Origin: Chlorobiota bacterium
GTDB lineage: Bacteria > Bacteroidota > Bacteroidia > JAADEI01
Length of the DNA: 64,000 nt
Assembly (NCBI GenBank): GCA_013153515.1
Contig: JAADEI010000102.1
Location: 2,721 to 66,720, forward strand
Direction of reading: 5' to 3'
Shown here one piece after another: positions 1 to 64,000 of the stretch; the first letter of the stretch is position 1, and the number at the start of each line of letters is the position of its first letter. The position numbers were made by a program, and so were the translations under genes. The notes beneath the pieces are model-generated. The model worked only from the letters and a program-made list of their open reading frames with translations. It searched no databases and was not told where the DNA came from.

Positions 1-224
1 CACGAGAAGAAAGCGTTTGGTGTTTGTCTTAAGAATCCCCCCAATGCGGGTCTAGTGGCAGCAATATCTAAGTCTTTTATGCCAAATTTCCCCAAGTCCT
101 TCCCTCCACCTAAGTCAGTAAAAGCGTTAGCTACACCTAAGGTAAATCCTGCTTCCAACTGAGCAATAGCGGGAAAGGAGCCCAATAACAAGCCACACAA
201 AATAGAATTAATAGTTATCCTCAT
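1..224 (-). CDS. partial CDS (N-terminal part only; continues past the window start): signal-peptide protein, possible outer-membrane protein
   Basis: Minus-strand ATG at 222-224, open reading to position 1. Translation begins MRITINSILCGLLLGSFPAIAQLEAGFTLGVANAFTDLGGGKDLGKF, with a hydrophobic signal-like N-terminus. Not in the ORF track because there is no stop inside the window. Confidence 0.4.
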   Translation of the reverse strand, partial: MRITINSILCGLLLGSFPAIAQLEAGFTLGVANAFTDLGGGKDLGKFGIKDLDIAATRPALGGFLRQTPNAFFS

Positions 225-329
225 GCCTGCAGGCATTTTCTATATACAAATATACGCAAAACAAACAAAAATGTCAAGGATCTAAGATTTGGAAAATGGA
301 AACATTTAGTCATTGGATTTGTCATTATA

Positions 330-716
330 CTAATTGATAACGGCAATGGCAGCTATTTCAACCCTTGCTTCAAGGGGCAAGTCCCTTACTGCAACTGTTT
401 TTCTTGCAGGGGCACTTCCATCTTTAAAATACTCTCCATATACCTTATTGACAGCGGGGAAAAAGTCAATGTCTGTAATGAAAATTGTTGTATCTACAAT
501 GTTTTCCAGAGCTAAGCCTCGTGCTTCAAGTATGGCTTTGATGTTCTTCATTATTTGTCTTGTTTCTGCTTCAATAGAGTCTTTAACCAAGTTTCCGGAA
601 GAGGGGTCAATCGCTATTTGCCCAGAGATGAAAAGGAAGCCGTTTGCTTCCACCGCTTGTGAATAGGGACCCACTGGTGCCGGTGCCCTGTCTGTAACTA
701 TTATCTTTTTGCTCAT
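330..716 (-). CDS. ridA: RidA/YjgF family reactive-intermediate deaminase
   Basis: 128 aa. The N-terminus VTDRAPAPVGPYSQAV...GFLFISGQI is typical of RidA. Stop TAG at 330-332. Confidence 0.85.
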   Translation of the reverse strand: MSKKIIVTDRAPAPVGPYSQAVEANGFLFISGQIAIDPSSGNLVKDSIEAETRQIMKNIKAILEARGLALENIVDTTIFITDIDFFPAVNKVYGEYFKDGSAPARKTVAVRDLPLEARVEIAAIAVIN

Positions 717-719
717 GTC

Positions 720-2384
720 CTACTTATTTAAGCGTTCATCAAGGTCAATGTTAAATTTTTTAGCTGTTTCTTTTGCCAGTTCGTATCCTGCGTCGGCATG
801 CCTAACCACGCCTATTCCCGGGTCATTGAACAATACCCTACCAAGCCTTTCCTCCGCTTCCTCTGAACCATCAGCCACTACGACCATTCCAGCATGAAGG
901 GAATATCCCATTCCAACGCCACCGCCGTGGTGGAAGGAAACCCAAGCTGCTCCACTCACGGCATTAAGCAACGCATTCAAGATAGGCCAGTCTGCTATTG
1001 GGTCCGAGCCATCCTTCATGTTTTCTGTTTCGCGATATGGGGATGCTACGGAACCAGTGTCCAGATGATCCCGCCCAATAACTATGGGACCTTTGAGTTT
1101 CCCTGTTTTGACAAGGTGATTGAACGCTATTCCTGCTTTGTCCCGTTCCCCTAAACCAAGCCAGCATATTCGTGCGGGCAGACCTTGAAACTTAATTTTC
1201 TTTTGTGCCAGCCGTAGCCACCTATGAAGACCCTCATTTTCAGGAAATAGTTCCATCAAAACCTTGTCTGTTGTGTAGATGTCCTGTGGGTCTCCGGAGA
1301 GAGCAACCCATCTGAACGGTCCTTTACCCTCCGAAAATAGAGGTCTTATATATTCAGGGACAAATCCTGGGAAGTCAAAAGCATCTTTTACTCCTGCTTC
1401 ATATGCCTGTGCCCTTATGTTATTGCCATAGTCAAAGGTAACTGCCCCTTGCCTCATTAACGTTAACATTGCTTGAACATGCCTTGCAACGCTCTCCTTA
1501 GCTAACTTTATGTATTCTTTTGGATTGGTTCTTCTGAGCTCTTGGGCTTCTTCTAAGGATAGTCCTACGGGGTAGTATCCATTTAGTAGATCGTGGGCAC
1601 TGGTTTGGTCGGTGAGTGCGTCGGGAGTTATTCCTCTTGCAATGAGTCGTTCCAATAGGTCCACAGCATTTCCCAAGTAGGCTATGGAAACTGCTTCTGC
1701 CTTTTCCTTGGCTTCCAATGCTCGGTCAATAGCTTTATCTAAGTCAGTGAAATACTCGTCAAGATACCCTGTTTTGATTCGCTTCTCTATTCTCCAAGGT
1801 TCCATTTCAGCAGCCAGGCAAACTCCTTCGTTCATAGTGATAGCGAGGGGCTGAGCTCCCCCCATACCGCCCAACCCAGCAGTTACAACCAATTTACCTT
1901 TTAATGTGCCTCCATAGTGCTTGTTTGCTAAGGATAAGAAAGTTTCATAGGTTCCCTGAACTATTCCTTGTGAACCAATGTATATCCATGAACCTGCAGT
2001 CATCTGACCATACATAATCAAGCCCTTCTTCTCCAACTCATAGAACACATCCCAAGTTGCCCATTTGGGAACAAGATTAGAGTTAGCTATTAATACGCGA
2101 GGGGCGAAGGGGTGTGTTTTGAATATGCCTACTGGTTTGCCAGATTGAATAAGGAGTGTTTCATCATTCTCTAAATCGTGGAGGGCTTTCACTATTTTAT
2201 GGAAGGCGTCCCAGTTGCGAGCAGCCTTGCCTATCCCCCCATAGACAATTAGTTCTTCTGGCTTCTCGGCTACCTCCGGGTCAAGATTATTAAGCAACAT
2301 TCTGTATGCCGCTTCCTGAAGCCATCCCTTGCAAGTTATCTGCGTGCCCCTCGGTGCCCGTAGGTTTCTTACAACTGATGTCAT
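720..2384 (-). CDS. hutU: urocanate hydratase
   Basis: 554 aa, colinear with urocanase over the whole length (NAD-binding [10 protein letters not shown] region). Only 3 nt away from ridA. Confidence 0.9.
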
Positions 2385-3022
2385 GACACTTTCTCTTTCG
2401 GAACAAAAATTTTCCAGAGACCTCTTAGATCACCCATCCTGAAATCGTATGCTGAATCAGTTGGGTAATGTTGCTTTATAAATTCATGCAGTTCAGGTGA
2501 TAGTTCTCTGCCTACAACCCCATGGCAAGTTAGGCATAGCGGTTTTTCAATAACTATCGGTGCATAAAAAATGTATCCACTATCAACATTCACCACCACA
2601 GGAGCAGGTTTTTCCCCCGCTTTTAAACGTTCTATATATTCTTTGATTAATTTACTACGTTCATATGCATTAGCTGAATTAGCAGGATTTCTCCTTTTAT
2701 GGGAAACCCGTGATATTTTAACTCCGAGAGATTTGCTTATTGAATCAACTAAGGGATTAGCACGGGCATTACAATACTTTATAGCATGTTGGGGACCGCC
2801 ATCCCTGAGGGCTCTGACCACCTCAGCGGAGAGGGCTTTAAAAGTTGCCTTCGCCGCTTTCTTGCCTATCACTTTAACACTGTCCTCAATGTTATAAGAG
2901 GATGTTTTTTGAGAGGAGGTGGTTCCTTTGGATTCTTCCCGATTTGTTGTGTCTTGTCCTGACTCACAAGCAATAATTCCTATTATTCCCAGCACCGCAA
3001 GAGTAATAAATAATTTCTTCAT
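2381..3022 (-). CDS. DUF3365-like c-type heme family lipoprotein
   Basis: The ORF track gives 2381..3070. The likely start is the internal [19 protein letters not shown], a lipoprotein-type signal. CLTCHG heme-binding-like motif near the C-terminus. The stop overlaps the hutU start by 4 nt. Confidence 0.5.
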
Positions 3023-3056
3023 GTCCAATTTATTTTGTAGGGTTAGCACTCTGGCA

Positions 3057-4040
3057 CTATTTAGTTTCAAGCAGTTGCATTATTTTGTCAACCTTTGGTA
3101 TTAGAATTATTTCTGTTCTCCTGTTTTTTGCCCTTCCTTCAGGGGTGTCATTAGGAGCAACCGGGTCAAATTCGCCTCTGCCGGCAGCTACAAGGATCTT
3201 TGGGTCAACGCCGTATTCCTCAGTGAGGATTCTTACGACGCTAGTGGCACGTAGCACGCTTAGATCCCAGTTGTCCCTTATGCATTTTGTTTTGATTGGC
3301 ACATTATCCGTATGTCCTTCAACCATAACTGTAAAGTCAGATTGATTTTTGATTACTTGGGCGATTTGCTCCAATGCTTTTTTACCTTCAGGTTCCACAG
3401 TATATGAACCTGACTTGAACAGGAGTTTTTCGCTCATGGTGACATAAATCTTGCCGTCTCTTATTTGCACGTGCAGTTGGTCGCCGAATCCAAGTAGAGA
3501 TTGTTGAATTCTTTCTTTTAAAGCCCTGAGGGCGGAGTCTTTCTGGGCTAAGAGGCGCTCCAACTCTTTGACCCGACGCTCCCTTGCGATCAATTCAGCT
3601 TCCATGTCCCTAAGCCGTTTCTCTAATTGTCTCAATTCCTCTTCTTTCCTGTTTAGCTCCTCTATTTTTTCTCGCAATGATTGAGATAAGGTTTCGCTTT
3701 GTGCAGAACAATTTTCGAGTAGTTCGCGATATTGACGCTTCAAGTCTTCGTATAAACGCTGGAGCTCCTTATTAAGGGTGTTTATCCTTCTATATCGCTC
3801 TCCTGCCATAGCGGTGTCCCTAATAAGCTCTGCCACTTGTTCATTTAATTCAAGGATTCGTTCATTTAGAGAGTCCACTTTTGTCTGTAATATAGACCTT
3901 TGTCTCTCACAATCATTGAGACGAGATTCACAGGATTCAGCCCTTTGTTGCATATCTTGAAACTTCCTGTATGGTACACATTGCCATAGTGCAACACCCG
4001 CAATTATTGTAATCAGCCCTATCTTAAGTATGTTCTTCAT
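3057..4040 (-). CDS. OmpA/MotB-family protein with long coiled-coil region
   Basis: 327 aa. N-terminal TM/signal segment and a heptad-rich central region. C-terminal OmpA-like domain (GHTDNVPI...NRRTEIILIP). Confidence 0.8.
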   Translation of the reverse strand: MKNILKIGLITIIAGVALWQCVPYRKFQDMQQRAESCESRLNDCERQRSILQTKVDSLNERILELNEQVAELIRDTAMAGERYRRINTLNKELQRLYEDLKRQYRELLENCSAQSETLSQSLREKIEELNRKEEELRQLEKRLRDMEAELIARERRVKELERLLAQKDSALRALKERIQQSLLGFGDQLHVQIRDGKIYVTMSEKLLFKSGSYTVEPEGKKALEQIAQVIKNQSDFTVMVEGHTDNVPIKTKCIRDNWDLSVLRATSVVRILTEEYGVDPKILVAAGRGEFDPVAPNDTPEGRAKNRRTEIILIPKVDKIMQLLETK

Positions 4041-5133
4041 TCGTTTCTTGTTTTAGTTGTTCAACATTTTCTGCTATTTGCAAAGCTTCAATTAGTGGAT
4101 CCAATTCCCCATCTAAAATTTCCTCTAATTTATATAAGGTCAAGTTAATGCGATGGTCGGTGACCCTGTTTTGTGGGAAGTTATATGTTCTAATTTTTAC
4201 GGACCTGTCCCCAGTTAATATTGAGCTTCGCCTTTTGGAGTCCAGTTCCTCTTGTCGCTTCCGTAATTCTATCTCATATAAGCGAGCCCTTAAAATATCC
4301 AATGCTCGTTTATAGTTTTGAAGTTGGGACCTTTCATCTTGGCACTCCACAACTATTCCGGTTGGTATATGTGTCAGGCGAACCGCCGTCTGATTCCTAT
4401 TGACATGTTGTCCTCCCGGACCACTGGCAGCAAATGTCTCACGCTTTAAATCCTTTTCATCAATCTTGACATCCACAGGATCCGGTTCGGGAAGCACTAC
4501 TACACTGGCAGCAGAAGTATGTATTCTCCCGCCTGATTCAGTAACAGGTATTCTTTGCACCCTGTGAACACCACTTTCGTATTTCAAGAGACCGTAGGCA
4601 CCAGGATAGTCTATCTTAAAAGTGATTTGTTTATATCCACCTACTGCACCGGGAGTTTGCCTTAGGATTTCAAACTTGTAGCCCTTTCTTTCTGCAAAAC
4701 GTTGATACATTCTAAAAAGGTCTCCTGCAAAGAGGGCTGCTTCGTCGCCCCCTGTCCCAGCTCTTATTTCAATTATAGCTGGTTTGCGGTCCTCGTTCTT
4801 AATAGGCATTAACTTCCTCAGAAGTTGATTTTTTAATTCTTCTATTTTGGGTTCGTTTTCAGCGAGGTCCTCCCGTGCAAAGGCTACAAACTCTTCATCA
4901 TCGCTCTCACGAATTATTTGTTTGGCTTCTCTAATGCTCTCTTTGGTTTTCAAATACTCGCTATAGGTCTGCATCAAGGCATCTAGATAAGCAAATTCTT
5001 TTTGTAGTTGAGCCATTTTCTCAGGGTCGCTATAAATAGATGAGTCTGAAAGCAGTTCTTTAAGCTCTTCCCACCTTCGTTTTAATCTTTCAAGCTTCTG
5101 TTCCATTAACCGAGTGATGGCTTCTTCTATCAT
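4024..5133 (-). CDS. prfA: peptide chain release factor 1
   Basis: 369 aa. GGQ motif (GPGGQHVNRNQTAVRLTHIPTG) and the RF1-type PVT tripeptide (QRIPVTESGGRIHTS). Confidence 0.9.
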   Translation of the reverse strand: MIEEAITRLMEQKLERLKRRWEELKELLSDSSIYSDPEKMAQLQKEFAYLDALMQTYSEYLKTKESIREAKQIIRESDDEEFVAFAREDLAENEPKIEELKNQLLRKLMPIKNEDRKPAIIEIRAGTGGDEAALFAGDLFRMYQRFAERKGYKFEILRQTPGAVGGYKQITFKIDYPGAYGLLKYESGVHRVQRIPVTESGGRIHTSAASVVVLPEPDPVDVKIDEKDLKRETFAASGPGGQHVNRNQTAVRLTHIPTGIVVECQDERSQLQNYKRALDILRARLYEIELRKRQEELDSKRRSSILTGDRSVKIRTYNFPQNRVTDHRINLTLYKLEEILDGELDPLIEALQIAENVEQLKQETNEEHT

Positions 5134-6119
5134 CGTTTCACATACAAAATTATTCCGTTTGGAGTTCCTACTACAAGCATATCTCCCGTGTAATGGGTTG
5201 CGGTGTGTGGCTTCCCTATTAGTGTCCAGAACTTTTTGCTTTGCAGAGTTTCTCTGTCAATGAGCCGAATGCCCGGTTTCCCAATTAGTGCAACGTGTTG
5301 ACCAGACACATCAGCCCGAGAACATTTAAACTCAAGCCTTCTATCCAACAAGCCTTCATCGTCAAAAACAAAAGTTGCTCTCAGGCTATCGCACATTATC
5401 ACATGCGTGCCGTCCCATGTGAGGCTAGTGGGTTCCGGCACAAACCCTAATTCCATCGGAACAAAAGAACTTTCCATAATCTTTTTGAGAAGATAGTTGT
5501 AAAGATATAGTCGCTTTTTACCGTTATCGTAAATCCACAGTGTTCTGCCAGGACCTCCGCACACAGCAGCCACGTCCTCCATCCCTATTGAATTCATAGG
5601 AAGCCTGTATAGTTCTGAAAGTGTATTGTCATAAAACACTATTGTTTGAGCGTCTTTATAGTATGCCATTAGGACGCCTGGCTTGACCCATTGTAGGGTC
5701 GCCGGCTTGCCAAGGTCTGGCGAAAACACGCTGTATAACAAAGTGTCCTGCCGGATAATTTTTACAGTGTCAAAAAGAGTGAGAATACGAGTAGTGTCTT
5801 TTATTATTGTGTGTGTTTGGATGTCTATAATTTCTTTTCCCGTGGCTGAATCAATCACATAGGTGGTGTCTGTGAGAAGAATCGTGTCCTTATAGTGGCT
5901 AACTAAGCTAATTGTATCAATTTGATATTTTGGTTTATGCATGGGAGTGCCCCACTTTTCTATGTGTCCTTTGGGGGTTATTATGTAGAGATATTTTTCG
6001 GGGTCGGTGGTAATCCATACTGCTCTGGCTCTGAGTGTTCCCGCGAGCTTCCATTGGGCTAACACATTAGTTGAAAACATGTAAATCATAATAAGTGTTA
6101 ATGAAATCAATCTTCCCAT
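5130..6119 (-). CDS. hypothetical secreted protein
   Basis: 329 aa with an N-terminal signal peptide and no motif I recognise. Overlaps prfA by 4 nt and the lpxH-like gene by 13 nt. Confidence 0.5.
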   Translation of the reverse strand: MGRLISLTLIMIYMFSTNVLAQWKLAGTLRARAVWITTDPEKYLYIITPKGHIEKWGTPMHKPKYQIDTISLVSHYKDTILLTDTTYVIDSATGKEIIDIQTHTIIKDTTRILTLFDTVKIIRQDTLLYSVFSPDLGKPATLQWVKPGVLMAYYKDAQTIVFYDNTLSELYRLPMNSIGMEDVAAVCGGPGRTLWIYDNGKKRLYLYNYLLKKIMESSFVPMELGFVPEPTSLTWDGTHVIMCDSLRATFVFDDEGLLDRRLEFKCSRADVSGQHVALIGKPGIRLIDRETLQSKKFWTLIGKPHTATHYTGDMLVVGTPNGIILYVKR

Positions 6120-6850
6120 CTTGCTAATTTTATAGTGTTGCCATCAAAAATAGCGAAGGAAAAGTGAGTGAGCCAATCGCCGGTGTTTACATAAACAGAA
6201 TTTCCAATCCGCTTGATTATTGGATAGTGTAGGTGAGCGAAAAGGTAGAAATCGTAGTGAGTTCTCTTTTCCATTTGCGTTATAAACTTTTCATATTTTT
6301 CCAATGCTTTGCGTGGTGGAACATCCGGATGGTTTTGCCTACTTGTGTGCGACCATTTCTTTGCTATCCATATTCCTAAATCAGGATGGACAAATTTAAA
6401 CATTTTTCTTGCAATGGAGGATTCAAATAGAGTGTTTATGAGCCGTTCCGAAAGGGTTAAGGGCGGTATTTTATGTCCGTGAGAGATGAAGAATTTTTTT
6501 GAATTTAGTTCGGGGGTCCAGGGGTCTGGAACCACTTCAATGCCCACTTCCTCAGACAGATAGCCAAAGGTCCATTGATCATGATTCCCGGGCAAAAAAT
6601 AAGTTTTGTATCCTGAATCGGTCAGGTCAGCAAGGGTTCCCAATAGCCTAACGAATCCAGCGGGAACAGAATGTTTCCATTCAAACCAAAAATCAAATAT
6701 ATCCCCCAGTAAGATTATATTAGTTTCCTTTGGCGGATAGCGGTCTTGAATATACCTTAGCAGTTTGATGAGTTTTAATTCCCGTTGCTTAGAAGGGGTG
6801 TATGCATCTGTTCCCAGATGGGCATCTGATATGAAAAATGCGTATCTCAT
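6107..6850 (-). CDS. lpxH: LpxH-like UDP-2,3-diacylglucosamine hydrolase / calcineurin-type metallophosphoesterase
   Basis: 247 aa. N-terminus MRYAFFISDAHLG...LLGDIFDFWFEW with metallophosphoesterase motifs. Confidence 0.65.
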   Translation of the reverse strand: MRYAFFISDAHLGTDAYTPSKQRELKLIKLLRYIQDRYPPKETNIILLGDIFDFWFEWKHSVPAGFVRLLGTLADLTDSGYKTYFLPGNHDQWTFGYLSEEVGIEVVPDPWTPELNSKKFFISHGHKIPPLTLSERLINTLFESSIARKMFKFVHPDLGIWIAKKWSHTSRQNHPDVPPRKALEKYEKFITQMEKRTHYDFYLFAHLHYPIIKRIGNSVYVNTGDWLTHFSFAIFDGNTIKLARWED

Positions 6851-7470
6851 TTCTTGCTAACATAAGGATTGTTCTTGATATAGAATCTGCGGGGCAATAG
6901 GGCATCCTCGCCAGCGTAATCAACACCAACCCTCGTTGTCCTCACAACTTCTTCTGGTTTAACAATCTTGCCAACATCCTCTACCCCTATTATGTTTGAG
7001 TCGGGCAGAAATAAACCATCGTGTTTGGTTGTTATGCCGAGGGCTCGTGTTAATACTCCTGGACCGGCGGTTAACCTCGGAGAGACCTCATCCAACTTCC
7101 GGCGTTTTAACATAACGTCAATCCCTTCAATGGGTTCAATGGCTCTTATAAGCACTGCATCAGGATAGCCTTCCCGCGATGTTACTACATTGAACATTGA
7201 ATACATGCCATATATGAGATAAACATAGGCGTGCCCCCCTGCTTTATACATCGTTTCTGTACGACGAGTTCTCCTGTTTCCGAATGCGTGACTTGCCCGG
7301 TCATTGACCCCACAATAGGCTTCTGTCTCTACGATAATACCAGAAGTTACTTTGCCCTCCGTGCGAGTTACAAGTAATTTACCTAGTAGCTGAACAGCTA
7401 CCGTCTCCGCACCTTGAAGGTAAAATGACTGATTTAATCGCTTACCGCGGGTCCTCACCAAATAGGTCAC
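6847..7470 (-). CDS. mpg: DNA-3-methyladenine glycosylase (MPG/AAG family)
   Basis: 207 aa with conserved AGPGVLTRALGIT and YCGVNDRASHAF segments. Confidence 0.8.
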   Translation of the reverse strand: MTYLVRTRGKRLNQSFYLQGAETVAVQLLGKLLVTRTEGKVTSGIIVETEAYCGVNDRASHAFGNRRTRRTETMYKAGGHAYVYLIYGMYSMFNVVTSREGYPDAVLIRAIEPIEGIDVMLKRRKLDEVSPRLTAGPGVLTRALGITTKHDGLFLPDSNIIGVEDVGKIVKPEEVVRTTRVGVDYAGEDALLPRRFYIKNNPYVSKK

Positions 7471-7996
7471 GATATGCTTTCTTATATGTTTTTAGTTTGA
7501 ACTGTCCGAATTTCATTTCTTTATAATAGTTGCCACCATAGTAAATTAGGATTGGTAATAGGTCATCAGCACTTTTGTAGCCTCTAATAATCCTTAGTCT
7601 GTTGAATTTCTCATCTAAGATGACCATGGAAGGATAAACCATCCTTCCGTCTAAGAGCCTTAGAGCGATTAGGTTGGCTCTGTATTCTTTGATGTATGTG
7701 TGAGGTTTGTTTTGGAAGTAGATGGTATCTCTGGTTTCGGCGTCCAACTTAACGGCGTGATAGTATTTGTTCATAACCTTAATGACTCTGGGGTCCCTGA
7801 AAGTCTTTCTATCAAGGACTTTACACCATCCGCACCAGTCCGTATAGACGTCAATGAAGATCTTCTTTGGTTTTTTCTTGTTTAGATGCACTGCAGTCTC
7901 AAAATCTACCCATTTAATCATTTGGCTAGTTAGTGCTATACCACCGAGTACAACGAAAATCGTTACAGCTGTTTGCAATAGTTTCCTTCTCATCAT
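7442..7996 (-). CDS. thioredoxin-fold protein (CGWC motif), secreted
   Basis: The ORF track extends to 8170. The probable start is the internal MMRRKLLQTAVTIFVVLGG signal peptide. WCGWCK active-site motif. Confidence 0.6.
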   Translation of the reverse strand: MMRRKLLQTAVTIFVVLGGIALTSQMIKWVDFETAVHLNKKKPKKIFIDVYTDWCGWCKVLDRKTFRDPRVIKVMNKYYHAVKLDAETRDTIYFQNKPHTYIKEYRANLIALRLLDGRMVYPSMVILDEKFNRLRIIRGYKSADDLLPILIYYGGNYYKEMKFGQFKLKTYKKAYRDLFGEDPR

Positions 7997-8123
7997 GTAA
8001 TAATTTTTTCTTGTGGTCAAAGATAAAGCAAATTGTATGCCATGAAAATAAAAAAGGGTGAGAACCCCCCATTCGGAAGGTCTCACCCCTATTAAACGTT
8101 TAATGAGTCTATTCTGATATGTG

Positions 8124-10052
8124 TTATTGCTCCTCTTTCTTATCCTCGTCCACCTCTTCGTATTCAACATCTTTCACACCGCCTTCTGTGGCTGCCTGCT
8201 CGGTGTTTGCCGCTTGTTGTGCCTCGGCGGTGTGTCCGGCTTGATAGAGGTGTTGGCTAGCTTGGTTCCACATGTTGAGTAGTTCATTAGTTAATTGCTC
8301 TGCCCTTTCAGCCTCTTTCTTTTCAAAAGCTTCCCTGATTTGTTTGACCAAGTCTTCCATTTTTTGCTTCAAATCGGCAGGGATCTTATCGCCCAGTTCT
8401 TTGAGCTGCTTCTCTGTTTGCCATGCCACTTGGTCAGCTTTGTTTAATTTCTCTATCTGTTCTCTGAGTTTCTTGTCTTGCTCGGCGTATTTTTGGGCTT
8501 CCTCCTTCATTCGTTTGATTTCTTCTTCTGTTAGTCCTGTGGAACCTTCAATGCGGATTGATTTTTCTTTTCCAGTTGCTTTATCTCTGGCGGTTACCTT
8601 TAGGATTCCGTCTGCGTCAATCTCAAAAGTCACTTCAATTTGAGGCACGCCCCGAGGAGCAGGCGGAATGCCTTCTAAGTAGAATCTGCCAAGGCTCCTG
8701 TTGTCCTTAGCCAATGGTCTTTCGCCTTGGAGGACATGCACTTCAACGGTTGTTTGGTGGTCCGTAGCGGTAGTGAACACTTCTGTTTTCTTAGTTGGAA
8801 TGGTTGTTCCCGCAGGGATAAGCACGGTCATCAAGCCCCCATACGTTTCAACGCCGAGAGACAGAGGTGTAACGTCAAGCAGGAGGATATCTTTGACGTC
8901 TCCCGAAAGGACTCCAGCTTGGATAGCTGCCCCCAATGCTACAACCTCATCTGGATTGATTCCTTTGTGAGGTTTCTTGCCGAAGAACTCTTCAACGGTT
9001 TTTTGGACAAGAGGAATTCTTGTGGAGCCTCCCACTAATATGACATCATCAATGTCGCTAACGGAGAGCTTAGCCTTGTCTAAGGCAATCTTCATGTGTT
9101 CAACGGTCTTCTGAATATAGGGTTCTATCATTCTTTCAAACTGAGACCTCGTTAGTTTTTTAACCAAATGCAGAGGTCTGCCCTCCTTAGCGGTTATGTA
9201 AGGCAGATTTATTTCTGTTTCATATTGGCTTGAAAGTTCAATTTTGGCTTTCTCAGCAGCTTCTTTCAATCTTTGAAGAGCCATTGGGTCCTTTCGCAAG
9301 TCAATGCCGTGTTCCTTTTGAAATTCATCAGCTAACCAATCAATTATTTCCCTGTCAAAATCATCGCCCCCTAAGTGTGTGTCGCCATGCGTTGCTAAGA
9401 CTTCATATACCCCTTCGCCAATGTCAAGAATTGAAATGTCAAATGTTCCGCCACCCAGGTCATAGACAGCAACCTTCTTTTCTTGATTGCCTTTGTCCAG
9501 CCCATAGGCAAGGGCTGCCGCAGTGGGCTCATTGAGAATTCTTCTTACATTAAAGCCTGCGATTTCCCCGGCTTCGCGAGTGGCTTTCCGTTGTGAGTCG
9601 TCAAAATAAGCGGGCACTGTGATTACTGCATCCGTAACGGGTTGACCCAAATAGTCCTCAGCGATTCTTTTAAGCTTTTGTAGGATGAAAGCGGAGATTT
9701 GCTGAGGAGTATATGTCTTATCATCTATTTTGATAAGCACTGTGTCGTTGGGACCTTGAACCACTTTATAAGGCACCCTTTTGATTTCGTCTTGAACTTC
9801 ACTGTAGCGTCTGCCCATGAATCTCTTGATGGAGAAAATAGTTCTTTCTGGGTTGAGGACTGCTTGTCTCTTAGCCGGATCCCCCACGATTATCTGTCCA
9901 TCTTCCTTGAATGCGACGACAGAAGGAGTAACATTCCTGCCTTCTTCGTTAGGGATGACGACAGGTTCCTTACCCTGCATTGCCGCCACTACTGAGTTGG
10001 TTGTTCCAAGGTCAATACCCACAATCCGTCCTTGTGTTTTGGTTTCTGCCAT
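8124..10052 (-). CDS. dnaK: molecular chaperone DnaK (Hsp70)
   Basis: Full-length Hsp70 ([18 protein letters not shown] and others). The track start at 10082 is probably a non-ATG upstream codon; the likely start is [20 protein letters not shown]. Confidence 0.95.
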
Positions 10053-10129
10053 AGCTCTCTTTTTTGCCTTTCTATGAGGCAATAGATATGCCAGTGGGTT
10101 GATTATGTCAAAATGGCACGTTCAGGGTG

Positions 10130-10798
10130 TCAGTAAAGCAAAATCCTATCTGCTATTTTCCGTAATTCTGTCGCTGTCGTCCTGTTTCTTAACTGATGTT
10201 GGTAATAATTGGCGAGCGAGGAGATAAGGTCTGATGTTTTGTTGATTGATTGCCATTCTTCCTTCTTTGAAAACAAATCAATGATTTTGGTGAATTTGTG
10301 TTTAGCAAGGAAAGCAAGACCTGTCTTTAATTCTTTGGAGAACATATCTATGTTTAGGAGTCCACTTAGTCTGAGCAGATGAACTATTAGCCAAGGAATT
10401 GCTAACCATACAACCGTTCTCTTTTGGTCAAGGAGAACCAATGGATGAATGATTAGGTTGTCAAACTCATTAGTTGGTTGGGCTTCTTTCCCCACAATTT
10501 GAATGGTTCGTGCCAGTTCGCTTAAAAATATCGTTCCTGTGATGTCTCTGGAGAGATGTTTGAGTCTGATGAAGTGGTCTGCTTCTTTGATAGTATGCAT
10601 AGAACTCTTTGTTGAAGAGTAATAATTTATCAACAGTATAGTGCTTGGATTAAGCAGATGTGGTTGCTTCTTCTTTATTCCGTATGCCATAAAGTCCATC
10701 ATTCCGTGAGGAGTGAATGTTTTTAATATAGCGTTATTGTCTAAGTAAGGGACTATCTTTAGCAATATGGCTTTTGTCTTGTTAAGTGGCATAAGCAC
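10130..10798 (-). CDS. recO: DNA repair protein RecO (tentative)
   Basis: 222 aa. The N-terminus KTKAILLKIVPYLDNNAILKTFT fits the RecO OB-fold pattern, and the size fits RecO. Assigned by pattern memory only. Confidence 0.45.
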   Translation of the reverse strand: MLMPLNKTKAILLKIVPYLDNNAILKTFTPHGMMDFMAYGIKKKQPHLLNPSTILLINYYSSTKSSMHTIKEADHFIRLKHLSRDITGTIFLSELARTIQIVGKEAQPTNEFDNLIIHPLVLLDQKRTVVWLAIPWLIVHLLRLSGLLNIDMFSKELKTGLAFLAKHKFTKIIDLFSKKEEWQSINKTSDLISSLANYYQHQLRNRTTATELRKIADRILLY

Positions 10799-10803
10799 AC
10801 TGA

Positions 10804-13275
10804 TTAGAATGAGAAATTAAATCCTGCATATATCCCAAAGTTATAAGCTTCAGGGTTGTTTCGGTATGTTAATCGCCAGATCGCTACTATTCTGAACAAT
10901 TGTAATATGTTATCTATTCCCACGCCTGCTTCCACATAAGGAACCGGATAGGGCACATAATAAGTGAAATAGGTATTATATGAAGCGTTTTGAGGAGATA
11001 GGGTTCCGAACGCTACCCTCCCTTGAACAATTGTTCTTAGCTTTAGTTTCCGTAGCAATGGAAACATATCAAAAATCAAGCCTCTAAAATTGTGTTCGGC
11101 TCTCACTATCACATATCGGTCGGCAAGGAATTCATATGGATTCATAGCATTGTAGGTATATGGATTGTAGAAGAAGGTGTAGTTTCCCTCAAAGACTCCC
11201 AAAATAGGGAATGGGATATTGTTTCCATAGATTTTTCCTGCGGTGATGTCAACATATAGTCTCATTCTGGGTTTTATTTTGAATTTGTGATAGGTGTTAA
11301 ATCGCAAGTGATAGTATTGGTGTTTGCTACCAATGACGTCCGGCATACCATAATGGAAGCTGAGCAGGACAACAGGTAGTTTACTGCCCAGACTAACTCG
11401 CCAATACTTAGTATAGACAAACTTCTCTTTATATGCAAATCTAATGTGGAATGCTCCCTCGGTGATTATGTATTCCACTGCATTTTCCTCTGATGAGCTT
11501 GGGAAGGCGGGCGTTATTCGGTTGTGGAGAAATTCAATTTGAGATGAGAAGGAAGGGCTCATCTGATATTCATACCACAGCTTGCCCATCTTTTCAAAGA
11601 GCAGTCTCTGGGAAACCCCCTTTTTCTTTAAGCCGAAAGCTAGCAGGTTGTCCTTGTCCACTTCGCCCCATCTGAACGATTCCAAATTCAGGTCGTAGTG
11701 AGCGTGGATGCCCATCTGGTTCCAAGGTTTGAAAGAGAATGTGTGTCGGAAGGTTCCGCCATATTTGAACTTCTTATCCTTAAATCCATACGCTCCATAA
11801 ACAATAATCTGGCTTTTCTTACTAAGATATTTATTAGTTTTTATTCCCAGTCTCACTCTGATGCCTTCCACTTCATCGGTGCTAATCAAACTGAAATAAG
11901 GACCAATTTCAATTGCTTTGAGTTTGCCACTTAGCTGATAATATCCCGATACAATAGTTTTAATTATGTCAACATATGTCCTAAATACTGGTATTTGTTG
12001 AATGGTATCCACGAGCTTATAAACCTGTTTTTCTGTTTTACTAAGTTCTTCATGTCTTAAAGTGTCCCAAACCTCCTCATCAAGATCGTACGCATTAGGT
12101 CTAATAAAGACCTGATCTTCAAGTTCAAAAACACCTTTGAAAGTTTCATAATTCAAGTTCCAATCTCTGTAAGTTACCACCCTTTTACCCATTACGCCAA
12201 TTGTTCCTTCGGCAGGAGGCACAAAATCAACCATTAGTTTAGTCTTGCTTGGCATCCACCTGATGGTGTCATTGATGTTGACAGGTTCGCTCCTGAAATA
12301 TATGCTGGTTCTCTGAACCCAGTTAATGTTTGCCCACGGAACCTTTTCCATGCTCAATTGATAGATAGCGAAAGAAGAATCAATGACTATCATTTCTCCC
12401 ACGAAAGTGTTAGTTCCTTTACGCTTGGGTTCAAACCTAATTTTGAATGCCCGTTTTCCAAGAACTTTGAAAGTATCTATCACTGAATACCTGTAATATA
12501 ACATTCCGAACCTATTAAGTGGACTCACAAAATCAACATCAAATAGTGTTATCCAGTTGTCAAAAATGTTTATGTCTTGATAGAGCCCACCAAGATATTC
12601 CGTTACAGTACTGTTTTTTACGCCTGACATTTTAACTGCTATTATTTCCTCTTTCTCTGTTTGCGGAGTGCGTCTATAATATAATCTTGAAATAGTTTCC
12701 ACTAAGAAGACAGGTAAGAAAGGCTTTATATCTGAGGTGGTGTCAATCATATCGGCTATGAAAGAAAAGGGTCTTAACCATTTGTATTTCTTAAAAGCCT
12801 CTCTGGTTATGTTAGTTATGTCTAATTCTGTTCGTGTGTATAGTTCAACGCTGTAAGCAGGCAACCGTTGAATGTCGTGTTTCCTTTTGTTTTCGACAAT
12901 ATTAGAAAATAGTTCTTTCACTGGATCAACTCCCGGTTTAATGACCACTTCCGGAAGTTCTATCTCCGCTCGCTTTAGCCTCACTGTAAACACCAAAGGC
13001 TGAGAGGAAGGAGAGATAGGTCGTTTCCATATTTGATAGCCGATGACTTTTACAGTGAGCGTGTCCCCTTCCTTTACAGGTGCACTGAATTCAAAATATC
13101 CATCCAAATCAGTCATTGTGCCGTGCGAAGTGCCAAGGATAGCAACTCCGGCAAATGGGATTGGTTCCTCAGTGTGGTCGTCAATCACCCTCCCCTTGAT
13201 CACAGTTTGTTGGGCTAATGTGATATAATGAATACTAAAAATTAATGCCAGTAATAGCCCTAAAGGGAATCTCAT
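10804..13275 (-). CDS. carboxypeptidase-regulatory-like (CarboxypepD_reg) + DUF5686 domain protein
   Basis: 823 aa. Signal peptide, then VIKGRVIDDHTEEPIPFAGVAILGTSHGTMTDLDGYFEF, a CarboxypepD_reg fold. Size and architecture match the Bacteroidetes DUF5686 family. Confidence 0.65.
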   Translation of the reverse strand: MRFPLGLLLALIFSIHYITLAQQTVIKGRVIDDHTEEPIPFAGVAILGTSHGTMTDLDGYFEFSAPVKEGDTLTVKVIGYQIWKRPISPSSQPLVFTVRLKRAEIELPEVVIKPGVDPVKELFSNIVENKRKHDIQRLPAYSVELYTRTELDITNITREAFKKYKWLRPFSFIADMIDTTSDIKPFLPVFLVETISRLYYRRTPQTEKEEIIAVKMSGVKNSTVTEYLGGLYQDINIFDNWITLFDVDFVSPLNRFGMLYYRYSVIDTFKVLGKRAFKIRFEPKRKGTNTFVGEMIVIDSSFAIYQLSMEKVPWANINWVQRTSIYFRSEPVNINDTIRWMPSKTKLMVDFVPPAEGTIGVMGKRVVTYRDWNLNYETFKGVFELEDQVFIRPNAYDLDEEVWDTLRHEELSKTEKQVYKLVDTIQQIPVFRTYVDIIKTIVSGYYQLSGKLKAIEIGPYFSLISTDEVEGIRVRLGIKTNKYLSKKSQIIVYGAYGFKDKKFKYGGTFRHTFSFKPWNQMGIHAHYDLNLESFRWGEVDKDNLLAFGLKKKGVSQRLLFEKMGKLWYEYQMSPSFSSQIEFLHNRITPAFPSSSEENAVEYIITEGAFHIRFAYKEKFVYTKYWRVSLGSKLPVVLLSFHYGMPDVIGSKHQYYHLRFNTYHKFKIKPRMRLYVDITAGKIYGNNIPFPILGVFEGNYTFFYNPYTYNAMNPYEFLADRYVIVRAEHNFRGLIFDMFPLLRKLKLRTIVQGRVAFGTLSPQNASYNTYFTYYVPYPVPYVEAGVGIDNILQLFRIVAIWRLTYRNNPEAYNFGIYAGFNFSF

Positions 13276-13420
13276 TGCATTGTAACATTTGGTATGGTTT
13301 GTTAAGCCTGCAATAGGATGATAACAAAAATAGGATAAATATACTGCAAAGGCATAATGATAGTGTAGATGTAACTCTAAAAAGATAATCTAAAGATTAG
13401 AAAGTCAGTGTTTTAAAGAG

Positions 13421-13495
13421 GGTGGCTGACGGGACTCGAACCCGCGACCTCCAGGACCACAACCTGGCGCTCTAACCACCTGAGCTACAGCCACC
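13421..13495 (-). tRNA. tRNA-His (anticodon GTG) with genomically encoded G-1
   Basis: The reverse complement folds as a cloverleaf with an 8-bp acceptor stem (G-1:C73), D-arm GCTC/GAGC, anticodon arm CCAGG-TTGTGGT-CCTGG and T-arm GCGGG-TTCGAGT-CCCGT. CCA is not encoded. Confidence 0.9.
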
Positions 13496-13530
13496 GTGTT
13501 CTCAATTGCATTAAACCACTTGACAACCCC

Positions 13531-14052
13531 TTAAAGTTCCTTATACCATTGCGAATACATTACATATCTCTCCGCCTGTTCCCTTAGTTGTTTCTTCACT
13601 TCCTCAATGTCTATTTCTTTCAATGGCTTAGCCGGAATGCCTCCGTACACATAACCGCTTTTAAGCCTCGTGCCGGGAGTAACCACCGAGCCAGCCCCCA
13701 CAATAACACCGCTTTCAACTACGGCTCCATCCATTATAAGAGCTCCCATCCCAATCAAAACTAAGTCTTCAATAGTGCAACCATGAATAACACTGTTGTG
13801 CCCAATGGTAACATAATCACCAATGTAAGTGCCATATTTTTGATAGGTGCAATGGATGGTTACATTATCTTGAATGTTTGTTGCCTCCCCAATCCTCACT
13901 TCATTGACATCTCCCCTAACAACTGCGTTGAACCATACGCTGGACCCTTTCCCTAAAACAACATCACCTATAATTGTTGCTGAGGGTGCTAGAAAAACCC
14001 CTTCGCTAAGCCATGGCTTCTTGCCCCTAACTTCCCAAATCAATGCCATCAT
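13531..14052 (-). CDS. gamma-carbonic-anhydrase family / hexapeptide-repeat protein
   Basis: 173 aa with left-handed beta-helix hexapeptide repeats and the conserved gamma-CA-like N-terminus. Confidence 0.8.
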   Translation of the reverse strand: MMALIWEVRGKKPWLSEGVFLAPSATIIGDVVLGKGSSVWFNAVVRGDVNEVRIGEATNIQDNVTIHCTYQKYGTYIGDYVTIGHNSVIHGCTIEDLVLIGMGALIMDGAVVESGVIVGAGSVVTPGTRLKSGYVYGGIPAKPLKEIDIEEVKKQLREQAERYVMYSQWYKEL

Positions 14053-14080
14053 GTAGAAATTTCACGCAATACAAATATCA

Positions 14081-14088
14081 TAACTTTG
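14081..14088 (+). promoter_or_regulatory. Bacteroidetes-type -7 promoter element (TAACTTTG) upstream of rimP
   Basis: Exact TAnnTTTG match about 25 nt upstream of the rimP ATG. Confidence 0.4.
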
Positions 14089-14112
14089 CATTAAATTAAA
14101 AATTACACGACG

Positions 14113-14580
14113 ATGCTTGCCACAAAAGTGAAAAGATATGTTGAAGAGATGTTAGAGGGCAAATTAATGGAAATGGATGCCTTCTTAGTGGACATAGAAT
14201 ATATGCCTGAGAGCAGTGCCCTCTTCGTAGCCATAGATACCGACCCCGGTGTTACCGTGGACCAATGTGCCGATGTAGCACGGTTCCTCAGAGACAAATT
14301 GTCTGACTCCCCAATTGGAGAATACATACAACACATTCAGGTGTCTTCTCCCGGCCTAGACAGACCATTCAAAGTGCTTAGACAATACCAAAAGAATGTG
14401 GGAAGAGAAGTTAGGGTTGAACTGGTAGACCATACAGTGAAGGAAGGAGTCCTTTTATACGCCGATGCAGAAAAGATAGTACTTGGAATTGAATCAACAG
14501 ATAAGAGAATCGGAGAAATGGAACAAACGGAAATTCCTTTTGTTAAAATCAAACAAACGAGATTGATCTTGCGTTTCTAA
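14113..14580 (+). CDS. rimP: ribosome maturation factor RimP
   Basis: 155 aa, RimP-like throughout. Precedes nusA in the conserved rimP-nusA-infB order. Confidence 0.8.
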   Translation: MLATKVKRYVEEMLEGKLMEMDAFLVDIEYMPESSALFVAIDTDPGVTVDQCADVARFLRDKLSDSPIGEYIQHIQVSSPGLDRPFKVLRQYQKNVGREVRVELVDHTVKEGVLLYADAEKIVLGIESTDKRIGEMEQTEIPFVKIKQTRLILRF

Positions 14581-14600
14581 CCCTTAAAAATTTGTAGTGT

Positions 14601-15875
14601 ATGCCAAGAGGAAGTAGAGCAGACAGAAGGGAGGCACTCTTAGATGCTTTGATGGAGCTAAAAGAGTTCAAACGTGTGGACAAGGCTACCGCCGCTAAAA
14701 TAATAAAAGAGGCAATAGAAGAAATACTAATGGAAAAATTTGGTACTCTTGAGCCATTTGCGGTAAATATCAATCCTGACACCGGTGCATTTGAAATCTG
14801 GCAAGAAAGAGAGGTGGTCCCAGATGATGAGGTTGAAGATGAGCTAACACAAATAGGAATTTCTGAGGCTCAAGCTAAGGATCCAGACCTTGAAGAAGGA
14901 GATATCTATGTTGAAAGGCTTGACCCAGCTAAGATTTTCGAGAGGAGAAGAGCATATAAATTCAAAGATTTACTCTTGAAGAAATTAGCCGAACATCATA
15001 AAGAAAAGGTTTATCAAGCCTATAGAGATAAAATTGGAGATTTTGTTGTTGGGGAAGTCCATCAGGTCTATTCCAATAGAGACATTCTTGCCCTTGATGA
15101 TGAGGGAATTGAACTTTATCTGCCTGAAAAGGAACAGATTTATGCAGATAGATATAAGAAAGGAGACATAGTTAAAGCCATTGTTAAAAGAGTTGAAAAA
15201 TCCCCTAGTGGTGATCCTATAATTATTATCTCTAGGAAGGATCCTCGATTCCTAGAACGGCTTCTTGAGAGTGAAGTTATTGAAATAATGGATGGGTTAC
15301 TGAAGATCCATAAAGTAGTCAGATTCCCCGGTAAAAGAGCTAAGGTTTTGATTGAGTCCCTTGACGATCGGATTGATCCAGTTGGAGCTGTTGTGGGACC
15401 CCGAGGAACACGTATTCATGCAGTAGTCAGAGAATTAAGAGGCGAGACAATAGATGTTGTTCCTTACACAAACGATATTCATTTGCTTATTGCCAGAGCG
15501 TTAACCCCTGCCCGGGTCTCGGCAGTGGAAATTGATCCTGAGAATAAACAGGCAATCGTATATGTCCCACCGGATCAAATCTCTTTAGCAGTTGGAAAAG
15601 AAGGCATTAATATAAAGTTAGCATCTAAGCTTACAGGCTACGATATTGACGTAGTAAGGGAAGAAGCTAAACCTATAGAAGAAAGACCATTGATAGAATT
15701 TGCAGATTTGTTAGGTGAAGGAATAGTAAGGGAATTTATTGAAGCGGGGCTTGATACCGTCGGAGATGTTTTAGAACAATCATTAGATGACTTGAAGAAA
15801 ATGGTAGGATTGGATGCTGCCGTAGTGGAAGATGTCGTTAGACAGCTGACCCAATTAGTGGAACAGAACAGATAG
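14601..15875 (+). CDS. nusA: transcription termination/antitermination factor NusA
   Basis: 424 aa. S1 domain and KH domains (GPRGTRIHAVVRELRGETIDVV). Confidence 0.9.
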   Translation: MPRGSRADRREALLDALMELKEFKRVDKATAAKIIKEAIEEILMEKFGTLEPFAVNINPDTGAFEIWQEREVVPDDEVEDELTQIGISEAQAKDPDLEEGDIYVERLDPAKIFERRRAYKFKDLLLKKLAEHHKEKVYQAYRDKIGDFVVGEVHQVYSNRDILALDDEGIELYLPEKEQIYADRYKKGDIVKAIVKRVEKSPSGDPIIIISRKDPRFLERLLESEVIEIMDGLLKIHKVVRFPGKRAKVLIESLDDRIDPVGAVVGPRGTRIHAVVRELRGETIDVVPYTNDIHLLIARALTPARVSAVEIDPENKQAIVYVPPDQISLAVGKEGINIKLASKLTGYDIDVVREEAKPIEERPLIEFADLLGEGIVREFIEAGLDTVGDVLEQSLDDLKKMVGLDAAVVEDVVRQLTQLVEQNR

Positions 15876-15896
15876 TTTTAAGCATTTACATACTGT

Positions 15897-18749
15897 ATGG
15901 CAGAAAAAAAAGCAAAGAAAGGGAAGAAAGTCCAGCTGCAGAGGATTGTTAGGGATCTTAATAAACTAGGAATTAATGTAACTTTTGAGGATATTGTTGA
16001 GTATCTAAGAAGAGATTTAAAGTGGAAACCAGAAGAGCTCCCTGATTTGCCTTCCAAAAAAGTCGAACCTGAAATTGCGGATAAAATCTATAAATACTTT
16101 GGCAAGGAAGAACTAATCTTGCAAGAATCTGTTAAACAGGAAAAAACCAAAAAGGCAGAAACTGATTCTGAACAGGAAATTGAGCCTATTAAAGAGGCTC
16201 CACCAGAGGATATGGGTGTTCCGGAGAGAGAGACTTCATCAGAAGAAATTGAATTGCCCATTGTAGGATCACTGGATGAAATAAAGAAGAAGGAGAAAGA
16301 AGAAGTGGAGAAAGATGTAGAGGAACCAGGCGATAAGTCACCAGAGCTCAAGGTTGTCGGACATGTTGATATAGACAAACTCACAGCTAAAAAAACTAAG
16401 GAAGATTCAGAGAAGCCCTTAGAGGAAACAGTTCCGGAAACTGATACACAGACTGAACAGGAAGATGGCTTGACCATAACTAAAAGTTCTGAAGAAGCAA
16501 CACAACTCGCCTCATCTCAGGATGCGGAGGCTGACCTTGAGGAAGCTACTGCAGAACAGGAACCCACTTCCGGAGACATCGGCATTAAGATAGTTGATAA
16601 AGTTGATGCAGATAAGCTATATGTGGGGAAACCATCTAAAAAGAAGCGACAAGAAGAGGCGGAAGCGAAAGAGAACCAAGAGGAATTAACGAAGAGAACA
16701 ACAAAAGAGAAAAAGAAACAGGAGCATAGACCAGAAAAGAAAACTGTTCGGAAGAAAGTTCGTATTAAAGAGGAACCAAGACGCAGAACAGTAGCACAAC
16801 AAAAAGCCTCAAAAAAGGAAAGAAGAAAGAAAAAGCAAGTTGAGATTGACCAACAACAGGTCCAAGCCAATGTAAGACAAATTCTCCATGGGCAATCAAC
16901 TAAGACTAAGAAGAAGAAAAAGAGACAAAGAGAAGAGATACAAGAGGAGGGCAGTGTCCTTGAAGTTACAGAGTTTATTACATTAGGAGAATTGGCTTCA
17001 TTAATGGGGGTTCCGCCAAACGAATTGATCGCTAAGAGCCTCCAACTAGGCAAAATGGTTACTATAAATCAACGACTGGAAAAAGACCTTATTGAACTAT
17101 TAGCAGCTGAATATGGCTATGAAGTTTCCTTCGTTGATGTTAAAGAACAATTGGAAGAGGAGGAAGAAGAATCAGTAGAAAGCTTAGAACTTATTGAAAG
17201 ACCACCTATAGTGGTTGTTATGGGACACGTGGACCACGGTAAAACCAAATTGCTTGACTACATTAGAAGAACAAACGTTATTGCGGGAGAGGCAGGAGGC
17301 ATAACACAACATATAGGGGCATATCAAGTAGCCTTAGATGATGGCAGGAAAATAACATTTCTGGACACGCCCGGACATGAGGCATTCACGGCTATGAGAG
17401 CCCGAGGTGCTAAGGTGGCAGACATAGCCATAATTGTTGTGGCTGCTGATGAAGGGGTAATGCCCCAAACAAAAGAAGCTATTAACCACGCCAAAGCAGC
17501 CGGACTAGAAATAGTATTTGCTATAAACAAGATTGACAAACCAAATGCTAAACCAGAAAGAGTTAAACAGCAATTGGCTGAATTGGGATACCTCCTTGAG
17601 GACTGGGGAGGTGAATACACATCTCAGGAGATTTCGGCTCTGACAGGTCAAGGCGTGGATGAACTCTTAGAAAAAGTCCTCATCCTCGCTGAATTGATGG
17701 AACTTAAGGCACCCATTAATGTCAAGCCCAAAGGGTATGTTATAGAAGCCTCTAAACAAAAAGGTTTAGGCAATGTGGCAACAGTTATTGTTCGGGAAGG
17801 AATCCTAAAACCCCGGATGCCTTTGGTCGCAGGAGCCCACTTCGCCAAAGTCCGAACAATGATTGATGAAAGGGGCAAACGAGTTGAGGAGGCATATCCC
17901 GGAACACCGGTTAGAATAACAGGGTTTGAATCCTTGCCAGATGCCGGTGATAAGTTTGTGGTCTATGAAGATGAGCGTAAAGCCCGTGAAATAGCACAGA
18001 ACCGCCAAAGATTGCTCAGGGAACAGATGCTACACGCAAAAGCAAGATTAACACTTGATGAAGCCTCTCAGAAAGCCGCCGCCGGTGAATTGCGTGAGTT
18101 GCCTATCATACTTAAAGTTGACACATATGGCTCATTGGAAGCCATCAGAGATGCCCTGCTGAAACTTAATGAGGAGAATGACGAGGTTTTCTTGAGAATC
18201 GTTCATGCCGATGTCGGTCAAATCAGTGAATCTGACGTAATGCTTGCAGCAGCTTCAAACGGGGTGGTAATCGGATTTCAAGTTAGACCGAACTTGCAGG
18301 CAAGACAGGCTGCTGAAAGGGAAGCAGTAGAGATAAGAACCTATTCGGTTATTTATGATTTGATTGAGGACATTAGGAGTGCCATGGAAGGAATGCGTAA
18401 GCCACGGGAAGTTCAAGTGCCCATTGGCATAGCTGAAGTGAGAGAAACATTTAAGATAAAGAAGATTGGCACCGTGGCTGGATGTTATGTGAAAGAGGGC
18501 AAGTTAGTGAGGGGAGGTAAGGTTAATGTTGTTAGGAATGGTGTGGTTGTATATACCGGAGAGATTGATTCCCTTAAGAGACATAAAGAAGACGTTAAGG
18601 AGGTGAGGGCAGGATTGGAGTGCGGTGTTCATATCAAAGGGTTTAATGACGTTAAGAAAGGCGATGTTCTTGAAGCGTTTGAGATTGTCCTTGTCAAGCC
18701 GGGAGAAGAGGTTCCCAAGGGTATTGCCTCTGCAACGGATGAAGTATAA
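15897..18749 (+). CDS. infB: translation initiation factor IF-2
   Basis: 950 aa. K/E-rich low-complexity N-terminal region and the GTPase domain ([28 protein letters not shown]). Confidence 0.95.
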
Positions 18750-18756
18750 AAAACTC

Positions 18757-19629
18757 TTACGTCTTAACGCAAAGTTGTTGAAGTAACTCTTTCCAGAAGG
18801 AAGGCAAGGAGGTTGAATTGAAAGGTTTGCCTTCGTAACGGTCGGTTATAAAAATCCATTTGCCAAATAAGCCTTTTCTTATATACTTAATGAATGGCGT
18901 AAGTTCTTCCCATGATGAAACATATATAATTGAAATGCTTCTGTTCCTCAAATCCTTGTTAGGAATTATCTCTTTTGAAATGCCCATGTTTTCATAGACA
19001 ATCACAGCATCGGCTATTTCTATAAACCGCTCTGGATTTAAAGAGTTAGACAGATTTATAATAATGAAATCATAACCCAATTCACGGGCAATCTCACTTA
19101 GTTGTGCATAATAGCTAAGCATATCAGGGTTATCTAACACTTCATCAAGCAGTATCCCATTTATTTCTGGAAGAAGGTCTTGAATGTGAATCAGTTGGCG
19201 GGCAATTTCTTCCATAGGTCTTTCACCATATTTGGTAGGGATTCTGATAGCAATATGAAATTTCAAATTTCGTGCTATTTGAAGATATCGCCTTAGTTCC
19301 GATATGTCTCCTGCTTTAATGTGTTCTTCTTCCAAAACAATGATTGGCTTAGTGCATTTAGAAAGTTGAGTAAGAAGGGAGTCCCAGTTAATTTGTGTCG
19401 GTGAGCTAATTGGGAAGATTATGCTTGTGTTGTCGGGATAGAGATTGGTGGCGTCAAATTTGGAATAAGGTTCCACCTGACAGGAGTAGAGAATCGTGAT
19501 GATGATGCCCGTGATAACGAATATATTTTGGAGCAATCCCATCGGGATTAATTCAAACTTTAATAAGGTCAAACAAGTCAATATGTAGAGGAGTATTATC
19601 CACCCTAACGAAGCCTTCTGCTTTATCAA
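18757..19629 (-). CDS. hypothetical membrane-anchored protein (start probably at internal Met near 19542)
   Basis: The track ORF overlaps the upstream deacetylase gene by 77 nt. The internal MGLLQNIFVITGIIITILYS start gives a TM anchor 10 nt downstream of the deacetylase stop. No recognised domain. Confidence 0.45.
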   Translation of the reverse strand: MIKQKASLGWIILLYILTCLTLLKFELIPMGLLQNIFVITGIIITILYSCQVEPYSKFDATNLYPDNTSIIFPISSPTQINWDSLLTQLSKCTKPIIVLEEEHIKAGDISELRRYLQIARNLKFHIAIRIPTKYGERPMEEIARQLIHIQDLLPEINGILLDEVLDNPDMLSYYAQLSEIARELGYDFIIINLSNSLNPERFIEIADAVIVYENMGISKEIIPNKDLRNRSISIIYVSSWEELTPFIKYIRKGLFGKWIFITDRYEGKPFNSTSLPSFWKELLQQLCVKT

Positions 19630-20269
19630 CGCCTATGTAGAACCCCCACATAGATGCTCGGGACTCAAGAAATTCCATAAACCTTTTGGTTGATAGAATT
19701 GTCTCGGGAGCCGGATAAGCAGGGTCGAACTGTGAGCGGTAGCATTGCAACGACGACACCTTGTCAACCCACGTGTCTGTTACGTCAATTAATATCTCAG
19801 GGTGAATGTATGTGTGTTGAATGTAATGAAGAACCAAGCTTGGTCTGTGAGGGTTAGGCACCCGAGTTCCCCAAAGGTTCCTGAGTCCAGCCATAAAAAT
19901 TGCACGTTTGATTAGCCGGAACGACCGCTCGTGGTCCGGATGCCTCTCCACAGGCGAAGGTATAAGGGCTATATCTGGTTTTAAGAGCCGGATTGCATCA
20001 ACTACCTTGATTAAAGCCTCTCTGTCTTCCTCAAAGAAGATATCCTCAAGCCTTAGGTTTATTCGTTTCCTGATGCCTAATTGTTGGGCAGCACAAACTG
20101 CTTCGGCAAGCCTCTCCTCAACACTGCCCCTCGTTCCATAATCCCCAGCAGTTAAGTCAACTATGAAAACATTGTGTCCCAACTTGCTATATTTAGCCAA
20201 AGTTCCTCCACAAGCTAACTCAACATCGTCAGGGTGTGCCCCAAATGCCACGATATTAAGCGTCTTCAT
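19553..20269 (-). CDS. bshB1: PIG-L/LmbE family N-acetylglucosaminyl deacetylase, BshB1-like
   Basis: 238 aa. AFGAHPDDVELACGGTLAK with the HPDH zinc-binding motifs of LmbE/BshB. bshC is also in this window. The start overlaps the upstream DUF721 gene by 4 nt. Confidence 0.65.
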   Translation of the reverse strand: MKTLNIVAFGAHPDDVELACGGTLAKYSKLGHNVFIVDLTAGDYGTRGSVEERLAEAVCAAQQLGIRKRINLRLEDIFFEEDREALIKVVDAIRLLKPDIALIPSPVERHPDHERSFRLIKRAIFMAGLRNLWGTRVPNPHRPSLVLHYIQHTYIHPEILIDVTDTWVDKVSSLQCYRSQFDPAYPAPETILSTKRFMEFLESRASMWGFYIGVDKAEGFVRVDNTPLHIDLFDLIKV

Positions 20270-20562
20270 ACGAATTTTATTTTGGAAAACTTGAATCCGG
20301 CACGCCGAACCTCCCTTAACATCGCTTCACCATGAAAACTCAATTCCCTTTTTAGAGAGGGCTCTGAAACTTTTAGGATTAAAGTGTCCTTTTTCCAAAG
20401 TACATCCTTTATCAAATCGCGCCGCCATCTTTTGCGACAATACTCATTAAGCAAGGTCATGACCTTAAACCTCAAGTATTGAACAGTGAAATTTTTTAAC
20501 TCCGGACTTCTCAGTAAAAATCTAAATAATTCCTTTATGCTTCTAGGGTTATTGTGAGGCAT
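20266..20562 (-). CDS. DUF721 (DciA-like) domain protein
   Basis: 98 aa. The C-terminal LILKVSEPSLKRELSFHGEAMLREVRRAGFKFSKIKF matches the DUF721 pattern. Confidence 0.5.
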   Translation of the reverse strand: MPHNNPRSIKELFRFLLRSPELKNFTVQYLRFKVMTLLNEYCRKRWRRDLIKDVLWKKDTLILKVSEPSLKRELSFHGEAMLREVRRAGFKFSKIKFV

Positions 20563-20606
20563 GCCGAAAGCAAAAATAAGCAGTTCAACCCTACCAGAGA
20601 CTCAAC

Positions 20607-21302
20607 CTATTGATGAATTCCGCATTCTGTCTTTTGCAATCCACGCCATCTGCCCGCTCGCCACTCCTCCCCTTCCGCTACCGGTGTTGTGCAGGGCATA
20701 CAGCCAATGCTTGGGTAACCCTTGTCATGGAGAGGATTATAGGGTAAATTATGCTTTTTTACGTAGTCCCAGACCTGTTCCCATGTCCAATATGCCAGTG
20801 GATTCACTTTATATAAGTTGTTCTTGTTGTCCCACATAATTGTTTCGGCGGTTGCCCGAGATGGACTCTGTTCCCTTCGGATGGATGTTATCCATGCTTT
20901 TTTGCCGTCAAGAGCTTTTTTCAATGGTAGAACCTTTCGTATAAAACAACACAGGTCAGGGTTCCTATACCATAAGTTTTTGCCAAAAATTTCTTCTTGA
21001 TCTTTAAGGCTAATGCCCCGATATGTCTTTATTTTAAGTCCAAAAGTTTTTTCTATGTGTTCTTTAAGAGCATATGTCTCAGGGAATAATAGTTCAGTGT
21101 CCAGTAAAAAAATCTCTATCCCTGCATTCATTTTATATAAGTGATGTAAAATAACAATTCCTTCAATCCCCAGAGCAGTGGCAAAGGATATGGAATCTTT
21201 CCCAAACAGAGAAATAGATTCTGAGAGGATTGTTTCAGCGCTACTGGTTCGCCACCTGTCCTGTAGCTCCCTTAGTTGTTCTTCAGTTAAAATCTCCATC
21301 AT
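20607..21302 (-). CDS. cysH: assimilatory adenylyl-sulfate (APS)/PAPS reductase CysH, Fe-S type
   Basis: 231 aa with the PAPS-reductase fold and C-terminal ECGIH. The CC...CxxC cysteines (DLCCFIRK and GCMPCT) are typical of 4Fe-4S APS reductases. Confidence 0.75.
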   Translation of the reverse strand: MMEILTEEQLRELQDRWRTSSAETILSESISLFGKDSISFATALGIEGIVILHHLYKMNAGIEIFLLDTELLFPETYALKEHIEKTFGLKIKTYRGISLKDQEEIFGKNLWYRNPDLCCFIRKVLPLKKALDGKKAWITSIRREQSPSRATAETIMWDNKNNLYKVNPLAYWTWEQVWDYVKKHNLPYNPLHDKGYPSIGCMPCTTPVAEGEEWRAGRWRGLQKTECGIHQ

Positions 21303-21443
21303 TATAAAGTTTCAAAACAAATATATTAATTGCCTGAAAAAGATTTTATGAGACGCATAATCAAGATTTCCGAATCATGATATCAATTTTCTATTTTAGA
21401 GTGAGTTGTGTAAGTTAGTAATTACGTTTTTAAAAATCTATCC

Positions 21444-23210
21444 ATGAAGAGGGTTACTGAAAAAATGTTGTTGTTATTAATGGGCATTGGGGTCGTCAAT
21501 ATGGAGGCACAAAAAGTTGGTGTTGGAACCACTCAGCCTCAGGCAGCTTTGCATGTCAGTCATCAATCAGTCTTAATATATCCCGCTCTTATGAACACAA
21601 TAGACGGAGATACTGTTTTTATGGTTTCGTCAGATAAAAGAGTTGGTGTGGGGACAGGAAGTCCAACCCAGCGGTTGCACGTGAAAGGGAATGTAATGTT
21701 GGAAGGTGCTTTAATGCCATCAGGCAACGCAGGTAACTCGGGCCAAGTGTTAATATCTCAAGGAAGCAATGTCCCACCAATGTGGGTAGATCCGCTATCC
21801 ATCGGCGATAATTGGGGCAGTCAAGTGGCAGTGACTATATCCCCGGTAGTGGGTGATGGAACAACGACTAATCCAATCACACTACAGTCAGGGAATAATG
21901 TGGGAGATGTCCTTGTTTGGGATGGAACCCAATGGCTAATTCAACAACCAGGTTCCTCCTCGGGAATAGCCTCATTGTGCAATAACCCATCAATAAATAT
22001 GGTCCAGAAATGGACTGGTGCTGACCTGTGCAATTCAATAATTTATGACGATGGCACGAATGTGGGAATAGGAATAACCACACCAGGCGAAAAATTAGAT
22101 GTTGCCGGAAACATTCAATTCAGTGGTGCATTGATGCCCGGGGGGAGTGCAGGCAGTGTGGGGCAAGTTCTCGTTTCACAAGGTCCCGGTGTTGCTCCGC
22201 AATGGCGCAATGCCACATCAGTAGGTGGAGATAATTGGGGCAGTCAAGTGGCTCAAACCTCTACGCCGATAGTTGGTGATGGCACCTCCTCCAACCCTAT
22301 ATCTATCCAAAGTGGGACCGCGAATGGGGACCTGCTTATATGGAATGGTTCATCGTGGCAAATAGGACAGCCCAGCCCATCAAATGGAATAAGTCCCATA
22401 TGTTCTGCTCCAGCAACTAATATAATTCAGAAATGGACAGGTTCACGATTGTGCAATTCCAAAATTTATGATAATGGGACAAGCATTGGAATCAATACTA
22501 CAACGCCTTCACCATCTGCAATCCTGGACATCAATTCAACCAATCAGGGTGTTTTGTTTCCTCGGGTCACCCTTAATGCAGCCAATAACCCAGCTCCTGT
22601 GACCTCACCGGCAACAGGACTTATGGTATACAATACCGCTACTGCCGGGACAGGTAATAATGCCGTCTCGCCGGGATATTACTATTGGGATGGTAGCAGA
22701 TGGACGAGACTGCAGACAAATGCTTATGCAGGAGCCATATTTGGTGTACATCATGGAAATAACAGTTATGTAATGACTACTCAATGGACAGACTGGGAAT
22801 GTACAGGGGCATATATTGACCTTCCTGAAGGAAAGTGGATTGTTTATATAACGGAAATTATACGTTTTCATTCTGGTGGAAGTTCTGCTATCGCCCCGTG
22901 TGCCGTGTGGGTGAGAACAACTTTGGGTGATGGGACGTGCACACAAGGAACAGTGTCGACCGGCTCCCCAACATCATTGGATATCATTGGCTCTAAATTG
23001 GCTTCCGGAGCTATAGGAAACGATTTTCCATTTTCACTAGTCACAGGACAAATAATTATAGCAAATAAAAGCGGTGGGGTTAAAAGATATTCTCTCTGGG
23101 CTCAATATGAACCTTCGCCCACTTGCCCCAGCTTCTCCGCTTCAGATGGATTGGATCGGTTCGCCGGACCATGGGGTGAAAATCAGTTATTTGCAATTCC
23201 TGCTCAATAA
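21444..23210 (+). CDS. secreted repeat protein with tail-fibre-like VGIGTTxP...LHV/LDV repeats and a unique Cys-containing C-terminal domain
   Basis: 588 aa with a signal peptide. Two tandem 141-aa repeats (aa 67-206 and 207-347) plus partial copies. The GVLFPRVT / MVYNT / YYWDG motifs precede a roughly 170-aa unknown C-terminal domain. Confidence 0.6.
   Translation: MKRVTEKMLLLLMGIGVVNMEAQKVGVGTTQPQAALHVSHQSVLIYPALMNTIDGDTVFMVSSDKRVGVGTGSPTQRLHVKGNVMLEGALMPSGNAGNSGQVLISQGSNVPPMWVDPLSIGDNWGSQVAVTISPVVGDGTTTNPITLQSGNNVGDVLVWDGTQWLIQQPGSSSGIASLCNNPSINMVQKWTGADLCNSIIYDDGTNVGIGITTPGEKLDVAGNIQFSGALMPGGSAGSVGQVLVSQGPGVAPQWRNATSVGGDNWGSQVAQTSTPIVGDGTSSNPISIQSGTANGDLLIWNGSSWQIGQPSPSNGISPICSAPATNIIQKWTGSRLCNSKIYDNGTSIGINTTTPSPSAILDINSTNQGVLFPRVTLNAANNPAPVTSPATGLMVYNTATAGTGNNAVSPGYYYWDGSRWTRLQTNAYAGAIFGVHHGNNSYVMTTQWTDWECTGAYIDLPEGKWIVYITEIIRFHSGGSSAIAPCAVWVRTTLGDGTCTQGTVSTGSPTSLDIIGSKLASGAIGNDFPFSLVTGQIIIANKSGGVKRYSLWAQYEPSPTCPSFSASDGLDRFAGPWGENQLFAIPAQ
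21642..22484 (+). repeat. intragenic tandem duplication, 2 x about 423 bp (diverged)
   Basis: An identical 23-mer gataattggggcagtcaagtggc occurs at 21807-21829 and 22230-22252, 423 bp apart. The protein repeats are about 60 percent identical. Confidence 0.7.
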
Positions 23211-23327
23211 AAATTTGGCTTTTACATTAAAACAAATATGAGGGAACTAATTTATAATTAATTTCTGTTTTCATAGGCGCAAACCTCTATCTATAGAACT
23301 AAAAAAGTTCTATGGGTACGCTAGCGT

Positions 23328-24596
23328 TTGTGCATAAAAAATAATGCAATGAGAGCTAATGACACCTCTGAGTTGTTGCGTTACTTTGCTCAGGCAATTA
23401 AAGATGCAAAATCATTTCTATGGTTGAACTATGAAAGATTAGGCATAGAAATTATTAGGGAATTTATTCCGGAAGGACTCCCAGAGAAAAAATTAGATAA
23501 ACTTATAAGCAAGTTCCCAATGGAAATCCCTGAGCTGAGGACACTTTTTAAGACCGTTGAAAAGGTTGAATTGGAATGGAATCTAAAAGACTTTATTGAT
23601 AGGTTTTCATCAATCGGTAAAATTGATATTCCTGACCTGTCAGTGATGACTAAAAACATAAATGATAATTCGGAGTATTATTGGATATTAGATATAGAAA
23701 GCAAAACAGGGGAATTAAAATTCTATAGTGATTTGGACATTAGTAAGAAAGACCTGAAAGAATTTAAGAAAACCCTTCCCAAAATCTATTACTTTGACGT
23801 GTTTGCCGATGCAGATGCATATACTGTGCTATGGTTCAATGAAGACAAATATGGATTGGCAATAGTGACCGACCAAGGTTCAAAATTGGAAATCCTTCCG
23901 TGGTCAATAGCAGAGTATTTGACCTATCTTGTTCAGACATTGGGACTGCGATATTGGCAAGAGATTTTTCTGAAAAGGTGTGAGGAAGGCGATTTCACAT
24001 GTTTGATTAAGGAAGTTCTGAAAGATTATGATTATACTAAAGAAAACGAAGAGTCACTATTAAAGCTATTTGAAGAATATCACCAGATTGTGGGGCATGT
24101 GCCTTCTGTTTTATTGAAATCATACATTAACCTTTTTGGAAAAACAGAAAATTTAGATAAGGTAAGGGAGTTAGTGGAAAGGGAAGGGGCGGATCCTAAT
24201 GTTCGCTTTGGGGATTTCAATACCCCTCTTACAAGGGCAGCTAGGGTCAACGACTTTGCTTTGATTAATTTGCTATTAGACCTTGGTGCAAATCCTGATT
24301 TGAGAAATGCAGAGGGGCAGTCCCCTCTAGATATTTTATTGAATCGTTCCAAAATAGATGTTCCTACATTAATTCGGTTAGTAAAGGGAGGGGCGTCCTT
24401 AACTCCTGAAAATGTGTCTGAAATATTGTCCAAGAAGGTCATCACCAGAAAGAAATATGCAGAAAATCCAGATATGAAAATTCTCATTGAAAAAATGATT
24501 GAGTTAGGGGAGAATTTAGATGAACTGATAGAGGCAATAAGGAAAATCAAAGATGAGGATCTCTTGAGCAAGGCAGAAGCGAGGAAGAAAAATTAA
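23328..24596 (+). CDS. cytoplasmic ankyrin-repeat protein with unknown N-terminal domain
   Basis: 422 aa with no signal peptide. The C-terminal third has ankyrin repeats (TPLTRAARVNDFALINLLLDLGANPDLRNAEGQSPLDILL). The real start may be the Met at 23349. Confidence 0.6.
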   Translation: MCIKNNAMRANDTSELLRYFAQAIKDAKSFLWLNYERLGIEIIREFIPEGLPEKKLDKLISKFPMEIPELRTLFKTVEKVELEWNLKDFIDRFSSIGKIDIPDLSVMTKNINDNSEYYWILDIESKTGELKFYSDLDISKKDLKEFKKTLPKIYYFDVFADADAYTVLWFNEDKYGLAIVTDQGSKLEILPWSIAEYLTYLVQTLGLRYWQEIFLKRCEEGDFTCLIKEVLKDYDYTKENEESLLKLFEEYHQIVGHVPSVLLKSYINLFGKTENLDKVRELVEREGADPNVRFGDFNTPLTRAARVNDFALINLLLDLGANPDLRNAEGQSPLDILLNRSKIDVPTLIRLVKGGASLTPENVSEILSKKVITRKKYAENPDMKILIEKMIELGENLDELIEAIRKIKDEDLLSKAEARKKN

Positions 24597-24813
24597 ATAG
24601 GTAGGCATATATAAATACTGTGATTTTTGCTATTACCTTTTAAGCTGCTTTATAAAAGCATTCCTGAAAGAACTCTAAATCAAAATTATTGGTATCTTCA
24701 TTGATGATTAATTAGCTGTTGCGCATTCCTTTAATAAAGACTATGCTAGATTATTTTCTATTAGATTTTAATGCTTGATAACAAGCTATTCTATTCACAA
24801 TAAACAGCTTGCA

Positions 24814-24821
24814 TAACTTTG
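24814..24821 (+). promoter_or_regulatory. -7 promoter element TAACTTTG placed for a leaderless or near-leaderless DUF1599 transcript
   Basis: Exact TAnnTTTG ending about 6 nt before the ATG at 24827. Confidence 0.35.
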
Positions 24822-24826
24822 CTCTT

Positions 24827-25369
24827 ATGATAAGAGATGTTGAGGGTGTTTTATCTACTGCTAAGGAAATTTTTAAAGCCAAATTGCGGGACTATGGTAT
24901 GGCATGGATTATTCTGAGACCAACAACCTTACTTGACCTGTTGTTTATAAAAGCCCACAGAATTAGAACCATTGAGGAAAAGGGAAAGCAAGAAGTGCCT
25001 GATTCCATTGAAGACGATTTCATAGGTATTATTAATTACTCAATAATGACGCTCATGAAACTTGAATGTTCAGACCTATCTCTAAATTCTTCCAAGGAAA
25101 CAGTACTTGACTGTTATTCAAAAATCACTGCAAAAGTTATTGATTTACTCAATAAAAAGAATTCAGATTATGGAGATGCTTGGAAATTAATGCTTCCAAC
25201 CTCATTCACAGACATAATCCTTATGAAGATATTGCGTTTAAGAAGTGAGATAGAGAAAAAGGGGCTTACGAAAGAAATCGCAGAAGCACACTTGTTCGAC
25301 GTAATTAATTACTCAATATTTGCTATTTTAACGCACAAAAAACAGGACGGAAACAATAAGAATCCATAA
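24827..25369 (+). CDS. DUF1599-like protein (two internal repeats)
   Basis: The track start at 24809 is a TTG; the first ATG is at 24827 (MIRDVEG...). Two repeats: RPTTLLDLLFIKAHRIRTIEEKG and LPTSFTDIILMKILRLRSEIEKKG. Confidence 0.5.
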   Translation: MIRDVEGVLSTAKEIFKAKLRDYGMAWIILRPTTLLDLLFIKAHRIRTIEEKGKQEVPDSIEDDFIGIINYSIMTLMKLECSDLSLNSSKETVLDCYSKITAKVIDLLNKKNSDYGDAWKLMLPTSFTDIILMKILRLRSEIEKKGLTKEIAEAHLFDVINYSIFAILTHKKQDGNNKNP

Positions 25370-25380
25370 GATTAAGAAGC

Positions 25381-26571
25381 ATGGGCAAAGCAACAAAGAT
25401 ATTGGTTGACATAGTGAGGTTTGCCGTTGGAGTCCTATTCATCTTCTCGGGAATGATTAAGCTGGTTGACCCTCTCGGCACCGCATATAAATTAGAAGAG
25501 TATTTTGAAGTCTTTCGTCTGCCCGAATTCTTTAATAACCTGTCTCTGTTTTTGAGCATAGCTTTCTCTTCCGCCGAGGTTTCCTTAGGGGTTGCGTTGA
25601 TTGTTGGCTGGATGCCCACACTGACCACCATCGCCCTCTTGGGACTCATCATATTTTTCACCTTCCTAACAGGATATTCTGCAATAACAGGGGCTGTTAC
25701 GGATTGTGGTTGTTTCGGTGACTTCATTAAACTAACACCATGGCAATCGTTCTACAAGGACATCGTGCTCACAGTGTTAATACTATTCCTGTTCATTAAT
25801 AGAAAACATATTAGTCCGGGGGGCAAAGTGGCTACTGTCCTCACGGGGATAGCAACAGTTTTTGCCGTGTTGTTTGGCATATGGAATTATCTCACTCTGC
25901 CACTGATTGACTTCCGTCCATATAAAGCGGGGAATAATATCTGGGAGTTAATGCAGGTTCCACCGGGGGCACCTCAGGATGTTTATGAAACAATCCTTGT
26001 GTATAGGAACAAACAGACAGGCGACGTGGTTGAAATGACTTCGTCAGAGTTTGTGTCCCGCTATCAGGAATTCCAAGACACTACGGTATGGGAGTTCGTG
26101 AGTTCTGAGTCCAAACTCGTCCAAAAGGGGTACACCCCACCAATCCACGATTTTGTCCTGCTTGACTCCTCAGGAAATGATGTGACGGCAGAAGTGCTCA
26201 ATCAGTCGGGAACATACCTGTTCGTAATAGTTTATCCTTCAAGATTTTCTGAGAGGGGCTTAAAGGAAGTTGTTGAAGAATTAAAAGATTCTGAGTTGCC
26301 AGTGTTTGTCCTAACAGCTTTTCCATCTAATGAATGGGAGAACATTAAACAAGAAGTTGGAGTACCGGCTCTTTGGAAAACCCTCTATGTTGATGCCACT
26401 GCCTTGAAAACTTTCATCCGTTCCAGTCCAGGAGTTGTTCTCATGAACGGACCGGTGGTGGTGGACAAGTGGCATTGGAGGACCTTCTCAAAAGAGGACT
26501 TACGGGAAAGTCTTTCTAAAATTGAAACAATTGAGCCAGACCACAATTCAGACCTAAATACATCAGTGTAG
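25381..26571 (+). CDS. DoxX-like integral membrane protein with C-terminal soluble domain
   Basis: 396 aa. Four N-terminal TM helices of DoxX type (VRFAVGVLFIFSGMIKL) and a 200-aa C-terminal domain. Confidence 0.5.
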   Translation: MGKATKILVDIVRFAVGVLFIFSGMIKLVDPLGTAYKLEEYFEVFRLPEFFNNLSLFLSIAFSSAEVSLGVALIVGWMPTLTTIALLGLIIFFTFLTGYSAITGAVTDCGCFGDFIKLTPWQSFYKDIVLTVLILFLFINRKHISPGGKVATVLTGIATVFAVLFGIWNYLTLPLIDFRPYKAGNNIWELMQVPPGAPQDVYETILVYRNKQTGDVVEMTSSEFVSRYQEFQDTTVWEFVSSESKLVQKGYTPPIHDFVLLDSSGNDVTAEVLNQSGTYLFVIVYPSRFSERGLKEVVEELKDSELPVFVLTAFPSNEWENIKQEVGVPALWKTLYVDATALKTFIRSSPGVVLMNGPVVVDKWHWRTFSKEDLRESLSKIETIEPDHNSDLNTSV

Positions 26572-26573
26572 CA

Positions 26574-27626
26574 ATGGTGAGATACATTATAAAAAGGCTT
26601 TTATATGGAATTCTTGTTTGGCTTGGGGTCGTGGTCGTCATATTTATTCTTTTCCAGATATTGCCTGGAGACCCTTCACGATTGATTGTTGGACAGAGAG
26701 CAGATGCCGAAACAATAGAGCGAATCAAGAGGGAGCTCGGCTTAGACCAACCAGTATATATCCAATTCATGAGATATTTAAATGATGTTTCACCTGTTTC
26801 GGTTCACAAAAAAGATAAAATTAAAAAATATGATGTCTTGTTGAAACTTTATGAAGGGGAAGAGACCTTGGCAGTAATCAAACTGCCCTATTTAGGAAGG
26901 TCCTATCACACAAGACGGGATGTCTGGAGCATTATCTGGGACGCTTTCCCAAACACTGCCGCCCTCGCTTTCTCTGCTCTACTTCTTGCCATAGTGTTCG
27001 GAATCTTTTTCGGGGCAATAGCGGCAATCAGGCATGGCTCGTGGATAGATGCATTCATCTCTTCTCTGTCCACTCTGGGAATTTCAACGCCCTCATTCTT
27101 TGCAGGACTCATTATCGCTTGGCTCTTCGGCTTCCTCCTCGCTGAATACACTGGTTTGCCTATGGCTGGCTCCCTCTTTGAAATAGACCCATACAAAGGA
27201 AAGGTTCTTAGGCTTGAAAACCTAATCCTCCCTGCCTTCACCTTGGGAATCCGTCCAATGGCAATGATTACTCAGATGACCAGATCAGCAATGCTAGACA
27301 TTATGCAAGAACAATTCGTTATTACAGGTTATGCCAAGGGACTGCCTGCGTGGAAAGTTACAATCTTTTATGTTCTAAGAAATGCTCTAAATCCGGTTGT
27401 TACAATTACAAGCAGTTGGTTGGCATACCTGCTCACAGGAGCCTTCTTTATTGAATATATATTCTCTTGGAAAGGCATTGGATTGCTAGCTGTCAAAGCT
27501 CTTCAAAATATGGACTTTCCAGTGGTGATGGGGGTCGCCCTATTCTCCGCTTCCCTATTCGTTATTATCAACATACTGACAGACATTGCTTATGGATTGC
27601 TTGACCCTCGGGTCTCACTTAAATAA
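26574..27626 (+). CDS. ABC transporter permease, DppB/OppB (binding-protein-dependent) family
   Basis: 350 aa with six TM segments and the EAA-like loop region. No ATPase or second permease nearby. Confidence 0.75.
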   Translation: MVRYIIKRLLYGILVWLGVVVVIFILFQILPGDPSRLIVGQRADAETIERIKRELGLDQPVYIQFMRYLNDVSPVSVHKKDKIKKYDVLLKLYEGEETLAVIKLPYLGRSYHTRRDVWSIIWDAFPNTAALAFSALLLAIVFGIFFGAIAAIRHGSWIDAFISSLSTLGISTPSFFAGLIIAWLFGFLLAEYTGLPMAGSLFEIDPYKGKVLRLENLILPAFTLGIRPMAMITQMTRSAMLDIMQEQFVITGYAKGLPAWKVTIFYVLRNALNPVVTITSSWLAYLLTGAFFIEYIFSWKGIGLLAVKALQNMDFPVVMGVALFSASLFVIINILTDIAYGLLDPRVSLK

Positions 27627-27655
27627 TTGAGGATTATAACTAAACACAGGATGAG

Positions 27656-28393
27656 ATGATGGAGAAAGGACAATACATCTACGGAGTCAGACCCATTGAG
27701 GAAGCCGTCAGGGCAGGCAAACCCATAGAAAAGGTTTGGGTTCAAGCAGGGAAGCGACTTCCTTCCGCAGTCAATCAATTGCGTAAACAAGGAGTCCCAG
27801 TGCAATATGTCCCACCAAGATGGTTTAGAAAATGGAATAGGGTGAATCATCAAGGGATTGTGGCTTTAATAGCACCGCTTAAATATCAACCATTGGAGGA
27901 TGTGCTGGATATGATGCTTGAACAAGGCAACTCAATAGGGATTGTCTTAGATGGGGTTAGCGACGTTAGAAACGTGGGGTCCATAGCCAGAAGTACATAT
28001 GCTTTAGGGGGCGCCGCTTTGTTCCTACCACAGAAGGAAGGGGCATTGCTCTCAGAAGAAGCGGTTAAGGCATCCGCAGGAGCACTACTTCATTTGCCTG
28101 TGTCCAGATACCCCTCGCCCCAAAAACTTATCCAATTGTCCGAAGAGAGAGGAATTAACATTGCGATTACTACCGTGGACACTATGTCCGAACCTATTTA
28201 CAGGGTTCGCTTTGAAGGACCATGGTTGGTAGTGATGGGAGATGAACATCGGGGAGTCAGACCCGCTTTCCTTAACAAGGTGGAGCGAAAAATTACTATT
28301 CCAATGAAGAATCTGGATTCTTTAAACGTTGCCAATGCCACAAGCGTTATTCTATATGAATGGTTAAGGCAACAACTACAAGAAGACAAATGA
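27656..28393 (+). CDS. rlmB: TrmH/SpoU-family RNA 2'-O-methyltransferase (RlmB-like)
   Basis: 245 aa. SpoU substrate-binding N-domain and SPOUT motifs (IVLDGVSDVRNVGSIARS, GDEHRGV). Stop TGA. Confidence 0.75.
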   Translation: MMEKGQYIYGVRPIEEAVRAGKPIEKVWVQAGKRLPSAVNQLRKQGVPVQYVPPRWFRKWNRVNHQGIVALIAPLKYQPLEDVLDMMLEQGNSIGIVLDGVSDVRNVGSIARSTYALGGAALFLPQKEGALLSEEAVKASAGALLHLPVSRYPSPQKLIQLSEERGINIAITTVDTMSEPIYRVRFEGPWLVVMGDEHRGVRPAFLNKVERKITIPMKNLDSLNVANATSVILYEWLRQQLQEDK

Positions 28394-28429
28394 GAACAAA
28401 TAGAGAAATCAAAATGCCTTAATTTTGCA

Positions 28430-29422
28430 GTGAAAAATAGTTGTGGAAAAGTGGCGAATTATAAACTGAATAGAGAAACACTAAGATTCGAAGAGGAAGA
28501 TAGCATTCTTAAAAAAATAGCACTTTATGGCACCCTTTCCTTCCTTCTGTTCACCGCAGGGTTCGGCGTTGGATACTACATTTTCACCCATTCCGGATGG
28601 TTTGAATCATCAAGAGAAAAGCAACTAAGGGGGCAATTGGAAAGGATCATTGCTAAATATGAAGAATTAAGCAAAGAGGTGGAGTATCTTAATGCCCAAA
28701 TGTCTGACCTCGCCTTTAAAGATGATAGCATCTATAGGGTGATTTTTGGTGTTTCGCCAGTGGATGCTACACTTAGGGAAGGTGCTTACGGTGGTGTTGA
28801 ATATGCTCGGGACGTCCTTGATATGCCCAACAATGAAATGATCGCTTCTATTGAGCAGAAGGTGAGCCATTTGAAAAGGCAGGTTGCCGTCCAACAAAAG
28901 TCCTTTGACGAATTGCTACGACAGGCTCAGAAATGGCGGGAATACTGGGAGCACGTGCCCGCTATCCAACCCGTCGATAATAAACACCTTAGGAGGTTGG
29001 CTTCCGGATTCGGCTATAGGATAGATCCAATTTATAAAGTGAGGAAATTTCACGAAGGACTAGACTTCTCCGCACCAATCGGAACACCTGTATATGCTAC
29101 GGGAGATGGTGTAGTGGAAAAAGTTAAACGTTCCAGAAGGGGATATGGCAACCACATAATTATTAACCATGGCTTCGGATACAAAACTTTATATGCCCAT
29201 ATGAGTAAAATACTTGTCAAACCGGGAGAGAAAGTTAAGCGTGGACAGATAATCGGATATGTTGGAAACACAGGGAAGTCAACAGCACCACACCTTCACT
29301 ATGAAGTGTGGAAAAACGACAAGAAAGTTAATCCTATTAACTACTTTTTTAATGATTTGACCATCGAACAATACAGTGAAATTGTCAGGAGAGCAAATAG
29401 CAGTAAGTATTCCCTTGATTAA
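28430..29422 (+). CDS. M23 family metallopeptidase (membrane-anchored, coiled-coil linker)
   Basis: 330 aa. TM segment, coiled coil and a C-terminal LytM domain (GLDFSAPIGTPVYATGDGVV...GNHIIINHGFGYKTLYAHM...HLHYEV). The track start is GTG. Confidence 0.85.
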   Translation: MKNSCGKVANYKLNRETLRFEEEDSILKKIALYGTLSFLLFTAGFGVGYYIFTHSGWFESSREKQLRGQLERIIAKYEELSKEVEYLNAQMSDLAFKDDSIYRVIFGVSPVDATLREGAYGGVEYARDVLDMPNNEMIASIEQKVSHLKRQVAVQQKSFDELLRQAQKWREYWEHVPAIQPVDNKHLRRLASGFGYRIDPIYKVRKFHEGLDFSAPIGTPVYATGDGVVEKVKRSRRGYGNHIIINHGFGYKTLYAHMSKILVKPGEKVKRGQIIGYVGNTGKSTAPHLHYEVWKNDKKVNPINYFFNDLTIEQYSEIVRRANSSKYSLD

Positions 29423-29436
29423 TAGCTAAGAATTTT

Positions 29437-30975
29437 ATGAGACCGCAGGTGTTAGTTGTTGATTTCGGCTCTCAATACACCCAGTTAATAGTCAGACGAG
29501 TCAGGGAAAATAATGTATATGCAGAACTTGTGTTACCAGAAAATATAAATCATTACCTTGAAAACGATAATTTGAAAGGGATAATTCTTTCAGGAAGCCC
29601 GTTCTCTGTGTATGATAAAGATGCACCGATTGTTAACACTAAGCAACTTGCTGAACAATTCCCTGTTTTGGGAATATGCTATGGTGCACAGCTAATAGCC
29701 TTTCAGTGGGGAGGGGTTGTTGGGAGGGGAGACACCAGAGAGTTCGGTCCAAGCATTATTAAGCAATTTGAGAAACAAGACCCATTTATTCATGGGATTC
29801 CTTTGCCATGGAAAGTTTGGATGTCTCATAGCGACGCCATAAAAAAACTTCCTGAAGGCTTTGAAGCTCTTGCCTACACCGAAAACGATATCCTCGCTAT
29901 ATTCAAACACAAGGATAAGGCTATATATGGAGTTCAATTTCATCCGGAAGTTGTTCACACTGAACACGGCTCCCATCTGCTCGCTCGGTTCCTTTTTGAC
30001 GTGTGTGGATGCGAACCAACATGGACACCTGCCGAATTCGTACAGGAACAAGAGGAGATAATAAGGAATCTGGTTGGTCCCGATGAACATGTTGTTATGG
30101 CGGTGTCCGGAGGAGTGGATTCATCAGTGGCTGCAACTATAATCCACCGGGCAGTGGGGCACAGATTCCATGGATTCTTTGTAGACACAGGCTTGATGAG
30201 GAAAGGCGAACCCACTGAAATAATTGAAGCATATAAACACATCGGACTTCCTGTTGAATTAATTGATGCGAGCAATGAGTTCCTCTCTGCATTACAGGAC
30301 GTTACAGACCCAGAGCAGAAACGCCGAATTATAGGACACAAATTTATTGAAGTCTTTGAACGGGAGGCAAGAAAGATAAAAGGGGCTAAGTGGTTAGGAC
30401 AGGGAACCATTTATCCTGATGTTATTGAATCAGCTGCTTCCGAAAGCAAGGCAGATAAAATAAAGTCTCACCATAATGTTGGGGGTTTACCAGAGAAGAT
30501 GAACCTCAGGCTTATTGAACCTTTGCGATTCCTGTTTAAGGACGAAGTGAGGAAAGTGGGTGAATATCTTGGACTTCCAGACACCATTTTGAAAAGGCAT
30601 CCATTCCCCGGTCCCGGACTGGCAATTAGAATAATCGGGGAAATAACTCCAGAGAAAGTTAAACTTCTTCAAGAGGCAGATGCCATATTCATTCAAATGC
30701 TCAGGGAACATGGGCTTTATGATTACGTATGGCAGGCAGGAGTCATATTATTACCAGTTAAGACAGTGGGCGTAATGGGAGATTCCAGAACATATCAATA
30801 TGCTGTTGCTCTGCGGGCTGTACTTTCAACAGATGGGATGACTGCCGACTGGGCTCGCCTACCTCACGAATTCCTTGCTCACGTCTCAAACCGCATAATA
30901 AATGAAATAGAAGGCATTAACAGAGTCGTTTATGATATAACTTCTAAACCACCGGGAACAATAGAATGGGAATGA
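29437..30975 (+). CDS. guaA: GMP synthase (glutamine-hydrolysing)
   Basis: 512 aa. GATase (GICYGAQL) plus the ATP-PPase SGGVDSSV motif and the C-terminal dimerisation domain. Confidence 0.95.
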   Translation: MRPQVLVVDFGSQYTQLIVRRVRENNVYAELVLPENINHYLENDNLKGIILSGSPFSVYDKDAPIVNTKQLAEQFPVLGICYGAQLIAFQWGGVVGRGDTREFGPSIIKQFEKQDPFIHGIPLPWKVWMSHSDAIKKLPEGFEALAYTENDILAIFKHKDKAIYGVQFHPEVVHTEHGSHLLARFLFDVCGCEPTWTPAEFVQEQEEIIRNLVGPDEHVVMAVSGGVDSSVAATIIHRAVGHRFHGFFVDTGLMRKGEPTEIIEAYKHIGLPVELIDASNEFLSALQDVTDPEQKRRIIGHKFIEVFEREARKIKGAKWLGQGTIYPDVIESAASESKADKIKSHHNVGGLPEKMNLRLIEPLRFLFKDEVRKVGEYLGLPDTILKRHPFPGPGLAIRIIGEITPEKVKLLQEADAIFIQMLREHGLYDYVWQAGVILLPVKTVGVMGDSRTYQYAVALRAVLSTDGMTADWARLPHEFLAHVSNRIINEIEGINRVVYDITSKPPGTIEWE

Positions 30976-32243
30976 CCTTAGGACGTATCATATTGGCTGT
31001 TGGGATTAGCATTTTGTGGAACTTTACGCTTAATGCCCAGGTCCCTATACCCGACTGTGTTGAAGAAGGGCAATGTACAGTGCTGGTATGGATAGGCTAT
31101 GACCTGCCCACGCCCAAGATTGACTCAATCGCTGACACACTCATCATCCCTGCCTTGACACCCTTCCAGAGAAATGCCCTTGAGTTTATCAGAGGTTTTG
31201 AAGTTCTTGTCGATTCGCCATCCAGAGCAGTTAAAATATCTTGGGAAGTAATAGATGCCTCTGCCTCGGAGAAAGTGAAGAATCAGAAGTGGCAAAGTGC
31301 CGATATAATAGTTCCTTTCGGCAACAGACACTTCGTTCAGTCGGTATTCAAAAAAGATTCACTTCAAGAAAAGCATATCGTAGTGAACACGTGGAATGAA
31401 ACTTCATGTTGCCCACACCATAAAGGATGGGTCCAGTGGTATCCATCTGTTAGACAACATGTATATACCCTTGTTGAACAATGGAGGAATCAAAAAGTTG
31501 TAGTGATATATCCTTCAAATGCCACTTACGCAGAAAAACGCTACGTAGAGGTCCTCAAACAAATTGAAGGCATTTATAAAGACATTGACTTTACATTTTT
31601 AAAAAAAGACGTTGTGCATATTGAAGATTTACAGAAGGTTCTTGTGCCTTTCGATACCACAGTTGTGTTTATAGCATCATTACGGCTCCCCTTAGTGTTT
31701 AACGTTATGGAACAACTCTCAATAAGCACTGTTTCAGAAGAGGAATATGGGGTAAAGATATATGGCTTGCCCACTTGGGTTAAATTCCACCAACTAGAAT
31801 ACAGACTTCTTAAAAAATTCAAGCCAGTTGTAGTGTCCCCATTCCATATTAGAGATTCTCTTAAATACTGGGAATTATACAAACACTATCTGGATAGGTA
31901 TTATGAAAATCTATGGGGAAACAGTTTCTTTATTGCTTATGACCTCGGGTCATTTATAGTCAAATGGCTTGAATACGCTAAAACATATTGGTTGCAATCA
32001 GAACCTTTCTATTTTAAAGGAATTTTAACGGAAGTGGCTCTTGAACCCTTCTATCTGGATAGTATGTCCATTGCTAGATGGGAAAACATTTGTGTTTCAT
32101 TGCTTCGCTTTGAAGATAAAGATTATAAATGCTATAAGAACTGTGTGTGCAGAGTCCCTGAATCTATTTCATCTCAAGAGTTTCCCGACTCATTAGCTGT
32201 TCCGCAACGCAGGAACAAGTTGCTACACAAAGAAATGGATTGA
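30966..32243 (+). CDS. hypothetical secreted protein
   Basis: 425 aa with a signal peptide. Overlaps the guaA stop by 10 nt, so probably co-transcribed. No recognised domain. Confidence 0.5.
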   Translation: MGMTLGRIILAVGISILWNFTLNAQVPIPDCVEEGQCTVLVWIGYDLPTPKIDSIADTLIIPALTPFQRNALEFIRGFEVLVDSPSRAVKISWEVIDASASEKVKNQKWQSADIIVPFGNRHFVQSVFKKDSLQEKHIVVNTWNETSCCPHHKGWVQWYPSVRQHVYTLVEQWRNQKVVVIYPSNATYAEKRYVEVLKQIEGIYKDIDFTFLKKDVVHIEDLQKVLVPFDTTVVFIASLRLPLVFNVMEQLSISTVSEEEYGVKIYGLPTWVKFHQLEYRLLKKFKPVVVSPFHIRDSLKYWELYKHYLDRYYENLWGNSFFIAYDLGSFIVKWLEYAKTYWLQSEPFYFKGILTEVALEPFYLDSMSIARWENICVSLLRFEDKDYKCYKNCVCRVPESISSQEFPDSLAVPQRRNKLLHKEMD

Positions 32244-32267
32244 AACATTTTAATCCTTTTCGACAAG

Positions 32268-33387
32268 TTATTCTTCTGATGAATTTGACTTCTGGGTCTC
32301 TTTATGTGCATCGCTAAGCAAATATGCCCTCAGGAAATCATCTATGTCGCCGTCTAATACGCTATCCACATCGCTTGTTTCATAACCAGTCCTCAAATCC
32401 TTGATTAGTTTGTATGGATAGAGTACATAGGACCTAATCTGATTGCCCCACTCTATTTTTTTCTTCTGTTTTTCTAATTCTTTCTGTTTTTCTCGTCTTT
32501 TCTGGAGTTCAAGATCATAAAGTTTTGACTTTAAAATTTTAAGAGCCAATTCTCTGTTTCTATGTTGAGATCTTTCCTGCTGACATTCTACAACTATGCC
32601 TGTTGGGATGTGTTTAACGCGAACCGCACTTTCGTTTTTGTTGACATGTTGTCCGCCAGGTCCACTTGCCCTAAAGGTATCCCATTCTAAATCTGCAGGA
32701 TTGACTTCAATCTCAATGGTATCATCAACTAAGGGGGACACGAACACTCCGGCGAAGGACGTGTGCCTCCTCTTGTTGGCGTCAAAAGGGGAGACCCTAA
32801 CTAGCCTGTGAACACCCGATTCACCCTTCAATTTCCCAAAGGCATAATCCCCTTCAAAGATGAGCGTCGCAGATTTTATCCCTGCCACTTCGCCCTTCTG
32901 CAGGTCGGCAATCTTAACTTTATAATTGTTCCGCTCACCCCAACGGGTATACATTCTCATAAGCATCTCTGCCCAGTCCTGACTCTCTGTTCCGCCGGCA
33001 CCGGGCTTTATGGTTAACACTGCACCAAGGGAGTCCTCTTCACTGGATAAAACAGTGTTCAATTCAAGTTCCTCAAGGGATCTAAGGGCTTGCTTATAGG
33101 CTTCCTCAACCTCCTGCTCGGAAAATTCGCCTTCATTAAACAATTCAAAAGCGATGCGTGCTTCCTCTATCTTCCCTTTCGTCTTGTTGTATTGTTCAAA
33201 AAGATTTTTCAATTGTCTGATTCTGGAATATACCTTCTGGGCTTCTTTGCGGTCGTTCCAGAAATCCGGACTTTCAGTTCGTTTCTCTAATTCCTTTAAC
33301 TCTCGTTCCTTCTCTGGTAAGTTAAAGAAAGTGATTTAGACGGTCCAACCTCTCTTCAAGCTCAAGGATGTCTGATTCCATAATCAT
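32268..33387 (-). CDS. prfB: peptide chain release factor 2, translated via programmed +1 ribosomal frameshift
   Basis: The main ORF 32268..33321 has SPF and GGQ motifs. The 21-codon frame-0 leader MIMESDILELEERLDRLNHFL runs 33387..33325 and ends at the in-frame stop 33322-33324. The shift site CTT TAA C continues in +1 as NLPEKERELKEL... A possible alternative start is the ATG at 33426. Confidence 0.85.
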
Positions 33388-33427
33388 CGCTTCGCTGTTT
33401 TCAAAAAGAAACGCAGGATGAGGCATT

Positions 33428-34162
33428 TCAGTTTCCGGGAATGAGCGATGGAGCAAAGTTTTGAATCAAAACCGTTATAATTAAGGTTATTGCTATCACT
33501 GCAATAAGAATAACTAAGAACACTGCTGGGCTAGCCTCCTTCGGCCTGAGTATCATAGTTAGACCCGTTGCAATAAGTAAAGTAGGCCAATATTTAAGCA
33601 ATTCTTCCCATTGGATATGTAGCAAGTCCATAACGTGAAGTTGCCACAAGACACCACCTGCCATCAAACCGAAACTTATGAAGAATCGCCACATCCCATA
33701 ACGTTGAGAGACCACCGAAGCAAGCAGGACTCCAAAACCTAAGATGGCTACTATGCCCGGCAAAGGAGTGTATTGGTTGAAAAACGGGGAAAGGTTGTGA
33801 ATCAAAAGCCACACACCAACCAAAACAAGAATCAACCCGTCTATCCAATGGGGATGCCTTTCTTTATATGTCAAATCGGAAGGCACGTTTATCCTTACTG
33901 TCGCCTCTTTTTTTGTTCCTTCCGAATTAGCTTCCTTAGAGAGATTTACGTTCATGTTCACTGGGGCAGGAGTCTCCAACTCTTCCTCTGGCATTAATAA
34001 CCAAAGAACGATATAAAGTACAACCCCTATTCCCTTAGCCAATGCCAAAACAATGAACAGAATCCTGATTAAAGTAGGGTCAATGTTTAACCATCTGGCT
34101 ATTCCCGCCGCTACCCCAGCTATGACCCTTTCCCGCTTAGGCCTAGTAATAGACACGCTCAT
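33428..34162 (-). CDS. PspC-domain membrane protein
   Basis: 244 aa. N-terminal PspC domain (RPKRERVIAGVAAGIARWLNIDPTLIRILFIVL) followed by further TM segments. Confidence 0.7.
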   Translation of the reverse strand: MSVSITRPKRERVIAGVAAGIARWLNIDPTLIRILFIVLALAKGIGVVLYIVLWLLMPEEELETPAPVNMNVNLSKEANSEGTKKEATVRINVPSDLTYKERHPHWIDGLILVLVGVWLLIHNLSPFFNQYTPLPGIVAILGFGVLLASVVSQRYGMWRFFISFGLMAGGVLWQLHVMDLLHIQWEELLKYWPTLLIATGLTMILRPKEASPAVFLVILIAVIAITLIITVLIQNFAPSLIPGN

Positions 34163-34258
34163 ATCACTCCAATTTTAATATCTCTGCATAAAAATAGGGA
34201 ATACTGATCAAGCGAAATGAGAAATGGGGATTAACTTTGCATAGGAAAACATCCAATA

Positions 34259-35038
34259 ATGAGCTATGTGCTAACAGACCAAAAAGATTCTGTTCTAACT
34301 ATCACCCTCAACAGACCGGAGGCTTACAATGCTTTGAACGCTGAACTTTCCGAGCAATTCATAGATGCCCTTAAGCAAGCAAAGAGGAGCAAAGACATTA
34401 AGATTGTTGTATTGACTGGTTCAGGCAATGCTTTCTGTGCCGGACAGGACATTAAAGAAGTGGCTGACAATAATAAATTAACATTCACAGAAGTTCTTAT
34501 GAGACGATATAACATCATTGTCAATTCTATTAGGGAACTTGACGTTCCGGTTATTTGTCGGTTGAATGGAGTTGCTGCCGGGGCAGGGGCTTCCATTGCT
34601 CTCGCCTGTGATTATATTGTTGCCAGTGAGAATGCATCCCTTGTTATGGCGTTTATAAAAGTCGGATTGGTTCCTGACTCAGGGGCATCATTCTTTATTG
34701 TCAAGCAACTTGGCTATCAACGTGCTTTTGAACTGTTCACCACTGGCAGACCTCTAAGTGCAGGAGAAGCATTATCCTTGGGATTAATAAATATGGTTGT
34801 TCCGAAACATAAATTGGATATTGCCGTTGAGGAGGTTGTCAATTATTATAAAGATGCACCATCTGTCGCTATTAAATTAACCAAAAGGCTTCTCAACAGG
34901 GCATTGTTCGCATCTTCCCTTGACGAAGTCCTGCAATGGGAAACCTATTATCAAGAGATTGCTGGACGAACGGAAGACCACAAAGAAGGAGTGTCTGCTT
35001 TCCTTCAAAAAAGAAAGCCTAACTTTAAGGGTAAATAA
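34259..35038 (+). CDS. enoyl-CoA hydratase/isomerase (crotonase) family protein
   Basis: 259 aa with the crotonase fold and oxyanion-hole motifs (FCAGQDIKE, GVAAGAGASIALACD). Confidence 0.85.
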   Translation: MSYVLTDQKDSVLTITLNRPEAYNALNAELSEQFIDALKQAKRSKDIKIVVLTGSGNAFCAGQDIKEVADNNKLTFTEVLMRRYNIIVNSIRELDVPVICRLNGVAAGAGASIALACDYIVASENASLVMAFIKVGLVPDSGASFFIVKQLGYQRAFELFTTGRPLSAGEALSLGLINMVVPKHKLDIAVEEVVNYYKDAPSVAIKLTKRLLNRALFASSLDEVLQWETYYQEIAGRTEDHKEGVSAFLQKRKPNFKGK

Positions 35039-35046
35039 AGTGAGTT

Positions 35047-36084
35047 ATGTATGAAGGAAATGTAACTATTCCGGAAGCACCGATAAAAGGGGAATACTCT
35101 AAGGAACAGTATTGGGAATGGCTCGAGATAATGCTTAGGATAAGGAGGTTTGAGGAACGGGCTCAGATAATGTATATGCAACAAAAAATCAGGGGATTTT
35201 TGCATCTTTATATCGGTCAGGAGGCTGTTGCTGCCGGAACAGTCTCTGCGTCAAGACATTCAGATCCCGTAATAGCAGGATATAGGGAACATGGCATTGC
35301 CTTGGCACGGGGAATGAGTTCGCGAGTGGCGATGGCTGAACTGTTTGGGAAAATAACTGGATGTTCAAAAGGGAAAGGGGGGTCAATGCACTTCTTTGAC
35401 AAAGAGAATAATCTCTATGGCGGCTTTGCCATTGTCGGAGCTCAGATCGGGGTGGGAGCCGGATTAGCATTTGCCGAGAAATATAAAGGAACCGATAATG
35501 CGTGCTTAACTTTCTTCGGAGACGGAGCCATTAATCAGGGAATTCTTCTTGAAACCCTTAATATGAGCAAGTTATGGATGCTGCCAGTGCTGTTCATAGT
35601 CGAGAATAACCAATATGCGATGGGAACGGCTGTGTGGAGAGCAAGTGCCCTCTATCCACAAGGAGGACTCTATAAAATCGCTGAGCCATTTGGCATTCCA
35701 GCAAAGCAGGTCAATGGAATGATCGTTGAGGAGGTCCATGAAGCAATCTCAGAGGCACTTGAATTTATCCGGGGAGGAGGAGGACCCTATTTTCTTGAAA
35801 TCTTAACCTACCGCTATCGGGGACACTCTATGTCTGACCCGGGCAAATACAGAACCAGAGAGGAACTTGAGGAATATAAGAAACGGGATCCGATAGAAAG
35901 AGTTAAGAAAACCATGTTACTCAAGGGATTTGCCACGGAAGAGGACTTTAAAGCATTGGAACAGAAAATAAAAGAAGAGATAGACGACGCAGTCCAATTC
36001 GCCGAGGAATCACCATTCCCACCACCTGAGGAACTCTACACGGACGTGTATGTCCAGCAAGACTACCCATTCCTTGAAGACTAA
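35047..36084 (+). CDS. pdhA: TPP-dependent 2-oxoacid (pyruvate/acetoin) dehydrogenase E1 alpha subunit
   Basis: 345 aa. TPP-binding GDGAINQG...NN motif and the YRYRGHSMSDP phosphorylation-loop-like segment. Confidence 0.85.
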   Translation: MYEGNVTIPEAPIKGEYSKEQYWEWLEIMLRIRRFEERAQIMYMQQKIRGFLHLYIGQEAVAAGTVSASRHSDPVIAGYREHGIALARGMSSRVAMAELFGKITGCSKGKGGSMHFFDKENNLYGGFAIVGAQIGVGAGLAFAEKYKGTDNACLTFFGDGAINQGILLETLNMSKLWMLPVLFIVENNQYAMGTAVWRASALYPQGGLYKIAEPFGIPAKQVNGMIVEEVHEAISEALEFIRGGGGPYFLEILTYRYRGHSMSDPGKYRTREELEEYKKRDPIERVKKTMLLKGFATEEDFKALEQKIKEEIDDAVQFAEESPFPPPEELYTDVYVQQDYPFLED

Positions 36085-36093
36085 GAGCGATCA

Positions 36094-37347
36094 GTGAAAC
36101 GGTTAGAGCTTAGATGGGCTTTATACGACTGGGCAAACTCAGTGTATTCCCTCCTTATTACTTCTTCCCTCTTTCCTGTCTATTGGGATTTAGTAACGCC
36201 CGATTACGTATATGGAATTAGAAAATCTGCATTATACTCTCTGACGCTCACCGCAGCCTTCCTTGTCATAGCACTTATAGCACCGCCACTGGGGGCAATT
36301 GCCGACCTGCGTGGTTGGAGAAAACAATTCATGACTCTGTTTTTAATTATGGGCTCCATAGCCTGTTCCCTATTATATTTCTACACTGGTTCAGACCCTC
36401 TCTTCGGCACAACTATGTTTTTCTTCGCCACCGTAGGGTTCGCAGGTAGTTTAGTCTTCTATAATGCTTATCTGCCCGACATTACAACACCGCAAAGGTT
36501 TGAATCGGTCAGTGCCCTTGGGTATTCCTTGGGCTACATAGGCAGTGTGTTGCTTGCTATAGTCTCTTTGTTCATAATAATGAATCCAGAGAAATTGGGA
36601 TTAGCGGATTCACTGGAAGGCTTTAGGGTCTCTTTCTTGCTCACCGGCTTGTGGTGGATAGGTTTCGGACTCTTCTCTGTTAATGGGCTTCCCAAACAAA
36701 TGTTTTCACGTTCAAAAAAACTCAGGTGGCTCGTGATGGCTTCTTTCCAGAGGTTGAAGAATACTATGCTTAGAATATCAGGGATTTCGCAACTGAGATT
36801 GTTTATTATCGTTTTCTTTCTGTTTAGTGCTGGCGTGCAGACAGTTATGTATCTGGCTTCGCTATTCGGTGCTAACGAACTGAATATCGCAAGCGAAAAA
36901 CTCATTATAACCATTTTGGTATTGCAGTTAATTGCAATTATTGGGGCTCATGGAATGGCTTATCTGTCAAGGAAATTGGGCAATATGACCATTTTGCAAT
37001 ATGCAGGCATTGGTTGGCTGATGATTTGCCTGATGGCTTTTTTAATAACTACTGAATGGGAGTTTTATGTGGTTGCAGGACTGGTTGGAATCCTTATGGG
37101 AGGCACGCAGTCATTGCTTAGAGCCACTTACGCACAGTTCATTCATCAATACAAAGGCAGGTATACTGTGTATTTCGGATTCTATGAAACCACTGAGAAA
37201 GTGGCTATTGTCTTGGGAACTCTATTGTTTGCACTCCTTGACCAGATGATGGAATCAATGCGGTGGGGGGCGTTGATTACCGGATTCTGGTTTGTTTTGG
37301 CTGTCGTAATTGCATATAGTGGTCTCAAAAAACGTGTTTTTAGGTAA
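36094..37347 (+). CDS. MFS transporter, UMF1/Atg22-like family
   Basis: 417 aa with 12 predicted TM segments. Family-typical N-terminus WALYDWANSVYSLLI. GTG start. Confidence 0.65.
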   Translation: MKRLELRWALYDWANSVYSLLITSSLFPVYWDLVTPDYVYGIRKSALYSLTLTAAFLVIALIAPPLGAIADLRGWRKQFMTLFLIMGSIACSLLYFYTGSDPLFGTTMFFFATVGFAGSLVFYNAYLPDITTPQRFESVSALGYSLGYIGSVLLAIVSLFIIMNPEKLGLADSLEGFRVSFLLTGLWWIGFGLFSVNGLPKQMFSRSKKLRWLVMASFQRLKNTMLRISGISQLRLFIIVFFLFSAGVQTVMYLASLFGANELNIASEKLIITILVLQLIAIIGAHGMAYLSRKLGNMTILQYAGIGWLMICLMAFLITTEWEFYVVAGLVGILMGGTQSLLRATYAQFIHQYKGRYTVYFGFYETTEKVAIVLGTLLFALLDQMMESMRWGALITGFWFVLAVVIAYSGLKKRVFR

Positions 37348-37357
37348 ATTATTTAGT

Positions 37358-38527
37358 TCAATGCTCCTCTGCTAATTCCTCTCCTAATGCTATGCCAGTT
37401 AAATTAGGCACTCCTGAAATGGCAACTTGTGAGAATTTTGTTAATACAGAATCAGGTTTTAGAGCTGCAAGCGAGTCATTTTGGAATAGGATGGTCACGG
37501 GAATAGGGATGAATTCTAGATTATTGCTTCCTTTATTGGACAGAACGAAAACAATAGGTTTGCCTAACAGATAGGTAATAGCTGATTCAGGTACTGTGGG
37601 TAGAGAATCCTCTGCAACTATTATTTCCCCTTCTATTGATATGCCGGGCACTAACTCAGAACTCATCTCCTCAATATGGGCGTGGACGTGCAATGCAAGG
37701 GCTTCTTCCTCTACCGAGCGACTTGTAGCGTGGATGTAAGCAATGTATTGTTTTGAAGAACCGGGAATTTTGAAGACGACTTTTTGTCCCTTCCTAACTT
37801 TTGAGATGTCTTTTTCAAACACGAGGAAGTCGGCGTGTAGGCGAGGGGCACGCATTATAGTCATAGTTGGTTGGGAGGCATTCACCCACATTCCAGTGTT
37901 TACATGGATTTTTTGAATATATCCATCAATTGGGCTAACAACGGATATTTCCTTCTTGAAATTGCCGTTAGCAACATTTTCAGGATTTAGATTCATGAGT
38001 TCTACCGTTTGTTTGAGGGAATTATATCTTGCCAGTGCTGAGTGATACATGGTTTCCGTGGTTTGGTATTGCCTTTCCGATACTGCACCTGTCTTGAACA
38101 GTTCCTTGACGCGGTCGTATTCCGCCCGTGCATTTTGAAGTTCCGAATATGCTTGTGCGAATTGTTTCTGGATATTAAGGATTTCTGGTCCGGAGAGCCA
38201 CAGTAGAGGTTTTCCTGCTGAGACAAACATTCCTGGCAATACGCTTATCCTACTGATGCGTCCGCTAACAATGGGGCTAACAAGGGCTTCATCCTGAGGG
38301 AAGAGTTCTAAGCGTCCCATCACGGATATTGTAATCGGAACTTTTTGCCATTTGATTGGTTCAATTTTCAGACCTATGTTCCGGGCTTGGTGCTGCAACA
38401 CAACAACCCGATTATCTTGATTATCGCTGGCTGGCTTGTCATGTCCATTCTTTGTTTCTGAGCATGATAGTAGCAGGAAAGATAGGAACGTTGCGAAGGA
38501 ACCTAAGAGTAATTTGCCTCTCATCAT
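37358..38527 (-). CDS. efflux RND periplasmic adaptor (membrane fusion protein), CzcB/CusB-like
   Basis: 389 aa. Lipoyl/beta-barrel MFP architecture. Last gene of the czcA-tolC-MFP operon. Confidence 0.85.
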   Translation of the reverse strand: MMRGKLLLGSFATFLSFLLLSCSETKNGHDKPASDNQDNRVVVLQHQARNIGLKIEPIKWQKVPITISVMGRLELFPQDEALVSPIVSGRISRISVLPGMFVSAGKPLLWLSGPEILNIQKQFAQAYSELQNARAEYDRVKELFKTGAVSERQYQTTETMYHSALARYNSLKQTVELMNLNPENVANGNFKKEISVVSPIDGYIQKIHVNTGMWVNASQPTMTIMRAPRLHADFLVFEKDISKVRKGQKVVFKIPGSSKQYIAYIHATSRSVEEEALALHVHAHIEEMSSELVPGISIEGEIIVAEDSLPTVPESAITYLLGKPIVFVLSNKGSNNLEFIPIPVTILFQNDSLAALKPDSVLTKFSQVAISGVPNLTGIALGEELAEEH

Positions 38528-39708
38528 TTTTCAATTAATTTAGTTAATTTTCCGGTTAAGAACAAAAGTTGTATTCTGAGTGTTGCTTCTTGCTCACGAA
38601 GGGTAAAGAATTCATCGTTTAGATTGACTATGTTCCGATATGAAATGATGAATTCCATTGGGCTGATGGCTCCTGCCCTTAGTTGCGATTGATATGTTTC
38701 CATTAGCTTTTGAGTTGCTTGGTTAATGTGTGTAGTGTATAGTGCTATTGCATGGGATGTGGCTTGCCATTGAGCATATAGTTGTTGGATTTGAGTGTTG
38801 AGACTTATGGAAAATGCCTCTGTGGCTGTTTGAGATGCTTCCAGTTGCTTTTTATAAGCCTTCTGTTGTTTCAGGGCACCTGGGGCATTAAGCGGGATGG
38901 ATATGCCTATTTCAATTGCTTTAAATCCGGCAGTTCCCTCAATTGTTTGGAGGCTGTATCCTGCGAAGAGGGATGGCATGAAAGATGCTGTCCGACGCTT
39001 CAATTCCAATGCCTGCAGATAGGCTTTAATCCGTTGTTGTTGCAATAGCGGGTTGGACTGTGAAAGTGTTGAATCAGGTTCCGGCAGTTGACTGTTTGAG
39101 AAGACGGGAAGGGAATCTGTTTTAAGGATAGTTTTTAGAGATTGTTTTAGTCCTTCGGCTTGTTGCTCAATGTTGATTATCCTGCTTTTAGTTTGCTGGA
39201 TCTGGATTTCCAATTCTTTTAGTTGAATTATGTCTATTTGCCCAATTTGGTATGATCTGGATGCAATCAAATAGAGGGAATCAAGGTAGTGTTTCAGTTC
39301 AGACCATTTGGCTAATCGTTCCTTAGAGATGCTCCATCGTGCATAAAGGGTCAGAATATCTCTTAACAGAGACGCTTTGGTTATTTGCAGGTTCAGACCG
39401 GCTGTTTGAGACTGTGTTTTAAGAAAATCTTTTTCTGCTTTCCATTCCCACGGATTGATGTCTCCTGTTCGGATGCCGTAAGAGACTATTCCCTGGGCAC
39501 CATTGCCCCATTCCTCATGGGAATAGAAGGGAGATATTGACAGTGGCGTAACTGCCTTAGAGGACAGTTGGATAGCCTCGCTGGACAGATAACTGCTCAG
39601 GATTGCAGGATGGGTTGCCAGTAGCGAGTCAACGTATTTGATTAAATCGTTTTGTTGGGCGAATGCAGACTGTATTAGTAGCCAAATGATAAGTAGATAA
39701 TACCTCAT
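38524..39708 (-). CDS. TolC-family outer membrane efflux protein (CzcC-like)
   Basis: 394 aa. Signal peptide and tandem repeats of alpha-helical/beta-barrel segments. Overlaps the neighbouring genes by 4 nt on each side. Confidence 0.8.
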   Translation of the reverse strand: MRYYLLIIWLLIQSAFAQQNDLIKYVDSLLATHPAILSSYLSSEAIQLSSKAVTPLSISPFYSHEEWGNGAQGIVSYGIRTGDINPWEWKAEKDFLKTQSQTAGLNLQITKASLLRDILTLYARWSISKERLAKWSELKHYLDSLYLIASRSYQIGQIDIIQLKELEIQIQQTKSRIINIEQQAEGLKQSLKTILKTDSLPVFSNSQLPEPDSTLSQSNPLLQQQRIKAYLQALELKRRTASFMPSLFAGYSLQTIEGTAGFKAIEIGISIPLNAPGALKQQKAYKKQLEASQTATEAFSISLNTQIQQLYAQWQATSHAIALYTTHINQATQKLMETYQSQLRAGAISPMEFIISYRNIVNLNDEFFTLREQEATLRIQLLFLTGKLTKLIEK

Positions 39709-42700
39709 TGTTGGGGTGATTTTTCTTTTCTGTAAGCGATTGTGTAGAGCACTGGAATCACTATTAGTGAGAGGAATGTGGCGGTGATGAGTCCGCCTAT
39801 TACCACTGTTGCAAGAGGTCTCTGCACTTCCGCACCTGCCGACTGGCTGAACGCCATTGGGGTGAAGCCCACTATTGTCGTCAGGGCAGTGAGAAGGATT
39901 GGTCTGAGCCGTTCCGCAGACGCAATTTTTATCCTTTCTAACATTGGGACGTTTTCCTTTCGTAAAGCGTTTGCCCGGGCTAACAAGAGCATACCATTCA
40001 GAACGGCTACGCCGAAGAGGACCACGAAGCCAACTCCTGCCGAGATGCTGAAGGGCATCCCTCTTATCGCAAGGAAATAGACTCCTCCTATTGTTGCCAG
40101 TGGAACGGCTGTGTAGATGAGCAATGTATCCTTCAAATTGCCTAATGCCATATAGACAAGCACGAAGATGACAAGCAGGACAATGGGAACCACTACTGCC
40201 AGTCTGGCTCGGGCTCGTTGCAGGTTCTCAAAAGTGCCACCGTAGGTAATCCAATATCCGGGAGGGAGGGGGAGGGCTTCCAGACGTTTTTGAATGTCTT
40301 CAACGACCGATTCAACGTCTCTGTTACGGACATTGACGCCTACATAGACCCTTCGGTAGCCGTTCTCCCTTGAGATTTGTGCAGGATGATATTCAATGTT
40401 TATGTCCGCTATTTCAGAGAAGGGCACCAGCGTTCCAGTGTGCGTTTTAATTCTAATTTGTTTGACGTGTTCAACGTCTTTCCTGTATTCAGGCGAGTAT
40501 CTAACCACTATATCAAATCTCTTTTCCTGCTCATAGGCTGTTCCGACGCTATATCCCGCGAAGGCGGACTGCAAATGCTTATTAGCTTCCTCTATCGTAA
40601 TTCCATATCTGGCGAGCCTTTCCCGTTTGTATCTGACTAATATCTGAGGTTGTTTCTGTACTGGTTCCATAGCTATGTCTGCTGCACCTTCAACACCTTG
40701 AATCAATTGGACTATTTGTTCTGCGAGGGTTCGCAACACATCAACGTCTTCGCCATATACTTCAATAGACACGTCGTATCTAACTCCGGATATTAATTCG
40801 TTAAATCGCAGTTCAATAGGTTGCGTAAAGGCGTAGCTGATTCCCGGGAGTTCTCTTTCTAACACATCTTTCATTTTGTTCGCCAGTTCTTCTTGTGTGG
40901 ATGCCGAAACCCATTTGCTCCTGTCTTTTTCAAGAATCACGTGGCAGTCGGCGAAGTCCATAGGCATCGGGTCGGTAGGAATTTCCGACACACCTATTCG
41001 GCAACCAGTAGTTATAACCTCAGGGAAGGAATCAAGGATAATTTTTTCAACTTGTTCAGTGCCTTTGATTACTTCTGATAGAGGAGTTCCCGGGACGAAG
41101 ATTGCCTGTAAGGCTATGTCGCCTTCATTTAGTCTGGGCATGAACACGGCACCCATCCTCGTGAAAGTGAATATAGACAGGATGAAGAGGACAAGGGCAA
41201 TTGACAGAACAGTGAATCTGTGGTTGAGAGCCCAGTCCCGTGAAGGAATATATGCCTTCTTTATCCAGTCCATAATTTTCCTACTGATTCGTGTGAAAGT
41301 GGCTTCAATCCTTGCCATTGAACCGCCTTCCTCAGGCAATTTGACTAATAGAGAGCTGATGGCAGGCACATAAGTAAGACACAGTATTATTACGCCCAGA
41401 AGGACATACATAAAGACATAAGCCATTGGCTTGAACATCCTGCCTTCAACACCTTCAAGAGTTAGAATGGGCAGAAAAACTAAAAGAACAACTAACTGTC
41501 CGAATAGGGCGACACGCATCATTCGGGACGCCGTGGAAATGGCTAATTGTTTTCGTTCCTCATCGCTTATCTTCAATACTCTGTTTCTTGCCGATCGGAG
41601 TTTTTTCTCAAGGGCGAAAATCATTCCTTCAACTATGATTACTGCTCCATCAACTACTATCCCGAAGTCAATAGCACCAAGAGACATTAAATTGGCTGTG
41701 ATGCCCGTCAGATTCATCAGCATAAAAGCGAAAAGCAAGGACAGAGGGATAACAGAGGCAACTATTAGCCCAGACCTAATGCTACCTATCAAAAAGACCA
41801 GAACGAAGATGACTGTGAGGGCACCAAGGGTCAGGTTCTCAGTGATTGTTTCCGTTGTCCTTTCAATAAGGTCCCTTCTGTCTAAATATGGTCTAATGGA
41901 TATTCCCGGAGGGAGGCTTTTTTGAATTTCTGCCATCCTTTCCCGAACCTTTTCAACAACTTCCATCGCATTGGCGTCTTTTAGCATGAGGACCTGTCCA
42001 CCAACCACTTCCCTGCCGTCTTCCGTCATCGCTCCGTATCTGATGGCACCTGCCCATCTGACCGTGTCGGCAATGTCTTTTATCCTCACAGGTCCCTCAT
42101 CAGTTATGAGAACAACTGTGTTGGCGATGTCTTCAAGGGATCTAACTAAACCTTCGCCACGAATAAACATAACGGAATTACTTTTTTCAATATATGCACC
42201 GCCACTGTTGGAATTGTTTTGCTCAAGGGCTTCTATTATAGTTCCAAGGTCTATGTTTAATCTCTGCAATCTCACCGGGTCAAAAACCACTTCGTATTGT
42301 TTGATGAATCCACCAAGGGAGTTGACTTCCACCACTCCGGGAACCATCATCATCTGTCGCCTAATAATCCAATCCTGAACAGTTCTCAAGTCCATCAGGG
42401 TATATACGTTCCTATATGCTGGGTCCACATGCAGATAGTATTGATATATCTCACCCAGTCCAGTTGTTATGGGTCCTGCAAAAGGTCCTTTCTCAAGGAT
42501 GTCGGGTAGATCATCTGTCAATACGGTTAATTTTTCTTGCACCAGTTGTCTGGGCAGGTAAGTGCCCATCTCGTCCTCAAAGACGACCGTAACGACGCTC
42601 AAGCCCGGTCTGGAAACACTTCTCAATTCAATGACTCCGGGCAAATTGCCCATCTCTCGCTCTATCGGATAAGTAATCAATTGTTCCATGTCAAGAGCAG

Positions 42701-42869
42701 ACAACTGAGGAGCAATGCTAATGACCTGAACCTGATTATTAGTTATGTCGGGAACAGAACCCAGTTTTAGGTTTTTTAGTGCCAATAAGCCACCAATCAC
42801 CCATAAGCCTGTTAGAATTAGTATTAATCCTCGCCATCTTACCGACAGGCTAATTATTTTCTCTATCAA
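39705..42869 (-). CDS. czcA: CusA/CzcA family heavy-metal efflux RND transporter
   Basis: 1054 aa. 12-TM RND architecture with the HME-RND signature regions. Confidence 0.95.
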   Translation of the reverse strand: MIEKIISLSVRWRGLILILTGLWVIGGLLALKNLKLGSVPDITNNQVQVISIAPQLSALDMEQLITYPIEREMGNLPGVIELRSVSRPGLSVVTVVFEDEMGTYLPRQLVQEKLTVLTDDLPDILEKGPFAGPITTGLGEIYQYYLHVDPAYRNVYTLMDLRTVQDWIIRRQMMMVPGVVEVNSLGGFIKQYEVVFDPVRLQRLNIDLGTIIEALEQNNSNSGGAYIEKSNSVMFIRGEGLVRSLEDIANTVVLITDEGPVRIKDIADTVRWAGAIRYGAMTEDGREVVGGQVLMLKDANAMEVVEKVRERMAEIQKSLPPGISIRPYLDRRDLIERTTETITENLTLGALTVIFVLVFLIGSIRSGLIVASVIPLSLLFAFMLMNLTGITANLMSLGAIDFGIVVDGAVIIVEGMIFALEKKLRSARNRVLKISDEERKQLAISTASRMMRVALFGQLVVLLVFLPILTLEGVEGRMFKPMAYVFMYVLLGVIILCLTYVPAISSLLVKLPEEGGSMARIEATFTRISRKIMDWIKKAYIPSRDWALNHRFTVLSIALVLFILSIFTFTRMGAVFMPRLNEGDIALQAIFVPGTPLSEVIKGTEQVEKIILDSFPEVITTGCRIGVSEIPTDPMPMDFADCHVILEKDRSKWVSASTQEELANKMKDVLERELPGISYAFTQPIELRFNELISGVRYDVSIEVYGEDVDVLRTLAEQIVQLIQGVEGAADIAMEPVQKQPQILVRYKRERLARYGITIEEANKHLQSAFAGYSVGTAYEQEKRFDIVVRYSPEYRKDVEHVKQIRIKTHTGTLVPFSEIADINIEYHPAQISRENGYRRVYVGVNVRNRDVESVVEDIQKRLEALPLPPGYWITYGGTFENLQRARARLAVVVPIVLLVIFVLVYMALGNLKDTLLIYTAVPLATIGGVYFLAIRGMPFSISAGVGFVVLFGVAVLNGMLLLARANALRKENVPMLERIKIASAERLRPILLTALTTIVGFTPMAFSQSAGAEVQRPLATVVIGGLITATFLSLIVIPVLYTIAYRKEKSPQQ

Positions 42870-43018
42870 GGCAGGAAGATTTTTAAAGTTTGTTTTATTT
42901 AAATTCTGTTTTGGTTGTAAGAATGTGTAAAGTTATGATAGGGAGCGTGGTAGAGTGGTAATCCGTCCAGACGTCAAATATATAAGGGGATAATTGAGAG
43001 GTTGGGCTGGACGGGTTA

Positions 43019-43327
43019 TTAGCCTACCCATGGGGGACGCCACGGCTTGGATAACAAAAAGGATTCGGGGATGTCTTCGTCTGTAACGAATCGGGAATAG
43101 GAATCTTCTGAATTTGCGGAGATTGTAGTATTGGTTTCGGCTTGTGGTATTGACATAGGCATATGCGGGATGGAGCAGAAAGGCGTGTGAGTGGCGTGAT
43201 GTTCCGTATGTATGTCATCAACTAAACACAGAGACCCGTTGAGGAACGAAATTGATAAGATAGCCAAGAGAATCCAACCTGTTAAACCTCTACGCATAGG
43301 ATCATGCAACACAAAGTTATGGTTCAA
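43019..43327 (-). CDS. small His/Met-rich putative periplasmic protein (tentative)
   Basis: 102-aa ORF. Internal start MRRGLTGWILLAILSISFLNG (signal peptide) followed by DDIHTEHHATHTPFCSIPHMPMSIPQ. Sits immediately upstream of the czc operon on the same strand. Confidence 0.3.
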   Translation of the reverse strand: MNHNFVLHDPMRRGLTGWILLAILSISFLNGSLCLVDDIHTEHHATHTPFCSIPHMPMSIPQAETNTTISANSEDSYSRFVTDEDIPESFLLSKPWRPPWVG

Positions 43328-43340
43328 AACATTAAGTTGG

Positions 43341-43691
43341 TTACCATGAAGTTTTCTTTTCGCTTACTTTGTTATTCTTGTCAAGAATAATAACAATTGG
43401 TTTCATTGATTTATGTTCCTCAGGAGTTACCCATGCATAGGCGATTATATGGACTTTATCGCCGGGTTGGAATAGTCGTGCTGCCGGTCCATTGAGGCAT
43501 ATTGTTCCGGACCCTCGCTCTCCTTTGATTACATAGGTTTCTATCCGAGCACCATTATTCACATTGACTATTTGCACTCGCTCGCCTTCCACTATACCTG
43601 ATTCTTCAAGCAACACAGGGTCAATTGTTATGCTTCCATGATAGTGAAGGTTGGCGTCCGTAACTGTTGCGTTGTGAATTTTCGCTTTCAT
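43341..43691 (-). CDS. panD: aspartate 1-decarboxylase
   Basis: Start at [24 protein letters not shown]. The GS|IT self-processing site is conserved. The track start at 43706 is upstream. Confidence 0.85.
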
Positions 43692-43885
43692 TACACACAA
43701 CCACATAGGGCAAAGTTAATTCCGTTTTTTAAGAACACACCGTCCAAGTAAATGGTTCATTTTAGTCTCAATTAGCACTAAACAGGAAATGCAATAAAGC
43801 ATATGGTTAAAAGAATTATTGAAAGCATGAGCCAAAAGAATTCTTCGTGGCTTATGATTCTGTTATTTGGAATGTAAAATCTTGT

Positions 43886-43893
43886 AGTTTTGC
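43886..43893 (+). promoter_or_regulatory. -7 promoter element TAGTTTTG upstream of bshC
   Basis: TAnnTTTG about 8 nt upstream of the bshC start codon, in the divergent panD/bshC intergenic region. Confidence 0.35.
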
Positions 43894-43899
43894 TTTGTT

Positions 43900-45399
43900 A
43901 TGTGGGAAATAGTTGATCTGGAAGATTATGATGCCTTTAATATAAGGCAGGAATTACAAGAGTTTTTGAGGGACGAAGGGTTAAGGCAATTGGACAGATG
44001 CACTTTGGGGGTTAGGGAAGCAGTGGTGAAATCAATTTATGCTAAGAATTTAACCGATAAACAGAAAGAAAACCTTGAACTGGTCAAGTCAGGAAATGCT
44101 TATGTAGTTACAGTTAGCCATCAACCGCATTTGTTAGGCGGTCCTGTTTTCGTGCTGTATAAGGCTTTGCAGGCGATAGCGTTGGCTGAGACGATAAGTG
44201 AAGAGACTGGTGAGCCAACAGTGCCCATATTCTGGGTGCACTCGGACGACCACGACTGGCAGGAATTAACAACAATAACAATTAAGAACAAAGAGTTTTC
44301 AGGGTTTAAGGAGAGAAGTGACCCATTTGGGTTTGCTGATGTGGACGATGAAGTGCGGGAATACATTCGGCAGGTTGTTAGCCACTTTCCCAATGCTAAA
44401 TTTATGGCTGATTTTTACCGACAAGGTCTTAGGTTGGCTGATGCCTTCGTTGATTTGATGAATTTTTTCCTTGGTGATACAGGAATTCTGTTCCTTGATT
44501 CCGGCTCGTCTGATGTGTGTAAGGAACTGATTCCATTCATAAAGGCTGATTTAATTGAAGATAGAATATATCCCATTGTTGCTAAGACTAATGAAGATTG
44601 GAGGTCAAAAGGCTGGAAACCAATCATAAACCCAATGAGAACAAACACTTTCTATATAGACAACTCAGGGAGAAGGGCTAAGGTCATCAGGAAAAGCGAT
44701 GATTCTTTTATTGTTGGGGATGCGGTTATGAACAAAGACGAACTTCTGGCGGAAATAGAGACCCATCCAGAAAAATTTAGTCCCGGAGTGGCTGTCCGAA
44801 TCCTCTGGCAAGAGCATCTTCTTAATTCGTGTGCGTTCACTGGCGGTTCAACAGAGATACTCTACTGGTATCAATTGATTCCGTTGTTTAGGGAGATGGG
44901 AATTAAGGTTCCGGCATTGTTTTTGAGACATAGCCTCTTTGTTGTTAGTGAAAAGATTTTTCCTGTGGTTGAGAGGCTTGGCGGATTCAAGGAGTTCGTT
45001 GTTTCGTGGGAGGAGTTGCAAGCCAAAGCAATTAAATCAGTCCTTCCAGAGTGGTTTCCTGAAGGGGAGTTGGTAAATAAATGTCGGGAACTGGAAAATC
45101 TTGTGGATTCCGTCAAGCGTGCTGATGTGCGGTCTTTCCTTGCAGGCAGACTGAGGAAACTGGCAAAACAGTGGAATAAAGAGGTTCGGAAGGCAAGAAA
45201 AATGTTGATTGGTCCTGAATTGGAGAGGATTAAGAGGGTTCATGAACAGTTAATGCCCTTGGGAAAGTGGCAGGAAAGAACGATTTCACTCTTGGAATTC
45301 GTTGATAGATACGGGACAGAGGGGGTTAGAGCCTTAATAACGGCTTATCCCAGAAATAAAGAATCCAAAGTAGCGTTTATAAAAAGAAAAGGAGAATGA
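43900..45399 (+). CDS. bshC: bacillithiol biosynthesis cysteine-adding enzyme BshC
   Basis: 499 aa. VSHQPHLLGGPVFVLYK...EPTVPIFWVHSDDHDWQEL aligns with B. subtilis BshC GGQQAGLLTGPLYTIHK...VPVIPIFWVAGEDHDLDEI. The later FSPGVAVRILWQEHLL...GGSTEILYW segment also matches. Confidence 0.85.
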   Translation: MWEIVDLEDYDAFNIRQELQEFLRDEGLRQLDRCTLGVREAVVKSIYAKNLTDKQKENLELVKSGNAYVVTVSHQPHLLGGPVFVLYKALQAIALAETISEETGEPTVPIFWVHSDDHDWQELTTITIKNKEFSGFKERSDPFGFADVDDEVREYIRQVVSHFPNAKFMADFYRQGLRLADAFVDLMNFFLGDTGILFLDSGSSDVCKELIPFIKADLIEDRIYPIVAKTNEDWRSKGWKPIINPMRTNTFYIDNSGRRAKVIRKSDDSFIVGDAVMNKDELLAEIETHPEKFSPGVAVRILWQEHLLNSCAFTGGSTEILYWYQLIPLFREMGIKVPALFLRHSLFVVSEKIFPVVERLGGFKEFVVSWEELQAKAIKSVLPEWFPEGELVNKCRELENLVDSVKRADVRSFLAGRLRKLAKQWNKEVRKARKMLIGPELERIKRVHEQLMPLGKWQERTISLLEFVDRYGTEGVRALITAYPRNKESKVAFIKRKGE

Positions 45400-45764
45400 T
45401 TTACATTTTGCTAATGTTGATATTGCAAGTTTCTATTCTTACGCCCGTCCAAACCGCATTCTATCGTGGGGATGTGGATATGCTTGCTAAAAAAATGGAA
45501 TCAGATATTACAATTGTTATTGAAGGGGAGGGTGGCAAGCGACCTGCTCAACAGGCAGCACTGATGCTCAAAAAGTTTTTTGAAGCCCATCCCTTGAAGG
45601 ATTTGAAATGGGTGCATTCCGGAAGCAGTCCAAACACTGAATACACAATTGGAAAATACATTGACAAAAACGGTAATGAATTCAGAGTTTTTATCGTTGT
45701 TGGGAAGGAAACAGGTCGCATAAAGCAAATCAGGATAAGCAAGTATGAAGGAGATTCCCAGTGA
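45396..45764 (+). CDS. DUF4783-like small secreted/membrane-anchored protein
   Basis: 122 aa with a hydrophobic N-terminus. Overlaps the bshC stop (ATGA) and the nadC start, so it is translationally coupled. Family assignment from pattern memory. Confidence 0.45.
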   Translation: MIYILLMLILQVSILTPVQTAFYRGDVDMLAKKMESDITIVIEGEGGKRPAQQAALMLKKFFEAHPLKDLKWVHSGSSPNTEYTIGKYIDKNGNEFRVFIVVGKETGRIKQIRISKYEGDSQ

Positions 45765-46617
45765 ACAGTTACTTTCCTTTGTTGATAGCCATGTCCGACT
45801 TGCCCTTGAAGAAGATATAAGAAGTGGCGATTTAACCACGTGGGCTACGGTAGATAGGAATCTGTTCGGCATAATGAAAATCATTTCCCGGGAAGGAGGT
45901 GTTGCGGCAGGAGTCCTTTGTGCACAAAGAACTTTTCAATTATTGAATCCGCAGGTTAAAGTCAAAGTGTATGTCTCAGATGGCGAGCGGTTCCAAAAAG
46001 GAGATGTTATAATGGAGATTGAGGGCAGGGTAAGAGATTTACTAATGGCTGAAAGGACGGCTTTGAACTATTTGCAACATCTGAGCGGAGTGGCTACCCT
46101 CACAAGGCAATTCGTGGAAGCAGTGGAGGGAACCAAAGCACGCATAACAGACACACGCAAAACAATCCCTTTGTGGCGAGACTTACAGAAATGGGCTGTT
46201 AGGCTGGGAGGAGGAGTTAACCATAGGTATTCTCTAAGCGATGCGGTGTTGATAAAAGAAAATCACATTTATGCGGCAGGTGGAATTCAGAAAGCAGTAA
46301 AAAAAACACGGGAATTTTTAAATAGTATTGGCAAAAAAGTGCCTGTTATAGTAGAAGTGGAAAACCTTGACCAACTGAAACAATTGGAACAATTTTGGGG
46401 CAGGATAACAAGGGTTATGCTTGACAATTTTCACGATGTGGATTTAATAAGGGAGGCTGTTGAGTTTGTTGCTGGGCGTGTTGACGTTGAGGTCTCAGGA
46501 GGAGTGACCCTTGAGAATGTGAGGGACATAGCCCTTGCAGGCGTGGATTATATATCTATCGGGAGGTTGACCCATAGCCCGAAAGCCATTGATTTCTCTG
46601 CATTGCTTGAAAAGTGA
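45745..46617 (+). CDS. nadC: nicotinate-nucleotide diphosphorylase (carboxylating)
   Basis: 290 aa. Quinolinate phosphoribosyltransferase type II fold (LLMAERTALNYLQHLSG, DTRKT). Confidence 0.9.
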   Translation: MKEIPSEQLLSFVDSHVRLALEEDIRSGDLTTWATVDRNLFGIMKIISREGGVAAGVLCAQRTFQLLNPQVKVKVYVSDGERFQKGDVIMEIEGRVRDLLMAERTALNYLQHLSGVATLTRQFVEAVEGTKARITDTRKTIPLWRDLQKWAVRLGGGVNHRYSLSDAVLIKENHIYAAGGIQKAVKKTREFLNSIGKKVPVIVEVENLDQLKQLEQFWGRITRVMLDNFHDVDLIREAVEFVAGRVDVEVSGGVTLENVRDIALAGVDYISIGRLTHSPKAIDFSALLEK

Positions 46618-46621
46618 AGTG

Positions 46622-47527
46622 ATGAAAATAGTCTTTGCTGCAAAGGGGCATGAATACTTAATAGAGGCATTGAGTGAACTGGGCGAAGTAATTGTGTTTG
46701 ATTCAGAAAATGATAATGATTTCGGAAGTGAGGCAGATGTGCTTATCGTGGCTTCCTCGCCGATGGTGGATTTAACCTTACTGGAGAAATTTCCGTCGCT
46801 AAAGGCATTGGTGAGAGTGGGTTCTGGATTTGATAACATTGATATAGATGCTTTAAAGGAGAGAAACATCAAGTTCATTAGGGTTCCGGAGGGGAACAGG
46901 GACTCGGTGGCTGAGCATACATTATTATTAATAACAGGATTATTAAGAAAGATTAATAAGGCTATTGTGAAGGGATTTGAAAAACCTTGGGATAGAGAAG
47001 GAGTAGTGGGCAATGAACTCAAAGGCAAAGTCGTAGGGATTGTTGGTTATGGGAACGTGGGCTGGGAGGTAGCCCAAAGACTGGTTTCTCTGGGATGTAT
47101 TGTCAACACATGGGATCCATACAGGAAGTTTAATCCTGTTCCGGGTGTTGGAAATGTCCCTTATGAAGAACTTCTTGCTCTGAGCGACATTATTTCTTTT
47201 CATATTCAAGACGTCAACAATGGATATTTGTTTGATTTTGATCATCTGGAAAAGGTTAAAAGGGGAGTGTTGATTGTTAATACTTCTCGGGGGAACGTAG
47301 TGAACACAAGAGCGTTGATTCAGGGACTTAGATCTGGTGTTATAGGTGGGCTAGCAATTGATGTTATTGAAGGAGAACCCAATTCCCAGTTCATTGATGA
47401 ACTTAAAACTTTTGATAATGTTATTGCAACGCCACACGTCGCTGGACACTCCTATGAAGCCTATGAAAAGATGAAAGAACTGGTAGTCAGGAAAATAAAA
47501 TATACCCTTTCCAATTTGATGCTTTAA
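46622..47527 (+). CDS. D-isomer-specific 2-hydroxyacid dehydrogenase family protein
   Basis: Start at MKIVFAAKG. NAD-binding GIVGYGNVG and the catalytic R/E/H region (HVAGHSYEA). The track start at 46589 would overlap nadC. Confidence 0.8.
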   Translation: MKIVFAAKGHEYLIEALSELGEVIVFDSENDNDFGSEADVLIVASSPMVDLTLLEKFPSLKALVRVGSGFDNIDIDALKERNIKFIRVPEGNRDSVAEHTLLLITGLLRKINKAIVKGFEKPWDREGVVGNELKGKVVGIVGYGNVGWEVAQRLVSLGCIVNTWDPYRKFNPVPGVGNVPYEELLALSDIISFHIQDVNNGYLFDFDHLEKVKRGVLIVNTSRGNVVNTRALIQGLRSGVIGGLAIDVIEGEPNSQFIDELKTFDNVIATPHVAGHSYEAYEKMKELVVRKIKYTLSNLML

Positions 47528-47611
47528 TCGTTTTTGTGTATTTTTGCTAATGAATAAATCAAGTTGTTTATCTTTGCAAAAAGAGTAACTAAACGTGGAA
47601 AAGGAAGTAAG

Positions 47612-50600
47612 ATGAAGAGGGGAGCACTAAAGATGTTAGGTCTGTTTGCACTGATGGTTCTAACCTATGTCTCTGCCTTTGCTCAAACAGGTGCAATTAA
47701 AGGGCGGGTGCTTGATGACCGAGGGGAGGGAGCCGTTGGCGCAGTTATTCAAGTAAAAAGAAATGGAGTATTAGTGAAAGGGTCTAGTATCTATGATCTT
47801 GGTGGATGGTTTATGATCAGAAATCTTGATCCTGGTGTGTATGATTTGGAGGTTACTTTGGCGGGTATGGCACCATATAAACTCACGGGAATTCAAGTTC
47901 CACCGGAAAAAGTTGTTGATGTTGGAACTATTAGGTTAACACCAAAGGCAAAAACACTTAAAGAAGCAATAGTGGTTGTTTATTCAAAACCCTTATTTAA
48001 AAAGGACCAAACAACTAGTCAGTTTACACTTAGCAAAGAAGAAATTGAAAAGTTATCTCCTCGTAATCCTGCAGACCTAGCGGCAACCAGTGCAAATGTT
48101 TTTCAGCGTGATGAGGGGTCCGAACTTAATGTTAAGGGGAGCCGAACGACCGGTAACGTGATGATTATTGACGGTATGAAGATATTTGGTAGTAATATTA
48201 ATTTACCCAAAGGAGCTATAGAACAAATCTCTACCATAACAGGCGGTGTGCCGGCTAAATACGGCGATGCAACAGGTGGAATTATTACTGTTACAACAAA
48301 AGGTCCGAGTGCAAACCCCGGATTTGGCTTTGAGGCTGTCACCTCTCAATTCCTTGATCCATATGGATACAACCTAGTCGGCGCTAGCTTTACTACTCCC
48401 TTGTTATGGGAGGAAGGCGTTAATGAAAAGGGAGAAAAAGTTAAGAAACGCCCAATTTTAGGAATGTTCTTTTCCGGAGAGTATAATTATCAAAAGGACT
48501 ACAGACCCTCATTCTATATATTTAAAATGAAGGATAGCGTATTTCAGGATGTTGTTAATGAACCTCTTATTAAGACTGAACAAGGTGCATTTATTAAAAA
48601 GGTGGAGACGCTTAGGAGGGATGCCTTTGAACCTATTAAATATCGCTTAAATGCGTATAGAAATAGGGTGTCTTTAAGCACTAAATTTGATTTTTCTCCT
48701 AAGGAGAATCTTAACATAACCTTAGGTGGTTTCTATATCAACGAATGGGGAAGGGCTTATGTTCATAGGTATTCTCTAATGAATTGGGAAAGACAACCTT
48801 GGACAAAAAATAGACAGTTTAATACTATGTTGCGATTGAGGCAAGAATTCCCTACAAAAGACACCGCAGCCATCATCAGAGACTTCTCTTATTCTATCCA
48901 ATTTGAGTACAGAAATCAGTTTTCAACAACAGCTGATTTCTATCATAGATATGAGCCATTTAATTATGGATATATAGGCAAATTTATGCAACGGGAAGTC
49001 CCCTTCTATTTCCTCTCAACAGATTCAGCCCTGTCAGCACTTGCCGGAAGACCTATCATAATTAATAATGTGTACTTGGGCTCTATCTATTTGATTGACA
49101 CATTCATTCCAGGAGGTTTGAATCCATATCTTGAAAACATTACCAAACAATATCTTGAAAATGCCGTTGGAGACCAATCAATAGGTTCTGTTATTAACGG
49201 ACCTGCTATCGCCAACGGCGAACGAACCCTCGCAGATTACACTTCTTATAGCATCTGGTTCATCCCGGGTCGTCAATATGGAGGGTATTCATTTAACACT
49301 AATTCACGATTCCGAGTTTGGTTTAATGGTGCATTTAGTATAATCCCGAAAAAAAAGAAGGGTCAAGGCAAAGAGAATCATCATAATATAGAGTTTGGAA
49401 TGGAATATGAGCAAGAGACCAGAAGGGGCTATTCAATTGGTGCTGTAAGCCTTTGGACATTGGCTCGCCTATATGTCAACAGGCATTTAGCGGAACTCAA
49501 CCTCTCTGATCCAATTCTTATCATTGATGGTCAACAATATCGCTTCAGTGAAATTAAAGATAAATTAATTGCAGGGGAAATCACGTTCGACCCCGAAAGC
49601 GATACTGTTTATTATGAGCCTCTTTATAGGGCTTCTGAACAAGCTTGGATTGATAAAAAACTCCGTGAAAAACTTGGGTTGCCAGTAGACGGAACAGACA
49701 ATATACCCGTGGATACACTATCACCGGATGTCTTCTCCCTGGATATGTTCGCACCCGATGAGTTGTGGTTGGAAGGAATCAACTCCCTAGTTTCATATTA
49801 TGGATATAACTACATCGGAAACATTGATAAAAACAAGGTTACATTTAAAGACTTCTGGACAGCAAAAGATGAAAATGGGAATTATCTCCGTCCAATCGCA
49901 CCATATAGACCGATCTACATGGCATTTTATGTTCAAGATAAATTCATGTATAGGGACTTGATATTCAATGTTGGTCTCCGGGTTGATAGGTTTGATGCTA
50001 ACCAGAAGGTTCTTAAAGATAAATACTTATTGCTTCCTGCTTATACCACCGGGGAGGTCGATCCTGCCCTGAATCCAAATGGTAAGCACCCTGATAACAT
50101 AAGTGATGACTACGTTGTTTATGTTGACAATGCTAAGGAACCGACTACTATATTAGGTTACAGAAAGGGTGATGAATGGTATGATGCCCAAGGACGCCTT
50201 ATTGAAGACCCCGGCGTTATAGCTGCTCAAACAGTTACTGGAACAATACAACCATATCTCAAAAATCCTGATATTACAGAAAAAGATCCAGAATATGATC
50301 CTGATCAAGTGTTTACCGATTACACCCCACAATGGACAATTATGCCCAGAATAGCATTCTCTTTCCCAATCTCTGATAAGGCAAACTTTTATGCTCACTA
50401 TGATGTTTTGACACAAAGACCAAGACAGGGAATACTTGCCACCCCAGATGAATTCTATTTCCTTAGAGATATAGCAGTAAACAATATAATTTCTAATCCA
50501 GCATTGAAACCAGAGAAAGTTATTGATTATGAAGTTGGCTTTAGGCAAAAAGTATCTGATAATGTTGCTATATCTATATCAGGCTTTTATAGAGAATTAA

Positions 50601-51418
50601 GAGACATGATTCAGGTTACTAGAGTTAATTATGCTTATCCAGTTACTTATAGAACCTTTGATAATTTAGATTTTGGAACAGTGAAGGGCATGACATTCAA
50701 GTTTGATATGCGTAGAATTCCGAATAAGTTACCTCTTCAGCTAGCAGTTAATTATACTCTTCAATTTGCACAGGGAACAGGTTCCAATGTGACCAGTCAA
50801 CTCGGTCTGATTAACTTTGGCGAACCAAACCTTAGGGTTATTATTCCTCTTGACTATGACCAACGACACACCATTGTTGTTATTGCAGATTACCGATATG
50901 GTGAGAAGCAAGGACCAACCTTTAAAGGAAAGCATATCTTTGAAAATGCCGGTGTCAACTTGTTGATCAATGCCGGTTCTGGAACACCGTTTACAGTAGA
51001 TGCTTTCCCGACCAGGTCAGCCGTCCAGATTGGTGTCAATGAACGCACATCTATTAAAGGTGGTGTTAACACAGCGAGGAAACCGTGGACATTGAGGATG
51101 GATCTGAAAATTGATAAAACATTTAAAGTTAAGGTGGGAACGAGGGAAATTGATGGGAAAACTGTTGACCTCAAACTTCCAATCAATGTTTACCTCTGGG
51201 TTCAGAACTTGCTCAATAACAGAAATGTCCTTGCAGTATGGAGGGCAACGGGTTCGCCTATAGATGATGGCTATCTCTCTTCCCCTGTCGGACAACAATA
51301 CGTCTCTCAACAGGTTGATCCCCAAGCTTTCGCAGATCAATACAGGCTTTACACAATGAATCCGTTTAACTTTGGGCAACCACGAAGAATAAGAATTGGC
51401 GTAATGTTAGGGTTTTAA
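47612..51418 (+). CDS. TonB-dependent-receptor-like outer membrane protein with N-terminal CarboxypepD_reg domain
   Basis: About 1270 aa from MKRGALKML. Signal peptide, CarboxypepD_reg (IKGRVLDD...), a plug-like segment (SPRNPADLAATSANVF...MIIDGMKI), a long barrel, and a C-terminal ...IGVMLGF ending in Phe. Confidence 0.7.
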   Translation: MKRGALKMLGLFALMVLTYVSAFAQTGAIKGRVLDDRGEGAVGAVIQVKRNGVLVKGSSIYDLGGWFMIRNLDPGVYDLEVTLAGMAPYKLTGIQVPPEKVVDVGTIRLTPKAKTLKEAIVVVYSKPLFKKDQTTSQFTLSKEEIEKLSPRNPADLAATSANVFQRDEGSELNVKGSRTTGNVMIIDGMKIFGSNINLPKGAIEQISTITGGVPAKYGDATGGIITVTTKGPSANPGFGFEAVTSQFLDPYGYNLVGASFTTPLLWEEGVNEKGEKVKKRPILGMFFSGEYNYQKDYRPSFYIFKMKDSVFQDVVNEPLIKTEQGAFIKKVETLRRDAFEPIKYRLNAYRNRVSLSTKFDFSPKENLNITLGGFYINEWGRAYVHRYSLMNWERQPWTKNRQFNTMLRLRQEFPTKDTAAIIRDFSYSIQFEYRNQFSTTADFYHRYEPFNYGYIGKFMQREVPFYFLSTDSALSALAGRPIIINNVYLGSIYLIDTFIPGGLNPYLENITKQYLENAVGDQSIGSVINGPAIANGERTLADYTSYSIWFIPGRQYGGYSFNTNSRFRVWFNGAFSIIPKKKKGQGKENHHNIEFGMEYEQETRRGYSIGAVSLWTLARLYVNRHLAELNLSDPILIIDGQQYRFSEIKDKLIAGEITFDPESDTVYYEPLYRASEQAWIDKKLREKLGLPVDGTDNIPVDTLSPDVFSLDMFAPDELWLEGINSLVSYYGYNYIGNIDKNKVTFKDFWTAKDENGNYLRPIAPYRPIYMAFYVQDKFMYRDLIFNVGLRVDRFDANQKVLKDKYLLLPAYTTGEVDPALNPNGKHPDNISDDYVVYVDNAKEPTTILGYRKGDEWYDAQGRLIEDPGVIAAQTVTGTIQPYLKNPDITEKDPEYDPDQVFTDYTPQWTIMPRIAFSFPISDKANFYAHYDVLTQRPRQGILATPDEFYFLRDIAVNNIISNPALKPEKVIDYEVGFRQKVSDNVAISISGFYRELRDMIQVTRVNYAYPVTYRTFDNLDFGTVKGMTFKFDMRRIPNKLPLQLAVNYTLQFAQGTGSNVTSQLGLINFGEPNLRVIIPLDYDQRHTIVVIADYRYGEKQGPTFKGKHIFENAGVNLLINAGSGTPFTVDAFPTRSAVQIGVNERTSIKGGVNTARKPWTLRMDLKIDKTFKVKVGTREIDGKTVDLKLPINVYLWVQNLLNNRNVLAVWRATGSPIDDGYLSSPVGQQYVSQQVDPQAFADQYRLYTMNPFNFGQPRRIRIGVMLGF

Positions 51419-51431
51419 AAATAGTTAAAAC

Positions 51432-54400
51432 ATGAAAGTAACGGAAAACATCACCGGGATGATTAGAAACATTTATAAAGGGGGGCTTGTCGCCACTATC
51501 CTCTTGGGCTTGGTCCTTCCAAATACTACCGATGCCCGAGAGATGATTGGTTATGAACGGGTTTCTAAGAACAGGAAGTCTGTAAAAAAGGGTTCTATCC
51601 GTGCCGCTGATTGTGATCCGGCTAGCTCACAAGTTGACCTTGATATAAACAACGTAAGAGCCCGAATTCTTGGCGGTGGTGACATGTGGTGGGACCTAGT
51701 GGGGGATGCTAAATATGAGGTTCCTAAGGGGTCTGGAAAACATGCAATGTTTGCCGCAGCTATATGGATAGGTGGTTTTGATCCCAGTGGTAATTTGCGA
51801 TTGGCTGCTCAGACCTACAGACAGAGCGGTAATGATTTCTGGCCCGGTCCCTTGCTAAATGGTACAATTGATAATCAAACATGTCGGGAATGGGACAAAC
51901 ACTTTAAAGTCCTTAGAAGTGAGATTGACGCTTTTCTTACTGATTATCAAGACAATGGCATTATTGACGAGCCGATTCCACTTTCAATACGAGAATGGCC
52001 TGCTATCGGCAATCCATTCACTACTCGTGATGATAAGTTTATAGGGAGACCATATGGCTTGGCACCTTTCGTTGATGTGGATGGTGACGGAATATACAAT
52101 CCTACTAAGGGAGATTATCCTGATGTTCCAGGCGATATGGCTATTTGGTGGGTCTATAATGATAAGGGGAATATCCATGGTGAAACTAATGCGGAACCCA
52201 TAGGTATCGAAATTCAAGCTCTTGCTTTCGCCTTCCAAACAAACGATGAAATTAATGACATGACCTTTTATAAATATATCTTAATTAACCATGCAACCAC
52301 AACTCTTGATAGTGCATATATAGCTCAGTGGGTTGATCCGGACCTTGGATGCTATCAAAATGATTATGTCGGATGTGATACTATTTTAAGCCTTGGTTTT
52401 GTATATAACGGAACCCTCCCTGATGAGGATTGTGGACCCAAGGGATATGCCCCTTTGAAACCCGCTGCCGGTACAGACTTCTTTAAAGGACCTTATGACC
52501 CAGACCAAGAAGATTATTTGGGCATGAGTGCATTCATTTACTTCAATAATGACTTCTCCGTTACCGGCAACCCCTCTGACGGTATCCACTTCTATAATTA
52601 CATGTCCGGTTCGTGGAAAGACGGTTCTCCTGTAACGTTTGGCGGTAATGGATATGGTGGCACTCAGAGAACGAACTACATGTTCCCTTCCGAGCCTGGA
52701 GATCAATCTGGTTGGTCGGAGTGTGTGGAGGGCAACCAGCCTGCCGACAGAAGATATGTTATGTCTTCCGGCCCATTTAGACTATTGCCGGGAGCTGTGA
52801 ATGAGGTTGTAATTGGTGCTGTCTGGGCAAACGATCCCAACTGGACATTGTGTTCTCCTTTGACCGTTCTAAAAGCCGCAGATGAGAAAGCACAGATTTT
52901 GTTTGACTTGAACTTCCAACTATTAGATGGACCGGAAGCACCCAACATGACAATTAGGGAGTTGGATAGAAAACTCGTTATCACTCTTTGGAACAGGAAA
53001 GGCTCCAATAATGAGAACGAAGATTTTATGATAGTTGATAAACTTAATATCACAGATATAAGGAAATTAGGTTCTCCCGATTCATTCTATAAGTTTGAAG
53101 GCTATCTTGTATATCAACTTGCATCTCCAGATGTTACACCTCGGGAATTAAATGACCCAACTAGAGCAAAACTTATCGCTCAGTTTGATGTGGAAAATGG
53201 TCTTACCACTCTTGTGAACTGGACATATGATAGGGAAAATAGAGCCTGGATTCCAGAAGTAAAAGTTCATGGTAAGGATAATGGCATCAAGCACACAATT
53301 GTAGTTACACGAGACGCTTTCGCAACAGGTGGTGCTAATATACTTATAAATAACAGACCCTATTACTTCATGGTTATCGCTTATGCCGCCAATAGATTTA
53401 GAAAATTTGTACCTGGAGATACATTACCAGGACAAACTATTGAATTCCTATCGGGCAGGAAAAATGTTAGGGTTTATACAGCCATACCTCATAAGCCAAT
53501 AACATATCAGTTTGGAACCAGATTGAATTCCACTTATGGAGATGGTCCTGTTGTTAAAAGATTGGCTGGGGGAGGAGCAGCGGGAGCAACCCTCCTATTC
53601 ACTGATGAAGCACATAATCTGTTAAGTGCCATTGAACCCACCTCTCCAGAAGCTGCAAAGTCTCAATATGCCTATTATCAACCCCGAACAGCACCCATAG
53701 ATGTTCAGGTCGTTGACCCCCTTAAGGTTGTCCCATCTACATATAGAGTTTATATCAGGCCTGCTGCGATGGCACTCACCGGTGTAGAAAATATACCTGT
53801 AAAGTCGGGTGATACAACGTTCTATATTTATGATGTTGATGCTAACCAAATCATTTATGTTGATCTCGTAGATAGTGTATATATTGGCTTTGATGGAACA
53901 AAAGATGTTTATGAGTACAAAGCAACTATTACGCGTTTGAATGAGTATGTTCTGTCAGACAGAGGGATAAGTTTGACATTTAAACAATATAAGCCGCTGA
54001 GGGAACAAATCCTTCAAGGAAAAGGCATAGTGGAGACATCGGTGGTGTTTGCCGATGTTAATCAGCAGTGGCTAACAGGAATTAATGATGATGATGCAAT
54101 TGAGTTTTTAGATTGGATTAAGGCTGGTAATACTCGTGGTAAGCATAATAAAAACACTGGCTTATTGGTAAGTGTGGGAGATTATGAATATGATTCAGAT
54201 CCTGCATTAGGAAGCGTGTACTTTGATTCGTTGGATGTGAAATTTATGGACCCACAAGCCGTATTTGAAAATGTTAATGTTAAATGGTTTGCTCCATATA
54301 TCCTTGCTAATGTAGATAGAACTATTGGGCTTGCTCCAGGCATTATGGGTAATGATCCAATAAGTTACTATCTCACAGACATTAATAAAATCTTGGATTT

Positions 54401-55451
54401 CTATACTGCCCGAAAAAGCTTTGATGATCTTTTCTCCTTTGAATTAGTTATAACTCCAGACAAAAATAAATGGAGCAAGGCTCCTGTTCTGGAAACAGGT
54501 GAGGACCCCTCCCTCACTGAAGGCGGAGCAATCCGATTCACCTTGCGAAGACATGCTGGCTTGAACCTTGATGGTACATATAGCACTTCTCCTCTTGATA
54601 CCGGAATGGGATACTTCCCTGGTTATGCAGTTAACCTTGAAACAGGCGAGAGAGTGATCATTCTATATGCTGAAAATTCAATAGAAGGTGCTCATAATGG
54701 TAGAGATTTGATTTGGAATCCGACGTCGACTATTATTGAAAGGGCGGGAAATAACGTGGATATAGTGGCTGGAGGAGAACATTACATTTATATAACCAAT
54801 TTGCCTTACACTAGCACATATCTTAATATCCTGAAGACAATATTGAAATCTGCTGCCGAGGGTTGGGACACAGTGCTTGCCAAGTATGTCCAATGGGTTG
54901 GTGTGCCCTTATTAGCTCGGGGATTTGACTGGAAACCAGTAAATGAGGGGCTTGTGCCCACGGAGGTTAGAATTAGATATGTGGTTTCTAAACCTTTCTA
55001 CAGGCTTGAGCAATCAGGAGCGATTAATGATGGCTATCCAGTTTATGAATTCTCTATGGCTGGATTTGAACCTATTATAGGTGATGATTCGGTAAAAAGT
55101 TCATTGCTGGACTCCATTAGAATTGTTCCTAATCCATATTACGGTTATTCAGAATATGAAAATAACAGATTAGATAATAGAATCAAGATTATAAACTTGC
55201 CACCTAAGGCAGAAATAGCAATCTATAGTATAGATGGAACGCTAATTAAGAACCTCTATTATGAATCGGTAGCAGATAACCTGTTGTCAGATGACGGGGA
55301 CGAGGGTGCCATTGAATGGGACATGACCAATAACGCTGGAATACCAATCTCCAGTGGGCTCTATCTAATTCACATAAAAGTGCCCGAGGTGGGGGATAAA
55401 ATACTTAAGTTCTTCGCTATTATGAGACCAGTGGACTTACAATCATTCTAA
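51432..55451 (+). CDS. large secreted protein with type IX secretion (T9SS) type-A-like C-terminal sorting domain
   Basis: 1339 aa. Probable signal peptide from MIRNIYKGGLVATILLGLVL. All six cysteines lie in the first 480 aa. The C-terminus IRIVPNPYYG...IKIINLPPKAEIAIYSIDGTLIKNL...SSGLYLIHIKV fits the Por_Secre_tail pattern. Confidence 0.55.
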   Translation: MKVTENITGMIRNIYKGGLVATILLGLVLPNTTDAREMIGYERVSKNRKSVKKGSIRAADCDPASSQVDLDINNVRARILGGGDMWWDLVGDAKYEVPKGSGKHAMFAAAIWIGGFDPSGNLRLAAQTYRQSGNDFWPGPLLNGTIDNQTCREWDKHFKVLRSEIDAFLTDYQDNGIIDEPIPLSIREWPAIGNPFTTRDDKFIGRPYGLAPFVDVDGDGIYNPTKGDYPDVPGDMAIWWVYNDKGNIHGETNAEPIGIEIQALAFAFQTNDEINDMTFYKYILINHATTTLDSAYIAQWVDPDLGCYQNDYVGCDTILSLGFVYNGTLPDEDCGPKGYAPLKPAAGTDFFKGPYDPDQEDYLGMSAFIYFNNDFSVTGNPSDGIHFYNYMSGSWKDGSPVTFGGNGYGGTQRTNYMFPSEPGDQSGWSECVEGNQPADRRYVMSSGPFRLLPGAVNEVVIGAVWANDPNWTLCSPLTVLKAADEKAQILFDLNFQLLDGPEAPNMTIRELDRKLVITLWNRKGSNNENEDFMIVDKLNITDIRKLGSPDSFYKFEGYLVYQLASPDVTPRELNDPTRAKLIAQFDVENGLTTLVNWTYDRENRAWIPEVKVHGKDNGIKHTIVVTRDAFATGGANILINNRPYYFMVIAYAANRFRKFVPGDTLPGQTIEFLSGRKNVRVYTAIPHKPITYQFGTRLNSTYGDGPVVKRLAGGGAAGATLLFTDEAHNLLSAIEPTSPEAAKSQYAYYQPRTAPIDVQVVDPLKVVPSTYRVYIRPAAMALTGVENIPVKSGDTTFYIYDVDANQIIYVDLVDSVYIGFDGTKDVYEYKATITRLNEYVLSDRGISLTFKQYKPLREQILQGKGIVETSVVFADVNQQWLTGINDDDAIEFLDWIKAGNTRGKHNKNTGLLVSVGDYEYDSDPALGSVYFDSLDVKFMDPQAVFENVNVKWFAPYILANVDRTIGLAPGIMGNDPISYYLTDINKILDFYTARKSFDDLFSFELVITPDKNKWSKAPVLETGEDPSLTEGGAIRFTLRRHAGLNLDGTYSTSPLDTGMGYFPGYAVNLETGERVIILYAENSIEGAHNGRDLIWNPTSTIIERAGNNVDIVAGGEHYIYITNLPYTSTYLNILKTILKSAAEGWDTVLAKYVQWVGVPLLARGFDWKPVNEGLVPTEVRIRYVVSKPFYRLEQSGAINDGYPVYEFSMAGFEPIIGDDSVKSSLLDSIRIVPNPYYGYSEYENNRLDNRIKIINLPPKAEIAIYSIDGTLIKNLYYESVADNLLSDDGDEGAIEWDMTNNAGIPISSGLYLIHIKVPEVGDKILKFFAIMRPVDLQSF

Positions 55452-55464
55452 AATTCTTGTTGCA

Positions 55465-56577
55465 ATGAAAAGGCTCGCACTACTAATCGGAATTGTGATT
55501 GGGGCAATTGGAACCCAGAATGCCGGAAACCCCGATCGGGTCGGTGAAGCAGGAGCCTATGAACTAGTGATGGTTCCATGGGCTCGTACCGCAGGCTTGA
55601 ACTACATATCTGCATCCTGGATTCAGGGTATAGAGGCGATCAGACTAAATGTAGGGGGTCTGGCTTTTGTTCAGGGAACAGAATTTAACTTAACAAGAAC
55701 AATTTATTATGCTTCTGATGCTCTCAATGCTACAACCTTAGGTATTGGGCAACGTGTTGGGGAAGAAGGAGCTTTGGGTATTGAGATTTTTACCCTGACC
55801 GCAGGGGAAATTCCAATAACCACTGAAATCCAACCTGAGGGAACTGGCGGTGTCTTTAAACCTCAATTCATTAATGTGGCTCTCGCCTATGCACGTCACT
55901 TCTCAGAATTTATACACGCTGGAATTGTTGTTAGGACTATATACGAGGGGATTCATGATGTTAATGCTTCAGGGGTAGCTTTTGATGCAGGAGTTCAATA
56001 TACCGCAGAGAAGCTACACTTCGGCGTTTCTTTGAGAAACATTGGTTTCCCAGTTAAATATAAGGGGAGTGGTATGTCAAGATTAGTTCTGGATCCTTCA
56101 GGACAATATCAAATGACTATGCAAATCCCAACTGAAGACTTCGAGCTTCCACTGCTCCTTCATATCGGTGCGGCCTACGACCTGATCAAAGATGGAGGAT
56201 GCAAGAGAGCATCCCTAATGGCTAATTTTACATCTAATGCATTTGGTGATGACCTCATTGGCTTAGGTGCAGAGCTTGCATATAAGGAGTTAGCTATGTT
56301 TAGAATAGGATACACTTTTGAGAAGGAAGTTTTTACGCCTCAACGTGGCGCTGCTTATTCCCGATTGCATTTAAGGTCTGGGCTTAGTCTTGGCTTATCC
56401 TTGCAATTGCCATTGAAGAAACCAGATGTGGAGAAGGGGGTTCCATTAGTGGCATTGGACTACGCCTTTAGACCAGCGGCCCCATTAGGCAATATCCATA
56501 GTATTGGCATTCGCTTTGCAATGGATGCTAATCTCCCCAAATGTATCACTGCGGGGGAAACCAATCCACGGTTGTAG
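55465..56577 (+). CDS. putative outer-membrane beta-barrel protein, PorV/FadL-like (tentative)
   Basis: 370 aa. Signal peptide MKRLALLIGIVIGAIGTQNA. The N-terminal GEAGAYELVMVPWARTAGL resembles the PorV FL.I.PDAR.GGMG motif. Alternating amphipathic beta-strands throughout. Confidence 0.35.
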   Translation: MKRLALLIGIVIGAIGTQNAGNPDRVGEAGAYELVMVPWARTAGLNYISASWIQGIEAIRLNVGGLAFVQGTEFNLTRTIYYASDALNATTLGIGQRVGEEGALGIEIFTLTAGEIPITTEIQPEGTGGVFKPQFINVALAYARHFSEFIHAGIVVRTIYEGIHDVNASGVAFDAGVQYTAEKLHFGVSLRNIGFPVKYKGSGMSRLVLDPSGQYQMTMQIPTEDFELPLLLHIGAAYDLIKDGGCKRASLMANFTSNAFGDDLIGLGAELAYKELAMFRIGYTFEKEVFTPQRGAAYSRLHLRSGLSLGLSLQLPLKKPDVEKGVPLVALDYAFRPAAPLGNIHSIGIRFAMDANLPKCITAGETNPRL

Positions 56578-56675
56578 AAACCAATATCTCTTGGGAAAAG
56601 TATTTGTCAAATATCCATTTATGGATTTTAAATGGGTTCTGATTGTCATACGAAAACAGGAAAATTTAATCAACA

Positions 56676-57146
56676 ATGTCGTACGAATTCATCAGTGAGG
56701 AGGCGTTCCAAAAGCTAAACGACGAACTTCAATACCTAAAGACCGAAGGCAGGAGGAAAGTCGCCAAGCAATTGCAGGAGGCAAGGGAGAAAGGAGACTT
56801 ATCGGAGAACGCAGAATATGATGCAGCAAAAGAAGCACAGGCACTCCTTGAGCAACGAATAGCAAGACTGGAAGAAATCCTGTCCCGCGTTAAAGTGGTT
56901 AGTAAAGACAAAATAGACACATCAAAGGTCAATATCCTAACCAAGGTCAAAGTCCAGAATTTAAGGACCGGACAGACCATGTTTTTTAGAATAGTGTCTG
57001 AGAGCGAAGCGAACTTTAAAGAAGGTAAGATATCAACTAAATCTCCTATTGGGAAAGCCTTGATGGGGCATAAGGTTGGCGATGTGGTTGAAATACAAGT
57101 TCCCGCCGGACAACTCCAGTTCAAAATCCTTGAAATAACGGTGTGA
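56676..57146 (+). CDS. greA: transcription elongation factor GreA
   Basis: 156 aa. Coiled-coil N-domain with the conserved acidic tip, plus the FKBP-like C-domain. Confidence 0.9.
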   Translation: MSYEFISEEAFQKLNDELQYLKTEGRRKVAKQLQEAREKGDLSENAEYDAAKEAQALLEQRIARLEEILSRVKVVSKDKIDTSKVNILTKVKVQNLRTGQTMFFRIVSESEANFKEGKISTKSPIGKALMGHKVGDVVEIQVPAGQLQFKILEITV

Positions 57147-57553
57147 TGGCAAGTGTGTTCACTAAAATAGTTAGAGGGGAATTGCCCGCTTATAAAGTGG
57201 CGGAGGATGACCGTTTCCTCGCTTTCCTTGACATCAACCCATTGACTAAGGGACACACCCTCGTTATCCCAAAAGAAGAAATTGACTATATATTTGATTT
57301 ACCCGAAGACCTTTACAGAGACTTATGGCTTTTCGCAAGGAGAGTGGCACGGGCAATTGAACAGGTTGTGGAATGTGAAAGGATTGGAATAGCAGTGGTT
57401 GGGCTTGAAGTCCCGCACGCACATATTCATCTTATACCCATTAATTCCATTGCCGATATGAACTTTGCAAAGCCACGAGTCAAAATGACCGATGAAGAAT
57501 TTAGAGAGCTTGCAGAACGCATCAATAAAGCATATCAGGAGTTAAATAAATAG
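57143..57553 (+). CDS. HIT family (histidine triad) protein
   Basis: 136 aa with the HAHIHLIP histidine-triad motif. ATGA overlap with greA. Confidence 0.85.
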   Translation: MMASVFTKIVRGELPAYKVAEDDRFLAFLDINPLTKGHTLVIPKEEIDYIFDLPEDLYRDLWLFARRVARAIEQVVECERIGIAVVGLEVPHAHIHLIPINSIADMNFAKPRVKMTDEEFRELAERINKAYQELNK

Positions 57554-58027
57554 TTTTTTTCGCATAATTAGGGTTGCCAGAGCAATTGAAGCGGCATCAG
57601 TAAGGTCAAAATTATTATATGCTAAAATGCCATCGGGGTCATGCAAGCGCAGTTTTGTTAATCTGGAGACCATATTTTTAGACGCTTGCCCCTTGCCGGT
57701 AATTATTTTTTTTATCTTTGAGGGGGACAAAGCGACAAATTCAATATCATTCTTTTGACAAAATAGTTTAATTACGCCAAATTGTTCATACAATACAAAG
57801 GCAGATTTTACATTTTTATGATAGTACGGTTGCTCACAAGATATATAATCTAGTTTAAAGTGTTTAGTAAGATTATCTATTTCATTCCATAGTTTGGCTA
57901 AAGAGGGACTTGATAATAATTTGCCATATTTAACAATATCGCCTTCAATGACTACTATGGCAGCATGATGCGTGCCCAAATCAATCCCTGCAACGCTCAA
58001 TGAATTCTGTTGCTTCTCTATTGCCAT
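57542..58027 (-). CDS. ruvC: crossover junction endodeoxyribonuclease RuvC (tentative)
   Basis: 161 aa. N-terminal VAGIDLGTHH (catalytic Asp in a GID context) and C-terminal DAASIALATL resembling the RuvC DAADALAIAL motif. Confidence 0.45.
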   Translation of the reverse strand: MAIEKQQNSLSVAGIDLGTHHAAIVVIEGDIVKYGKLLSSPSLAKLWNEIDNLTKHFKLDYISCEQPYYHKNVKSAFVLYEQFGVIKLFCQKNDIEFVALSPSKIKKIITGKGQASKNMVSRLTKLRLHDPDGILAYNNFDLTDAASIALATLIMRKKLFI

Positions 58028-61000
58028 TTATCTCTGGAAGAATACGGTGAGTTCGGGTCGGCTCCTGATAGCACTGTCAACACTTAGTAAGATTTGATTG
58101 GCTTTGTTTGCAATTGTTGAATCGCCATGCATAAGAGCCATCTGACCAATAAATTGAGTTGTATATAACGTTTTTTGAAATTCTTCAGAGAAGTATTCGG
58201 CAAAGGCGTTCGGTTGTAGTGATATATAGTAATTAAAATCGTGTTGGTTCCTGTCAAGCATTATGTTAAATATATCACGAGCTTTCTCCTGTTGGTTTAG
58301 CTTATAGTAATCTGCAGCCAATTGAGCGACGAAGGATTCCCAGAGTAGTATACTATCGGGGATTTTTTCTATTGCAAGGTCTATAATTTTCAAAGCTGAA
58401 TCTTTTTTGTTTTCCATAATGAGAGCTTCTGCTAAGCGCCATAATTGAATCCTGTGGTTTGAAGCCATCCTACGATGGCTCTCATCAAGATAGATATTGT
58501 ATTTGTCCATGTTGCCCCATCTGAATTTGTTAGTAACATTTGCGTACATCACACTTGTCTGAACTCTACCCATGAGACCGGGAACGTTAGAAGGAGCCTT
58601 GATTGGCACAAGTTGATATGTCAATCCTTCTAGTTGGAGATAGTCTTTTAGACCAACATATGAAGAGGGACGAATGGTTACAGCAAAATGAATGGGTCGC
58701 TCCCAATCGTTGTTGGCAATGATAGTGAGGGTCATTAAGTGGTTTTTGAGTAATGCATTGGGTAGAGTCCATTCCATTCTATTCACTACCAAGCCAGTGT
58801 CCTCTGGTTCCACAATTTTGTTAGCTATTACTTTTTCTCTGGGAATGTTAAGGAATACCTTTTTGACGGGCAAGTAATCAATAGCGAAGCCCGACTGGGT
58901 GGAGGCTCGCGTCGCCGAATGATCACTGTAAATGAATTCTAAAACTTTTTTAAGGTCATAAGCCCTATTCTGGTTATATCTTTTATCCGGGATGTATCTC
59001 ACATAATCCCTTGTTGAACCAAGGTACTTACTTCTTGGAACATTTATAGGTACCGGGTCTGCGTCGTTGACTTTCCTTCTGAGAAAGTCTATATACCAGT
59101 CCACACCTAATAGACTTAGGTTCACAATCCTCACATCTGTCCTAATCCCTTCCACTTCCTGGGCATACCAAAGTGGGTATGTATCGTTATCGCCTTCCGT
59201 GAAGAGTATAGCATTTGGATCGCAGGATTCAAGGTAATTGATGGCGAAGTCTCGAGCGGTGTATCTATGTGCTCGGGAATGGTCATCCCAGCCCCAGTAT
59301 CCCATGAGGAAGGGACCCGTTAAAATCCCCAAAGCTACAATTGGGATAGCTAAGTGAATCCCCTCTCTCCTCAAATACTTTCTAGCTATTTCATATAGCG
59401 CTACTACCCCCAGTCCAACCCATATAGCAAAGGCGAGGAATGAGCCAGCATAGGAATAGTCTCGCTCCCGTGGTTGCAAGGGAGTCTGGTTAAGCCAGAT
59501 AACTATTGCCAAACCAGTCATGAAGAACAAGGCAAAAACTATCCATGCATCCCAATCCCTCCTATTAAATTGGATGAGCAGTCCAAGGATTCCCAACAAG
59601 AGAGGAAGCATATAGAAGTAATTGCGTCCTTTATTTGTTTTTTGAAAAAAGGGTAATTCATCTAATTTCTGTGGGGATTCCAAATGATATTCATCAAATG
59701 GTGTAATTCCACTTTGCCAATTACCATACTTGATTCCCCAGAAACCTTGAATATCATTTTGACGACCTGTAAAATTCCATAGGAAATATCTGACATACAT
59801 CCACCCTATTTGCCATTGGAAGAAGAATTTCATGTTGTCAATGAACGTGGGTTCCTCATTGGGACTCAACCCAAGGAATGAGCGGTAGAATTGGACATGT
59901 TGTTCCTGTTGGCTCCAAATCCGAGGGAAGAAGTATTCCTTGTCATAGACAGGAATTATTTTATGCCCTATGATTTCATAGCGTCCCGTCTCCTCATTCT
60001 TCCTGTATCTGGGAGCGCCTTCTTTGTAGTCAACTACTTGCGAAGTGAAATAGGGACCTTTCAATAAGGGACGGTCGCCATATTGCTCACGATTCAAATA
60101 GGACAATAAGCTGAACGGGTCCTCCGGGTCATTCATATCTATTGGTGGATTGGCATACGAGCGAATCATGACCAGTGCGTAGACCCCATAGCCAAGCATT
60201 AGCATTGCCAGTGCCAAGGCACCCATGTTCCACAACCGATTGCCCCGTTTGTGAGTCCAATAGATTAATCCTGCGATAATCAAGGCAATTAATAAAAGGG
60301 CAACAAACATACCCGTGTAGAACGGGAATCCTAATGTATTCACGAAAAATAGGTCTGAATAAGCGGTTAGACGAGGAATTCCGGGAATGAAGATATATTG
60401 TACGAAGCCCAGCAACGCCCCGCCAATTAAAAATGCTTTAAAGAAGTCTTTGAACGTGTTTAGCTTCCCTTTCTTCTGGAAATAGAGGAGAGTGATAGGC
60501 GGAATAACGAGCAATCCCAGGAGGTGAACCCCTATCACCATCCCCACAACAAGAGAGATGAATAGCAACCACCTGTCGGCATGTGGAGAGTCGCCAGCCC
60601 GAACCCATCTGATCATTGCCCAGAGGATGAGCATAGTGAAGAAGGCGGAAAGGGCATAAACCTCGCCTTCCACAGCAGAAAACCAGAATGAATCGGCGAA
60701 GGCACCAGCCAAAGCACCCACAACACCAGCACCCAAAATAACTATTATCTTAGACCACGACCAATCTTTTTCGTCTTTTATGAGTAATCTGCGAGCGAAA
60801 AACACAGTGACCCAGAACAGAAACATTACGGCACCGGCACTTGCCACGGCAGAAAGCATATTGACCGCAAAAGCAACATATTCAGGAGAGGGAGCAAACA
60901 TGGAGAAAATCCTGCCTATTAGCACGAAGAAAGGAGCCCCGGGCGGATGTGGAATCTGCAATTTGTACGCACAAGAAATGAACTCACCACAGTCCCAAAG

Positions 61001-61126
61001 GCTTACTGTCGGCTCAAGAGTCAGAGTGTAAACGGTTAGTGCCACTATGAATACAATCCATCCACTAATATGATTGATAACATTAAACTTCTTTTCCATG
61101 AGCACCAAATTTGCCATTACAAACAT
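58028..61126 (-). CDS. DUF2723-family large polytopic membrane protein (glycosyltransferase-like) with C-terminal TPR-like region
   Basis: 1032 aa. N-terminal [34 protein letters not shown] signature, about 13 TM segments, and a soluble C-terminal helical-repeat domain. Confidence 0.65.
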   Translation of the reverse strand: [1032 protein letters not shown]

Positions 61127-61268
61127 AGGATATAAGACTTAATTTTGCATTGAAGATTTTGCACTGGGAAAAACGGAAGTTTTCCACAATCCACATTGTT
61201 TATGTCAAAGCCTTATCCAGCCTTGATTTCACCGTTTTAATACCCAACTTAAAAATTTTCAGTCTCTC

Positions 61269-61276
61269 TAACTTTG
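61269..61276 (+). promoter_or_regulatory. -7 promoter element TAACTTTG upstream of the ribonucleotide reductase gene
   Basis: Exact TAnnTTTG 44 nt upstream of the ATG at 61320. A second TAATTTTG lies at about 61150-61157. Confidence 0.35.
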
Positions 61277-61319
61277 GAGAGCCTAAAATCAGATCATTTA
61301 ACCAATAAAATTTGTGAAT

Positions 61320-64000
61320 ATGGCTTTGAACCTTGTTAAGAAAAGAGATGGACGCATCGTTGAGTTTGATGTCAGGAAAATAGAAATGGCTATCACCAAA
61401 GCCTTTGAAGCAGTTAATGAATACAACGGAATCCTTTACATCCCTGACATTGTGGCAAGCGTCGTTAAAGAACTGGAACAGAAATACGGAGACGAGAAAA
61501 TCCCTTCTGTTGAAGACATCCAAGACATAGTTGAAAGAAAAATAGCGGAGGCAGGATTCTTTGACGTCGCTAAAGCATATATTCTCTACCGCAAAGAACG
61601 GGAAAAAATCAGGAAAGAAAAGCAACAGAAACTATTTGAACAAATAGACAGAGGCGAGATCACAGTGACCAAACGGGATGGTTCCCGTGTGCCTTTTGAC
61701 ATAAATGAATTATCCGTTGCAATTAAAGCCATCTGCTCTGATTATGCCGATATAGTTGATGCCCAAGAAGTCATTGAACAAGTTAAAAAATACATCTATG
61801 ATGGCATTAAAACACATGAGATAAACCTTGCTATTGTCTTAGTTCTGCGAGGTTGGATAGAAAAAGACCCAATTTATAGCTTTGCTGCCGCCAGAGCCCT
61901 GCTAAACACTATCTACAAAGAAGTTATTGGAAAGTATGAGTTTGAAGAAGATTTTATGCACTACTACAGAATGCAATTCATCTCTTCCATTAAGCACGGC
62001 GTTGAACAGGGACGCTACAGACCTGAACTGCTTGAAAAATTTGACCTTGAAAGACTCGCCAAAACACTTGATATTACAAGAGACAGGATAATTAAATACC
62101 TTGGCTTACAAACGCTTTACGACAGGTATCTTATGAGGGACTATGACCAAAAAATTATTGAAGTTCCACAGTATTTCTGGATGCGAGTGGCTATGGGACT
62201 TGCCCTAAACGAAAAATCCAATCACACGGATTGGGCAATCAAATTCTATAACCTAATGTCCACACTTCGCTATGTCCCAAGCACACCAACACTATTCCAT
62301 TCTGGGACGCCACGTTCCCAAATGAGTTCATGCTACATCCTCACCGTTGAAGACGACCTTGACCACATATTCAAATCCATCAGGGACGTTGCAGTCCTTG
62401 CTAAGTGGAGCGGAGGAATAGGTATTGACTGGACAAATGTTCGGGCAACAGGTGCTCTTATCAAAAGCATTAACGTCCATTCCCAAGGCGTCATACCATT
62501 CCTTAAAATCCTTGATGCCACCACAGCAGCCATCAACAGAAGTGGGAAGCGGCGGGGAGCCACATGTGCATACCTTGAATTGTGGCACTATGATATTGAA
62601 GACTTCCTTGAATTGCGTAAGAACACAGGAGATGAGCGACGCCGAACGCATGACCTGAACACGGCAGTATGGGTACCAGACCTGTTCATGAAAAGGCTCA
62701 TCAACAATGAAACTTGGACACTGTTCTCACCAGATGAAACGCCAGAATTGCATCACACATACGGTTCTAAATTGGAGGAAATTTATACGAAATACGAACA
62801 ATTAGCCGATGAAGGAAAAATCAGATTATTCAAGAAAATTCCCGCAAAGAAACTATGGCGTAAGTTAATAACTATGCTATATGAAACTGGTCACCCGTGG
62901 ATAACATTCAAAGACCCGTGCAACGTCAGGTCGCCACAAGACCACGCAGGAATGATATATTCATCTAACCTGTGCACCGAAATAACGCTTAATACCAGTC
63001 GGGATGAGCATGCTGTCTGTAACCTCGGATCCGTTAACATGTCCAGACATATTGATGAAAACGGCGAAATAGATTGGAACAAACTGAGAGATACAGTTAA
63101 GTTAGCCGTCAGAATGCTTGATAATGTTATTGATCTGAACTTCTATCCCACTAAGGAAGCTGAAAACGCTAATTTGCGACACAGGGCAGTGGGACTGGGA
63201 ATGATGGGCTTGCAAGATGTCCTTTTTAAAAAACGTATTCCTTTCGACACATGGGAAGCCGTTGAACTGTCCGATAAGATAATGGAGTTCATCTCTTATT
63301 ATGCCATTCTCTCATCTTCAGAACTTGCCAAGGAAAGAGGAACTTACTCGTCTTATAAAGGCTCAAAATGGGACAGAGGATTGCTGCCAATCGACACAAT
63401 CAAACTGCTAGAGGAAGAAAGAGATGGCTATCTGGATATGGACACCTCAACATCACTGGATTGGTCGTTTGTCAGAGAACACATTAAGAAATATGGCATG
63501 CGAAACTCAAATGTTATGGCTATCGCACCAACAGCAACAATAGCAAACATCTCTGGTTGCTTCCCTTCAATTGAACCAATATATAAAAACATATACGTTA
63601 AGTCCAATGCCAGTGGAGAATTCGTAGTCATAAACGAATATCTCGTGGAAGACCTTAAAAGGCTTGAGTTATGGAACGACGAAACAAGGGAATTATTAAA
63701 ATATCACGATGGCAGACTGGATGACCTGTCCCTGCCCGCATGGCTCAAAAGACTCTATAAAACAGCTTTTGATATTGACCCTTCATGGGTTATAGAACAC
63801 GCTTCCAGAAGAGCTAAATGGCTTGACCAATCACAGTCAATTAACATCTGGACTAACTCAGAAAGCGGTTCCTTCGTTAGCAATATCTACACCTCCGCAT
63901 GGCGAAAAGGACTAAAAACAACCTATTATTTACGAACACTTGGAGCCTCTGCAATTGAAAAGGCTTCAGTGGACATTATCAAACATGAGAAAAAAGGAAC
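61320..64000 (+). CDS. nrdA: ribonucleoside-diphosphate reductase large (alpha) subunit, partial (3' end beyond window), two N-terminal ATP-cone domains
   Basis: Open frame from the ATG at 61320 to the window end, more than 893 aa. ATP-cone 1 (LVKKRDGRIVEFDVRKIEMAI) and ATP-cone 2 (VTKRDGSRVPFDINELSVAI). Catalytic-core motifs SSNLCTEI and CNLGSVN. The C-terminal end lies outside the window and the beta subunit is not seen, so class I versus class II is unresolved. Confidence 0.85.
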   Translation, partial: MALNLVKKRDGRIVEFDVRKIEMAITKAFEAVNEYNGILYIPDIVASVVKELEQKYGDEKIPSVEDIQDIVERKIAEAGFFDVAKAYILYRKEREKIRKEKQQKLFEQIDRGEITVTKRDGSRVPFDINELSVAIKAICSDYADIVDAQEVIEQVKKYIYDGIKTHEINLAIVLVLRGWIEKDPIYSFAAARALLNTIYKEVIGKYEFEEDFMHYYRMQFISSIKHGVEQGRYRPELLEKFDLERLAKTLDITRDRIIKYLGLQTLYDRYLMRDYDQKIIEVPQYFWMRVAMGLALNEKSNHTDWAIKFYNLMSTLRYVPSTPTLFHSGTPRSQMSSCYILTVEDDLDHIFKSIRDVAVLAKWSGGIGIDWTNVRATGALIKSINVHSQGVIPFLKILDATTAAINRSGKRRGATCAYLELWHYDIEDFLELRKNTGDERRRTHDLNTAVWVPDLFMKRLINNETWTLFSPDETPELHHTYGSKLEEIYTKYEQLADEGKIRLFKKIPAKKLWRKLITMLYETGHPWITFKDPCNVRSPQDHAGMIYSSNLCTEITLNTSRDEHAVCNLGSVNMSRHIDENGEIDWNKLRDTVKLAVRMLDNVIDLNFYPTKEAENANLRHRAVGLGMMGLQDVLFKKRIPFDTWEAVELSDKIMEFISYYAILSSSELAKERGTYSSYKGSKWDRGLLPIDTIKLLEEERDGYLDMDTSTSLDWSFVREHIKKYGMRNSNVMAIAPTATIANISGCFPSIEPIYKNIYVKSNASGEFVVINEYLVEDLKRLELWNDETRELLKYHDGRLDDLSLPAWLKRLYKTAFDIDPSWVIEHASRRAKWLDQSQSINIWTNSESGSFVSNIYTSAWRKGLKTTYYLRTLGASAIEKASVDIIKHEKKG

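Follow-up and report, generated by a model that had tools for sequence, protein, structure and literature searches.

A probable fibre adhesin of a mosaic repertoire, with a predicted TNF/C1q-like head, and its apparently coincidental ankyrin-repeat neighbour

Results

The fibre gene and its product

In the window, the whole 64,000-nt stretch of DNA analysed, the GXO48_06800 gene occupies 21444..23210 on the + strand (the strand of all features described for it below) and encodes a protein of 588 aa, called here protein 1 (NPA34615.1, identical to the database protein P0001). Its first 22 residues (21444..21509) form a hydrophobic leader with a Kyte–Doolittle maximum of 2.83 at residues 8–18. 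This leader was classified as a signal peptide with a probable SPI cleavage site between MEA and QK, which would expose an N-terminal Gln in agreement with the Q-rule described for signal peptidase cleavage in Bacteroidetes (PMC5837995). The arrangement of a signal peptide followed by Q-x-VG[IV]GT was found in 90 out of 120 homologues.

The segment directly behind the leader (aa 23–64, 21510..21635) begins with QKVGVGTTQPQAALHV and is a 42-aa partial repeat scoring z = 7.1 against the start of the full-length repeat. It is followed by two tandem repeats of 141 aa, which build the stalk: repeat 1 (aa 65–205, 21636..22058) with the Cys179/Cys196 pair and repeat 2 (aa 206–346, 22059..22481) with the Cys320/Cys337 pair. 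Both were delimited in the same self-alignment, in which residues 66–204 aligned with residues 206–346 with a local score of 439 relative to 43 ± 8 for shuffled sequences (z = 51). The two repeats are about 55% identical, and the Cys pair of each likely forms a disulphide loop. Weaker partial copies were detected at residues 23–50 (z = 7) and 346–420 (z ~4). The description of a 588-aa signal-peptide protein with two tandem 141-aa repeats, proposed in the sequence-only reading, was thus borne out by the ORF, the leader and the self-alignment.

The VG[VI]GT..P...L[HD]V motif, which the same reading took as typical of phage tail fibres, is real and family-wide, as it was present near the N-terminus in 98 of the 120 homologues. 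In protein 1, the motif matched the phage families phrog_28668 (E = 2.8e-10) and phrog_5906. Moreover, residues 132–237 gave one local match (E = 9e-5) to the beta-helix stalk of Bd2439 from Bdellovibrio bacteriovorus (PDB 8OL4). These matches, together with the Peptidase_S74 domains of the paralogues described below, support the view of protein 1 as a secreted, tail-fibre-like repeat protein. Searches of protein 1 with Pfam (a copy without the PF26696 model), NCBIfam and PADLOC gave no informative match. No T9SS C-terminal sorting domain of the Por_Secre_tail type was matched in Pfam or NCBIfam, the C-terminus being occupied by the head domain itself, and neither a lipobox nor an outer-membrane anchor was detected with these two collections.

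The neck block and the C-terminal head

The stalk is followed by a neck block with the pattern GVLFPRVT...MVYNT...YYWDG (aa 347–428, 22482..22727). A precomputed Pfam annotation places PF26696 (PTL_trimer) on protein 1 as well as on its orthologue P0002, and the block is the sole part common to the PF26696-bearing proteins covering 14% of the query. The neck block is therefore probably the region matched by PF26696, with its boundaries derived from the shared regions. Residues 370–420 of the neck were predicted at pLDDT 85–91. Bacteroidota genomes contain the PTL block in 583 stretches or more. Modules are shuffled among 79 GTDB loci examined, one per genome: all 79 had the PTL block, whereas the TNF-like head was found in 14 and the 141-aa stalk repeat in two. 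Protein 1 and its orthologue share the PF26696 annotation with these Bacteroidota proteins, but the stalk repeat is missing from most of the latter, and the head of protein 1 is likewise missing from most.

The C-terminal domain (aa 429–588, 22728..23207) was modelled as a monomer at pLDDT >90. The model superposes on members of the TNF/C1q family as a compact beta-sandwich jelly-roll, and the domain is accordingly predicted to be a binding head of lectin-type or structural character. The best fold matches include receptor-binding domains of cyanophage tail fibres, as well as viral C1q/tail-fibre proteins. Sequence identity to characterised TNF-like lectins was as low as 6–12%. No nuclease, deaminase, peptidase or pore-former match was obtained for the head in Pfam, NCBIfam or the fold comparison.

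The domain had earlier been described as unique and without recognisable family resemblance, which did not hold: in addition to its TNF/C1q-like fold, the module spanning residues 340–588 recurs at 33–62% identity in some 40 of the 120 top-ranking homologues. The four cysteines pointed out in this domain do exist; they are kept only in the six closest sequences. The comparison of protein 1 with the orthologue P0002 revealed 90% identity in the neck, 84% in the head, 60% in repeat 2 and 53% in the N-terminus. Judged by this alignment, the tip (with the neck) belongs to the best-conserved part of the protein, the opposite of the pattern of a polymorphic toxin.

A repertoire of paralogues

Protein 1 belongs to a set of at least 11 paralogues encoded in the same MAG assembly, the origin of three of them from this assembly being deduced from the accession block. 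They have a common leader and stalk, the latter with one to three copies of the 141-aa repeat, and differ in their tips, which are TNF-like, C-type lectin, LamG or Peptidase_S74 domains. Genes of the fibre paralogues lie singly, scattered amid housekeeping genes. A literature search found no study of any member of this Bacteroidota fibre family.

The ankyrin-repeat gene and its N-terminal domain

The next gene on the + strand, GXO48_06805, encodes protein 2 (NPA34616.1, P0121) of 415 aa from the database ATG start (23349..24596, +); a longer ORF extends over 23328-24596 (+). The spacer between the two genes amounts to 138 nt rather than the previously reported 117 nt, because the database start is the ATG at 23349. 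The lack of a signal peptide and the presence of a C-terminal ankyrin array in protein 2 were both confirmed: there is no hydrophobic leader, and Ank HMM matches revealed about four repeats (24138-24593, +) in the form of tandem 33-residue helix-turn-helix units.

The N-domain of protein 2 (aa 1–263, 23349-24137, +) represents an uncharacterised family. No Pfam match was found for it at E ≤ 10, and the best PDB profile match had E = 0.29. HMMER, run exhaustively against 1.8 billion representatives, returned two relatives, and a profile search widened the family to nine members. Apart from the Ank region, no Pfam domain occurs in any of them. The N-domain would constitute a new and very rare family of nine known members. 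At least two of the nine come from genomes encoding reverse gyrase, which are presumably thermophilic. An AF2 model of the domain, built from three sequences, was of low confidence. A resemblance to SUKH/SMI1-KNR4 proteins was noticed as an impression from the motif pattern only.

The intergenic region contains a stable hairpin (23277..23333, +; inverted repeat I8), with the fold of 23205-23345 scoring z = -4.0. It is possible that the hairpin acts as a terminator lacking a U-tract. A scan for promoter and terminator consensus sequences gave hits at chance level only.

The ankyrin gene lies in a 1.58-kb indel

The blastn comparison with a syntenic relative (L001) aligned window positions 21169-23208 with L001 6-2041 and 24794-29999 with L001 2061-7248. 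In the relative, all flanking genes are kept and the ankyrin gene is absent, with about 19 bp replacing the 1.58-kb segment (23209..24793) that holds this gene in the window; the polarity of the indel rests on this one close orthologous locus. The GC content of the segment is low (0.346–0.364), but its GC3 is ordinary, so that composition argues only weakly for transfer despite the low GC. A search for insertion scars at the indel revealed short repeats at chance level only and no terminal repeats, tRNA, integrase or IS ends.

The two genes had been described as paired, and co-occurrence in related genomes had been suggested as a check. Their adjacency was found only in this genome. Besides the L001 locus, the ankyrin gene was missing at the paralogue/relative loci L004 and L005 and at 79 further fibre loci. 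The converse search was also negative, as no fibre gene was found near any of eight relatives of the ankyrin protein, which sit beside unrelated genes coding for, e.g., reverse gyrase, a hydrolase or an amidase. Judging from these comparisons, the ankyrin gene appears to be an unrelated insertion specific to the lineage, and its position next to the fibre gene appears coincidental, since it sits in the lineage-specific indel.

Discussion

The interpretation favoured here, with a probability of roughly 0.75, is that protein 1 is a fibre adhesin belonging to a mosaic repertoire and equipped with a TNF/C1q-like head, and that the ankyrin gene adjoins it by coincidence. Protein 1 would be exported by the Sec pathway as a probably trimeric, phage-tail-fibre-like fibre, in which the signal peptide is followed by the stalk with its two beta-rich repeats, the PTL_trimer neck and the jelly-roll head. 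The likely mode of action, on the assumption that the fibre is displayed on the surface, is that the stalk holds the head out from the cell envelope. The trimeric head would then recognise a surface ligand through pockets at its protomer interfaces, the most plausible candidate being a glycan, with adhesion or recognition rather than toxicity as the outcome. The paralogues would make up a mosaic set of adhesins built to the same plan as the Bdellovibrio fibres and the receptor-binding proteins of phages. Protein 2, with its rare N-domain and ankyrin repeats, would be cytoplasmic and unrelated to the fibre.

The domain architecture, the head fold, the mosaicism of the paralogues and the conservation pattern were shown here, and trimerisation, surface display and the ligand are inferred. 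On this reading, protein 1 is a further representative of an already known type of fibre adhesin. The closest known system is that of the mosaic adhesive trimer (MAT) fibres of B. bacteriovorus, such as Bd2439 and Bd2734 (PMC10769870; PDB 8OL4, 8OKW). MAT fibres are likewise signal-peptide fibres, one of which is matched by the repeat of protein 1, and they also form a multi-paralogue repertoire with tip swaps, the published tips including S74, TNF-like and C-type lectin domains (PMC10769870). Protein 1 differs from them in being shorter (588 aa versus about 1000 aa), in its Cys-containing 141-aa stalk repeat, undescribed for MATs, in the PTL_trimer neck ahead of the head and in its host, a Bacteroidota-type thermophile MAG without evidence of predation. 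[quoted passage not shown] Their stalk is an intertwined trimer of beta-helix or beta-prism type, and it is to the beta-helix region of Bd2439 that residues 132–237 of protein 1 gave the local match. No Bacteroidota entries were found in the supplements of the MAT paper (PMC10769870).

On the basis of the model, the head seems structurally nearer to Chlamydia Pgp3 and cyanophage fibres than to MAT tips. The receptor-binding modules of the short tail fibres of cyanophages A4 and A-1(L) (PDB 9K09, 8KE9) are ~10% identical to protein 1, and these phage proteins lack a signal peptide and are encoded in virion clusters, whereas protein 1 is chromosomal and apparently Sec-exported. The C-terminal TNF-like domain of Pgp3 (PDB 4JDN) is carried on a coiled coil and BclA (1WCK/3TWI) has a collagen stalk, both unlike protein 1. 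Together with the Photorhabdus TNF-like lectin (9IB6, PMC12914763), they show 6–12% identity to the head of protein 1.

Of the other explanations considered, a periplasmic or envelope structural protein, e.g., a cell-wall-associated scaffold not serving as a surface adhesin, would agree with the lack of a detected sorting domain, lipobox or anchor. It is nevertheless unlikely, as paralogues with variable tips and lectin-type heads are typical of outward-facing recognition proteins, and the homologous MAT fibres, which likewise have a signal peptide only, are surface-displayed.

The PHROG matches of the N-terminal motif, the cyanophage and viral C1q/tail-fibre fold matches and the Peptidase_S74 domains of the paralogues could be explained by protein 1 being a true tail fibre of a phage, prophage or tailocin, i.e., a virion component and not a cellular adhesin. 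This is quite improbable. Virion fibres assemble in the cytoplasm, whereas members of this family conserve a Sec signal peptide and a Q-rule cleavage site. The flanking genes (cysH, DUF1599, BT_3928 family, permease) are of the housekeeping type and keep their synteny in the relative, the paralogues are single and scattered, and a tblastn search with protein 1 found no match among 50,697 phage genomes.

It is very improbable that the two genes are coupled without a toxin, for instance with the ankyrin protein acting in the cytoplasm of this lineage to regulate or chaperone the fibre. Their adjacency on the same strand and the lack of recognisable mobile-element scars around the insert would fit such a role, but co-occurrence was absent in both directions at all loci examined, other members of the ankyrin family adjoin unrelated genes, and proteins 1 and 2 belong to different compartments.

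The proposal of a polymorphic-toxin/immunity or adhesin/effector pair, with protein 1 as a toxin on a repeat delivery region and the downstream cytoplasmic ankyrin protein as its cognate immunity, is scarcely credible: although the genes lie 138 nt apart on one strand, the ankyrin gene is accessory within a low-GC indel and ankyrin-repeat immunity proteins occur in some systems, it is ruled against by the lectin-type or structural head (pLDDT >90) with no enzyme or toxin match, by the conservation of this head between orthologues and its recurrence in ~40 proteins, and by the lack of synteny of the ankyrin gene (missing at the orthologous locus and 81 other fibre loci, its family never adjoining a fibre gene), in addition to the absence of RHS, LXG, PT-TG, haemagglutinin-repeat or pre-toxin domains in Pfam and NCBIfam and the hairpin between both genes. 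The confident model of the head and the missing synteny of the ankyrin gene are the two findings that the sequence-only reading had itself named as refuting such a pair.

The locus is of no importance as a toxin/immunity candidate, because that proposal was refuted. As regards the fibre adhesin, a far-reaching and rather doubtful extension is that this Bacteroidota-type thermophile and many PTL_trimer-bearing Bacteroidota use MAT-like mosaic fibres, at least 11 in number, with exchangeable lectin-type tips, tied evolutionarily to the prey-recognition fibres of Bdellovibrio and to phage receptor-binding proteins. If true, this would mean a contact-dependent cell-recognition system, be it predatory, epibiotic or kin/aggregate, hitherto unrecognised outside Bdellovibrio-like organisms. 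The more modest value of the finding is that the mosaic-fibre design, with its common stalk and swappable tips, experimentally characterised so far only in Bdellovibrio, would not be confined to that organism, as a large paralogue family exists here in a Bacteroidota-type MAG and the PF26696 neck module is widespread in the phylum.

Architecture of the fibre protein

The fibre gene (21444-23210, + strand) encoded a 588-aa protein identical to a database entry, GXO48_06800, from a MAG with the label 'Chlorobi bacterium'. As the sequence-only reading had it, the protein carried a signal peptide, its leader being of the classical type: MKRVTEK, then the hydrophobic core, then NMEA/QK. Gln directly followed the leader in 90 of 120 homologues, as in signal peptidase I substrates under the Bacteroidetes Q-rule (PMC5837995), which supported export of the fibre family. 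The same pattern suggests that the MAG belongs to Bacteroidota and not to Chlorobi in the strict sense. Other pointers to Bacteroidota, despite the label, were a BT_3928-family protein in the window and the origin of the relatives, exclusively from Bacteroidia, Flavobacteriales and Chitinophagales genomes. Searches with Pfam/NCBIfam found no T9SS C-terminal domain or anchor in the protein.

The two 141-aa tandem repeats and partial copies noticed earlier proved genuine. Residues 66-204 aligned with 206-346 at a local score of 439 versus 43 ± 8 for shuffled sequences (z = 51), and weaker partial copies were located at residues 23-50 (z = 7) and 346-420 (z of about 4). Each full repeat contained one Cys pair with a spacing of 17 residues.

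The locus was flanked by housekeeping genes, with cysH upstream and DUF1599, the BT_3928-family protein and a permease downstream, and NusA, IF-2, DnaK, AcrB, BshC and similar proteins were encoded elsewhere in the window. The BshC gene (43900-45399, +) and a PIG-L (BshB-like) deacetylase gene, 24 kb apart, represented the bacillithiol pathway; the latter and a Spherulin4-like ORF occupied 18757-19629 and 19553-20269, both on the - strand, and overlapped by 77 nt. A 1284-aa TonB-dependent-receptor-like ORF with CarboxypepD_reg and Plug domains (47564-51418, +) was directly followed by a 1339-aa ORF with no Pfam match (51432-55451, +), which might encode an unusual partner in the SusD position or a surface protein.

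The C-terminal module

The C-terminal domain, thought at first to be unique, turned out to be shared: the whole 340-588 module was present in about 40 of the best 120 homologues (33-62% identity), and many of its carriers were short proteins of 325-350 aa consisting of the leader and the module alone. The block at aa 347-428 (GVLFPRVT...MVYNT...YYWDG) was the only region in common with many PF26696-annotated proteins; for this reason we take it as the Pfam PF26696 (PTL_trimer) domain, its boundaries being those of the common region. Four homologues (P0016, P0046, P0071 and P0100) had two to four tandem PTL_trimer-type blocks, 60-66% identical to residues 340-426, replacing the single neck before the head.

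The fold of the head (aa 429-588) matched the C-terminal TNF-like domain of Chlamydia Pgp3 (4JDN, score 10.0), the cyanophage A4 tail fibre (9K09, 9.6), the receptor-binding domain of the cyanophage A-1(L) short tail fibre (8KE9, 8.8), a Photorhabdus TNF-like lectin (9IB6, 8.8), 4-1BB ligand (8.6-8.0), BclA (7.5-7.7), C1q (7.5), PRD1 P5 (7.4) and two mosaic adhesive trimer (MAT) fibres of Bdellovibrio, the tip of Bd2734 (8OKW, 6.2) and Bd2439 (8OL4, 6.2). Foldseek matches among viral models were C1q-domain proteins, tail fibres and collagen-like proteins. By these structural matches, the head is a TNF/C1q-type jelly-roll, neither an enzyme nor a pore-former. This fold is the standard trimeric binding knob on fibres. 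The four head cysteines (453, 486, 499 and 561; head at 22728-23207) were kept only in the six closest homologues, the columns being Y, G, T/S or gap elsewhere in the family, and may form lineage-specific stabilising disulphides.

A mosaic fibre family

In the Bdellovibrio bacteriovorus MAT fibre Bd2439 (PDB 8OL4), the stalk is a beta-helix, and the 141-aa repeat matched it with E = 9e-5. At least 11 paralogues were detected within the same assembly, eight with GXO48 locus tags and three further ones assigned by accessions falling inside the same accession block. All comprised a leader, Q-x-VG[IV]GT, one to three 141-aa repeats and divergent tips: the same PTL block and TNF-like head in P0003, a C-type lectin in P0027, LamG in P0113, a tail-fibre Peptidase_S74 chaperone in P0030 and, in others, unannotated tips. 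The 21 MAT fibres of Bdellovibrio are reported to have the same set of tip types, S74, TNF-like and C-type lectin (PMC10769870). Of 79 GTDB genomes, fetched by presence of the module, all 79 carried the PTL block, 14 the TNF-like head and just 2 the stalk repeat, an uneven spread that indicates module shuffling. At one relative locus (L005), a 600-aa gene without a Pfam domain (3134-4936, +) directly preceded P0004, a homologue of the fibre protein; the fibre protein did not match this gene by tblastn, so it was not another copy of the fibre.

The N-terminal motif was also matched by PHROG families. A true virion fibre is nevertheless unlikely, given the conserved leader, the housekeeping synteny of the locus, the scattered paralogues and the lack of any match to the protein in phage genomes.

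The ankyrin gene and the toxin/immunity reading

The second ORF (23328-24596, +) was present as described, with 422 aa from a TTG, although the database version (P0121, GXO48_06805) is shorter, 415 aa from the ATG at 23349. No hydrophobic segment was found, in agreement with the absence of a signal peptide. The fibre and ankyrin genes had been regarded as a possible toxin/immunity or adhesin/effector pair. At the orthologous locus (L001), the neighbours on either side were those of the window (cysH remnant, fibre, DUF1599, MauE/BT_3928, permease, SpoU, M23 and GuaA) and the ankyrin gene was absent. Blastn aligned 21169-23208 of the window with 6-2041 of L001 and 24794-29999 with 2061-7248, so that 1585 bp (23209-24793) were replaced by about 19 bp in L001. 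No ankyrin gene neighboured the fibre gene at either the paralogue locus (L004) or the relative locus (L005), and a tblastn search with the ankyrin protein matched none of the 79 further fibre loci, each covered with 4 kb to either side.

Reciprocally, the N-terminal domain of the ankyrin protein was very rare, with 2 relatives among 1.8 billion representatives; a profile search widened the family to 9 members, nearly all with the N-domain plus Ank architecture. Their contexts all differed (hydrolase and FAD oxidase; amidase; Omp85 and AAA_14; reverse gyrase), with no fibre gene near any relative in the contexts examined. The ankyrin and fibre genes are not partners. In two cases (L088 6001-10687 and L090 4078-8388), reverse gyrase (zf_Rg, DEAD, Toprim and Topoisom_bac) was tail-to-tail with the relative, an adjacency suggesting that at least these two come from thermophiles. 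SUKH-type identity of the ankyrin protein was a motif-pattern resemblance that nothing tested supported, and PADLOC gave an uninformative weak match (PDC-M72A) to the Ank region alone.

The insert had low GC with ordinary GC3, and no mobile-element scars were found flanking it. A strong AT-rich hairpin without a U-tract (23277-23333, +; fold z = -4.0) in the fibre-ankyrin spacer may act as a terminator or belong to the boundary of the inserted segment.

The orthologue P0002 was 74% identical to the fibre protein, with 90% in the neck, 84% in the head, 76% in repeat 1, 60% in repeat 2 and 53% at the N-terminus, the tip being the best-conserved part, the reverse of what is seen in polymorphic toxins. 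With such a tip, a binding-type head fold and an ankyrin gene that was neither syntenic nor a partner, the toxin/immunity reading was rejected; the head fold and the missing synteny are the two findings that the sequence-only reading had itself named as refuting it.

Proposed function

The protein is most probably (about 0.75) a Sec-exported trimeric fibre with a ligand-binding TNF/C1q-like head. Its architecture, the head fold, the mosaicism of the family and the pattern of conservation come directly from the analysis; trimer formation, exposure at the cell surface and the ligand are inferred. After Sec export, the N-terminal Gln would probably be cyclised and the protein would assemble as a surface-exposed trimer, with the two 141-aa repeats as stalk and the PTL block as neck. 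The head would bind an external ligand, plausibly a glycan, by analogy with Bd2439, the lectin of Photorhabdus and the receptor-binding proteins of phages. No description of MAT-like mosaic fibre repertoires in Bacteroidota was found in the literature, and it is mainly as such a repertoire that the family is of interest, if modest.

Follow-up and report, generated by a model that had tools for sequence, protein, structure and literature searches.

The prfB gene of Chlorobiota bacterium (assembly GCA_013153515.1), encoding release factor RF2, is divided into a short leader and a body in the +1 frame. The switch between them lies at CTT TAA C, with TAA in place of the usual TGA and with no Shine-Dalgarno (SD) sequence upstream. 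The same combination is seen in eight further sequences that form an exclusive group with this one in the RF2 tree. It is very probable that we deal here with the usual prfB recoding site in an uncommon, inherited form, where +1 slippage would compete with termination, the feedback depending on RF2 and, to some extent, on RF1. The window denotes here the whole stretch of 64,000 nucleotides that was analysed (contig JAADEI010000102.1), and all positions are counted from its first letter.

Structure of the prfB frameshift site

The gene is located on the minus strand, together with the gene preceding it. The features are as follows.

33387-33385, minus strand: ATG of the prfB leader, read directly
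33322..33387, minus strand: prfB ORF0, the 21-codon frame-0 leader (MIMESDILELEERLDRLNHFL) with its in-frame TAA, read directly; the leader length is that of most relatives
33336..33338, minus strand: TAA in the +1 frame, closing the body frame until three codons before the shift; invariant in all nine members of the TAA clade described below
33331..33336, minus strand: AATCAC, not an SD sequence; relatives carry the SD-like AGGAGG at this spot, which precedes CTT by 3 nt
33321..33327, minus strand: shift heptamer CTT TAA C, with the Leu codon at 33327-33325, the stop at 33324-33322 and the weak-context +4 C at 33321
32268..33323, minus strand: prfB ORF1 in the +1 frame, 351 codons by translation, from AAC (Asn, 33323) to TAA (32270-32268)
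33428..34162, minus strand: PspC-domain gene upstream of prfB (Pfam PspC, E = 7.8e-23), ending 40 nt before the prfB ATG

The letters around the shift are AAT CAC TTT CTT TAA C. A sequence-only reading of this DNA had recognised the gene as prfB and described the leader, the slippery CTT, the TAA, the continuation in the +1 frame and the L-N junction; its coordinates proved exact on re-reading, and the identity of the gene is borne out by the body. Namely, a gene-caller product (P0001) with 100% identity to that of the window has precomputed matches to PF03462 (PCRF) and PF00472 (RF-1), and the ORF1 translation has intact VSPFD (SPF) and GPGGQ (GGQ) motifs, so that all hallmarks of RF2 as a class I release factor are present. 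The identity of the window RF2 to many Bacteroidota RF2 proteins is 53-63%. The upstream PspC-domain gene is found at the same place in two related loci (L163 and L164), and its co-transcription with prfB is possible.

As regards the site itself, the window has the short frame-0 ORF, CUU before the stop, a stop readable by RF2 and C at +4; it has neither an SD-like sequence 3 nt before CUU nor the UGA of the stricter classical definition. Compared to the canonical site of the E. coli type (AGGGGG-UAU-CUU-UGA-C), it shares the short frame-0 leader, CUU-U, the +4 C and the RF2 body in the +1 frame, and the shift occupies the same position in the protein, with a leader ending in L followed by the first +1 codon. 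It differs in the UAA stop, the absence of an SD sequence 3 nt upstream, and the first +1 codon, which is AAC (Asn) and not the canonical GAC (Asp).

The NCBI annotation models the window gene as a full-length RF2 of 372 aa (P0121, NPA34624.1). However, this model joins the frames three codons too early, yielding ...RLN-TFF-NLPEK, whereas slippage at CUU predicts ...RLNHFL-NLPEK (33322-33340, minus strand). Other gene callers shorten such prfB genes: they give only products starting downstream, of 249-346 aa, for instance 314 aa from TTG at 33212. Such products are what would be expected if the gene were a pseudogene, or if an N-terminally truncated RF2 were made from an internal start with no frameshift. 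The coding signal around the site makes this very improbable. In the nine clade sequences, the column entropy upstream of CTT is 0.90, 0.61 and 1.13 at the first, second and third positions of frame 0, while downstream it is 1.44, 1.07 and 0.81, the maximum falling on the wobble (third) position of the +1 frame. Synonymous substitutions relative to three clade members (L001, L163 and L161) likewise favour frame 0 upstream of the site and frame +1 downstream of it. Thus, both the leader and the first approximately 37 residues past the site, including the conserved PDFWND, have evolved under purifying selection across the clade.

The leader peptides of the clade, mostly of 21 codons, are recognisable homologues of the canonical ...RLEALRRYL leader. 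As the leader length is shared with most Bacteroidota relatives and the wobble phase switches at the site, the arrangement is homologous to the canonical one, not a chance match. The body frame contains no start codon between the shift site and 33212. This, together with the frame switch and the homologous leader, makes both a pseudogene and an internal start unlikely, and the intact SPF and GGQ motifs point the same way.

The use of stop codons also demands a working RF2, since TGA terminates 15 of the window's 43 long ORFs (35%), the others ending in TAA (22) or TAG (6). Examples of TGA-terminated genes are guaA (29437-30975) and a bshC-like ORF (43900-45399). Hence the genetic code is standard, with TGA serving as an ordinary stop, as had been noticed from the sequence at the outset.

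Inheritance of the TAA codon

The CTT TAA C/G site is found at the homologous place in nine distinct sequences: the window, L001, L163/164, L161/162, L165/166, L167/168, L169, L170 and L171. The sequence T-CTT-TAA is invariant in all nine, and the +4 base is C in seven and G in two. The sites of the members other than the window and L001 are as follows.

L163/L164: AATCACTTT CTT TAA C
L161/L162: AATCACTAT CTT TAA C
L165/L166: ATTAACTAT CTT TAA C
L167/L168 and L169: AATCAGTTT CTT TAA C
L170 and L171: AAGCACTTT CTT TAA G

The first +1 codon, AAC (Asn) in the window, is AAG (Lys) in L170 and L171. The closest sequence among the species representatives is L001, from the metagenome-assembled genome (MAG) 'Bacteroidetes bacterium Dive100_bin10.107', which has 84% DNA identity to the window over 3.1 kb and an identical site. 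The remaining members have 63-83% protein identity to the window, and pairwise identities of full-length RF2 inside the clade go down to 63%. The clade intermediates were recovered by a protein search followed by contig look-ups.

The sequence-only reading had raised the possibility of a G-to-A assembly error at a canonical CTT TGA C. A single base would suffice, were it misassembled or missequenced, and the source is a metagenome-derived contig. The comparison of prfB 5' regions excludes this explanation for practical purposes: TAA recurs in the eight other distinct sequences, which come from NCBI, ENA, JGI and Logan assemblies of differing samples and have diverged from the window to the extent given above, and its distribution in the RF2 tree is phylogenetically coherent.

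The nine sequences having TAA and no SD form an exclusive group in a tree of 165 RF2 bodies built by neighbour joining. In L172, L173 and L174, the outgroups closest to the clade, CTT TGA comes after a canonical AGGAGG or GGGAGG. A second protein search, seeded with the most distant member, yielded no further members of the clade, the best candidates (L173 and L174) having TGA, and a scan of JGI metagenome contigs for closer relatives gave none above 63% identity. Given the exclusive grouping, the canonical outgroups and the lack of additional members in the search, TAA and the loss of the SD sequence are, as judged by sequence comparison, synapomorphies of a single small lineage.

Outside the clade TAA is exceptional. 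Among 160 prfB loci taken from GTDB representative genomes and JGI metagenomes, 131 have a frameshift site with CTT before the stop, TGA in 129 cases and TAA in two (L001 and L071); about 29 loci are in frame or otherwise have no site. Among the relatives outside the clade with a CTT-stop site, TGA is present in 133 of 134, and a strong SD sequence is retained at about 97% of these TGA sites. The single deviation is prfB of a Melioribacter sp. MAG (L071, JAOACD010000016.1, 2981-3011), which resembles the window in having CTT TAA at the homologous site, but differs from it by G at +4 and by a weak SD sequence, AGAGGT (-6.5 kcal/mol). As it falls outside the TAA clade in the RF2 tree, its TAA codon is, on the tree evidence, of independent origin.

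The initial reading took UGA to be essentially invariant at prfB recoding sites. This agrees with a 2002 survey of 87 species, where CUU UGA C was always conserved, as the summary in PMC5289835 has it, but is outdated by a survey of 8160 motif-bearing genomes, with CTTTGA in 98.6%, CTTTAA in 1.4% and no TAG (Prince, Lin and Feaga, bioRxiv 10.1101/2024.09.24.614795). Hence the TAA variant has been recorded before, albeit rarely, and FSDB includes CUU UAA C among its +1 shift heptamers. In the same survey the TAA cases were scattered and not fixed in clades, which was read as poor tolerance of TAA, and RF2 autoregulation was argued to persist. The window site has the heptamer of that variant and would be expected to behave likewise, as RF2 also reads UAA; unlike it, TAA here is clade-wide, down to 63% RF2 identity, and is coupled to the loss of the SD sequence. 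The survey covered reference genomes, whereas the TAA lineage is known mainly from MAGs and metagenome contigs.

The lineage itself is deep and sparsely sampled, as follows from its DnaK (8124-10052, minus strand), which has 65-67% identity to any named Bacteroidia DnaK and exceeds 72% with only three database sequences. Submitters have labelled its members 'Chlorobi bacterium' or 'Bacteroidetes bacterium', the former being the NCBI label of the window contig. The gene content of the window fits a Bacteroidota-type organism, given the SusC-like receptors and the absence of SD sequences upstream of its long ORFs (see below). Two adjacent very large ORFs, of 1268 aa and 1339 aa, lie at 47612-55451 on the plus strand. 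The former contains CarboxypepD_reg and Plug domains and is SusC-like, and the latter has no Pfam match; an assignment of the pair as rpoB and rpoC was rejected on account of the SusC-like receptor.

Two other features of the alignment can be mentioned. The +1-frame TAA upstream of the shift stays in place even where the overlapping frame-0 codon has changed within the clade from CTA (Leu) to ATA (Ile). The corresponding triplet is TGA or TAA in most of the canonical relatives from the Bacteroidota (xTR AGG AGG). This stop may be selected, for example as a means to abort premature +1 slips, or it may be a by-product. Further, when the window is aligned with L001 (3.2 kb, 84.3% identity), the longest identical run, of 47 nt (33314-33360, minus strand), is centred on the frameshift site. 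It is only suggestive of nucleotide-level constraint, and we do not treat it as significant, since runs of 38-41 nt occur elsewhere in the alignment.

Absence of the Shine-Dalgarno sequence and of other stimulators

The SD strength was assessed as the predicted pairing of the 15 bases upstream of CTT with the anti-SD; the 3' tail of the organism's own 16S rRNA lies outside the window. The duplex energy is +1.2 kcal/mol for the window and from +1.8 to -0.1 kcal/mol in the TAA clade, none of the nine members having an upstream SD sequence. In 132 TGA-type relatives the median is -12.8 kcal/mol, and 128 of them are below -7. Two TGA-type relatives also have no SD sequence: L153 (+1.8 kcal/mol), whose upstream letters CUAAAACAAUAU resemble those of the TAA clade and which groups with Saprospiraceae-like sequences, and L058 (-3.3 kcal/mol).

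The claim that no SD sequence precedes the shift is thus confirmed by AATCAC and its pairing energy. Its explanation as a trait of Bacteroidetes-type translation holds in part. On the one hand, a strong SD sequence within 20 nt of the first ATG was found in none of the 38 long ORFs of the window (0/38, against a background of 3%), indicating SD-independent initiation, as in Bacteroidia; by eye, the upstream regions of the window ORFs are A/T-rich. On the other hand, the 128 TGA-type relatives with a strong SD sequence at the prfB site belong nearly all to the Bacteroidota, and hence its loss is a second departure from the norm, in addition to TAA.

The SD sequence is known to have degenerated in several clades, which belong to the Flavobacteriales, Cytophagales and Ignavibacteriales (PMC10798248; Naeem et al., RNA 2024). 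The SD-less prfB site of Winogradskyella psychrotolerans shifts frame at a rate of about 7% in Flavobacterium johnsoniae, as does the native site; in F. johnsoniae the anti-SD is sequestered, and a role of stimulators downstream was ruled out by deletions (PMC10798248). The window site resembles these sites in the absence of an SD sequence before CUU-U-stop and in a host whose genes lack SD sequences, but the characterised SD-less sites keep UGA, whereas the window has UAA.

No substitute for the SD sequence was seen in the window. RNAalifold applied to the nine clade sequences from -60 to +60 predicted no conserved pairs, and the window site folds no better than its shuffles (z = +0.75). Apart from a single tRNA, the window has no matches to Rfam elements; the tRNA is a tRNA-His (GTG) at 13420-13494 (minus strand), the only match by Rfam and ARAGORN. 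A distant SD candidate, GAGAGGU, located 20 nt upstream of CUU, was rejected: it coincides with a Glu-Arg codon pair, and many relatives share AGG at the Arg position. Its spacing was also judged wrong for +1 stimulation, by comparison with the 3-nt spacing at canonical sites.

Proposed release-factor feedback at a UAA stop

From the conservation of the heptamer and of both frames we infer slippage at the heptamer in competition with termination. The anatomy matches the established prfB mechanism, in which peptidyl-tRNA-Leu slips while the A site holds a poorly recognised stop. With the tRNA at CUU and UAA in the A site, two outcomes would compete. Either a release factor, RF2 or RF1, would terminate the short peptide at UAA, or the tRNA would re-pair from CUU to UUU, AAC (Asn) would be read, and the 351-residue body would be made. 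The product of the slip would be the 372-aa RF2 with the junction ...NHFL-NLPEK... The shift would proceed without pairing between an SD sequence and the anti-SD, as at other SD-less sites of the Bacteroidota. Since both factors can terminate at UAA, the feedback should depend on RF2 with some contribution of RF1, whose gene lies outside the window, and competition from RF1 would blunt the part specific to RF2.

As a stop, UAA usually works more efficiently than UGA, the relevant comparison here being that of UAA-C with UGA-C. As the stronger stop is combined with the lack of any detected stimulator, be it an SD sequence or an RNA structure, the efficiency of the shift could be low. In general, C at +4 weakens termination (PMC5289835).

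An alternative is that regulation has been rewired or relaxed, TGA having changed to TAA (and Asp to Asn) by near-neutral G-to-A drift, so that the site would provide a constitutive low-level shift or sense the total of RF1 and RF2, the frameshift being kept for no other reason than the difficulty of losing it. We regard this alternative as possible but rather unlikely; the sensing of total release-factor activity had been suggested in the initial reading and is a reasonable idea. The alternative agrees with the reading of UAA by both factors, with the joint occurrence of SD loss and TAA in all nine clade members, and with the apparently higher abundance of RF1 than RF2 in F. johnsoniae (PMC10798248). 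Moreover, the approximately 29 of 160 neighbouring loci that are in frame or have no site suggest that autoregulation is dispensable in the phylum. However, T-CTT-TAA and the +4 C or G are unchanged down to 63% RF2 identity, although deletion of a single base would restore an in-frame gene, and retention of the site despite such an easy escape argues for continued selection. Further, with TGA at the end of 35% of the long ORFs, RF2 is not a minor factor, and, as relayed in bioRxiv 10.1101/2024.09.24.614795, it is still the dominant terminator at UAA in most bacteria, so that autoregulation would largely persist. Hence a recoding site that retains competition between slippage and termination is the reading we prefer.

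A more specific proposal is that the RF2 feedback has been stably re-tuned to an SD-free UAA sensor that tracks RF1 together with RF2 and has been selectively kept since the origin of the clade. This seems doubtful on the present comparison of sequences. If true, it would be a case from nature that contradicts the notion of TAA as a poorly tolerated stop that never becomes fixed in a clade.

Earlier work has already described the TAA variant, SD-less sites and the mechanism. The sole new element is the fixation at the clade level combined with the loss of the SD sequence, and in this sense the result is incremental. At that, prfB is the textbook case of autoregulatory recoding, the logic of which is usually based on UGA being read only by RF2. 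The retention of CUU UAA C without an SD sequence down to 63% RF2 identity suggests that the circuit tolerates a doubly-read stop over long evolutionary time, and the TAA clade may serve as a natural sequence for gauging the interference of RF1 with the feedback.
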